Shown in pieces: positions 1-64,000 of a stretch of 64,000 nt of DNA. Position numbers and translations under genes: made by a program. Origin of the DNA: Auanema rhodensis (lineage: Eukaryota > Animalia > Nematoda); assembly GCA_964057225.1 (NCBI GenBank), contig OZ059896.1:13268001-13332000 (forward strand). The letters run 5' to 3'. Position 1 is the first letter of the stretch. Every line of letters starts with the position of its first letter. The notes beneath the pieces are model-generated. The model ran no database searches. It saw nothing but the letters and a program-made list of their open reading frames with translations, and was not told where the DNA came from.

Positions 1-3000
1 TCAAACAATATTTTAAAAATTATCTCACCATTTGTCTTCTGAACCACGCATTCCTAGCACGGACTCCGAATACTTCATCTACGAATAAAATTAAAACTCT
101 CAAAGGAATGTTCTCAGAATCATCATGTTCAGGAATTGCAGCAGCAACACGATCTGGGGCAATAATAGGAGATTTTGTAATTACATTCAGAGGGTTCTGA
201 AAACATGAGAATCAATGCATACATATTCAAATGAAAACTAGCAATTATGCTCCTGGTTGCATTATTGATTCCTGAACCTATCTTAGAAACTCCATCCATC
301 ATCTGAAACATAAAAAAATTTAAAAGAAAAAAGAAAAATAACAACTTGTTCAGGAACAGATAGTACAGTACTCCCCATAGCTTTAACACCCATTTTGATA
401 GGATCAAACATAACAGACATTACCTATAAAACAATATATAACAAATAAGGAGCAATATGTTGAACTTTGCGCGATAATGGTTCTCGAGTTCCTGTGTATT
501 CTTTTTGGCTTAAAAAGTCAAAAACAATCTTATTAAGTTCAGGATGACATTGAATAAGCGATGGTTGCAGAATACTTTCAAGAAATTGGTTCAATGCCTA
601 TAAAGAAAACGGAAACTTTGAAGATAAGCAGTACAACAAACCTTAGTTCTTTTTTCAAGAAAATGCGGATCAAGATTATTGAAGGTTTTCTTTCCCGGGA
701 AAGAAAGAGAGCAAAGTTTGGGATACTATAATATGTGCATAGAACTTGAAAGAGTTAATAAGTTTACCTTTTGAACAATGAAACTGTGAAGCACGTGAAA
801 ATCACTATAGCGTCTCAACACATTCCAAGAACTTATTTTCTTACCGTTCAAATGTTTGCTTACTCGAACATTATATAAAGCAAATGACTGTTTACCCTGA
901 AAACAGATATTTTAATCACGTAATATATGTTAGATAACTTGTTGACCAATCCCTAAAGTTTCAACAGTAGCTGTAGTGACAGGGTCGTCAGTATTCGGAA
1001 AAGACGATTTCACATCCTGAAAGTGAACACATTTATAAGTTAACTTTGAAAACTACGTGCTTTAATAGGACTTTTAAGTGAATCTTCTGCTGAATTCTTT
1101 GAGGAATCAGACACGGGGGTCAAAGGTCGATCATCATCGGATATAATACCAAGCTCGAGAAGTAATTTAACATAAAGTGGGCTTCTCTTGAAAGCTGGAT
1201 AGAAATGTTCATCGGTACGTAGAGCTTCTACAATCTGTAATTTACAATTATAATTATTAGTAGTTGAGTGCGTAGTACTTTTTCTTGAACATTTTCGAAC
1301 CAACAATCCATTATTTCATCATTTCGGAGCCGAGACAGAAACTTGGCAATTACTGAATCTTCCAGAGGAACTCTTGTCACAGCCTAAAATTCTCACAATC
1401 AACATACAATAAATTTTACAAACTTCTTGAGATAAATACTGTTGATACATAAATTGCGCAGCTTCTTTAATTGTTTCATAAACATCTTCATCAGCCGACT
1501 CTCCATTCGCGAGAGACCGTAATTGATGCTCAACAGATACTTTAAATCCCTATAAAAATTTAAATAGCTTTAAATTTTTAAAGAAGTCTAACCTCAATGG
1601 CTAAGTAGCAGTCTATATAATTTTGTCCTCCGACAGATTGTAAGAAGTCAATAAAAAAAGATATCGCAACACTGTTGGTAAGTACTACATGTATAGGAAG
1701 CTGAACTAATTTATTTTCATTAGTAGTATCCAAAGTGTGAAGCTATAAGAAAATAATCATAAACAATTCCAATCATGAAGACTTACAACGTCTACTCCAG
1801 GTTCCACAGTATGGTTAGCAATTAAAGCCATTTTACGCTTTATTATGAACTCGATGTGATCTAGACTGCCCAATTGTTGCTTGACAAAAATACCTAAAAT
1901 GCAATAGAATTGATTGTGGAAAATTTTTTTAACCTTGTTCTCCTCCAGAATCTTTCCCCCGTAATACAGTTTTCTCATATGACACTGATTTATAAACAGC
2001 TTCTAGTTCTTCGATTGAGTCGCTGTTCTCAAGGCATTGCACAAAATCTTCTGGTCTAGGAGAGACTTCACTGAACTATAGAAGAGAGATCGATATAAAC
2101 TAAATAAAATAACTTACTAGCCATATAATTAATTGAGTCATTTCAGTGGGATCAGAAAATTTATCCAATAGAGGAACAATAATTTGCCGTACTAAATAGA
2201 ATCGAAAATCTTTAATTGTACAGTATAATTTACCTATAACTTCACGCAATAAAAAACGTAGTGGTCGACATCGGAAATCTTCTGGTGGCATAATTAAATA
2301 AAGTATTATATCTACAAGATCGTGCAAATAAGCTGAATAAATCATTGTTTGAAAACGGTGAAAAAGGATGAAGTACCATTTTCGTAATGGGGTGTTGTAG
2401 AAAGTAAATCTCTGCATAAATTTTTTTCCATCTCTAATTCAAAATCGAAAAATATGCTTAGTAGATCACCCTGTGTTGAATTAGATTCATCTTAAATCAA
2501 ATATATTCATATAAATGCTTAGAAAAACGAAATACTATTTTTAATATTTTCTGATTTTTCTTTAGCCATGCGGTAAAGCCGAAGATGGGAAGCAAAGTCA
2601 TCAACAACATGTCTTGTGAAAAATTGTATCCAATCAACTCTTCTCACACTATAACAAGATGTATGATTTACATAAGACAAAATGAAACCTTTGTGATAAT
2701 GCCGAAATCGAACGTCGAGTAGTTCTTTTAATACTTTCCTTAAAAAGCTCATCAGTAGATAACGAACGGTACCAAGAATCAATATAGTCCCGTAAAACCA
2801 AATTCAATATCTGCAAACCCTTGATACTGATCTTATTTTTGATTTTTAAAATATTTGCCTGCTCTAACTCAGAGTCCATAGCGGGTGAACCGGTCATTGA
2901 GTGAATCTGTTCATAGCTAGACCTGTCGTTAAATCTTTGTTTATTCCGTAAAAGAGAATCTATACCATTAGGATAATGATGATCTTAACAATATGCATGC

Positions 3001-3272
3001 CAAATATAAATTGTACTGTTATAATTAATATTTTCCAAACCTGTTAGAGAAGCAAAATCATTTTTAAGTTCTGATGTACGTCGTTGGCAATGCAAGAATA
3101 TGACATAAGTCAACCTATAGCAGATTCATTCATACTATATTGTAATAAGAACATACCCCAAAATGAAGGAAATCAAACTTAGGACCACTACAAGTAATCC
3201 AGAAACTCCAAAAGTTGCCGAAAATAGAATTAAACCTGACCCGATTAAGTATTTTGCAGAGTTGGCTATCAT
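1..3272 (-). CDS. snx-13: Sorting nexin 13-like (N-terminal TM hairpin, PXA, RGS, PX); multi-exon, 3' end runs off the window start
   Basis: ATG at 3272 opens a hydrophobic N-terminus (MIANSAKYLIGSGLILFSATFGVSGLLVVVLSLISFILGY). PXA motifs ILNLVLRDYIDSWYRSLS, VDWIQFFTRHVVDDFASHLRLYR and LRFLLREVI are present. An RGS-like segment ends in HFYPAFKRSPLYVKLLLELGI. A PX-like segment (VRVSKHLNG..NVLRRYSDFHVLH, FPGKK) lies at 690-900. Confidence 0.85.
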
Positions 3273-3677
3273 TTTAATTTTCAACTCATATTCACGTTAA
3301 GAGATACGCAGTAAGCAACTTTTAGATATCGAATCCACTATTCTTCAATAAAAATATTGACATATGGACGGTTAATATCAGTGAAAAATGTTACAAATTT
3401 ATCATATGTATAATAATGAAAACATTAACGCGCTCCGTTGAGAATATCTGCTCGCGTGTAAATCAAACCTTGTAATTCAGGGAATATTTATAACGCGGGC
3501 CAGCTATTCGAAATATATCTACGCCATTTCAAAAAGGGATTTTTTCTGCTTTGTTTCAGAAAATAAGTAAATTTTTTATTAAAATTTCGCATACTTGTTT
3601 GTAATAATTAGAACACTCTTCTAGCTATTGTTTTCCTTATTAGTATTTATTTGAAACATTATTGTTTCATGTATATT

Positions 3678-3683
3678 GTTTAG
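3678..3683 (+). promoter_or_regulatory. Probable SL trans-splice acceptor directly abutting the SmD3 ATG
   Basis: gtttag|ATG preceded by an AT-rich outron-like stretch, a typical nematode arrangement. Confidence 0.55.
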
Positions 3684-4263
3684 ATGACTTCTGTTGGTGT
3701 GCCAATTAAAATTTTGCACGAAGCCGAAGGCCATATTGTTACTTTAGAAACAGTAACAGGTAAAATAATTATATATTTTTTTGACTGTTTTCATTTTTCA
3801 AGGCGAAATCTACAGAGGAAAATTGAATGAAGCTGAAGACAACATGAATTGCCAAATGACTGAAGTTGTTGTTACCTTCCGTGATGGACGTACTCATCAG
3901 TTAGATAATGTATTCATTAGAGGGAACAAGGTTTATATATCTATTATTTTTGATATTCAAAGTGAAATTTTACAGATCAAGTTTATGATTCTTCCCGATA
4001 TGTTGAAAAATGCTCCAATGTTTAAGAATATTGGAAGAGCTCAGAAGGTAATTATTGCAGCCTCAGCTGTTATTAGAGTTTTATTTTAGGGAGCTATTGG
4101 AATGGGTCTTGGAGGTGATACTAGAGGTCGTCCTGCTAGGGGAACTGCTTTCAGGAGGTAAAATTTCGGTTCAACACGAAAACAAAGCTTTTATTGCAGA
4201 GGTGCTCAGACGAGAGGTGCTCCACGTGGGATGACTAGGCCGGGAGTTCCCTTCCGTGGTTAA
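3684..4263 (+). CDS. snr-1: Small nuclear ribonucleoprotein Sm D3 (5 exons)
   Basis: Spliced translation [44 protein letters not shown]...[24 protein letters not shown]...RG-containing tail, stop TAA at 4261-4263. GT-AG introns. Confidence 0.96.
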
Positions 4264-6477
4264 TATGACGACTAATGATATTTATAACTTTCTTTTGATT
4301 CTTGTTTTCTGAAATCTGCGATCTCTTCGCTTCCAATTATGTTGTTAATTTTGTTTCTTAAATAAATTCTGACTTTCTAAGCTGTTTTGTTCTTTATAAT
4401 GTAACGGGATGTTCTTCGATATAAATAATTAACAAATCCAAGCAAAGTGTAGAAACGCTTAAGGCCATAGTTATTTCGAGAAATTGTTGACTCATTTTCC
4501 TTTCATAAAACCTGAAGAATACATATGCTCTAGGGATGGTTTCGTTTCATCATATGGTGACTGTGGTTGCCTTGTTTCGTTCCTCTAATTAAGATAGCAT
4601 TGGCTTTTTATGAGTCTGTCTTCATAGTATTCTGGAATAAAAGACACATTAAAGAATGATCATTAGCAACAAGAGTCCAATTTTTCATTTTTCTTATATT
4701 TTCGGCATGGTTTCATGTCCAAGTCACATCGGCCACTTTAGATTTGGTACGTGGTTATTCTGTGGTTTCTATGATATATCTTTTATTATATTTTATGAGC
4801 TCCATTAGAGATAAAAAGGAAATACTTTTTGAAAATTCATATCTTTGAAGAGTAATATCTCAAAAATTGAATTAATAGTTTTCATTGAATTTCTTTTATT
4901 CTCGATAATATATCAATTATAATTACTCAAGAAATATATTATGTTGAAGTTCAAAAGGATATCCTAGTCGCTGAGCCATCGAAAATAAGGAACAGGTATG
5001 GATTATGGGCACGGCGGGAAGTTTCTGGCAGTAGGCAATTATGTCCCAACTTAAAGGCTTTATTACTAACTTGTGCGTGGAGAAAGCTCTTATTCTTGGT
5101 TTTTAAAAGCTTCAAACTTCGTTTTACTATATGTAGTTAATTTCATGCTGTAAGCCAATTGGTTATTAAACATTATTTCAATATTTTTGTATTTTCAAAT
5201 TCATAAATTCATAAATAAAATCTATAAATCCATTATGGGTGAACTGACACTGTCTCGAACTTTCATAATTTTTACTTGATATTGGAAACTATAAAATCAA
5301 TACTTTTTGATAATGTATATTGTAAAAATATCATTTGGGAGGAGAAGTTTTATTGAAATGTTTTATTGAGTTTTGCTAGAGAGCATTCCAGTTCATTAAT
5401 TTTCATCGTATATGCTTACTTATGCTTTTGTGCTAGTTCTTTAACAACATTACTCGAAACCCACTTAGCTATGTTTCGAAGACCCATAGACATTTTTAGT
5501 TTTTTGATGCGAAAAATAAAAAAAAATTCTTTCTATCTATAATTTGCATAAATATGTATATACTGTAATATAATTCTTAGTAAAAAATTTCAGTCTAAAA
5601 TAATTTTTCTTCTAATCTTCATATTCGTAAATTCAAAATCTATTTTCTGTTACGAATAAAACAATAGTTATTAAACTTTATCCAAACCCAAATTTCACAG
5701 TATATTTAATTAACTAAATCCTAATAAATATACATATAAGTTATTTTAATTTTTATTATAATAGTATTTATTTTCGTAAATTTATTTTTAAGAAATATAA
5801 TATAGTTGACTAAAATATATGTGTTGTTCTCTATTTTCTTCAAGTCTTTACTTCCGATTCCGTAGATGATGATGAGACTAGAGAGAAAAAAACTATAATT
5901 TGGTTTTGGACCTATGCATGTATATCGGAAATTTGATAAATGAGTCTTTCCATACAGCGAAATGTAGAGTAAAAGCTCAGTATATTGAGTATATATTTAA
6001 TAAAATATTTATATTTGTGTTTAAAGTCGAAATTCTTCATATTTTCCTATACAATATCTCATAGAATTTTGGAATATTTGGAAAAACAATAAAGGTTAGA
6101 ACTATTTTTTTCCTACGGTTAGTAAAAAACAAAAGCAGAGTGAGATAGAAATTTAATGTTTAATTATTGATCAAAAGATTCACCAAAATTGTGGATTGAG
6201 CTTTATAAAATGCTCCTGCAAATGCTTTGTATTCGTTTTATCCAAAGAATGAATCCCATTGATTTAATGTGGTCCTACCTTATGGTAATACGATATTAGT
6301 CTTTGCTTAAATGATTTCTGTTGGTTGCAATTAGTCCATAGAAAAGAAGTTATACGATGAATTAATTAAGAAAAAATAGGCAATTTTGTTCTCTTTCACC
6401 TTTTTTTTAAATTTTATAAACAGTTTTGAAGCTCTTTATCACACTGAACCATATTTAGTTTGTATCCGATGCTGCTT

Positions 6478-6790
6478 AGACTCTCGAGTACGAGATTAAA
6501 GCTCAATCTCAACCATTCTTGGAATCTCCGGTTCGAGACTAAGAGTCAAGCTTAACTATTCTTGAAGACTTCGGTTCGACAACAAGGCAGTATCTCATCT
6601 ATTCTTGAAGCCTCCGGTTCGAAATGAAAGCTGAATCTTAACTATTCTTCTAGTCTCCGGTTCAAAATTAAAGCTGAAATTTAACTATTCGTCTAGTCTC
6701 ATGTTTGAAACTTAAACTCAAGCCTAACCGTTCCTTGACTCTCAGACTCGATACTAAGGCTCAAGCATATTTATCCCCTGAGTCATTAGC
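6478..6790. repeat. Degenerate 43-bp minisatellite, ~7 copies
   Basis: The core ggttc(g/a)a starts at 6530, 6573, 6616 and 6659 (period 43). The unit resembles ctccggttcgaaattaaagctgaatcttaactattcttgaag. Confidence 0.85.
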
Positions 6791-7463
6791 TCAAAATAAC
6801 TGAATATTCAATAAAACATCGAATCTATTAATGTTTTATATATTTATTGTTGTTGAGGTACACTTTTCGTGTTTATATATAGTTTAAAGTTTAATTTCTA
6901 CAAGATAAAAGCCACCTCATCAATATTATTCTGCTTTTCTTTTATCCATATTGCATACTTAAGGAAACAAGAAATTGTTCGTTGGGTTCTTTTCTGAACC
7001 GGAGAAAGCCACGGGATACTAAAAGTATTTGAGAACGGATAAGAGTTTCTTAATCGTGCACTCCGGCATTTATCATTTATAACTTCAAGTCAAAAGCAAT
7101 ATATGATAGAGTAATTTCTTACTTCTTTTTCATATAAAAACCTCAATCAGAGTTATTTTAGTATAATTACTTCCGAGAGAAGTATTCCTGACTACAATTT
7201 TTCACCTATAAATTCTAAAATAGAATAACAGAGATAGCATTCATTACTTTGAGAATATAGTAATATAGTCTAGCCGTCTCTCTCTGTTTCTCTCTCCCTC
7301 TCTCTCCGTCTCTTCCTCTTTCTTTCTCTCTCTTCTTTTTCGTATATTTTTTACATTTTCCACATAAGCTTTCGATGTATATTTACATATATCGCCTATA
7401 TTCCTAACGACTAACCTATCTCTCTAAGTAAAACATTTCGGATCTTTCATTAAATTTTTCAAA

Positions 7464-10400
7464 ATGGTACTAAATGTCAAACAACTTCAAGAAGCTACAA
7501 AGTATGGACCTTTGTTCATTTATTTAATTCTTTTATTATACAATGTTAAATGAACATCCATCAAATGCTTTTATTCAATTTTTTAGGACTGAAAATGATG
7601 TTTTAGCTCCAGGGGAATCAATTATGCAGTTGGATTGGATTAAACGTCATGGAAAAAAGGTATTTCTATTTTTTATTTTGATCTACTCTTTGATATTACT
7701 CTTAAACATAACATTTATGTAAATTTCCCTTACCTTTTCCTTCACCATATAATGCCCACATTGATTTAGTGCCACTCCTTTCCAGTTAAAATGCATAAAA
7801 ATGGTCAGAGAAAACTCCTCAATTGAATTTTGAGCATTTTAGTTATTTATTAGAGTTTCATTCAGAAGTAAGAAGAAGTAATGGCAGAAATTGTAGTAAA
7901 GATCTTTACTTTTTGAATTGATTCAAATATATGTATAAATGCTTGTGTATATATTTTTATGTATCTTTATCATCAATAATATGCTTACTATCTAGTCTAA
8001 TATAATTTCTTCTTTTGTTATTCACTAATATAAATCAGAAATACTATTATTTTTGTAAATTGTTGTCTATTCTTCTTTCTTCGTTTAATATGATAAAGTA
8101 ATTTTTATTTTTTATGTCAGGATGAAGTTACGACTGAAACCCGACGGAATAAAAAATATTCGAAATGACAGCCTTATACAAAAGGTTTCGAAAAACAGAG
8201 CTAAGATATAAATAATGCATTAGATCATTAAAACTTTTTTTGTATTTAAAGATCTTTATAAGCAGGTTTTTGCTTTCAGGCTACTCCTCTTGTTGTGCAT
8301 CTTCTTATGATTGTATCTGTTGGAATTTATGCCGTCTTTGGAGCTGTTGTTATGAAAAAACTGGAATCAAAGAGTATAACAGAAATCCGCTCAGAAATCG
8401 GAAAGAGACATGTTCATCAGAAAAAAAACAACGGTAATATCACATGAGATGAAACAAAATCTTAATTTAAACATTGAAGATATTTTTGCTCGGACATTGA
8501 CGTTTGATAATAAACATCCTAGAAGACGACTTCATAATGATACACTGACGTTGAAGAAGCTATTAGAGAGTTCCGATTTCAAGTGAATTGAATCAAACAG
8601 ATTTGTTTTTTGTTTATCCACTTCTTTAGCTTTCTAACTAATCGGGAGAAACGAGCATCTGCACAGGTTATGCGTAGTCGTCGATGTATCATATCAGGCA
8701 TACAGGTTTTTGAAAACGTTTTATCCATATCTTATTATCTAATTTAATAATTTAAAGAAATTAGTACATAACCAATGTTCAATTAACACACTAAATGAAA
8801 AAATATTAAAAGAATTGGATAAATGCTATCACATTTCTGTTGAACAAGATTTTCAAATAACTCAAGCACATCCTGAAACAACTGTAACATTAGGTTTTTA
8901 TTAAAATGATTTTAAATATCGACATTTTGATTTATAAAGAAGATGAATCTATACAACCTTGGTCTTTCATGGATTCGCTTCTCTTCGCCTTCACAGTAAT
9001 CACAACAATAGGCAAGTTTTTTGAAGTTTTTAATACTATTTAAACAAGAAATTATTTTATTAAAGGTTATGGAAATGTTGCACCAAAGACGTTTGAAGGT
9101 AGATTGTTTGTTATTTTATATGGTCTAGTCGGTATTCCTTTTACTTTATTGGCTATCGCTGATTTGGGTAAATTTCTATCAGAAATAATGACAGATTGGA
9201 CACAGCGACTAAATAAAATTAGAAAGTATCTTTATAAATTTATTTATTTTTTAGAGTTTTTTTTATTTTTAGAAAAATCAAAGAAAAATTTATTGTTCAA
9301 AGAAAATTAAAAGGATATAGCATTCAACAGGAAAACGGAGAAACTAAAATGACTTCTAGAAGAGGAAGTTTAGCTGAAATCATGACGGTTGAAGAGGGAA
9401 AGGTAACTATTCTTCTAATCATATTATTTTATGATATATATAAGAATTTATGAAAATACTTATAGTCACAATCAGTCCCATCTAGTGAAGATGACTCTGA
9501 TCTTGGAAGTGGACAAGCTATTGCTCTTTTTCTTGTTTTCATTCTTTATATTATTATAGGTATAAAATTAAAATAATATGTTATATATTTTAAGCAATAC
9601 AGGTGGTATAATGCTAGCAGCTTATGAGCCTGATATGGATTTCTTTAAAGCAGTTTATTTCAATTTTGTTACATTAACATCGATAGGATTGGGTGATATT
9701 GTTCCAAGAAGGTTTATAAATTAATATAAAATTAATATAAAATATTTATATTTAAGCGAAACATATATGATTCTAACTATAATTTATATTGCTATTGGAT
9801 TAGCATTAACTACGATGGCAATAGAAATTGCTGCTGATACATTAAAAAAGCTTCATTACTATGGAAGAAAAATAGAGAATGTTGGAAATGTGGCAATATG
9901 GTTTGGAGGAAAAAAGTAATCAGATTGAAAACTGATGACCAAATTACAAAAAGTTTTGAGAATTACAATGAAAGCATTGGTCAAAAATTTGGGAGACCAG
10001 TTCAACTTGCCAACCACAACAATAAAAGATTTGGATTTGGACAATTTTGTAGATATGGCTATCAAAGTAGAAGAAGGAGAACTTGAAACATTACGAGTAT
10101 CTGCACATCTTTTTAGCTATTTATTGAATAATATGTTTTAGCCACCTCCATTTGAACCTGGTCCATCTGATTCTAAAGAAGATTTTGAATCAATACAAGG
10201 TAAGATGATTTACAAACTGTATTATGAATATGGAATTGCACAATTGAATGAATGCACGTGTGATCTTTGTAGAAATCGAGTGGATATCTGTTCACACACC
10301 TTCCCCCGAACCAGAACCAGAACCAGAACCAGAACCGGAACCTCCTAAAACACCTGAGTGTGAGATTATAAGCAGCACTTCGCCTTCAACGAGTTCCATA

Positions 10401-11039
10401 ATATCTGGTATCATTTATTCCAGTATTCAGTTTGCTGTTTGATTTTTTTTCAAATTTAACCTATTCATAGCTAATTTCAACATTTTTAGAGGAAAGCAAA
10501 GAAGCTACCCCGATTCCCAGTCCGATTCCAGAAATTGTAGAAGCTGAGCCTGTAGTTGAAGAAGTAATACCACCAAAAGCTGAAAGCCCAATCCCTATTG
10601 AGGAACCGCCTTCACCTCAAGTACAGGTGTGCTTTATATAAAACTTGAAACAATTTTACTTTCAGGAAGAACCACCGCCACAGGTTGTTAAACGTGAGTT
10701 TTGTATTAACTAAAGCTTTTAAAAAATAACGATACATACTTAAAATAAGAGATTATAATTTGTTTCAAATTTAGCAAAAGCATTAACAGCTGCCGAGCTA
10801 GCAGCTCAAAAACGAAGAGCATATAGCGAAGAAGCCTGGCGAAGATATCAGGAATATCAAAAAGTATTAATAGAAATCAAAAATATATAGAACGAAACAT
10901 TTTTCAGCAATGGAAAAAATTCCGCCAAACTCAAAACGTAACCCCACCAGCAACAAGCACAACACCATCCACGCGTAATGGATCAGGCCCAAGCTCATCA
11001 AAGGGCTCAACTCAACCAGGAACTCCAGAAGCCCGATGA
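7464..11039 (+). CDS. Two-pore-domain K+ channel (TWK family) with Pro/Glu-rich C-terminal tail; ~18 exons, start uncertain
   Basis: TM1 LVVHLLMIVSVGIYAVFGAVVM (8281-). P1 WSFMDSLLFAFTVITTIG|YGNVAPKTFEGRLFVILYGLVGIPFTLLAIADLGKFL. P2 MDFFKAVYFNFVTLTSIGLGDIVPR. TM4 followed by KKLHYYGRKIENVGNVAIWFGGKK. Stop TGA at 11037-11039. Confidence 0.9.
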
Positions 11040-11740
11040 AGACTACTAGACAACTTCAAAAAATATTTTTGTAATAATCAAATTTTTACTGTTAAATTTT
11101 GATTTGATATACAATTCATGTTTTTTGGTACAAAAATAGCAGCAGCGGATATTGATGCCGCAAATTGGAAAACAGTGAAAGTTTATTGATAAATCAAAAT
11201 ATTTGTGTTTTGTCGATAACTTTAAAATATATCATTTATTTTAATTGTTTATTTGAATATTTATAACAATAATAATCGAAATTGAAAACAAATTTTTGAA
11301 ATTTCCTGTATATGGAATGATAGAGAATAATTTAGAATATTTTTTCTTATTTCATCTAATTCTCTGATTGTTGAATTAAAGCTTTATCATTCTTGTATAA
11401 AAGTTTCAAGAAATTTCTCTTGTAAGATAAAGTAAAAAACAATTTTATTAAGCAAAGCTTTATTAGTTTAACAACAACTAGAATTTTCAGTTTAAAAAAC
11501 CCTAATAACTACAATATATTGCATAAATATGAAAATAAAATGCAAAAAAACCGTTTACATAGGAAAATACTTTTCTGTCCAGCAAATATTAAAGAAATAA
11601 ATAGAATGACAAGCGCACAGCAAAAAAGAAATAAATAAAACCGTCTAATAATCATTAAGGAATGTTCAGAACCAATTAATTGAGACTAAAATTATGTTTT
11701 TTTACTATGGTATGAAAGGTTTTAACTTACTCAAAGTTTC

Positions 11741-14700
11741 TTAGATTTCATTCGTGGAATGACGACTTATGGTTGTTCTTGTCACATTTCCTTCAGAATC
11801 AACAGTTTCTACTTGTTCTCCAAGCGATAACTCTCGTAATCGTGATTCATCTTCTGTTCCCGTAAATGCAACATGACATTTTACTGGGTCACGAACCTAC
11901 AATATTACAAATTAGTTGTTTTATCAATATACAGTTATAGTTTGTAATTATAATACTTACCCGTGTTTCTACTCTTCGCGTAATTTTCTTCATTGTTCCA
12001 TCAGCTTCTATAGATGTTGTTTCAAATGTGGTTAATGTTGTTGGATAACAAGCTAACATATTATCCATTTCACCTCCAAGTGAATCCTAAAATGATAAAT
12101 TGCATATATATTTTATTTTTTTAGGTGCTTACTTTGTCATCTTCATCATGATCTTGGTAGCTAGCTAGTGTTTCACCGCTAAGCATGCCTCGAGTTTCTT
12201 GACTAGCCATGTCTTGGCTAGCTCCTTCCAAGAGAGAATCTTTCTCGTTGGTTATATTTTCTAGAGAATCTCGGAAACTTTCTTGAAGTTTTGATTTGCT
12301 ATCATAATCTTCAAGAGATTCTTCCATGTCTTCGTTCTGGATTGCTCCTACTTGTAAGGAATCAGTGCTGGTCTCTAAATTAGAGCTGCATACATTAATT
12401 TGCTCTAATGAATCAGCTAGTGATGTTCCTATAGGCGTTCCTCTGTTACTATCTTGGTTTTGAACTCTTATTATGGTATCATTCTCTGTTTCATTCTCAT
12501 ATTCATCGTCATCACGGATACTCATATCCTCAGCTTCCGATTCTTCTTTTACTACCGATAACATCATTTCGTCTTGTGGTGAAAGATGATTAGGTCCTTG
12601 TGAGATTAACTCTTGTTCTAGTTTTTCAAACTCGGCTAAGGAGCTCACGCTTCCTTCGGCCGACCGAAGACGTGATGCTGCATACAATTCAATCTCACTT
12701 GATGTTAAGCTGTGATCACCTCTATTGGCTACCAGCTGTTCTAGTCTTTCGAATTCCTGGAGACTGTTCAATGATACATTATCACTTGATACATTACGAT
12801 ATTTTCCAACAAGAATCACTGTGTCTGATGGAACACCAACAGATGAATTTCCACTACCATTTATCGAGTCTGAGTCTTCAGCTTCTTCCTCAACTGTTTC
12901 CAGCTCACCATCTCCTTCGTTTTGTTCCATGAGGTTATCATTATAAAGAACAAATCCATCCTCTACATCCTCAGGCGTAAGCACCTGATCTTCAGCCATT
13001 TCGTTCATATCCTTAACAACTTGTGGCTCATGGCTTTCATCATCTCCAACGAATAATTGATTTTGGTTTTCAACGGCCGATGATGATTCTGGAGCTTCAA
13101 TTTCTAGATCTGACTCCAAAATAACATGCAGATGGTCATCCAGACGACCTCCAATAAGTTCTTCCCGACTTTGGCTAGCTAGAATTTCCAGCTTTTCTTG
13201 CAAATCTGATTGATAATCAACTTCATGCTCCATAGCAACCTCATTGTATGACTCTTGTTTCAAAAGTGGCTTATGGGAGTCTGTATCGGTAGGAAACGTA
13301 GATTGAGCTACAACTTCGTTCAGAAGTTCATCAGTTAACTCGGCTGAAAATTCTTCAACAACTACACCGCTATTGTCAAATACCTTCCATTCATCTTCCA
13401 AAACAAATTCAGATAACTCATCTATTTGAGCAGATGATATTAGTTCGACTACTTGCTTATCAGGTGAAGAGATAAGCTCGGATTCTTCACTGAATTTCAT
13501 TTTATTAACATTATCAAAGGCTTTTTCTTCCAACAAATGTAGCGATGCTTTACGTTCGTCGGTAGATTCAACAATGTGGGAAGGTTCTTCATAATATTTG
13601 TTTTGAACGCTAGAATCAAAAGTGTCTTCGTTTTCTGCGACAATCTTCTCGAAATCCTCGTGTACTGGAGAAACACACTCATTTACAATTTCTTCAAACT
13701 CTTCATAAGTAGTTTCTTCATTTTTCTCAATTACATTCTCCGCACCTCCCGACAGTACTTCATAACTGTCATCTAAACATGACTCTTCGGGAACAGAAGA
13801 AACATTCTTAGTAGACTTTTCAGTAGAAAGTTCAAGAGCATCCTGAGATTGACTCAATTCTTCATGAATAAGAGTTTTATGACCGTCAGTTGATTCAACG
13901 AGAGGAGATGTGTGTGAATGAACTTCTGAATGAACTGGGCTGCTTGAGAATAGATCGTGGTCTTCCACATATTCGTGCTGGGGTTGATCGAAGGTTGTTT
14001 CTGCTTTAGTTGGAACTGCAGGAGCAGTTTCGTCTTCTTCCGGTTGGAATGAGGCTTCACGAATCTTGGTCGAATCAACGATATGAGATGAACTTGATTC
14101 AGATCCTGACTTATAATAAGCATGGGGAACATCACGTTCCTCTCCTGATTCTTCGTTTTTCAGTTTTTCATATACAGCATGAGCACCAAGAGCTGCTAGC
14201 GCTACAGGTGCAGCAACTGCAGCTCCAGCAACAAGACCGGCTTTCTTCGTAAAGCCAAGCATTTTGTCAGTGAATTTCTCAGACTCTTCCTCTAGCACAG
14301 TTTCACTTTCGGGTTTTTCTCCAGAAGTTACATCGTCACCATATGCAGTCGATTCAATGATAGGAGATGTATGAGAATGAACTGAATGAACAGGGCTGCT
14401 TGAGATGAGATGATGGTCTTCCACATCTTCGTGCTGGGGTTGATCGAAGGTTGCTTCAACTTGAGTTGGAACTTCATGATCAGTTTCATCTTTTTCCGGT
14501 TGGAATGAGGTTTCATGAATCTCAGTTGCTTCGACGACATGAGATGTATGAGAGTGAACTTCTGAATGAGCAGGGCTGCTTGAGATGATATGGTGGTCTT
14601 CCACATCTTCATGTTCAGGTTGATCAAAGGTTGTTTCAACTTGAGTTGGAACTTCATGATCAGTTTCATCTTCTTCCGGTTGGAAGGAGGTTTCATGAAT

Positions 14701-17700
14701 CTCTGTTGTTTCAACGACATGAGATGTATGAGAATGAATTTCTGAATGAGCAGGGCTGCTTGAGATGGCATGGTGGTCTTCCACATCTTCATGTTCAGGT
14801 TGATCAAAGGTTGTTTCAGCTTGAGTTTGAACTTCATGAGCAGCTTCATCTTCTTCTGGTTGGAACGAGGTTTCATGAATCTCGGTCGATTCAACGATAT
14901 GAGATGTATGAGATTGAACTTCTGAATAAGCAGGGCTACTTGAGATGAGATGATGATCTTCCACATCTTCGTGTTCAGGTTGATCGAAGGTTGTTTCTGC
15001 TTGAGTTGTGACTGCAGGAGCAGTTTCATCTTCTTCCGGTTCGAATGAGGTTTCATGAATCTCAGTTGTTTCGACGACACGTGATGTATGAGAATGAATT
15101 TCTGAATGAGCAGGGCTGCTTGAGATGGCATGGTGGTCTTCCACATCTTCATGTTCAGGTTGATCAAAGGTTGTTTCAACTTGAGTTTGAACTTCATGAG
15201 CAGCTTCATCTTCTTCTGGTTGGAACGAGGTTTCATGAATCTCGGTCGATTCAACGATATGAGATGTATGAGATTGAACTTCTGAATGAGCAGGGCTACT
15301 TGAGATGAGATGATGATCTTCCACATCTTCGTGTTCAGGTTGATCGAAGGTTGTTTCTGCTTGAGTTGTGACTGCAGGAGCAGTTTCATCTTCTTCCGGT
15401 TGGAATGAGGTTTCATGAATCTCTGTTGTTTCAACGACATGAGATGTATGAGAATGAATTTCTGAATGAGCAGGGCTGCTTGAGATGACATGGTGGTCTT
15501 CCACATCTTTATGTTCAGGGTGATCAAAGGTTGTTTCTGCTTGAGTTGTGACTGCAGAGGCAGTTTCGTCTTCTTCTGGTTGGAATGAGGTTTCATGAAT
15601 CTCGGTCGATTCAACGATATGAGATGTATGAGATTGAACTTCTGAATGAGCAGGGCTACTTGAGATGAGATGATGATCTTCCACATCTTCATGTTCAGGG
15701 TGATCAATGGTTGTTTCTGCTTGAGTTGTGACTGCAGAGGCAGTTTGGTCTTCTTCTGGTTGGAATGAGGTTTCATGAATCTCGGTCGATTCAATGATAT
15801 CAGATGTATGAGATTGGACTTCTGAATGAGCAGGGCTGCTTGAGATGACATGGTGGTCTTCCACATCTTTATGTTCAGGGTGATCAAAGGTTGTTTCTGC
15901 TTGAGTTGTGACTGCAGAGGCAGTTTCATCTTCTTCCGGTTGGAATGAGGGCTCAGTTGTTTCGACGACATGAGATGTATGAGATTGGAATTCTGAATGA
16001 GCAGGGCTGCTTGAGATGACATGGTGGTCTTCCACATCTTCATGTTCAGGTTGATCAAAGGTTGTTTCAACTTGAGTTGGAACTTCATGATCAGTTTCAT
16101 CTTCTTGCGGTTGGAATGAGGGCTCAGTTGTTTCGACGACATGAGATATATGAGAGTGAACTTCTGAATGAGCAGGGCTGCTTGAGATGACATGGTGGTC
16201 TTCCACATCTTCATGTTCAGGTTGATCGAAGGTTGTTTCTGCTTGAGTTGTAACTGCAAAAGCAGTTTCGTCTTCTTCTGGTTGGAATGAGGTTTCATGA
16301 ATCTCGGTCGAATCAACGATATGAGATGTATGAGATTGGACTTCTGAATGAGCGGGGCTGCTTGAGATGAGATGGTGGTCTTCCACATCTTCATGTCCAG
16401 GTTGATTGAAGGTTGTTTCCGTTTGACCTGGAACTCGATCAAACGACTTTCTTGTTTCTTCAGATCTTGATTCATAAGAAGAGGATGAAACATCATGTTG
16501 CTCTCCTGATTCTTCGTTTTTCAGTTTTTCATATACAGCATGAGCACCAAGAGCTGCTAGCGCTACAGGTGAAGCAACTGCAGCTCCAGCAACAAAACCG
16601 GCTTTCTTCGCAAAACCAAGCATTTTGTCAGTGAATTTCTCAGATTCTTCCTCTACCACAGTTTCACTTTCGAGTTTTTCTCCAGAAGTTACATCGTCAC
16701 CATATTCAGTCGATTCAATGATATGTGATGTATGAGATTGGAATTCTGAATGAGCAGGGCTGCTTGAGATGATATGGTGGTCTTCCACATCCTCATGTTC
16801 AGGTTGATCAAAGCTTGTTTCAACTTGAGTTGGAACTTCATGAGCAGTTTCATCTTCTTCCGGTTGGAATGAGGTTTCATGAATCTCTGTTGTTTCGACG
16901 ACGTGAGATGTATGAGAGTGAACTTCTGAATGAGCAGGGCTGCTTGAGATGACATGGTGGTCTTCCACATCTTCATGTTCAGGTTGATCAAAGGTTGTTT
17001 CAACTTGAGTTGGAACTTCATGAGCAGTTTCATCTTCTTCCGGTTGGAATGAGGTTTCATGAATCTCAGTTGTTTCGACGACATGAGATGTATGAGATGG
17101 GACTTCTGAATGAGCGGGGCTGCTTGAGATGATATGGTGGTCATCCACATCTTCATGTTCAGGTTGATCGAAGGTTGTTTCTGCTTGAGTTGTGACTGCA
17201 GGAGCAGTTTCGTCTTCTTCTGGTTGGAATGAGGTTTCATGAATCTCGGTCGAATCAACGACATGAGATGTATGAGATGGGACTTCTGAATGAGCGGGGC
17301 TGCTTGAAATGAGATCATGGTCTTCCACATCTTCATGTTCAGGTTGATCGAAGGTTGCTTCTGGTTGAGGAGTAACTTCATGAGCAGTTTCATCTTCTTC
17401 CGGTTGGAATGAGGTTTCATGAGTCTCAGTTGTTTCGACGACGTGAGATGTATGAGAGTGAACTTCTGAATGAGCAGGGCTGCTTGAGATGACATGGTGG
17501 TCTTCCACATCTTCATGTTCAGGTTGATCGGAGGTTGCTTCTGGTTGAGTAGTAACAGCAGGAGCAGTTTCATCTTCTTCCGGTTGGAATGAGGTTTCAT
17601 GAGTCTCAGTTGTTTCAACGACATGGGATGTGTGAGAATGAACTTCTGAATGAGCTGGGCTACTTGAAATGAGATCATGGTCTTCCACATCTTCATGTTC

Positions 17701-20700
17701 AGGTTGATCGAAGGTTGCTTCTGGTTGAGGAGTAACTTCATGAGCAGTTTCATCTTCTTCCGGTTGGAATGAGGTTTCATGAGTCTCAGTTGTTTCGACG
17801 ACATGAGATGTATGAGAATGAATTTCGGAATGAGCTGGGCTGCTTGCAATGAGATCATGGTCTTCCACATCTTCATGTTCAGGTTGATCGAAGGTTGCTT
17901 CTGGTTGAGTAGTAACTGCAGGAGCAGTTTCATCTTCTTCCGGTTGGAATGAGGTTTCATGAGTCTCAGTTGTTTCGACGACGTGAGATGTATGAGAGTG
18001 AACTTCTGAATGAGCAGGGCTGCTTGAGATGACATGGTGGTCTTCCACATCTTCATGTTCAGGTTGTTCAAAGGTTGTTTCAACTTGAGTTGGAACTTCA
18101 TGATTAGTTTCATCTTCTTCCGGTTGGAATGAGGTTTCATGAGTCTCAGTTGTTTCGACGACGTGAGATGTATGAGAGTGAACTTCTGAATGAGCAGGGC
18201 TGCTTGAGATGACATGGTGGTCTTCCACATCTTCATGTTCAGGCTGATCAAAGGTTGTTTCAACTTGAGTTGGAACTTCATGATCAGTTTCTTCTTCTTC
18301 CGGTTGGAATGAGGTTTCATGAGTCTCAGTTGTATCGACGACGTGAGATGTATGAGAGTGAACTTCTGAATGAGTAGGGCTGCTTAAGATGGCATGGTGT
18401 TCTTCCACATCTTCATGCTGGGGTTGATCGAAGGTTGCTTCTGCTTGAGTTGGAACTCGATCAAACGACTTTCTTGTCTCTTCAGATCTTGATTCATAAG
18501 AAGATGATGACACATCATGTTCCTCTCCTGATTCTTCGTTTTTCAGTTTTTCATATACAGCATGAGCACCAAGAGCTGCTAGCGCTACAGGTGAAGCAAC
18601 TGCAGCTCCAGCAACAAGACCGGCTTTCTTCGCAAAGCCAAGCATTTTGTCAGTGAATTTCTCCGATTCTTCCTCTGCCACAATTTCACTCTCGGGTTTT
18701 TCTCCAGAAGCTTCATGGTCACCATATGCAGTCGATTCAACGATATGAGATGTATGAGATTGGACTTCTGAATGAGCGGGGCTGCTTGAGATGAAATGAT
18801 GCTCTTCCACATCTTCATGTTCAGGTTGATCGAAGGTTATTTCTGCTTGAGTTGTAACTGCAGAAGCAGTTTCGTCTTCTTCTGGTTGGAATGAGGTTTC
18901 ATGAATCTCAGTTGTTTCGACGACATGAGATGTATGAGAATGAATTTCGGAATGAGCTGGGCTGCTTGAAATGAGATCATGGTCTTCCACATCTTCATGC
19001 TCAGGTCGATCGAAGGTTGCTTCTGCTTGAGTTGTGACTGCAGAAGCAGTTTCATCTTCTTCTGGTTGGAATGAGGTTTCATGAATCTCGGTCGATTCAA
19101 CGATATGAGATGTATGAGAGTGAACTTCTGAATGAGCAGGGCTGCTTGAGATAATATGGTGGTCTTCCACATCTTCATGTTCAGGTTGATCGAAGGTTGT
19201 TTCTGCTTGAGTTGTGACTGCAGAAGCAGTTTCATCTTCTTCTGGTTGGAATGAGGTTTCATGAATCTCAGTTGTTTCGTCGACATGAGATGTATGAGAA
19301 TGAATTTCGGAATGAGCTGGGCTGCTTGAAATGAGATCATGCTCTTCCACATATTCGTGCTGGGGCTGATCGAAGGTTGTTTCAACTTGAGTTGGAACTG
19401 CAGGAGCAGTTTCATGAATCTCAGTTGTTTCGTCGACATGAGATGTATGAGAGTGAACTTCTGAATGAGCTGGGCTGCTTGAAATGAGATCATGGCCTTC
19501 CACATCTTCATGTTCAGGTTGATCGAAGGTTGTTTCTGCTTGAGTTGTGACTGCAGGAGCAGTTTCGTCTTCTTCTGGTTGGAATGAGGTTTCATGAATC
19601 TCGGTCGAATCAACGATATGAGATGTATGAGAGTGAACTTCTGAATGAGCAGGGCTGCTTGAGATGATATGGTGGTCTTCCACATCTTCATGTTCAGGTT
19701 GATCGAAGGTTGTTTCTGCTTGAGTTGTGACTGCAGGAGCAGTTTCGTCTTCTTCTGGTTGGAATGAGGTTTCATTAATCTCGGTCGAATCAACGATATG
19801 AGATGTATGAGAGTGAACTTCTGAATGAGCAGGGCTGCTTGAGATGATATGGTGGTCATCCACATCCTCATGTTCAGGTTGATCAAAGGTTGTTTTCGCT
19901 TGAGTTGTGACTGCAGGAGCAGTTTCGTCTTCTTCTGGTTGGAATGAGGTTTCATTAATCTCGGTCGAATCAACGATATGAGATGTATGAGAGTGAACTT
20001 CTGAATGAGCAGGGCTGCTTGAGATGATATGGTGGTCATCCACATCCTCATGTTCAGGTTGATCAAAGGTTGTTTCAACTTGAGTTGGAACTTCATGAGC
20101 AGTTTCATCTTCTTCCGGTTGGAATGAGGTTTCATGAATCTCTGTTGTTTCGACGACATGAGATGTATGAGATTGGACTTCTGAATGAGTGGGGCTGCTT
20201 GAGATGATATGGTGGTCTTCCACATCCTCATGTTCAGGTTGATCAAAGGTTGTTTTCGCTTGAGTTGTGACTGCAGGAGCAGTTTCGTCTTCTTCTGGTT
20301 GGAATGAGGTTTCATTAATCTCGGTCGAATCAACGATATGAGATATATGAGAGTGAACTTCTGAATGAGCAGGGCTGCTTGAGATGATATGGTGGTCATC
20401 CACATCCTCATGTTCAGGTTGATCAAAGGTTGTTTCAACTTGAGTTGGAACTTCATGAGCAGTTTCATCTTCTTCCGGTTGGAACGATGTTTCATGAATC
20501 TCTGTTGTTTCAACTACATGGGATGTGTGAGAATGAACTTCGGAATGAGCTGGGCTGCTTGAAATGAGATCATGGTCTTCCACATCTTCGTGTTGGGGTT
20601 GATCGAAGGTTGCTTCTGGTTGAGTTGTAACTGCAGGAGCTTTTTCATCTTCTTCCGGTTGGAATGAGGTTTCATGAATCTCAGTTGTTTCAACTACATG

Positions 20701-23700
20701 GGATGTGTGAGAATGAACTTCGGAATCAGCTGGGCTGCTTGGGATTACATGGTGGTCTTCCACATCTTCATGCTGGGGTTGATCGAAGGTTGCTTCTGCT
20801 TGAGTTGGAACTCGATCAAACGACTTTCCTCTCTCTTCAGATCTTGATTCATAAGAAGAGGATGAAACATCATGTTCCTCTCCTGATTCTTCGTTTTTCA
20901 GTTTTTCATATACAGCATGAGCACCAAGAGCTGCTAGCGCTACAGGTGAAGCAACTGCAGCTCCAGCAACAAGACCGGCTTTCTTCGCAAAGCCAAGCAT
21001 TTTGTCAGTGAATTTCTCCGATTCTTCCTCTGCCACAGTTTCACTTTCGGGTTTCTCTCCAGAAGTTACATCATCACCATATTCAGTCGAATCAACGACA
21101 TGAGATGTATGAGAGTGAACTTCTGAATGAGCTGGGCTGCTTGAAATGAGATCATGGTCTTCCACATCTTCATGTTCAGGTTGATCGAAGGTTGTTTCTG
21201 CTTGAGTTGTGACTGCAGGAGCAATTTCATCTTCTTCCGGTTCGAATGAGGTTTCATGAATCTCAGTTGTTTCGACGACATGAGATGTATGAGAATGAAT
21301 TTCTGAATGAGCAGGGCTGCTTGAGATGATATGGTGGTCTTCCACATCTTCATGTTCAGGTTGATCAAAGGTTGTTTCAACTTGAGTTGGAACTTCATGA
21401 TCAGTTTCATCTTCTTCCGGTTGGAATGAGGTTTCATGAATCTCTGTTGTTTCAACGACATGAGATGTATGAGAATGAATTTCTGAATGAGCAGGGCTGC
21501 TTGAGATGGCATGGTGGTCTTCCACATCTTCGTGCTCAGTTCGATCGAAGGTTGCTTCTGCTTGAGTTGTAACTGCAGGAGCAATTTCATCTTCTTCCGG
21601 TTCGAATGAGGTTTCATGAATCTCAGTTGTTTCAACTACATGGGATGTGTGAGATTGGACTTCTGAATGAGCGGGGCTGCTTGAGATGAAATCATGCTCT
21701 TCCACATCTTCATGTTCAGGTTGATCGAAGGTTGTTTCTGCTTGAGTTGTGACTGCAGGAGCAATTTCATCTTCTTCCGGTTCGAATGAGGTTTCATGAA
21801 TCTCAGTTGTTTCGACGACATGAGATGTATGAGAATGAATTTCTGAATGAGCAGGGCTGCTTGAGATGATATGGTGGTCTTCCACATCTTCATGTTCAGG
21901 TTGATCAAAGGTTGTTTCAACTTGAGTTGGAACTTCATGATCAGTTTCATCTTCTTCCGGTTGGAATGAGGTTTCATGAATCTCTGTTGTTTCAACGACA
22001 TGGGATGTGTGAGAATGAATTTCTGAATCAGCTAGGCTGCTTGAGATGAGGTCATGGTCTTCCACATCTTCATGCTCAGGTCGATCGAAGGTTGCTTCTG
22101 CTTGAGTTGTAACTGCAGGAGCAGCTTCATCTTCTTCCAGTTGGAATGAGGTTTGATGAATCTCAGTTGTTTCAACGACATGGGATGTGTGAGAATGAAT
22201 TTCTGAATGAGCAGGGCTGCTTGAGATGGCATGGTGGTCTTCCACATCTTCGTGCTCAGTTCGATCGAAGGTTGCTTCTGCTTGAGTTGTAACTGCAGGA
22301 GCAGCTTCATCTTCTTCCAGTTGGAATGAGGTTTCATGAATCTCAGTTGTTTCAACGACATGGGATGTGTGATAATGAACTTCTGAATGAGCTGGGCTGC
22401 TTGAAATAAGATCATGGTCTTCCACATCTTCATGCTCAGGTCGATCGAAGGTTGCTTCTGCTTGAGTTGTAACTTCATGAGCAGTTTCATCTTCTTCCGG
22501 TTGGAAAAAGGTTTCATGAATCTTAGTTGTTTCAACTACATGAGATGTATGAGAATCAACTTCTGAATGAGCTGGGCTGCTTGAGATGAGGTCATGGTCT
22601 TCCACATCTTCGTGCTGGGGTTGATCGAAGGTTGCTTCTGGTTGAGTTGGAACTGCAGGAGCAGTTTCATCTTCTTCCGGTTGGAACGATGTTTCATGAA
22701 TCTCAGTTGTTTCAACAACATGGGATGTATGAGAATCAACTTCTGAATGAGCAGGGCTGCTTGAGATCAGATCATGGTCTTCCACATCTTCATGCTCAGG
22801 TCGATCGAAGGTTGCTTCTGGTTGAGTTGTAACTGCAGGAGCTTTTTCATCTTCTTCAGGTTGGAATGAGGTTTCATGAATCTCAGTTGTTTCAACGACA
22901 TGAGATGCATGAGAATGAATTTCTGAATGAGCTGGGCTGCTTGAGATGATATGGTGGTCTTCCACATCTTCATGTTCAGGTTGATCAAAGGTTGTTTCAA
23001 CTTGAGTTGGAACTTCATGAGCAGTTTTATCTTCTTGCGGTTGGAATGAGGTTTCATGAATCTCAGTTGTTTCGACGACATGAGATGTATGAGAATCAAC
23101 TTCTGAATGAGCAGGGCTGCTTAAGATGACATGGTGTTCTTCCACATCTTCATGCTGGGGTTGATCGAAGGTTGCTTCTGCTTGAGTTGGAACTCGATCA
23201 AATGACTTTCTTGTCTCTTCAGATCTTGATTCATAAGAAGAGGATGAAACATCATGTTCCTCTCCTGATTCTTCGTTTTTCAGTTTTTCATATACAGCAT
23301 GAGCACCAAGAGCTGCTAGCGCTACAGGTGAAGCAACTGCAGCTCCAGCAACAAGACCGGCTTTCTTCGCAAAGCCAAGCATTTTGTCAGTGAATTTCTC
23401 CGATTCTTCCTCTGCCACAATTTCACTCTCGGGTTTTTCTCCAGAAGCTTCATCGTCACCATATGCAGTCGATTCAACGATATGAGATGTATGAGAATGA
23501 ATTTCTGAATGAGCTGGGCTGCTTGAGATGAGATCATGTTCTTCCACATCTTCATGTTCAGGTTGATCGAAGGTTGCTTCTGGTTGAGTAGTAACTGCAG
23601 GAGCAGTTTCATCTTCTTCCGGTTGGAACGATGTTTCATGAATCTCAGTTGTTTCAACGACATGGGATGTATGAGAATGAATTTCTGAATGAGCTGGGCT

Positions 23701-26700
23701 GCTTGAGATGATATGGTGGTCTTCCACATCGTCATGCTCAGGTTGATCGAAGGTTGTTTCTGCTTGAGTTGTAACTGCAGGAGCAGTTTCATCTTCTTTC
23801 GGTTGGAATGAGGTTTCATGAATCTCGGTCGATTCAACGATATGAGGTGTATGAGATTGGACTTCTAAATGAGCTGGGCTGCTTGAGATGAGATCATGTT
23901 CTTCCACATCTTCATGTTCAGGTTGATCGAAGGTTGCTTCTGGTTGAGTAGTAACTGCAGGAGCAGTTTCATCTTCTTCCGGTTGGAACGATGTTTCATG
24001 AATCTCAGTTGTTTCAACGACATGGGATGTGTGAGAGTGAACTTCTGAATGAGCTGGGCTGCTTGAAATGAGATCATGGGCTTCCACATCTTCGTGCTGG
24101 GGTTGATCGAAGGTTGCTTTTGGTTGAGTTGTAACTTCATGAGCAGTTTCATCTTCTTTCGGTTGGAATGAGGTTTCATGAATCTCGGTCGATTCAACGA
24201 TATGAGGTGTATGAGATTGGACTTCTGAATGAGCTGGGCTGCTTGCGATGAGATCATGTTCTTCCACATCTTCATGTTCAGGTTGATCGAAGGTTGCTTC
24301 TGGTTGAGTAGTAACTTCATGAGCAGTTTCATCTTCTTCAGGTTGGAATGTGGTTTCATGAATCTCAGTTGTTTCAACGACATGGGATGTGTGAGAGTGA
24401 ACTTCTGAATGAGCTGGGCTGCTTGAAATGAGATCATGCTCTTCCACATATTCGTGCTGGGGCTGATCGAAGGTTGTTTCAACTTGAGTTGGAACTGCAG
24501 GAGCAGTTTCATGAATCTCAGTTGTTTCAACGATATGAGATGTATGAGAGTGAACTTCTGAATGAGCGGGGCTGCTTGAGATGATATGGTGACCTTCCAC
24601 ATCTTCATGCTCAGATTGATCGAAAGTTGTTTCAACTTGAGTTGGAACTTCATGAGCAGTTTCATCTTCTTCCGGTTGGAACGATGTTTCATGAATCTCA
24701 GTTGTTTCAACGATATGAGATGTATGAGAGTGAACTTCTGAATGAGCGGGGCTGCTTGAGATGATGTGGTGGTCTTCCACATCTTCATGCTCAGATTGAT
24801 CGAAAGTTGTTTCAACTTGAGTTGGAACTTGATGAGCAGTTTCATCTTCTTCTGGTTGGAATGAGGTTTCATGAATATCGGTCGAATCAACGACATGGGA
24901 TGTGTGAGAATGAATTTCTGAATGAGCTGGGCTGCTTGAGATGAGATCATGTTCTTCCACATCTTCATGTTCAGGTTGATCGAAGGTTGCTTCTAGTTGA
25001 GTAGTAACTGCAGGAGCAGTTTCATCTTCTTCCGGTTGGAACGATGTTTCATGAATCTCAGTTGTTTCAACGACATGGGATGTGTGAGAATGAATTTCTG
25101 AATGAGCTGGGCTGCTTGAGATGAGATCATGTTCTTCCACATCTTCATGTTCAGGTTGATCGAAGGTTGCTTCTAGTTGAGTAGTAACTGCAGGAGCAGT
25201 TTCATCTTCTTCCGGTTGGAACGATGTTTCATGAATCTCAGTTGTTTCAACGACATGGGATGTATGAGAATGAATTTCTGAATGAGCTGGGCTGCCTGAG
25301 ATGAGGTCATGGTCTTCCACATCTTCGTGCTCAGGTCGATCGAAGGTTGCTTCTGCTTGAGTTGTAACTTCATGAGCAGTTTCATCTTCTTCTGGTTGGA
25401 ATGAGGTTTCATGAATATCGGTCGAATCAACGATATGAGATGTATGAGAATGAATTTCTGAATGAGCTGGGCTGCTTGAAATGAGATCTTGGTTTTCCAC
25501 ATCTTCATGCTCAGGTTGATCGAAGGTTGCTTTTGGTTGAGTTGTAACTTCATGAGCAGTTTCATCTTCTTCCGGTTGGAAAGAGGTTTCATAAATCTCA
25601 GTTGTTTCAACTACATGAGATGTATGAGAATGAATTTCTGAATGAGCTGGGCTGCTTGAAATGAGATCTTGGTCTTCCACATCTTCATGCTCAGATTGAT
25701 CGAAAGTTGTTTCAACTTTAGTTGGAGCTTCATGAGCAGTTTCATCTTCTTCCGGTTGGAATGAGGTTTCATGAGTCTCAGTTGTTTCGACGACATGAGA
25801 TGTATGAGAATCAACTTCTGAATGAGCAGGGCTGCTTAAGATGGCATGGTGTTGTTCCACATCTTCATGCTGGGGTTGATCGAAGGTTGCTTCTGCTTGA
25901 GTTGGAACTCGATCAAACGACTTTCTTGTCTCTTCAGATCTTGATTCATAAGAAGAGGATGAAACATCATGTTCCTCTCCTGATTCTTCGTTTTTCAGTT
26001 TTTCATATGCAGCATGAGCACCAAGAGCTGCTAGCGCTACAGGTGAAGCAACTGCAGCTCCAGCAACAAGACCGGCTTTCTTCGTAAAGCCAAGCATTTT
26101 GTCAGTGAATTTCTCAGATTCTTCTTCTTCCACATTATCATTTTCAGTTAGAGCTGCTGGAACTTCAGTGTTGCTTACTTCTGCGATTCTTTTCTCAATT
26201 CCCATATCAGTTTTTCTTTCGGTCTTTTCTCCAGAAGCTACAGTTTCATATTCAGTTGATTCAACGACTTGAGATGTATGAGAATGAATTTGTGAATGAG
26301 CTAGGCTGCTGGGCGTATCTTCATGCTCAGGTTGATCGAAGGTCGTTTCAGATTGAGTTGGAACTTCATCGAATGACTTTCTTGTCTCTTCAGATGTTGA
26401 TTCATATGTAGTGTGGGGCACATCTCGTTTCATTTTTAATTTTTCGTCTCCTTCTGAAGGAATTGCTTTTTCAGCTGCAATATCGGCTTTGTTTGCAAGA
26501 TCCAGTTGTAGGTTAGAGTTTTCCTCTCTATGTTCTAATGTTGATATTATATTTTCCTGGGTAATGGTTTTGACCTGTTGTTTCTTCACTTCTGCTGTAG
26601 CAATTTCGTATGTAGAGGGCTTTAATGGCTCTAAATCTGCATCATTGTTTTGATCCTCGAAGCTACTTTCGTATTCATTCACAGAAGCAGGAGTTAACTG

Positions 26701-29700
26701 AATATCTTTTTTTGCTTCGAATTTTGCTATACGATCTTTCACAGAAACCACAGTTTCATCGGAGTCTGAAAATAAAAACATTATTATGTTGATTTCAAAT
26801 ATAAATTTTTGTAACAACTTGTAACAAACTTCAAAGATTTAAATATCACACTAGCTTTTTTATTGACTAATTTCATATTCGCTATAATACGTACTAAATA
26901 AATTTCTTAAAGTTCCTTTTTATTCTGTTTTTCAAGATTTAAATATTTTGCTAACTATTAGATATTTATATATTTATATATAAATAAATAATAATTAAAT
27001 AAATAGGTTTCTTTCTTTTTATTTTTTGGTCTTTGTTTGGATCTCAGTTTACTTTTTTTGTAATTCTGAACCACTAATTCAGAACTAAGAACTTGACTTT
27101 AATTTCTCAGTTTGCTTTTTGATATTACTGTTTGAATGAATGAAAGATTTTATTTTTAATTAATAATAATTATAATGTTCGAATTTCATATTTTTTCAAA
27201 TTTCTAATATAAGTTCCAATTTCTATTGCAATCGTAGTCTATTATTTTGATCTTGTGCTATTTCTTTTATTTTGAGATCATTCAGTTGTAAATGAAATAT
27301 GAAAATATTAAGATGTTTCATGAAGTAAATATACTATTTTTCTGTTTTTACAGATTATTATATGAAGTTTTTTTTCAGAACAATGCATACGATATTAATT
27401 AAAAACCAATACTAAAGCTAGTGTGACATTTTAAATCCACTTTCAGTCATATATCCAAGTGTTGAGCCCTTACTCACCATCGTTAGGTGTTTGTTCGGAA
27501 TCTCCTGAAACTAACAAATATACTGCGAACATAAAATAAAAATATTCAAATAATATTGATTTTTCCTTTTTCATAAAAATCTCAAATCGAATGTTAACTC
27601 TCACCAGGAAGAGTTGTTCGGGTGGTTGTAACAACTCGCGTCATCTTCTTTGATACAACAACGCTGCCATCTTCATTTGTGAATCCTTCTTCTGCTGTTT
27701 CTTTCTTTTGAGTGGTGCCTGCAATTTTTTGAATAATAGCATATTTCTCGATGATTCAATCAATTCAATCTAATGAGTACAGATATTTACAGGAACAATC
27801 TACGGTTTACAACGATCGATATCTTATAAAACTTACCACTGTCAGCTGTTGGGTCCGATGTAGCAGATGCTGAAACAATAGATAAAGTTATATATACATC
27901 GAATATAATTAAATGTTTAAGATTTCAATTTTACTTTATGCAAAACTTAAAAGAGCAAGATTCAATATTAGCAACGTTTTTCAATTCTACAACAAACTAT
28001 TGAATGGCATACTCAAACTGTCCAACATTTGCTGATGAAGTTCACGAATTTTTCCAGTATCCAATCCAACCATTCCAGGAGTTTCAGTTTCATATACGGT
28101 TTTCGTTGTTGTTGTATGACGACTTTGGTTTACACGAATTTGAACATCGCGTCCTGGGCCGGCAATAGATAGAGCTTCTGCTACGGCATTGGACACTGCT
28201 GGATCAGCAGGAGTAACAGCTCCTGCGACTCTGAGCTCGGCTTCCAAATCTTTTAGGCGTTGGACGGCATTCTCATGTTGTGTGGGGGCTGACATTTGTA
28301 GTTCGCGTAATGTGAAAAGAAGGTTAGACAGTACTTTTTCTGCTTCTCCACAATTAGGATTAGACTGCGATTCAGTTTCTTGAGTTGGGAAACATGAAAT
28401 CTTCTGGATATCTTGATGGTCTTTAATGTCAAGATGATCTTCTTCTTCAGCTTCAAGCAATGGAGCCTGTGGAACTGTTGGGTGGAAAAAGTGAACCAGA
28501 GGTATACCTTTGGGGTCCACGTTGAGCAATGCAGCTGCTAGTGAAGCACTTCGTTCTCTCTCGAACTGGCCGCTGCTAGCGATGGGCGTGTCATCCTCAG
28601 TGTCAGTCGTATCTTGGTGATGCAAATGTGGATGATCAAATGATGTTAGCAACGATGGAATATCTTCAACCTCTGTTTCAGCGTGTTCACCAGACCAGGA
28701 CTCTGCTTCGAAAGTTGTTGGCTTTTCCATCTGAACTCTTGTAGTGGAAATAACATTATCGTTCAAACTAGATGAAGGAGTCGAGGAATCAGAAGATGTG
28801 GAGATAACTCCTCCATACAATAGTTGGCCATTAGCAGAGAGGCCGAATACAACAGGTAACGACGACATCAGGAATTGAACTGGCTAGCGAAACAGCTGAC
28901 AGAACCCAAGCATTGCTGCTTTAACAAAATCCAATGAAGAGGCGGAGATTCTCTTCATTCTGTCTGCTCCACAAATAACACTTATTATGATACAACCTGT
29001 CTCTTCCGTTTTCTTATTCTTTCACAGCCTTTGAACTCCTTCATTCTCAACTTTACACATAATGTTGTGAGAAACATCATACGACGGACGCAGCTGGATA
29101 ACATACAGAAAACTTACTCAAAACGATAAAATAGAAAGAAGCTTTAAGTTTATTTAAAAAATCCTTAATATAGCTTTAGCTATCAAAATCCTAGCGTTGA
29201 TAACAGGTAAAATCAGTTGTAAAAATGAAAACGCTGCTAACCTTGAACTTGCTAATTTTGAACCTATTTTTATACGAGAAATCAATTCTATCGACATATA
29301 AAATATTAAAAATAAAGTTTGGGTACTTGTTAATTAGTTACGACATAAATAGTGAATGTGGCATAAGCTAGTGTGTGGTAACTTACAAATTATGCGTGAT
29401 TTGATGCGCGAGCTAAAAATGGAAAAAAGAGAATGACATAATCTTGTCACACGGGTCTCAGAGCGAGCTTGAAATGTACGAATACGGTGTAAGTGCAAAA
29501 AGTGTTTTGCTTATTCAAGAAACTGCAGATGCTAACTAATACAGTGAAGATAGTCAAACATATCAGAATAATTAATACGGATGAACAGCATCATAGACAT
29601 GAGAGGTTTATTTCTTTTATCGGCTACCTTGTTGTTCACTTCCATCCTGATCTGATAGCTCATCTTGATTAGTTCCTGCATGATTGTCAGTGGTAGTTGG

Positions 29701-32700
29701 TTCTGGAATTGTAGCGTTTTAGCTTCGCAAACAGATTAATGAATCGAAAGTAACATATTGATTTTACATATCTAAACTAATTAACAGGTTATGCTAAGCT
29801 AGATGAACTTCAACAGGTTATGTGTTAAGTGTGCTATGCCGAAGTATTCAAAATATATTGCAAGAGGCATTCAAAGAACAAAAGAAAAGAGAAAACTAAC
29901 CGTTTTCAGTGTCAGTGATGTGGCTTAAAACAGTTGTGACAGTAGTTACAATAGTACCATCATCTTCTTGATGTTGTTCTTTTTCGATGTGTTGATCCAC
30001 TTTGGCAGGTACATCCACATTTTCTGGATCTTTACCAGCTGCGAAGTCTTCTTCAGCCAAACGATTTAGTTCTTGCCATCTAAGTGAAGAAGAATTAATA
30101 CAAATACTTTAATAATAATAATGACAAATATTTATCTCTAAACATACTTGGTTTGTTCCTCTTCATTTAATGGTACACGTCGATCAACGATATTTTCATT
30201 AACCGCTACATCATCTTCATATGTTGTAGTTATTGTCCGTTCTTCGACAATTGGCCCTTGATCAGTGTCATGTACATGACGTTCAGTTCGAACAACTGTT
30301 CGAATTTCAGAAATTGGTTCTGAAAATTGTAAATAACACCTTATATTGTTTTTATTCTGCCAACCTTCCTCTTCTGGAATTGGATGGTTCAGAGACTCAT
30401 TCGTCTCAGAATATGACACAGGCTCGGCTTGTTCTAACTGAGGTACCGGTCCTTCTTTTGCAACCCCAGTGTCAGATTTGGAAGCAAATGCGGTACTTTC
30501 TTCCACTACGTTTTCTTTAATGGGCATTTTAAGAGGTGTAGAAGATGAGACATCGGCTAATTTAGCAGTTTCAAATTGCTTCGATGATGGTGAATCAGAT
30601 CCAAAATTCAATGTATCTGTATCACCATGAGCAATACTACGAACAATATCATCTCGACCGATTCTACGAAGAGCAGAATCGAGATTTTCTTCTGAAAATT
30701 AAAAGAAATAAAGAAAAAAACCAAAAGGAAACACACGATTAGCGTCTGTCTTCTTCAAGTGAATCCAGATCTTTAAAACGTGAGGCAATTCTTTTCCTGG
30801 GTAGTTTTGACGGATGTGCTGGATATCTCTATGCGGCAATTCTAACGCGCGAGCTAAACGAGACCAATCTGGCCCAACTGCTTTCAGTACATTACTATGA
30901 ACAAAAACAGGAAGTTCCTAAAAAAAAGAGAAAATGAGAAGATACATTTTCATCAAAATATACCTCATCAAATGCTCCTTTGTATTTTTCATTAAATGGT
31001 GTAACATCTTGTTTGCTTACAGCTGGAATATCACTTCCATATTCCGGAAGAGTTACCGCTAATGTGCATATAGGTGACTGAGGAGCCAACGAATCAGATC
31101 GCAACTTAGGTTCTTTCATGAATGATATGCGTCCTTCCGTAACTACTTCGGTGTTATCCTTATTCTTTGTCTGAAAACGGAAAATTGTACTTATATAATA
31201 AAAAATGGCATACTTTGATCATGAAAGCCAATCTGTTCTCTTGGAAAGGAATGAAATACAGGCTGAGCTGGTCCCCGCTCTTTGTAACAGGCATGAGATT
31301 TCCAGAAAATTCCAAAAATTGATGCTTGCCTTTCAGAACTTCAACATCCTTAGATTTAGCGATTAACTTGAAATGTTCCTGCTTTTCCAAGGTCTTATCT
31401 TCCTTATCATCTGTCATACAGAATACTCGTAACTGTCCTTCAATAGGGAAAGTACGACGAGCGAATATAGCAAATTTAGCCATGTATGGAATACTAATAG
31501 CTTCGTTGTATACTTCTTGAGCCATACGCGCAGCATCACGAGGTGTTTGACAATCCATAAGCCAGAAGCGAGCAGAGACGGTAGTTGTAAAATTAACTTC
31601 ATCTCCAGTAAAAGTTAACTGTGTTGTTCCAGTAATATCCTCCCATTGTGCTGGGGCTGAACCACCGGTGATAGAGCACAAAAGACGCAATGTAGGCGGT
31701 TCCTGTCCTGGTTGTCCTGAATACTGAGTTAGCATACCCTTATTACTACTCTGTGGGAGAGGGATGCAAAGAGTAATGGGCTTGTGGAATTTCCTTCTTC
31801 GTGGCTCAACGGTTACGATTGGAGAAACCGCAACACGATTACCATGCAAACGAGTAACCATTTCTTGAGGCACTGGTTGCGCTTGGACTGATACCTTGAT
31901 GGTCTTAGTTAACGATCCATCAGGGAAAATGGCTTGGACTCTGGGAACCACAGAAGACATTATAACTCCTCCTTCAGGTCCAACACAGTGCACTTCTTGC
32001 CTTACTCTTGTAACAACGGCGAAGTACATGGGAAAATCATTCGTTAGAATTCGAGTTATACGAGGTGTGTGTAAGTCGTCTAGTTGAGCCAACTCTTCCG
32101 CATCGAAAGATTCGTTCAAAACTTCTTGCACAGCATCTTCTGTTGCTTCCAACTGATGTTCTTTCCAATGTTGTCCATCATCAGATCGGAGAATGACAAT
32201 TTCTCTTTCGCGATCTCGAAGCGAAGCAAAGTGCGGCACCTCTAATATGACAGGACCGAGGAATTTGGCACCTGCTGGAGCCATTTCTAAAATACGTGAA
32301 GCTAATTCTTCACCTTCACTCAATGGTGGTGGATGAGCTAATTTTTCCTAAAAATGTATATAAAAGGAAGGAAATGAACAAAGAAAAACTACCTTCCTCA
32401 AATATCGACAGGTAACACGAACTGGTTGCGCTGCTTTTCTGGGAGGAACGATAATGCGAACACCAGAATGCCGGCATCCTCGCATTGCTCCTCCTCTTGC
32501 GTCCACAAGGAATGATATAAGGAATCTGAAATGGATCCCATAATAAAGAAAATGAAAAGAAAATGTGAATTTTCCACAAACAACTACAAAGACACCAGAC
32601 ACAAATTTCAACACTTCAACCGCCAGAGAATATTTAAAAACTGTTTTAACCAGTTTTTAGTAAAGCATTCGTGCTTAGCGAGGGGTGGAAAGAACAAAAA

Positions 32701-35700
32701 TGAGAAGCAGTGGCAATGTGGAGCAACCAACTTGTTCCTTCTTATGCAACCATTTGTAGATTAGTGAGTTTGTCATCCATTATCAGATATCCATCTATCC
32801 AAATGCCAATGCTTCAGATTTTGATAAAGGGTTTTCTCGGCGGTTGACGTATTGACATCAGAAAGAGATTTTTAAGCAATATTTGCAATAGAAAATTTAA
32901 AGAAAGAGCGGAAAAAACTAGAAATAGGAAAGTCTACATAGGTATATCTCTATAAGAGTTACATAGGAAAATTGGTAATATTATACAATATATATACATA
33001 TATATTGAACAAGAGACAACAATACTTACGTCTTGTGCTGCAGCTTGCTGGAAGAAAATAAAAATATTGAACAAAATGTTATGTAAATGGTTCGTGAGAA
33101 TCAAAGTTTATAAAATTTATAAGCAAAAACCCATATGTTTGAACAAATGATTCTCAAACGGCATGTGTGCATACAAATCTCTCATACATCAGCATACTCT
33201 AGTTAGATTTTAGAAATGTTATTGTAAAATCAACATAGATAATTTTAAAAATAAATAAGAAAACATACCTTGGTTGAGCTACATTATGTCCAATAGGAAT
33301 GTTATCATTAATAGTATTATTCATTACAGATTCATCATGAGTTGCAGTTCCTGCGGCTGCAGCATAGAGTGGCTGATTCTAAAAAAAGCAGTTGGTTACA
33401 AAACTCAAAACTAAAATAAGTAGAAACTCAAATACTTACCTGTGCTTTTCTGATTAGCTCGTCTAAGTTATCATTAGCATGAGTACTAGGAGCAAGTTGC
33501 ATTCCATCAAGCTCAGCGCTTTTCGATAATAACTAAAAGCAATGATAGATGGCGGGCATTCAAGTATATAGTAAACCTGTTCACCAGTATGAATCATATG
33601 AACTCCAGTAGAATCCGATAAACCTTGTGTTAGATGATCCGAAAAGTCTTTCATATGAGCATTAACAGTCTGGAAATCAATTAGAGAATTATAATATTTT
33701 ATAGATTTCTTAAGAATACGATATGACAACATACTTCATGTTCAGCTGCTTGTCCTTCGTCCTCACTTTCAGAGAACATAGTTTCATTCATTCCTTCCGG
33801 ATTTTGTGGTTTGTAACGTTCGTCTGTTACTGTAGTAGTTTCTGTGATGACAGTTGTTTCCGTCACTGTTTTCAGTGTTTCAACCACTGATACATATCCT
33901 AGCCTTTGCGCAATAGACAAAGGAGTTTGTCCAGTCTGTAAATAGCAAAGTAATACACTAAGAAAAAGTTCTCTTACAGCAGTTTGAGCATTTGGAGAAG
34001 CTCCATTTTCCAATAAGAACTTCACACAATGATTATGACCTTGCTGAGCGGCTTGATGCAGAGGTGTGTAACTAGCCCTTGTCACCTCACCAACATGAGC
34101 ACCTCGTTCAACAAGGAACTTGACCTGCAATAAATAAATAAATTAAATAATATGAATACATTTGTAGAAACAAACCATATTTAATTGACCGAAATGACAT
34201 GCAACATGCAATGGGGTATACCCCGCATTAGTTTGACTGTTAATATCTGCTCCATGATTGGCCTGTAAGAAATTCAAGTTTAAATAGAATAAGTATGTGG
34301 CAACTTACTAATTCTTCAGCCACAGAAACATGGTCTTCTTGAGCACATAAATGCATAGCCGTCAAGCCATTGTTAGCTTTAGCTCCTACATTTGAGCCAC
34401 TTTCAATAAGAAGACCAGAAATCTCACGATGACCTTCTTGGGCAGCCAAATGAAGTGGAGTGAAGCCAGCTCGTGATTTAGCATTTGGATCAGCGTTGAA
34501 TTGAAGCAAAGTACTGGCGATTTCCATTTGATTTTTTTTAGCGGCAATATGAAGCGGGGTATATCCATTTTTGGCAGCAGCTTTAGCAGATGCACCTTTT
34601 TCCAGAAGAAGCATAGCGACCTAAAACTTAATTTACAAACCTTTATTTTAAAAATAACTCACTTTGTCATTATTATAGTGAGCAGCAACATGAAGAGGTG
34701 TAACTTGGTTCTTTCCTTCAACATCTACCGGACAACCTCTATCCAACAAAAGCTTCACTACATCTACATTTCCATACTTAGAAGCCAAATGAAGAGGTGT
34801 GAAGCCCTTTTTGGTTAACACAGACATTTCTGCTTTGTGGTCCAGAAGTATATGAGCAACTTCTTCCTGACCCTCCTGCAAATCACAAGATCAGAACGAT
34901 TAGTGTGCTTTAAACGAACTTTAGCAGCTATATGCAGCGAAGTGTACTGATCTCTGGTAGCAGCGTTTGGATTAGCACCAGCTTGTAAAAGCAAAACTAC
35001 GATATCGGTATTACCAAGACGACTGGCAATATGAAGAGGAGTCTGAAGTTCACGAGCCTGAGCGTCAACCTGAAAAATTAAAAATATTTTAAATTTAGTT
35101 ATCAAGTCATTACCTTTGCTCCATTTCTTATTAACACCCGAACAACATCAGTTTGATTTGCACGTGCTGCAAGATGAAGAGGTGTTTCACCACGCACAGT
35201 GGCAACATCAGCATTGGCTCCCTTTTGAGCAATTAAGTAAGAGGAAAAAAATTATTAGAGATACCTGCTGAAGTAAATAAATAACAATATTGATTGCTCC
35301 CATAAATGATGCGACGTGTAGAGGTGACAACCCAGACTCAGTAGTAGCTTCGATAGCCGCATGATATTTCAAAAGCAATTCAACAACCTAAAACAAAGTA
35401 TAAGGATCTCCTTGAATATTTCATAATGTTGTAAAATGAAAACAGCAAAGAATAAATAATTCGCAAAGAAGATATTTCGAATGGAAATCTCACCTTGATT
35501 CTATTTTTCTTACAAGCGATATGAAGAGGCGTAAAGCCATTTAAAGCTCGAGCATTTGGATCTGCACTACGATCCAATAACAATTTAGCGACGCGAACAT
35601 GTCCACAATGGGCTGCTACATGAAGTGGTGTTAAGTAATCCACTGTTACATCATCTACAGGTGCACGATGATATAACAAAATCCTGGCAGAATCTACATG

Positions 35701-38269
35701 ATCTCCTTGAGCAGCCATGTGTAAAGGAGCCAAGCCATTCTAAACAAAAATACTAAATGAAAACGACGCAAGCCACATACTTTAGTTTTAGCTGATATAG
35801 GAGCACCCTTCTCGAGAAGCATGTCCACGACTTGATCATGCCCACTCCGAGCAGCACAATGCAGAGGAGTTAACAAATCTCTGAAGACATATTTTAGAAA
35901 AAAAAGTTGGAAATGTAAAACCTTGTCCTGCTGTCAATAATAGCCCCATGCTGCAGTAACAGTTGGACCATGTTCAAGCGTCCCCATTTTGTTGCAACAT
36001 GTAAAGGACTGAAATATTTCCATCAAAAGTTTGTATTCAAATTTGTATGTGTTTGTTTCACGGCTTTACTAATATTTCATTCATAAAACTATCTCGAAAT
36101 TGAGTGGCCAGCTTTGTAATCCTCTATTTCGATCCTTATATCTGTCATTCGATTTAAGCTAGCTTAGGGAAGTAAATGAATTCTCGGGGGACTACAGCGT
36201 TTCCTTTGTCTCACATATATTCACAATTTCAAACCCTTTGTGACTCTTAGCAATCAATAAAACATACAGCACATTCTTGGAAAAATTTTCTTTCTTAAAT
36301 ATTGCTGTAGACATTGAAAAAATTAAGACCAGTTGTAAGACATAAATGTTCATCTATTTTCCACATAGATAATGTTTTTAATTTTAATTTGACAGGTTAT
36401 ATCGTAGTGTTTAACCCATATTATAACAATATAATTGTTTTAAACATTAAACATAGAATAGTTTACACTTCGGAGCATCGGTTTAACTTATATTCGTTTC
36501 TTCGATTGAATTGGTCAGAGGATATTCATTTATGAAACACTTTTTTTTTCGAGCAAAAAACCAATATCGTACCTGATGTTATGTCTGGCCTGATAGTTTA
36601 CATTAGCTCCTCGTTCAATAAGAAGTTGAGCAACATTTTCATTCCCATAATGAGCAGCTATATGAAGAGGGGTAAAGCCGGACTTAGAAGTCACATCAGG
36701 GTTGTGCTCGTTCTGAATTACACAACAAATTCAAAAGCCACAAAATTTCAATAAAGTTGAATTGGACAATAATTTAATCAAATGGCAAAAAATAGAAATT
36801 TGTTTGTTAAACTCACTTCCATGAGCAGAGTTGCAGCTTTAATGTCGTCCTTTTTGGCAGCAATGTGCAGAGCTGGCAACCGAACCTTAAAATAATAAAT
36901 AAGAAAAACGAAAAAATGAAAAAATAAACTTTTCCTCGGGAATTGTTCTCCAAAAGAATAGCAACAACTCGATCATGACCTTGTTGAAGAGCAACAGCGA
37001 GTGGAGTGAATCCATCCTAGAAAAAAATACTTACAATCATTCATATTATAACTATCTTCAGCTTCAATTAAAGTTAATATTAATGTGATTTAAGCTTCTC
37101 ATATCATTTAAGGATATATGCAGTTTATAGCAGTGATGAGGAAGAACAATACAATGTTAGAATAATTCACTTTGAGTAATTAACTCAATAGTTTAGCAAA
37201 CAAAAAACTATTTCGATAACAGGGTATTGTGTTAAAGTAAATTTAGCTAGGTATCTTCCTTCTGAAAGCAAATATAAAGACGAGTTTCAGCGTAAGTAAG
37301 CGCTATCGCAGGTTTCGAGAGCTCTTGAAGAAACATTTTAATTGGACATATCTTTCTACACAAACGTTTTGTACTATTATACAATATTGTCCTTTATGTT
37401 AGAAATATTAATCTTGTTTTCATATTATACTTCTTCAATTGCACATATTCCTTAGAATTGTATATAAAATAGAATGCGTTGAAGATATCTGGCACATAAG
37501 AGTAGAGTTCAAAGATGATAACAGGACAGACTAATATTTCTCTAATACATCACTAATATTGATATTGTACTTTAAATAGAGAGCATGACACAAAAAAAAG
37601 CTTAACAGTGTTTTACCTAGATGTGCTCATAGTCGCATTTTTCTTTCATTTTGTAAATAAAAGTTTACATACCTCTGTTGAAAGTGTTTGATTTGCGCCG
37701 TGATCCAATAGAAATCTAACAACATCTTCATGATTTTCTTGAGCAGCCATATATAAAGGTGTAAATCCATTTAATGACTGCACATTAACATTGGCTCCAT
37801 TTTCTACAAGAATAGTCACAATAAGTGATTGTCCTGCTAAAGATGCAATATGTAGGGCTGTGTTTCCTTTCTGAATTGTTTTTACAAGGTGAGCTGAGTA
37901 TTAAAACTAATTAAAACCTTTGTTGCTGCATCTACATGTGCTTTTCTTTTCAATAATTCTCGAACTACTTCATTGTGGCCTTCTTTCGATGCCAAATGTA
38001 GAGCATTCAATCCATTTGCATTGCATGTGTTTATATCAGTACCAGACCGCAGCAACTCCAGCACTTTGTCTAAATTACCAGCTCGTGCAGCTCGTAGAAA
38101 GCTAGCACTTCCTTCTATCTAAAAGAAAATCAAATGAATAAAGAATAGAACAAGAGCAGTATATAATTGTTTAAACGTATTAATATTCATAGAAATTCCT
38201 TACTTTCATAGATGACTGCTGTGACTGTTCATTAGCAGTGGTCTGTTGATCTCCTGGTTCAGCTGACAT
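11741..38269 (-). CDS. unc-44: Ankyrin, giant isoform (ANK repeats, ZU5-ZU5-UPA, death domain, giant C-terminal extension); shorter isoforms share the 5' exons
   Basis: Exon 1 [12 protein letters not shown] (38269-38204) splices to [26 protein letters not shown] repeats (TPLH..A) span 33900-38120. ZU5 [21 protein letters not shown] and [19 protein letters not shown] span 31200-32525. Death domain [15 protein letters not shown] at 30650-30915. Last exons 12086-11961 and 11896-11741 end in TAA. Confidence 0.97.
12133..26765 (-). other. unc-44: Giant 14,633-nt coding exon of unc-44
   Basis: Acceptor ttttcag|ACTCC at 26766/26765 and donor AAA|gtaagc at 12133/12132. The reading frame is uninterrupted (the 4898-aa ORF) and phase-compatible with the flanking exons. 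Confidence 0.93.
13900..26420 (-). repeat. Coding tandem array: ~60 copies of a 180-bp (60-aa) unit in five blocks, separated and flanked by six copies of a hydrophobic spacer
   Basis: Unit ~[60 protein letters not shown]. Spacer [41 protein letters not shown]; its marker attttgtcag lies at 14261, 16622, 18644, 20999, 23381 and 26096. Confidence 0.98.
28013..28879 (-). other. unc-44: Large frame-preserving internal (probably alternative) unc-44 exon
   Basis: Acceptor ctagccag|TTC and donor A|gtatgc, phase 1 at both ends, 867 nt. Matches the 293-aa ORF 27987..28868. Confidence 0.7.
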
Positions 38270-40317
38270 ATCCGGAACGTTATAAATGTATTTTTATCCC
38301 TAATATTTCCTTTTCTAGACTCTATGCGGCCAACTATTATTTTTATCGTCACACAAGGGTCGTAGAAGACTCCGAGGTGGAGCGACAAATAAAATAGAGC
38401 AAGAGAATATGCAGGCGGCTCTATAAGTCAAGCGAATCAAAAGTAATAATCAACAAGAATATTTACACAATAAGATTAAGAAATAAATATATTAATAGTA
38501 TATAAATGTGCAGCAAACGAACTAAATACATGGTTCATTTAGAATATGAATGTAATGGTAAACATAACATACACAAAATCCAAAAAATGAAATGAGATGA
38601 GATGAGTTTATGGCAGTGAAAGTAAAAGAAAATAACAAAGAAATGACAATTAACAATCGCAAAAAAATTGAATAGAAAAAATAGTCAATTCGATTAATTT
38701 CCATTGCCTTTCTAAATTTGCCCTTGTGCGTGTATAGGCTAGGATTGGCAGGACCCCATGCCGGCGGCAACCACACTTAGGGATGGAAGGGAGCGGAAGG
38801 GTGGGGAGAGATCGATTCCTCTTCGTCTCTCACACAGTTATCTTCACTCGGCGATGTCTAGATTGACTGGACTCTGCCTTTGGAGAGGCGGACCTCTGAA
38901 CTGCTGCTACAGCTTCTTGCTCTGTTGGCTCAACGGAATAGCTAGTTTATGAGCGAATGCTGGGCATTTAGAAAGACAGATCAGAAAAAGCAGAGAACTA
39001 TTTGAAAAAAGTCTTCTAGACGTCCAACGGCCCAGCTCGCTCTCGTGTTTAATGGCAAAACTTCATGTATAACTTTCGTAGCAGAGTTTTCCGCGCCTAC
39101 TCTCATGGGAGTGGCTGAATCTAAACTCTTTCTTATACAAGTATGCCCGTTTCTTAGCATTAGTTCTAGGATTGAATTCGGATCTAGGATTTCTTTTTCT
39201 TACTCTTCAAATATAAAATTGAAAAATAGAGAAAAAGATAAAGAAATTATAAGAGATATTACTAGAATCATTACAAAGACGACTAGAGAGAATAAGAAAA
39301 TTAATATTATTTAAATACGGTAATGAATAAAGGCTAAGTAATTTTATAATCCAACTACATTATGCTTCATAACGAGGACAATATGTGCCAATGTTGTTTT
39401 GCAGATCCTTTTGAGAGGCAATCTGGCATTGTATTGATCCACAGACAACACTTTCTAGACTTGGGCCTTCAAAGAAGAGACATAGAGGTTTCAGTTACAC
39501 ACCCAACCTTGAAAGTTGGCTGTAATTATTCGTAAAGTGAACATAGAAGCTGTGCTAGTGAGTTTCATTTAAATTCAAAATTCAATCACACAGTGAAGTG
39601 TGTGTTTATCAAAAATCAGAAAATTATAGTTTGAAATAAGGCTTTAGGCAAAACATTTATAGAAGATTATGATTAATATAAAAACAATTTGCTTTATCAT
39701 CATGAATTAAATAAAATCTTAATAAGACATATTACTTATATACTAACAAATAGAGATACATATGTGTCAGATATAGATTTGCTCTATATCCTATATAGCA
39801 CAATTGTATTTAATGATCCAACTTTTCAAACTATAAGCAGCTATGTCATCATTGTGATAAAACAACGTTATTGATTTGAGAAATAATTTATATTCCTATT
39901 CTTTTTTTTTTGAATATTAAAATGAATCAAATGTAGAGAAATTGCATCATGAGTAACAAACAGAGGTATTTTGAATCATTTTCTAATCAATGTTGATATT
40001 ACTCGTTCAGTTTGGCATTTTCCAAGGTCATGTCAAAAATCTATCAGGAAAAAAGTTCTATTTCCAAAAGAGAAAATAATTTTAAGTACGATAAATTTTT
40101 TGAAAAAAATAGTAAAATGTCATTCAATCTTTTTGTGATAACAATTGTTCATATAAAAGGAATTATATAATTCTTGATGACAGCTGATAATAAAAAATGA
40201 AATAATATTGTCTTTTATCAATGTTAGTATATTTGATACAAAATAATGCTTGTAAGCTTATGACAAAGCCTGAGTTGAAACTGAATTACAAGCATAGAAA
40301 ATCGCCATATGTGAATG

Positions 40318-40348
<31 letters not shown>

Positions 40349-40349
40349 A

Positions 40350-40400
<51 letters not shown>
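40318..40400. repeat. Compound microsatellite (GATA)n-(GAAA)n-(GA)n
   Basis: Direct reading. Confidence 0.95.
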
Positions 40401-40404
<4 letters not shown>

Positions 40405-40899
40405 AAGGGGTGCAAGGAGTGAGAAAGAGTGAGCGGAAAAACAGAGTTGAGAGAAGAGGACAGAGATGAGAGAGAACGGGTCAGAGAATTTCAAAAAAAG
40501 CATAAATGGTATGTATGCATTGAAGCATATATATCAACAAACTAGTATACATGTGCATCACCCACCAGCCCCCCCCCCCCTTGTACAGATTCTCATCATT
40601 CACACCTTTATATGTTGAAATACATTGAATCTTGATCAATTGAAACAAAATATTGGGTGACACGTATCTTTTCAAACCAATTTGACTTGCGAAATACTAT
40701 TTATGGAGAAGAAGTCTTAAAAATGAAAGTTGATGTGCAGAAAAAGTCAAAAGCATACAGTTCATGAATAACTGAGAACTCAGTCAACTTTTTGAGACTT
40801 GTGAGAAATATCAGGAAATGAGCCAAACCAGGAATAGAACTAAGATGAAGAACAATTGAAGTAAAAGATAGAAAGAAAAGAACAACGAAAATATTAGTG

Positions 40900-43300
40900 A
40901 AAAAGTGAAGCCATATAGAGCAAGCTTTAGAGAGTGTTAAAGAGAGAAAGATATAGAGAGTGAAGACAGGAAGATGAAGATAGAGAATTGGAAAAAGAAA
41001 GTTGCAGAATGAAAAGTTATACAAAGAGTGTTAAAAAGAGAAAGTTTTTTATAGCAAGTTGTAGAGAGCAAGTTAGAAAGAGAAAACTATACAGAGCAAG
41101 CTAAAGTTAGAGAGAGAAAGATATAGAGAGAAAGGTATAGAGAGAAAGGTAAAAAGAGCAAGCTAAAGAGAGAAAGGTATAGAGAGAAAGTTAGAGAGAG
41201 AAAAATATAGAGAGAAAAGATATAGAGAGAAAGTTAGAGAGAGAAAGGTATAAAGAGCAAACTATGGAGAAGGAAAGTTGGAGAGGGAAAGTTAGAGAGG
41301 AAAAGTTAGAGAGTGAAAGTTAGAGAGTGAAAGATATGAAGAGAAACTTAGAGAGAAAAATGCTGAAGAGAGAAAGTTGTAGAGAGAAAGTTAGTTAAAG
41401 ACAGTTAGAGAGGGAAAGTTAGAGAGGGCAAGTTATAGAGAGAAAAATGTTCTGAGAGCATGTTGAAAAAAGCAAGTTAGAGAGAGAAAGGTATAGAGGG
41501 AAAGTTAGAGAGAGAAAGATATGAAGAGAAAGGTATAGAGAGAAAGGTAAAAAGAGCAAGCTAAAGAGAGAATGGTATAGAGAGAAAGTTAGAGAGAGAA
41601 AAATATAGAGAGAAAAGGTATAGAGAGAAAGTTAGAGAGAGAAAGATATAAAGAGCAAACTATGGAGAAGGAAAGTTAGAGAGGGAAAGTTAGAGAGGGA
41701 AAGTTAGAAGAGAGAATGGTATAGAGAGGAAAATTCTAGAGAGAGAAAATTAGAGAGAAAGATATGAAGAGAAACTTAGAGAGAAAAATGCTGAAGAGAG
41801 AAAGTTGTAGAGAGAAAGTTAGTTAAGGACAGTTAGAGAGGGAAAGTTAGAGAGGGAAAGTTAGAGAGAGAAAGATATGAAGAGAAAGTTAGAGAGAAAA
41901 ATGCTAAAGAGAGAAAGTTGTAGAGGGAAAGTTAGAGAGAAAAATGTTCTGAGAGCATGTTGAAAAGAGCAAGTTAGAGAGAGAAAGGTATAGAGGGAAA
42001 GTTAGAGAGAGAGAGATATGAAGAGAAAGTTAGAGAGAAAAATGCTAAAGAGAGAAAGATATGAAGAGAAAGTTAGAGAGAAAAATGCTAAAGAGAGAAA
42101 GTTGTAGAGGGAAAGTTAGAGAGAAAAATGCTAAAGAGAGAAAGTTAGGGAGAGAAAAAGGTTCTGAAAGCATGTTGTAGAGAACAAGTTAGAGAGAGAA
42201 AGTTAGAGAGAAAAATGCTAAAGAGAGAAAGTTAGAGAGAAAAAGATATAGAGTGAAATATGTTCTGAGAGCATATTGTAGAGAGCAAGTTAGAAGAGAG
42301 AAAGGTATAGAGAGGAAAATTCTAGAGAGAGAAAATTAGAGAGAAAGATATAAAGAGAAAAACCTTCCGAGAGCAAGTTGTAGAGAGCAAGATATAAAGA
42401 GAAAAACCTTCCGAGAGCAAGTTGTAGAGAGCAAGATATAAAGAGAAAAACTTTCTGAGAGCAAGTTGTAGAGAGCAAGATATAAAGAGAAAGTTAGAGA
42501 GAAAAATTCTAAAGAGAGAAAATTATTGAGAGAAAGATATAGAGAGAAAAACTTTGTGAGAGCAAGTTGCAGATTGCAAGTGAGAGAGAGAAAGTGAGAG
42601 AGAGAAAGTTAGGGAGAGAAAGATATAAAGAGAAAAATGCTAAAGAGAGAAAGTTAGAGTGAGAAAGTGAGAGAGAGAAAGTTAGTGAGAGAGGGAAAGT
42701 TAGAGAGAAAAATGCCAAAGAGAGAAAGATATAAAGAGAAAAATACAGAGAGAAAAAACTTTCTGAGAGTAAATTAAAAAGAGCAAGCTAAAGAGAGAAA
42801 ATTAGAGAGAGAAAGATATAGAGAGAAAAACTTTCTGAGAGCAAGTTGTAGAGAGCAAGTTAGAAGAGAGAAAGGTATAGAGAGGAAAATTCTAGAGAGA
42901 GAAAATTAGAGAGAAAGATATAAAGAGAAAAATGCTAAAGAGAGAAAGTTAGAGTGAGAAAGTGAGAGAGAGAAAGTTAGTGGGAGAGGGAAAGTTAGAG
43001 AGAAAAATGCCATAGAGAGAAAGATATAAAGAGAAAAATATAGAGAGAAAAAACTTTCTGAGAGTAATTTAAAAAGAGCAAGCTAAAGAGAGAAAATTAG
43101 AGAGAGAAAGATATAGAGAGAACTTTCTGAGAGCAAGTTGTAAAGAGCAAGTTAGAGAGAGATAAAGGTATAGAGAGGAAAACTCTCTGAGAGCAAGTTG
43201 CAGATTGCAAGTTAGAGAGAGAAAAATGCTAAAGAGAGAAAGTTGGAGAGAGAAAGAAATAGAGTGAAAATTTTTCTGAGAGCAAGGCATAGAAACCAAG
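40900..43300. repeat. Complex polypurine (GA-rich) satellite of 11-17 nt subunits with higher-order duplications
   Basis: Recurring words gagagaaagtta, gagagcaagtt(g)ta, gagaaaaatgctaaa and gagaaagatata. The segment starting ~41130 recurs at ~41530, and the one at ~42285 recurs at ~42856. Confidence 0.92.
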
Positions 43301-43400
43301 TTAATGAGATACACAGAGAAATGTAAGACAGAATTTTTCTGAAGTTTTTGAAAAATTAGATAATGAAAGTTATGATTCAAAAATGATTAAGCCAAAACGA

Positions 43401-43404
<4 letters not shown>

Positions 43405-43451
<47 letters not shown>
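43405..43451. repeat. (GA)n microsatellite
   Basis: Direct reading. Confidence 0.97.
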
Positions 43452-43454
<3 letters not shown>

Positions 43455-43788
43455 TTGTGTAAATAGATATCCATAATATAACATTGTATATAGAATTGTT
43501 ATTAATATTAATTTGAATAATAGTTTCAATAGACAATAATATTTATAGCAATAATAATAATAATAATAATAATAATATATTAATAATAGTAATTGTTAAG
43601 TAATATTAAAACAAATAATAAAAATTAATTGAAACCAAAAGAGAAAATATTTTTAGAGAATAGAAATCATTTTTCAAAAAAATTTAACAAAAATATAAAT
43701 AAATATATATATTTATATTGAAAGCCTTGTCAAGCATCTGGCTCTGTGCGACTATTCCACGTAGCTTCATTTCCCACCAACCTTTGCT

Positions 43789-43802
43789 GTTACCATGAGA
43801 AC
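43789..43802. promoter_or_regulatory. X-box (RFX/DAF-19)-like motif
   Basis: GTTACCATGAGAAC fits the nematode X-box consensus GTHNYY-AT-RRNAAC at every position. Confidence 0.4.
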
Positions 43803-46105
43803 AATATCAGCAGAGCAAGAGCAAGGCTTCATATGAAAGAATGGCTCAAACACAAATATATATATATATATATATTAAATATATATTTATATTTTTTTTT
43901 TCATTCAAAATAACATATATGATTGAATACTTTAACTAAAATATTGAGTAATGAATTAAATATTGAACAGGAAAGATTAAATATATAATATCCCGTCTAT
44001 AATACGTATGAAATAGGTTATATAAAGCCATGATTATTTAAGAGGAAAAGAAGAAAAAAAAGTATATTTTAATGAATAATTATAAAATAGTTAATATTAC
44101 TTTAATATAAATGAATTAGAATGAAATATATATATTTCTATATTTATAGTTGTCTTGGAAACAAAAAATTATATTCTGGATTATATTAGCAGCGTAATAT
44201 TAAGAGATTGAGTGCTAGAAAATTGAAAGAAGTGCGAAAAAGACAGTATTATCAATAGAAGAGACTAACATTTCTAAAAATAAATCGTATTAAATTTCAT
44301 TTTTGATATAATCTCTTTGCTTAGAGAATACTACACTATAATACATTATTTAAATTAATTTTTCAGAAAAAAATGAAAGATTAAACATATTTTAATATAA
44401 AAAACTTTAAAGAGAGAGAGAGAGAGAGAATTATATTTTATAAAATAAATAAAGTGAATGTTACTTAGTCAGTGAACAACTAAAACGGAAAGAAGAAGTG
44501 CAGCAATAATCAATAGATGTATGTATGACGAAGCACTCAGGCAATTTCACTTAATACCTTTTGAAACAAATGAATTAGATTTAGTTGCAGAAAATCAATA
44601 AGCACTTGACTGTTACTGAAGATATTCCATAAAGCAATCAGTAGCTTCTAGAACATTTTTTTCATTCTACTTCAAATAAAATAGTTTCTATAATACACAT
44701 TAGTACAAATAGCAATTGAAAATTCGAAACCAGTTCTTACTAGTTGAAAATCTTTAAAACATGAACTAAACACTGAATGTAAAAATGTTTTTTTTTTAAT
44801 TTTCGTCATAACGACAGGTTAGAACTATCATGAAAAAGAGTTTTATAGTGAGATTTTCTCGACGTTAGAAATAAATAAATATATATTCTATTTTCAGAAA
44901 AAGTTGTCTAAGTTCTTATTAATATTATAAAAGGAAACAGTGGAAAAACTTCAAGGACGGAGTTTCAGTCGATGGATAAGTGGAAATGTTTATTAGCAAT
45001 CTTGAAAGTAAAGAACTTAGAGGATCGATATATATATATGTGTGTGTGTATGAAATACTGTTTGAAACTTCTCCAAATTAGGATGAGAAAGCTTCTTAAA
45101 AGGAATGATGAAAGCTTAATGAACTTGTTTTTTCTTTCCCAAAAAAGTAAGCAAAGAAAAGAATTATAAAAATTTAACATATAAGATTTAATGAAAATAA
45201 AATAAAAATAGTATGTAGATAATAATAAAAAGATATGATATATTCATTAAGATATATATATAAAAATAAAAAAATAGTGAAAGATATGTTATGAAAAATG
45301 AAAAATCAAGAGTAATACTTGGAGAGAATGAATTGAACAAAAGAAATAGACGAATAGCAAAGAAGGATTATTCACGAAAAGACATTAATTGAGTCTTTCA
45401 TTTGCCGCTGTTCACTCTCACTCATCTTTAGTCAGAAGATGTTAATGAAAAAAGCAGGCTGCAAAAGGGATTGGCACTTCTAATATCCATCATGCCTCAC
45501 ATTTTTGTGGCTTTTCTTCCTTCTATGTCATTGCAAGTGCATCGATCAGCATTGGCTTCTATGCTTAATGTAGAAAAAATTGAATGCTACTAAGATCTTT
45601 TTGAAGCCATATAGTTATAATAATCGAGAATTGAAAAATGACAAGTTGAAAAACCATCAAATATCTGTTTTTACATGTGAAGAAGTGAATGTGATTGGCC
45701 AGTTCATGTATCAATGCTCAAAATAAAAGAAGATTATAAACAAAGAGAGAGAAAGCGAAAAAGAGAGAAAAGAGTAAGAGTAAGAATATAGGTCGGAAAG
45801 AAAAATGCAAAACGAATGACAAAAATATAGTGATCAGTAGTATGTATTGAACGCCTGATGTCTATGTATGTTCGACCCCGGTAGACGACTAATTACAGTC
45901 GGTTGGAGCAGCTGCACCAAACAAATATATAGGGCAACTGGAAAAAAAGGATAATAACTACGAGGAACAGAGACAGACATACGGACAAATGCAGTAAGAT
46001 AGGTTTACCAAGGAGTAAGATACGAGAGATCTCATAGAGGGTAGAGCTAAAGCACGACAGGCAACATAGAATGGAGAGAGATATAGTGAGGTATATATAT
46101 AGATA

Positions 46106-46109
<4 letters not shown>

Positions 46110-46146
<37 letters not shown>
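46110..46146. repeat. (GA)n microsatellite
   Basis: Direct reading. Confidence 0.95.
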
Positions 46147-46148
<2 letters not shown>

Positions 46149-47998
46149 GGAGAGAGTGAGAGAAAGAGAGAAAGAATAGAGAAGAGAAAGAAACCTAGCA
46201 GAGGTCAATGCGAGATATCCAGAGGAAGATGTGGCGTGCAAGACATAGACAGCTAAAATGGTGTGCGAGATAATGAGAGGAACATCCAGAAACAGAAGTA
46301 GAGCGAGAGAGAGAGAGAGAGAGATTTTTTTCATAATGATTAATTAAGAAAGGGGGAGAGAAACAGAGAAAGGCATGAGAGTAATACATGAACGCTGGCT
46401 GCGATGCTTAACAAATGCAAGTATCTGGCCAGATGGTCGCAGACTGTGGAAGATGACCCCGACGTTGAGAGAGCATGAGAGGTTATAGTCTTCACTAAGC
46501 CGAATAGTACCAACTGTTCTATCCTGGATGTCACAAAAGAAGCTAAATCGAATAGGATATCGCTTGATGTCGAGACAAGAGACAATGACAGGAAAGGGTT
46601 AAGAGCCCCAAAGGATGCATATTTTGTCCATTTGGATGTATAGCATATCGATATTTTTATTTAGGAAATGGACAAGGCCAGCACATCATTAGGTAGTCAT
46701 CAATTTATTTTTGTATTAATCGGTAGACAAGAGTCAAGCAATCGAAATATGTCTGTCAGCCCTAATTATGGTTATTGGAAAGATAATTGTGTAATACTGT
46801 TGTATAACATTAGAAAATCAATAGTAACCAAATTTTTAAATGTAGGAATTACCATTTAAAGGTTCGTGATATAAGAGATATATAGGGTCATAAGAGAGCA
46901 TACTTGACATGGAATCTCTTTAAAAATATTCTTTGACACATATTCGGAGGTTCAATAGTATGCAGATCATTAAGAGCCGAACAGAAGTTTGGAAGATGCT
47001 TTGGGGACAAAAAGATAGGGAGAGGGCGGCTAGAATGAGAGGAGAGAGAAGGGCAGCAGAAACGAGAAAGACAGAGATGAGAACAGGCTGACATTAGCTC
47101 CACAGGGCTAGAAAAAATAGCCAAAAGAGGGAGATCGATAAAAGACTGGAGACTATGAGGTGACGGACGCTTCGGGTAGCCTTTGCGGTGCTATAGGGGG
47201 CTATTTGCAAAGAGATGTTGAACATGCAATAGCTTACTCGGAAAAAAAAGATTATAAGAGGATATATGATGAAATCTATACTATTCATAATATTTCGTTT
47301 AAGTTTATCGAGGTCAATTACTTCCGAAAAGACAATTTCCCGAAATAAAAAATTAAAATTTTTAACAAAGCATTCTCGGGTTCGAGAATGTTGCATTACG
47401 TTTAAGTTTTTCAACATCATAAACCAAAATAAACTGGTTTTCTTCACCAATTTACTTACAATGCTAAAGTCAATAAGTGTACAACGTAAGAAGTCCGAAA
47501 CATTGGATCGTATGTCAGTCATAAGTCTAAGGCAACAGCAGGAAATGTAAAAAGACTCGCTAACTTGTCAACTTTAATAATAAAGATTGTTGGGCTAAAG
47601 GGAATATCTAAATATATTAGTCCTCGAATATGACAGACAGTATGCAACACTAGGCATCCTGTGTACAATAGATGTGATGTACTTCACCTTAGCAAGTTTG
47701 TATTACTATTTGCTCGCAATATGTACCTTTTTATTCTTTATATTTTTTTTATTTACATATTTTCTTGTTCAATCAATTTGACCTTTTTTCCATTTTAACC
47801 ATTTATTATAAGACTAGAAATTCAACTTTTCGCTGAAACACTTCGATTTTACAACATTATTGGTAGATTCACAATAGTGACCTTTTTTTACATATATTAT
47901 GACTATACTCCAAATAACAAATTTAAAAATAGGACAAAACTCAAAATGCGAGAGATTGTGCAAACATTTCCTAAAATAATCAAACCACATAGAAAATT

Positions 47999-49904
<1,906 letters not shown>

Positions 49905-51570
49905 TCGAAGCTTGATTAAAAGCTTTATTTCAAATGTCCATATATTAGGAAATATGAATTATAGTTGAAGATTAACTATAACAAGTTTAGCACTATGATA
50001 AAACTCAAGAGCTTAAATCAGTGATCTTGTTTCGACGTTTCGAATACGGTATCACATTGGAGCGAGCTTTTAGTATTTCGGACTCTGAATGCTAGGGTTC
50101 CAAAATTAATCGATCTTGAATACACCAAAACGATTTAACCCGCATGGCATAACGTTTTCAGCATATAAAAATGAATAATTTGCATAATTTTTATGCGAAA
50201 ATGAATTTCATCAATTAAAATTATAAATATACTTGATTGGAAATCGATTTTAATTGTCGATTAATTTTGGAGCCTGAATTGAGAATTGAGAAAATTCAAC
50301 TATTTGTTAGTAACGCAGAAAATCGAAAAATAAGGTATAGTAAATAGAAATAAGGTAAAATATAATTTCTATAAAATATTAATTTCGATTAAATATTCTG
50401 TTTCATCATAAGAAACTTTATAACATTGAATCATAGTTCAATCAACATTCGGGAATGCGATTACTCTAGACATGATATAGATGAGTTTCATAAAATAATG
50501 AAATATAGCTCGATAATATATTCTAAACAAGTAATTCTTTTCAATTCATGTTAGAACATTAACTGTTTGATAATATATACTTCATTGTACTACAAGAATG
50601 CTCAATTAGAAAAGCCAAGCACTGCTTTTGTGACATGCTATACTAGGGAATTCAATCGTTTCAAAACTAAAGCCAAACACAGAAACTGACATGACGTAGC
50701 TTGTGCAGTAAGACACAACAAAATACTGAAGATATTCTTCGCTCCACGCAAATCAATATATCACAATGATTACGAGGAATAACACAATCATTTGTATTTT
50801 GAACAGTACTTTGTCGGAAGTGATTAATTCAAAGTAGCATCAAATTATTTTTCAAAAGTTTAATGAACAGAGTTCAAAACATCAATTCCCGAGGTGAATA
50901 TTCAATTTTATTACTGATTAGTAATAAACACATTTAGAATATTAATATATATATATATATAAGAATATTAATATTATCTTTCTGAAAAATAGAAAAATAA
51001 TTATTTGATGAAGGATTTGATAAGCTGTTGTACACTTTTTCTTAAAAGGCTTTGGCTCTTTCATGTAAATGTGAGTACGAATAACATGTTGTTTATTATA
51101 GAAATTATCTTTTTGTTACAAATCATTAGTAGTTCATTAGTTATCAAATGAAAATTCATTTTATATTTTCCAAAATTGGGCCTAGAACAGTTGCCATTGT
51201 TTGTGTGGCAGCTGAACACAAGTGTTCTAAGCTCTCCCTTGACGAGGCCTAAACACCAGATCCTTGCGAATGTATATAGGGCCAGCGTTTCATCGATTCT
51301 TTCCCTGGAGCCCATGCTACTAACATAACTAACTTCTATCTTTTCTTCAAAGTTGTCAATAAAGCTTCGGCTATCTTTAGGCTATATAGAAATGGCCACT
51401 TTTCTTTTTATTTTTAATATAAACGTTTAAACATTTTAATAATACAAATACAAATTACATATACACATCTATATATAATTATAAATTATCTTTATTGTCT
51501 ATTTTATAAAATTAAAGATTTATAACTTATTTAATAAATATTAAGATTTATATTTAGTTGCATTTTCGGG

Positions 51571-52153
51571 ATGGGATTCACAAAACTTTTGGCTGTAACC
51601 TTATGTTTCATTCTAATTTCTGGTGAGTAAAAGCCAATATAATATTTTATAATATAATAAAAAAGATAATTAAATATTTTTAGAATTTACTCTGGCTGAG
51701 AAATGTTCAAAGAATCGTGATGGTAGAACATTGGCATGTTTTACATGCTTAGGAAGAGATATGGAAAACTGTCAAAAAGGATTAACTTGCTGTAAGGGAT
51801 CATGTTACAAACTAATTGATATCAGTAAGCATTATTTTCATTTGAAAAATAAATTAGAAAGCCTAATACTCGATTTTTCTATTTTGCAGAACATAACTTG
51901 ATTATAAAAGGATGCAACGATACACAAGAAGAAGATGCTTCAATGAAAGTACGTGAACTAGCAGTACCATTGTACTGGTCAAACAATGAGAATGTGAAAG
52001 GTTTGAAACTTTTTTTGTTACAAAACTTGACAAAATTTCCTTTTTTCAGGAGAATCATACTTCTGCAACGCTAATGCTTTCTGTAACTATGCACCAACTG
52101 AATTTTCATTTACCTTTTCATTCCTTTTAGTAGCAAAATTATTCTTTTTTTAA
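51571..52153 (+). CDS. Small secreted Cys-rich Ly6/uPAR (three-finger)-like protein, probably GPI-anchored; 4 exons, absent from the ORF track
   Basis: Spliced: MGFTKLLAVTLCFILISEFTLAEKCSKNRDGRTLACFTCLGRDMENCQKGLTCCKGSCYKLIDIKHNLIIKGCNDTQEEDASMKVRELAVPLYWSNNENVKGESYFCNANAFCNYAPTEFSFTFSFLLVAKLFFF*. It has a signal peptide, 10 mature Cys, CxxC near the start, a terminal CN and a hydrophobic tail. Confidence 0.8.
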
Positions 52154-52577
52154 AAAAAGAAAAATACTGTTTTCCTTTAATTTAAATTTACGTTTACTTA
52201 ATTATAATATTTATTTTCTTAATATTATAGCATTGTAGCCATACTATATGTACTATATTATTATATATTTTATGTAATTTTGTCGATTATATAATTTTTT
52301 AAAAAAAAATTATTATTAGGATAAATAGATAAAAATTTTTAAACCTAACTTTTAATTTAGTACTATGGAAATATATATTACAGAAGATTCGAGTAAAATT
52401 CAAAATTAGTTAAATAGACAAAGAAGATCATTAACTATGCTCTTGGTTTCTAGGGAACGATGACATAATTCCTACATCTTCGTGTTCAGGTCAACATAGA
52501 AATCAGTTGATTTTGAACATTTAGCTATATAGTTTCACATTGTAAATTTCTTTTTAGGTTTTTTTTTTGTATGAAAA

Positions 52578-53529
52578 ATGACTGAAAGAATCTGTTGCTG
52601 TAATGTAATAACAGCTGCAGGTATCGTTACAAGTTTACAGGTAAAGTTGTTTAAAGAAGATTTTTATCTTTCATTTAAACTAAGTTTTAGCTCATAATTC
52701 TTGTATTAACTCTAGCTCCGACAGGAATGGTTCTGGATCGTTACCGAGTTTGGGAACAACTAGAGCCAAGAGGAACACTGAATCAGACAGAAGTTGACAT
52801 ATATATACAAGAAGTAAATTATTATTTTGATAAACAAACAACAAACAATTAAACAAGAACTCTTCTTTTTATTTTATAATTATTTCATTTGTTCCTATTT
52901 TTATAAAAAAAATTATTTCTCATTATACGTTTATTCACAATGAAATGATTTATAGGGTAAAACATTGAAGTTTACTCCAACAAGATGGTCAAAAGCATGT
53001 TTAGAATTTATTATGGGATGGTAATATTTATAAAAAAATTTCCAAAAAATAACTAAAATTGCTTTTAAGGTATGTTGGATTTGATACATTTTGGTTGTTT
53101 TCAATATTGATTTTAACTTTGTCATTCAAATACTATCGTCCAGTATTTGTTATTCCAAATTTTACGGCTTTGATTTGTGGATGTTTCATGAACTTAATTG
53201 CTTTTGGTAAAATTATAATAAAATTAAAATAAAACAAATTATATTTAAGGAATCACATTATGGAGAATATTAGATTCCTCTAAGAATTATCGTACTGATG
53301 AATATGAGGAAAGCTTCTTGTGTTATGTTCTTGCAACTCTTCTCTTAGCATTCATTTGCTGTTTGATATTTATAATTTTTATTAATAAATATCATACATT
53401 TCTTCGTTTAAGATATGGTCATCAAGTTCCAAAGGTATTAATTATAATATTATATTATTTTTAAAAATAATTATAATTTAGTTTGTTCAATCACGTTCTC
53501 GAACTGGTTATCCTGACGATACATATTAA
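52578..53529 (+). CDS. Small four-TM membrane protein with N-terminal CCC motif; 6 exons, absent from the ORF track
   Basis: Spliced: MTERICCCNVITAAGIVTSLQLIILVLTLAPTGMVL...CLEFIMGWYVGFDTFWLFSILILTLSFKYYRPVFVIPNFTALICGCFMNLIAFGITLWRIL...SFLCYVLATLLLAFICCLIFIIFINKYHTFLR...YPDDTY*. All introns are GT-AG and the frame is continuous. Confidence 0.78.
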
Positions 53530-53945
53530 GAAACTTCAAACCCCTCTCAAGATTTTAAATATAAAAACCTGTAATTATTTTCAAAAAAACATATAATCTA
53601 TTGTTTATGAAAAAAAAAGTTGATCTTTTTTCAATTTAATGACTGTTCATAGTAAGAATTAATTCGTAGTTTTCAACATTTGTTTTTATTTATTTTGAAC
53701 ATATGGAAATCATTAACAGATAAAAGAATATTTACAAACATTGAATTTTATTAAGAAAAAAAACATTTTTTTTTTGAAAAAGGAAATAATTTTATAATAT
53801 AAACATACATACATATGTATATAAATAAATAAATAGTTTATAATAATAATAATGAACTTTTGAAGTAAAAAGAAAAACAAAATGATTATAGATAAGGACA
53901 TATGTATATTCCTCTTTCTTTTCTTTGTTATAGTCTTAACTACAT

Positions 53946-54511
53946 ATGTCTTCTATTCTATTAATTTTTATTGTGGGAATAATAATCTTTGTCTCTCTTT
54001 CATTTTCAACATCTTCAGGTTATTAATTTTATTTGTAAAGTTTAATAGAAAAACGTTTATAACTTAGTTTCTGGTGGTATATCATCACATGTTTTGGATG
54101 TTTCAATTGGTAAACCTGCTTCAAACTTTGAAATAATTTCTTATTTTAAAGAGAATGACAATTGGATTAAACAAAGTCAAAGGTACATCTTATACTATAC
54201 TTCAATTCGAACTAATAATAAATATTTCTTACATAAGCTTTTAGTTTAACGGATGTAGGCGGAAGAGTTGCATCTGTTATCGGAAATAATACAATTAATA
54301 AAGGAGTTTATAAACTTGTATTTAATACTAAATCTTATTATGGAGATAAGGAAACATTTTATCCTTATGTTGAGGTATTATTAAAAAGAATTAACTTTAT
54401 TTATTTTATATATTTTAGGTAATATTTGAAGTTAATGATCCTAATTCTCATTATCACATCCCCTTAACTTTAAGTCCATACAGTTATTCAACATACAAAG
54501 GTTCTGCTTGA
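53946..54511 (+). CDS. 5-hydroxyisourate hydrolase / transthyretin-like protein with signal peptide; 4 exons
   Basis: [42 protein letters not shown]...TDVGGRV...[13 protein letters not shown]...[31 protein letters not shown]. The family motifs HVLD..G.PA, FYP.V and HYHIPL.LSP.SYSTY are present. Confidence 0.92.
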
Positions 54512-56188
54512 AACAATATTATATAGTTAAGTTGTTATCAACAAGTTAAACTATATGTTTTTCATGAGATAAAACTTAAAAGAGATCAATACAGTACATG
54601 TTTTAAGAAAATTAAACTTTTTGAAGGAATATCCAGTAAACAATGAAACATTTAAATAATTTATAAAATTTTTAGATAAATATAAATATCCCGCTGTTTA
54701 ATATGTTGTATATAAACTTATTTTAAATATATATTAATTATTTTAAAAATATTTTCATAGATCAATGTAATAAACTAAGTTGTATTTCTAATATTTTATT
54801 TGAAAATCACAATATCTTTCCCCCCCCCCGCTCAACATCATCGTCAGGATTGCGGAGGATTTGGAAAAAATGTTCAATGTTCAATATGCTTAACTTAATT
54901 TTAAAATATATGAATTTTCTATATTTTATAAGAAATTTAGATTATGCATCACGCCCACATACATATATAAACTCATCAACAATCACCTGATTATTCTAGA
55001 AAATATAAAATTTAAAAATATTGAGACAAGATACATACATAGATATGTATATATGTATATTCAAATAACTTTATTTTTATTTATTTAAACTTTTTTGTTT
55101 TTTTTTAAATGAAATAATATTACTCTAATGCTTACGTTTTTATTGAAAACGATGAAAGTTCAACTTAACGACTGAATACAAATGCTTTAAAGTTCCATCC
55201 CCTTCTTTCGTCATTTCAATTCCCACCTCCTCACCCACATAATCTATTAAACTATTTGTTTAATGAATAATCTAAATAGTATATTCAGTAAATATAATTT
55301 AAAAGTTTAAATTAATTTTGACTTACTACTTTCAGGCATGTTTCTATTCTAGATGCAGTATATCTTGATTTCGATAGACCATACGTCAGGCATCGAATGT
55401 TGTAGCCTGTCACCAGCTTATCCAGACTTACGTTTAAGAATAATCGAATGTAGAAGGATTATATATTAGAAAATAGAAAAATAATAATAATATTGTTTTA
55501 AACTATCTTTATATAGTAAAGATTAATCAATCATTTATAACATTTTCTATGACATATAGTCTTTTCTTTGTTTCATTCAATATTCTATAGTTTTCTTAGA
55601 TAATTAGATTTATCTTTAATAGAACTACATCAGTATAAATAGATCAAAACAATCTACATAATTTACAGATTGGGTCAAATTCAAGAAATTTGTATTTAAT
55701 TTTTCAAAATTAAATAATTTCCTTATTTTCCAATAAAATATTCTTTTAGACAAATATATTTGTATATACATGTTTGATATGTCTTATACTTTTACAATAC
55801 ATTTAGAATATATAATATAATTGATTTTTAAATTAAAAAATATAGAATATAAGGATTTTGTTAATTAAGAAAACAACAAAACAATTGTTTCAATTAAGAA
55901 ATACATATTTTGAGTTTGTGTCCAATCTTATATTCAGCGAAACAATTCATTTCCCACTTTCTTGTACATAACTATATTTGAAATATTATATTTTCCTTAT
56001 AAATTAAAGACTATAATTATAAAATAATAGTAATAATAATTTATAAACTTTGTAATTATTTCATAAAGATGAATCAAAATGCCAAAATCATTATATATCT
56101 AATTTCAATTTTATTTAGGAATGTTGTTAAAATATCTAATTTTTTAATTTTTTTTTCAAATTTATGATAACTTTTGATCCAAATATTA

Positions 56189-56221
<33 letters not shown>

Positions 56222-57860
56222 GTATATATCAATTATAAGTTCATTTTAATAATGAAATAAATATTTTTTATTAAGTTTTGATCTTGATCAATACCAAAGT
56301 ATTTCCTAAGAAAATGATTGAAAATATTAATAAAATAAGGATAATTCTAGGTAAATTATTATAAATTAATTGAATTTAACTAAAAACAGAACTACTTGGT
56401 TAAAATAGAAAGACTTATAGCTTTTGGTTGACATCATTTGCAGAAGAAGTGTTTTTCATTTTTCTCGAATAGATGGTCTCTTTTTCCTTTTTTAATCAAG
56501 GATTTTACTATTCGTATATATTTTTTCATATTAATTCTTGTCGTGAATATACACATATATCTATATCTACATATTTAAAAATAATAATTATTTAAGTTTT
56601 TTAAATTTAAATAAAAATATTTTTTTCAGATTCATTTTAGATTTAAAAAAAATTTTGGTTCTAATATAGAATTGCTTTATATGTATTCGAAAGCAAGCAA
56701 CCTTGTTTTCTATACAAATGACAACGTCACATAGTTATATCATATCAGCTTTATATGAAATAATAAAGTTTCTTCATTTTTAAATTCAATTTATCAGGAT
56801 GAATGCAATTACATTAATTACGTTTTGAATATATAATACTTATATACGTATATGTATATATCATTTTCTTTTGTTATCAGTATTACTATGAAGGATTTTA
56901 TTATAAAAAACTCAAATTCTTATTATTCTGGATAAATGATGATGCAATTAGTTATTTAAAGATGAAAGTAAGCAGTTCAAAAATAATATTTTGCAAAACC
57001 ATGCGAATGATGTCATTTAAGGTTCTCCAATTATTCCACTTCTCTTAATACATGACGAAGTTGCTGAGTAGTACAACCATCATCAGTTGCAAAAAACTTT
57101 TTCTAACAATACTTCCGATCTATTAGTCTGAGTTAGATGTTAGGAAATACAGAAGGAAACTCTTTAATTTATATAATATATTATAAATATTCAGTTTCAG
57201 TTCATCTTAATTACAATGAAATCTAAATAATATTAATTGTTTTTCTATTTCTTCATCTTTTTCTTCATTTTCAACATATCATCTTACAGTTCAACTTACT
57301 TATATAAGCAATCTCTCATTAATATTCATTATACAACAAACTTATTTAAAAGAAAATTCAATTAATTGTCCCATTCTTGTCAAAAAGTAAATGTGCATTA
57401 TTCCAGTCACATTCAACATTTTTTTCATGTATTTCATAAAAAAATGATATTTTCTGGTTGAAATTCTTCTTCTTTTATGTTCAATGTGTAAGAATAAAAT
57501 GAAAAAATATATGAAAACCATATAATTTTATATTTTTTTCACTTTATTTCATTTTCAAATGAACAATATGTTTTTATTTAATCATAACATTATGAATATA
57601 TTATTCATTTCCAGACTTTTATGTCAATCATTATTTCAACTGTAATTACAAAATTGTCGAAAAATGTGTATATGAATTGAAAATATTAGCTACTATCTCA
57701 TAGAATATATATACATACTTCTATAAAATATTTTTTTTAATATAAAAATATTTTTTACTCATCATTTTTCTCAATTTTTTTATGTTCTGTACTTCTTCAT
57801 CTTTGTTCTTTTCTTTATATTATTCTTAAATTAACAATTATTCAGGTACAATACATAGTA

Positions 57861-58232
57861 ATGCACTTTTACAATTTTCTTTTGCTCGTTCTAATTTCTG
57901 CAAATATGGAGTTGTCTGAAACTTCTTTGAGTGGTAGTCAGTTAATGAGAATAATTGAGTAAGTCTTCAAGTATGAAACAATTTCTTAAGAATATTCGTT
58001 TTAATTAAAACTCTAAAACTTTAAAACTTTAATTTCTCTATTTAAAGTCATAAATTTTCTTTTATTTTTTAGTTCCGGGAATCAAGAAAGTCGCTGGAGT
58101 CACTCTATATCACCAGCAGTTAAGAAATATGATCGCAACTGTTTCTTTTCACCAGTTCAATGCATGTTGTCCTCTTACGGAGATCAATCAAACCCAGTTG
58201 TAATATTGGACACCGTCAAAAGGCGATTTTAA
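57861..58232 (+). CDS. Allatostatin-C/somatostatin-like neuropeptide precursor; 2 coding exons
   Basis: MHFYNFLLLVLISANMELSETS...AVKK-YDRNCFFSPVQCMLSSYGDQSNPVVILDTV-KRRF*. It has a signal peptide, dibasic sites and a C-x6-C ring resembling the AstC core CYFNPISC. Confidence 0.85.
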
Positions 58233-58332
58233 TCACAAACTTTGGGTTAAATCTGGAAAAAATTAAGTAAGATGGATGCCTTTACATGAATATTGTGTAT
58301 AATTGTTATTTAATAACTGATTATCAACATAG

Positions 58333-58335
<3 letters not shown>

Positions 58336-58376
<41 letters not shown>

Positions 58377-58445
58377 GTCTCTCACTCTCTCTCTTTCCTA
58401 CACATTCTCTCGCTCTCTCTCAGTCTCTCTCATTATGTCTCTCTA
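58336..58445. repeat. (CT)n microsatellite, imperfect
   Basis: Direct reading. Confidence 0.9.
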
Positions 58446-58832
58446 TGTTTAATTTTTTTTCTTTAAAATTTAAAATTTCAATTTAATAAATTTAAATATC
58501 TTTATGTTTAAAACACAATTTTATAAAAATATTTTATGTATATTCAGTTGATTACGGTATTATATACCATTGACCAATCAATATCAAAATGATTATTAAT
58601 GTGAAGAAATGAACAAAAAAAAAATAAAATCAAAAGCTTTTGTTATTCTCTAATTTTAAAGAAAAAAAATATTGTTAATCTAAAAAAAGTATATTATTAG
58701 AGAGAAAAAGTGTCCTCAAATGGGTTTTGAATATTAAAAAACAAACAAAGATTTTGTTTTTTTCTTTAGTTGTATGTTTTAAAAATTTAGAAATACATAT
58801 AAGAAGGGATACTGAACACGTAAAATTTGGCA

Positions 58833-61414
58833 TTATCGGTTAGATGACCGAACAGTATCTTGGCAATTATTAGTAAGAAAATCAGATCTACGAAGATTGA
58901 CTCTTCCAAATCCACCACCGTAGACGTCTCCACTCGATCGCATAAAGGTAGCGATTGAACGAATTGTGAAGTTATTAATCCATTCGTTAGGTATTTCACT
59001 CTGAATTAAATTTATATTTGAGGCAATATTCTGAAGTAAGAGAACCTCAGTTTCAGCTTCTGGTTGAGGTGGTTGTATACTTCCATCACTTGCCCTTCTA
59101 TCACTTGGTTGAACTTGAATAGGTATTACTGGTACCGGGCCTCTCTGTATAATTATACATAAATATTAATGAAAAATTGGGACAAACCTCTGGATCCTGA
59201 GTTTCTGGTTGGAATGCACTACCCAAGAATTGGTCAATCCTATTTTCCAGTACAGTCATTGTTGCTAAAAAATAAAGAAATATGGGAATTGAGTTCTATG
59301 CTAAACATACCAAATACTCCGTTTTCTAAACAAATATATGTAACTCTGTTAACAACCTTCATAATTGGAAGTCCAAAGAAGAATACAATAGATACTATTG
59401 GAGCAAACTAATATTATAATAAAAGTATATTTAATTTATAATTTATAATACCGGAACATTATTTGGCATAATATCTCCAAGTCCAATAGTTGTAAGAGAA
59501 ATAAAAGAAAAATAGAAACTGGTAAAGAAATCTAATCCAGATCCTGGAGGACCTGAGATAGCGTCATACTCATAGACGAATACAGAAGCCAAGAATAAAT
59601 AGACTGTAAATAATTCTTCGTGATCATCCTAGCTTTTCTATGATTTACCTGCTAATATAACCAAAGCTACTTTGATTGGCAATGAAATAATCTCATCTTC
59701 CTTGTCCTGGCTATATCCTCTTGCTGTTCTAAAATTAGGAAAATGACGATATAGTGATTATATTCTTTTATAACCTCAACTTCCAAAGAATAATAGCATA
59801 AAGCTTTGTTAAGTATACAAGTGTAAGCTGACCCATATCCCTTATTACTACAAGAGTTAAAGGTACAAATACGAAACCATATATGATTGTGACTAGTCTT
59901 CCCAAGTTTGTTGCAGCAGCAATTGAACCTGAATACAGCATTTTCAGAGAAGGAGGATACCAGAAACTTCTAACCATATCCTGTTGTTGTATACAGATTC
60001 ATTGAAAAAAAGAAAGCACTTCCGAATGTCCATTTAAAATTTTTTTCGGGATCTTCAGCTTTATACAAGGTACTTCCTTCATAGGCCGATTCTAATGTTA
60101 AAAGTTTGATATAAGCTGACTATAAAATAAAAAATAATTAAAGATAATATTAATAGTAAAAACCCTAATATATTCCTGCATTGTTGTATCATTTACGCTA
60201 ATTAGAGGATCATTAATCTTTCCTGTTATTTCTGAAGCCAATTTGAAGATAGTATCATCTATAAATCCTTTTCTAGCTATTACTGTCTATAATATACTTA
60301 TTAATTGAAATTATTTGTTTATAATTTATACTTCTAACTCATATCGGCTTTCCACATAATAGAAAAAGGCTGCTCCTGCCATGGTATAAGCAAGAACAAT
60401 CAACAAAAGCATGATGTGACGAAATCCCATACGTTTAGTGTTATGAAGTAAAAAGTAAAATGATTTCCGGAATCCTATAGTAATCATAGCCTTATTTGTT
60501 GTTTTTAAAGTTGTCTACTTTTTTTTGCTTGATATCCACTAGTTGGCTCAGGTTTCGTGTAGCTGCATCGACTTACGCTCTTTTGACTGACTGATTGCCG
60601 ACGATTAAGATCTCGACGCAAATAATCCGGTAAATTCCGGAAAGTATCTTGATTTTTCTCATAAATACCTATATTAATAAGGAAATTAACATCTATACTT
60701 TTTTTTTCTTCGTTAACTTACCAGTAATAGTATAGTTGTTACGTTCATAATATTTATCAATAGCATCCTTATCATCTTCAGGTTTTGTAGAAATATTCGA
60801 TAAAGATCCTGTCGTTTTTCTATCCGAGTTAGGAATTGGGGAATCAAACGATAAATGACGTCCAAGAACAGGACCATTCTTATTTGAATTCTAAATGAAA
60901 ACAAAATTTTAGAATCATTGTTTTTCTTACTTTTAGAATTGATCGTTGATTAACTTCCAAATCTTCATAACTATTATCGGAAGCACTATTTTCAATTCTA
61001 AAGATAGAACTTTTTATTATCTAAATTTCTTACTGAAATAATAATAAATATAATAGAAAAGGATATATACTTACTGTGGTGAAGCATTCTCAGCAATTTG
61101 ATCATTTGATTTAATGGTTTTATCATTATCTATAGTACTTTCATCACCAACATCCTCCTTCTTTTCTGATTCTGATGAAGTTGGCTTCACCAATTCAGGA
61201 TTTGTAATTTTAGTTGCAGTTTCTGCACTAGAATCACTTGTGAGATCTTCATTTTCCTCATCGATTCCTATTTATACAAATATTTGGAGATGTTGTGATA
61301 AAATATTTTAGTACCTTCAAATGTTGGTGTCTTCGTGGAATTATATCTTGTTCTGGATTTATAAGCTTGAGCTGCAGCTCCCTCATTTGGTATTTCTAAC
61401 GGCTTCAAATCCAT
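58833..61414 (-). CDS. Second two-pore-domain K+ channel (TWK family) with long acidic N-terminus; start uncertain
   Basis: TM1 GFRHIMLLLIVLAYTMAGAAFFYYVE. P1 WTFGSAFFFSMNLYTTTGYG|SIAAATNLGRLVTIIYGFVFVPLTLVVIRDMG. P2 GSGLDFFTSFYFSFISLTTIGLGDYMPNN. Last exon ends ...TVRSSNR*. Confidence 0.9.
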
Positions 61415-63530
61415 TTAAAGCTTTGTATTTTTGAAATTCGAAGTATTACCTGTTCCACATTACTTTTATCATCGACTGAGTTCATATCTATACTAAACTC
61501 GGTATCTAGGTGTAAACAAGTTATTCACCAGTGTCTCCACCACAACTGAGTAATCCTGAAAAACATCATTTTTCTATTGTTTTCATATTAAAATCAAAGC
61601 TAATATGAAGTGTAAGATGGAAGATAGTTGTGAAGATTCGAAGCAATTTCAGATGTGAAAACCAATGAGAGTAGTAGGCTATTTTCTAAAATTCTCTTTG
61701 GTTCCGAAGAAACCGAAACAAAAAGAATCATTTCTCTTTTCCAACAATTGAATGTTTGAAAGATGTTTGAAATAGAAATATTTTTTATTGTTCATTTTCA
61801 TTAATAACTTTAACTTCAAACGGATTTCCAGGTTGATACGGCTACCGTATTAACACATAGAGACCAAAAATTTGCAGCCATGATCACGAGTTCAAACGAG
61901 GTTTTAATCAAAAGATTACAAAAGATTATTCGAAAGAAGTGGTTCTAGATCAATTCATCTAACATCTAACCATTTCTTTCATATGATTGTGAAGAAAAAT
62001 TTCTCTCATTTTAACAAAGTTCATAAAATCATACGGCTTTTTGATCACATTGATTATGACAATACTGACCTTCACCTTTTCAGTTTTCTAATCATACTTC
62101 GAGCTTCTACACAAAGAAAACGGATAAGTATGTAAACGAAACTGAGAAGTATCAATAAGTTCAAGATTTTCTGATTAAATATATACGATTTACTCAATAT
62201 ATACATACATATATACATATATGCATAAGTACATATACATATCTGTACATCAAAAAACACTTTCTTGAATAATATTTTAAAAAATATGAAAACTATCAAA
62301 CAATACAAAAAATATTTGGGAAAAAACATATGCTAGAAACTTAGAAAAGTTGAAAACCATTAAAAGTCTTCTTATTTTTTTAAAATTGAATATGTGAAGT
62401 AATGAGAATATTCGAACAAGACAATTTTTGGTTGTAATAATTGTAATCATTATTGTTACGATTAGGTAAGAGAAGTGGGTGTATCAAAAGCGAAATTTGG
62501 GAACTTGTCTCGTCTTCTTGGCATTCTAAAGGAGAAGTGTTAAAACCTGTCATATAATTTACTTTTACCTTAGAAATTCAAACAAAAACTGTGAAATGGT
62601 TCGAAAACTGATTAGGGTTCCATAGAAATATACAGTATTAAAACAATTAATAAAACTTCTTAAATAACATAATAGTATTGTAGACATAATAAACATAATA
62701 AAATAATAAAAGTTAGTTAAATACATAAACGAGGACAAAAAGTTCAAATTTTCATATCTGGCATTGAACATTGTTCAATTATTTGTAAAAAAATCAAGAG
62801 GACACTGTACACTTAGTCTATGACGTCAATACACTAGCTAAATTTCAAAACTTTTACATCAAAAAGAAAGTCATATGGTTGATTTAACTAATTTTTTGTT
62901 TTTTTCCTATATAAAAATTGTAAATAGCTAAGGGACATTTCGATAAAGAAATTATGAAAATGATTGAATGAAATGAAAATCTGGATCAAGCAACAACAGA
63001 TGTCAACATATTCGAGAGGTGTCAATAATGAAATAATAATCGGAACTGTCAAATAAGAAGATTTTATTGAATAGTTGATATCATAGTTCTAACAAAATCT
63101 TAACTGCAATCATTTTTTCCGAATTCCAACTTACGGTACACAGAATTTTGAATATGAGAATTCATGATAAATAGTTATAGAATGGAATATTTATGTTTTT
63201 TTCGAGTACAAAGTGTCAAAACAGTAAAATGATATCACGAATACTATAAGTTCCAAACATGATTGAGATCAGAACAAAAAATTATTTCAAACTACTATTG
63301 ATAACTCTATGTAGCGATCCTCTTTACGTCTATACCTAACGGGAAGATATCATTATTCTTAACTGCGATCAAAATGTTCATTTTCCCATCGTCCAAAATA
63401 GAAAAATGAAAAAATTAATCTCTTGTTCGCTCTATCATTTCTCTTTCATAGTTCATTATGCAGGTTCATTCATGTAACAACATTGTATTTCAACTAAACT
63501 TTACAAAAAATAACAATTTGAAGAATAAAA

Positions 63531-64000
63531 CTATGATGTTTCAACGATTTCAGCTTTTTCTTCTTCGTCTTCTTTTTCTCTATTTTCTGCTGCTTCATCC
63601 TCATTTTCAGCAGAATCAGCTCCTTCTATGGTTAAATCTTGCTTTTTTTCAAGTCCTTTCCGTTGAGGGATAACTTTGAAGAATGATTCTTCCCAATTTT
63701 TGGATATAGTGAATTGTAACAAGATTTCAAACACATGATTAATAGTCAACACCTGAAATTCATGTGTACAACAAATTGTTTTTAAAACTTTAATAACCTT
63801 TCGTGTTTTAAGGGATACATATTCATCTATTGGCAATCGGGCATGTGCAAAATTGTTTCTTTGAGCTAATTCATAACAAAGTCCTTTCTGGCTATTATGA
63901 TCAACAATTCCTCCAATAACATAAACTTTCGAATCATCAAGTTCAGATAAAACCTTTGAAATTTCTTTATATATTATTATTATAAAACTCTTACATTCTC
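63531..64000 (-). CDS. tRNA m1G9 methyltransferase (TRMT10A/Trm10-like), 3' part only
   Basis: KVYVIGGIVDHNSQKGLCYELAQRNNFAHARLPIDEYVSLKTRK|VLTINHVFEILL..NWEESFFKVIPQRK are Trm10 SPOUT motifs. A 45-nt intron lies at 63753-63797. Confidence 0.93.
   Translation of the reverse strand, partial: ECKSFIIIIYKEISKVLSELDDSKVYVIGGIVDHNSQKGLCYELAQRNNFAHARLPIDEYVSLKTRKVIKVLKTICCTHEFQVLTINHVFEILLQFTISKNWEESFFKVIPQRKGLEKKQDLTIEGADSAENEDEAAENREKEDEEEKAEIVETS

Follow-up and report, generated by a model that had tools for sequence, protein, structure and literature searches.

Our results identify the stretch as the long exon of the sole ankyrin gene of the nematode Auanema rhodensis, the orthologue of C. elegans unc-44. 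We put the probability of this reading at roughly 85%, a figure that spans the identity of the gene, its AO13-like architecture and the mode of evolution of its repeat array together. Giant ankyrins organise axons, and the role of their huge low-complexity exons is poorly understood. The exon described here is an unusually clean natural variant, insofar as it combines the spacers and the tail of UNC-44 with a different and far more regular repeat. Four things are demonstrated directly: its anatomy, which gene it belongs to, that its spacers and tail have homologues, and how its sequence evolves. Expression by analogy with the orthologue would make it a neuron-type exon, and the splicing predicted for it draws on the assembly and on homology. 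All positions are those of the window, the whole 64,000-nt stretch of contig OZ059896.1 that was analysed.

On the minus strand a single open frame of 4898 codons occupies positions 12121-26817, and the long exon within it is bounded by canonical nematode splice sites, as read from the sequence (acceptor TTTTCAG, donor AAA/GTAAGC). The frame is unbroken over 4878 codons, linking N- and C-terminal parts that both have homologues. Exons encoding ANK, ZU5, UPA and death domains all lie upstream on the same strand, and approximately 3.9 kb separate the death-domain exon from the start of the long exon. Domain models were run against individual exons:

33699-35733, minus strand: ankyrin-repeat exons (Ank, Ank_2 and related models, E down to 1e-27)
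31160-32323, minus strand: ZU5/UPA exon (UPA_2 E = 3e-37, ZU5 E = 3.5e-20)
30702-30917, minus strand: exon with the first part of the death domain (PF00531, E = 2.1e-8)
12133-26765, minus strand: giant ankyrin (unc-44-type) long exon, 14,633 nt (open reading frame and splice sites; both termini match orthologues in frame)
12133-13872, minus strand: unique acidic C-terminal part of the long exon, kept in other nematode giant ankyrins
11961-12086, minus strand: small exon after the long exon (DSLGGEMD...TTLTTFETT...RRVETR), matching orthologue C-termini
11741-11896, minus strand: final coding exon including the stop codon (sequence reading)

The PF00531 match in 30702-30917, at 34.6 bits, exceeds the cut-off of 22.6; the death domain is interrupted by an intron, and the end of the UPA domain gave a weak match in 30898-31200. 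The tail is 44-62% identical to giant ankyrins of Caenorhabditis, Mesorhabditis, filarial worms and strongylids. It has one match in the 181-Mb genome, and the six matches of the spacer are all inside the long exon. The upstream domain exons and the homology of the tail thus bear out the preliminary description, which had named a giant ankyrin exon. When the whole 4898-residue frame was compared with Pfam, no family was matched. Long exons of protostome giant ankyrins are rich in Ser and Glu (about 25%), as well as in Thr, Asp, Lys and Pro (Jegla 2016). The present composition (E 17.8, S 12.5, T 12.0, H 11.8, V 8.0, D 7.4, P 6.2%) fits in that Ser and Glu make up 30%, and departs in its high His content and near absence of Lys.

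A profile derived from the repeat itself resolved 60 units of 180 nt (60 residues) in five blocks of 14, 12, 12, 10 and 12. Each block opens with a unit of 63 residues, continues with interior units of 60 residues and closes with a truncated one. Glu, Ser, Thr and His are abundant in the unit, each copy of which contains 16 acidic and nine His residues but no basic ones, and TRF returned periods of 180 and 360. Blocks are divided by spacers with the motif KFTDKMLGF, which starts at residues 236, 1141, 1935, 2720, 3394 and 4181 (window positions 26112, 23397, 21015, 18660, 16638 and 14277, minus strand). Spacer cores were delimited by hydropathy and comparison of copies, and blocks by the unit profile:

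26242-26400, minus strand: degenerate unit upstream of spacer 1, array edge (42 bits; interior units score 103-119)
26017-26076, minus strand: hydrophobic core of spacer 1, an edge copy, more diverged (20 residues, Ala/Gly/Val-rich with a central Pro)
23455-25953, minus strand: block 1, 14 units, residues 289-1121; unit 9 has a 27-nt deletion
23302-23361, minus strand: hydrophobic core of spacer 2
21073-23238, minus strand: block 2, 12 units, residues 1194-1915; free of indels, holds a 540-nt duplication
20920-20979, minus strand: hydrophobic core of spacer 3
18715-20856, minus strand: block 3, 12 units, residues 1988-2701; unit 9 shares the 27-nt deletion of block 1
18565-18624, minus strand: hydrophobic core of spacer 4
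16696-18501, minus strand: block 4, 10 units, residues 2773-3374; free of indels
16543-16602, minus strand: hydrophobic core of spacer 5
14335-16479, minus strand: block 5, 12 units, residues 3447-4161; 360-nt duplications
14182-14241, minus strand: hydrophobic core of spacer 6, an edge copy, most diverged
13873-14142, minus strand: one to two degenerate units downstream of spacer 6, array edge

The six spacers are the sole hydropathy peaks of the exon, with 19-residue Kyte-Doolittle means of 1.8-2.0 against -0.95 for the remainder. The distances from spacer to spacer (2715, 2382, 2355, 2022 and 2361 nt) are exactly those reported in the preliminary description, and its rule holds: each equals 222 + n x 180, with n = 14, 12, 12, 10 and 12, minus 27, 0, 27, 0 and 21 nt. 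Its two-level array likewise stands, the second level being a junction module of last unit, spacer and first unit that occurs in six copies. A half-unit duplication inside the 60-residue unit was sought and was not significant (P = 0.13), and descent of the unit from two ancestral units of ~28 residues was rejected on that result.

The arrangement of blocks and hydrophobic segments has been known from C. elegans since 2002, and the exon is a new example of it, not a new kind. UNC-44 AO13 consists of repeat blocks divided by copies of a conserved hydrophobic segment (Otsuka 2002); He 2020 (PMC7159925) counts seven hydrophobic domains and six STEP blocks in it. According to Table S4 of Jegla 2016, the corresponding C. 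elegans exon lies downstream of the death domain, measures 14,974 bp, and contains 44 repeats of about 27 residues and seven repeats of 60 residues with the same hydrophobic motif. The parallel that had been drawn with UNC-44 extends to a single ankyrin gene, a long exon of similar size after the death domain, acidic Ser/Thr/Glu-rich repeats cut into blocks by the same motif, a conserved acidic tail, two small terminal exons and a repeat headed by HVVETT. The differences are that A. rhodensis has six spacers and five full blocks where C. elegans has seven and six, and that its unit is regular, 60 residues long and His-rich (His 11.8%, Pro 6.2%), whereas the Caenorhabditis unit is a Pro-rich stretch of ~27 residues with Thr runs and variable linkers; HMMER detects no homology between the two. 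Drosophila Ank2-XL also carries a satellite-like coding array encoding an acidic low-complexity peptide in a giant exon past the death domain. That array comprises 93-94 copies of 76 residues, or 228 bp (Stephan 2015, as cited in Jegla 2016), and is named 'Sat-228' in PMC13439713; it differs in its unrelated unit, in having no hydrophobic spacers and in its single level of repetition. In the sea urchin ankyrin, a long exon past the death domain encodes an acidic unit of 60 residues 12-16 times over (Jegla 2016, Table S4), but these copies are unrelated in sequence, few, and without block structure, and the equal unit length is most likely a coincidence.

The age of the array was less well served by the preliminary description, which held that the units are near-identical even at synonymous sites and that the whole array was recently homogenised. 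Mean nucleotide identity among 47 full units is 88%, with a p-distance of 0.19 at third positions versus 0.08 at positions 1 and 2. By the Nei-Gojobori method, dS between units has a mean and a median of 0.32: the units are not near-identical at such sites, and recent homogenisation of the array as a whole is not supported. Few copies are recent: dS falls below 0.05 in 0.5% of pairs, and its median between nearest neighbours is 0.096. With dN at 0.085, the ratio is 0.27, and purifying selection acts on the unit peptide. In the junction modules, dS is 0-0.09 among the first five copies, and interior copies are 93-99% identical in nucleotides, edge copies 75-87%.

Mosaic units, short identical tracts and decayed edges, the marks of copies that exchange sequence, are all present. 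The four-gamete test was failed by 316 of 630 informative site pairs, and failures rose with distance, from 31% at 20 nt or less to 61% at 60 nt or more. Interior units showed no positional homology between blocks (0.8743 vs 0.8735, P = 0.44); they form a single mixed mosaic pool, and this observation is modestly new. Two larger duplications reported earlier are real, one at a lag of 360 nt (14655-15178 vs 15015-15538, 96.4% identity) and one at a lag of 540 nt (21092-21513 vs 21632-22053, 95.7%, at least 97% in its core). Further duplications occur at lags of 180, 720, 1080 and 1260, also from block to block, and one unit pair in block 2 is 100% identical. Tracts of near-identity span merely 250-520 nt, within and between blocks. 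We read the array as evolving in the manner of a coding tandem repeat: unequal exchange copies one to seven units per event, and short-tract gene conversion mixes variants among units inside and across blocks. The six junction modules are held almost identical to one another, and the array edges decay. The closest orthologues compared are distant (57-62% identity in the tail), and turnover rates are consequently not datable.

It had also been claimed that every indel preserves the reading frame. This is true, but the evidence behind it is thin. The ninth units of blocks 1 and 3 are 95.6% identical against a background of 88%, and their 27-nt deletions are therefore one lesion in two copies; block 5 contributes a 9-nt deletion in two neighbouring units and a 3-nt deletion in its last unit. 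As a result, three independent events are left. Selection on the frame is in any case necessary because the conserved tail follows, and a frameshift would split the conserved N- and C-terminal parts of an exon that is essential.

We considered whether the layout with several spacers was amplified separately here and in Caenorhabditis from a single ancestral module of spacer plus repeat. The spacer motif is present in six copies in Caenorhabditis sp. 36, five in C. tropicalis and one in Mesorhabditis, and also in Parelaphostrongylus; filarial proteins likewise have one spacer each, as separate amplification would predict. Spacer copies are nearly identical within species and different between species, those of A. 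rhodensis and Caenorhabditis sp. 36 forming separate clades (support 99/97). Such clustering by species is a concerted-evolution pattern, in itself modestly new, and independent amplification would give the same pattern. Thus, of the earlier proposal of concerted evolution, the clustering of spacers and the mosaic nature of units stand, but an independent recent amplification explains the identity of the spacers equally well. Units between spacers, moreover, cannot be aligned between lineages, one hexapeptide excepted. Against this scenario, two fragments of Auanema sp. JU1783 carry two clearly diverged spacers, suggesting that multiple spacers can be old, and three Caenorhabditis species with 5-7 spacers each have species-specific substitutions, so that repeated amplification or homogenisation would be needed. 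In addition, the array interior is not young, given its dS of 0.32. Separate amplification is a tentative alternative, with appreciably less than even odds, to an orthologous exon whose array evolves by exchange among its copies.

The hexapeptide is the HVVETT head of the unit, and it qualifies the earlier statement that the unit sequence turns over. Apart from this head, no relative of the 60-residue His-rich unit was detectable among 1.84 billion proteins. A word search with one block as query gave no match at E <= 0.001, and an exhaustive HMMER search with a spacer plus 12 units gave four matches, all to spacers, and one spurious repeat protein (P0009). Turnover is supported to that extent; the head, however, is common to the Caenorhabditis STEP repeat. 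An unbiased 5-mer scan against Caenorhabditis repeats found HVVET and VVETT in both (13-18 matches vs 1.15 expected). When a profile of 37 Caenorhabditis repeat cores was applied to the units, HVVETT alone was matched, at a marginal 2.8 bits reached by 8 of 500 shuffles. The STEP repeat unit VETTTTTTVTREF..PE...SPVPSE did not align with the 60-residue unit outside HVVETT. Judged by these searches, a unit without detectable relatives beyond its head is a modestly new element.

The preliminary description went further, and proposed that recent homogenisation combined with a selected block length (~670-900 residues) makes the exon a molecular ruler and a coding VNTR polymorphic among strains. The per-block unit counts are indeed alike, several duplications are 96-100% identical, and the length of the exon is near that of C. 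elegans (14,633 vs 14,974 nt). Jegla 2016 quotes a proposal that the Drosophila Ank2-XL repeats, too, act as a spacer or ruler; the same source reports that a fraction of that array is enough for function. Uniform unit counts, however, need no selection on length because duplicated blocks inherit their length, and the divergence of the units speaks against recency. A ruler would keep equal block length across species despite sequence change. The intervals are 674-905 aa in A. rhodensis, 166, 701, 693, 491 and 636 aa in Caenorhabditis sp. 36, and 551, 638, 628 and 766 aa in C. tropicalis, thus ranging from 166 to 905 aa overall and from 166 to 766 aa in the orthologues, with one to seven spacers. 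Orthologous proteins of two Caenorhabditis species measure 3992 and 4581 residues. Block length is hence not conserved, the length ruler gains no support from the exon, and we regard the combined proposal as improbable.

By analogy with C. elegans, the exon would provide the giant isoform with a long tether, disordered and negatively charged, that connects the membrane-spectrin cortex to microtubules, and its hydrophobic segments may contact the membrane. AlphaFold2 on the spacer region (9-row alignment) returned one long helix at low confidence (pLDDT 51), which is not informative on membrane insertion. A more elaborate functional layout is conceivable, if rather doubtful. In it, Pro-centred hydrophobic segments would enter the inner leaflet every 500-900 residues and pin acidic, His-rich loops as a polyanionic brush, each loop being headed by a ligand motif of the HVVETT type, and loop size and metal or pH response being tuned per lineage. 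The target of selection would in that case be spacing and the number of motifs, not sequence.

An assembly artefact, with the copy number or order of units expanded or collapsed, is very unlikely. A 12-kb tandem array of 180-nt units could invite one, but the longest tracts of at least 96% identity are ~520 nt, short enough for reads a few kb long to be placed uniquely; the genome is in 112 contigs for 181 Mb, the window contains no N, and the frame runs intact between homologous parts. Errors of whole units may still occur.

The exon opens no new question. What it does offer is a division between the parts that are conserved across lineages, namely the spacer, the tail, the short HVVETT head motif and the acidity, and those that are free to vary, namely everything else in the unit, its length, and the number and length of blocks. 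This split helps to pick parts for mutation in C. elegans. The closest available orthologous exon is that of Parelaphostrongylus, situated on a 492-kb contig.

The long exon of the A. rhodensis unc-44-type gene is a new and very regular example of a known architecture. The layout of C. elegans UNC-44 AO13 was already known, and is restated in PMC7159925. There the long exon spans 14,974 bp, lies 3' of the death domain and contains 44 repeats of ~27 residues together with seven repeats of 60 residues, the latter being equivalent to the hydrophobic spacer (Jegla et al. 2016, PMC5135030); C. elegans UNC-44 thus has seven spacers, whereas the A. rhodensis exon has six. Repeat arrays occur in some long exons only, and recognisable repeats are common to very closely related species only (PMC5135030). 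The Drosophila Ank2 array, in which a 228-bp unit is present 93-94 times, was even detected as a satellite, Sat-228 (PMC13439713). A literature search combining "giant ankyrin" and "concerted evolution" returned no paper arguing concerted evolution for ankyrin.

A single open frame of 4898 codons occupies 12121-26817 on the minus strand of the window. Since a nematode-type acceptor (TTTTCAG) places the first exon base at 26765 and a donor (AAA/GTAAGC) places the last at 12133, the long exon measures 14,633 nt. The exons associated with it are as follows.

12086-11961, minus strand: small exon 3' of the long exon, matched to the C-termini of orthologues
11896-11741, minus strand: second small exon, matched to the C-termini of orthologues
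33699-35733, minus strand: ankyrin-repeat exons, upstream of the long exon
31160-32323, minus strand: ZU5/UPA exon, upstream of the long exon
30702-30917, minus strand: death-domain exon, upstream of the long exon (Pfam Death, E = 2.1e-8)

The orthologue C-termini are matched by the end of the long exon and the two small exons taken together; the ankyrin-repeat, ZU5/UPA and death-domain exons were searched singly, not as one spliced model. In the 181-Mb, 112-contig assembly the tail (the unique C-terminal part of the long exon) has one match and the spacer has six, every one within the long exon.

The spacer motif, KFTDKMLGF, starts at residues 236, 1141, 1935, 2720, 3394 and 4181. The preliminary description had measured the spacer-to-spacer distances as 2715, 2382, 2355, 2022 and 2361 nt with 14, 12, 12, 10 and 12 units, and both sets of numbers were reproduced, the latter with a unit profile; the observation itself is real. 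In the aligned unit map each block opens with a special 63-residue unit and closes with a truncated unit directly before the spacer, which is why distances of the form 222 + n x 180 fit. The 360-nt and 540-nt duplications reported earlier are present, as are about a dozen others with lags of 180 to 1260 nt, some of them between blocks. The indels were said to preserve frame, and they do, but they reduce to three events once repeated copies are merged: a 27-nt deletion in a pair of copies whose identity (95.6%) exceeds the 88% background, a 9-nt deletion in two neighbouring units, and a lone 3-nt deletion. Units at both ends of the array are degenerate.

On this strand the +1 frame likewise contains long open frames (367-722 codons), located within the repeat blocks and broken near the spacers:

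14328-16496, 16689-18320, 18837-20513 and 23865-24968, minus strand: +1-frame open frames

They are expected, because a repeat unit can by chance be without stops in a second frame, and they are no evidence of a second gene.

The array had been described as recently homogenised, with units near-identical even at synonymous sites. Our results support neither statement. Among the 47 full-length units mean identity is 88% (range 79-100%), and third positions hold 2.3 times as many differences as first and second positions. Unit pairs have a mean dN of 0.085 and a mean dS of 0.32 (Nei-Gojobori); just 0.5% of pairs fall below a dS of 0.05, and the median dS between nearest neighbours is 0.096. Consequently, the array represents an old pool of units whose peptide is under purifying selection, with scattered recent local duplications, rather than a newly homogenised satellite. 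The junction modules, each consisting of a last unit, a spacer and a first unit, differ from the units in this respect: interior copies share 93-99% nucleotide identity and dS among the first five modules is 0-0.09, while the first and last modules show 75-87% identity.

Several lines of evidence bear on how the array has evolved. First, tracts of near-identity span just 250-520 nt and connect units both within and between blocks. Secondly, the four-gamete test is failed by 316 of 630 pairs of informative sites, with failure rising from 31% of pairs at most 20 nt apart to 61% of those at least 60 nt apart, and units are therefore mosaics from exchange with tracts shorter than one unit. Thirdly, interior units showed no positional homology between blocks (0.8743 versus 0.8735, permutation P = 0.44). 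Together with the decayed ends, short tracts, mosaicism and absent positional homology are the usual signature of unequal exchange and gene conversion in a tandem array. A tree of the spacer copies clusters them by species, with 99/97 support.

The preliminary description further proposed that block length is conserved across nematodes, which would make the exon a length-selected molecular ruler and probably a length-polymorphic coding VNTR. The tail matches giant ankyrins of Caenorhabditis sp. 36 and C. tropicalis at 52% and those of Mesorhabditis and filarial worms at 44-46%, its nearest matches being strongylid fragments (57-62%). Among available sequences the nearest orthologous exon is that of the strongylid Parelaphostrongylus tenuis, on the contig with genes KIN20_021853 to KIN20_021858. 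The hydrophobic spacer is kept across the worms compared, but its copy number and spacing are not. Caenorhabditis sp. 36 has six spacers at intervals of 166, 701, 693, 491 and 636 residues, C. tropicalis has five at 551, 638, 628 and 766 residues, Mesorhabditis has one, and two filarial proteins have one degenerate spacer apiece. Spacer number and intervals thus vary widely between species, contrary to the claim of a conserved block length. The similar unit counts of the five A. rhodensis blocks are expected from block duplication without selection, and, with block length and number variable between species, these sequence comparisons do not support a ruler function selected for length. Lineage-specific tuning of block length is conceivable.

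In Auanema sp. JU1783, two protein fragments bear two clearly distinct spacers. These fragments, P0010 and P0012, overlap by 30 residues on contigs of 0.8-1.5 kb, so that their join is uncertain; if truly contiguous, they place two diverged spacers just ~300 residues apart. A SH(V/L)IE..SEY motif precedes each JU1783 spacer, resembling the last unit of every A. rhodensis block.

Neither a word search nor an exhaustive HMMER run against 1.84 billion representatives recovered a relative of the 60-residue unit; apart from spacer matches, the HMMER run gave just one spurious repeat protein. HVVETT begins both the A. rhodensis unit and the STEP repeat, the S/T/E/P-rich repeat of Caenorhabditis. When the 70 commonest 5-mers of the array were scanned without bias against Caenorhabditis repeat regions, almost solely HVVET and VVETT emerged (13-18 hits, where 1.15 were expected and 300 shuffles gave at most 6). 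A looser motif (H, two aliphatic residues, E/D/Q, S/T/A, S/T/Q/E) also occurs in Mesorhabditis and the JU1783 fragments. However, this recurrence should be taken as suggestive and not as proof, since the pattern was set after the sequences were inspected and repeats are non-independent trials. Profile comparison of the HVVETT-type sharing was marginal.

Each unit contains 16 Asp/Glu, nine His and no Lys/Arg, and the repeat region is acidic and strongly hydrophilic (mean hydropathy -0.95). Within the long exon, the six spacers alone form hydrophobic peaks (1.8-2.0, 19-residue window). In the repeat region (protein residues 289-4161, window 14335-25953) 11.8% of residues are His, against 4.8% in that of Caenorhabditis sp. 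36 and less than 4.5% in C. tropicalis. In C. elegans the giant isoform connects the cortical spectrin-ankyrin layer with microtubules by way of UNC-119 and UNC-33 (PMC7159925). By homology, the neuronal giant isoform of A. rhodensis would include the long exon and would tie the cortical spectrin-ankyrin layer to microtubules, the repeat region most likely serving as a disordered polyanionic tether. Nine His beside sixteen acidic residues per unit could confer sensitivity to metal or pH. AlphaFold2 gave only a low-confidence helix for the spacer region; the spacers may cross the membrane, dip into it or merely touch it.

The interval from the death domain to the long exon contains two minus-strand exons, 27597-27755 and 27990-28883, strongly conserved with Caenorhabditis sp. 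36; they belong to a conserved region of nematode giant ankyrins that carries no name. A neighbouring gene, downstream of the ankyrin gene, has sorting-nexin-type PXA-domain exons (2100-2782, minus strand). Upstream of the detected ankyrin-repeat exons, a purine-rich minisatellite at 41013-43269 (14-nt unit AAAGTTATAGAGAG, ~156 copies, 68% match, higher-order periodicity at 295 and 398 nt) is the cause of the extreme GC skew and AT skew found at 40-44 kb.
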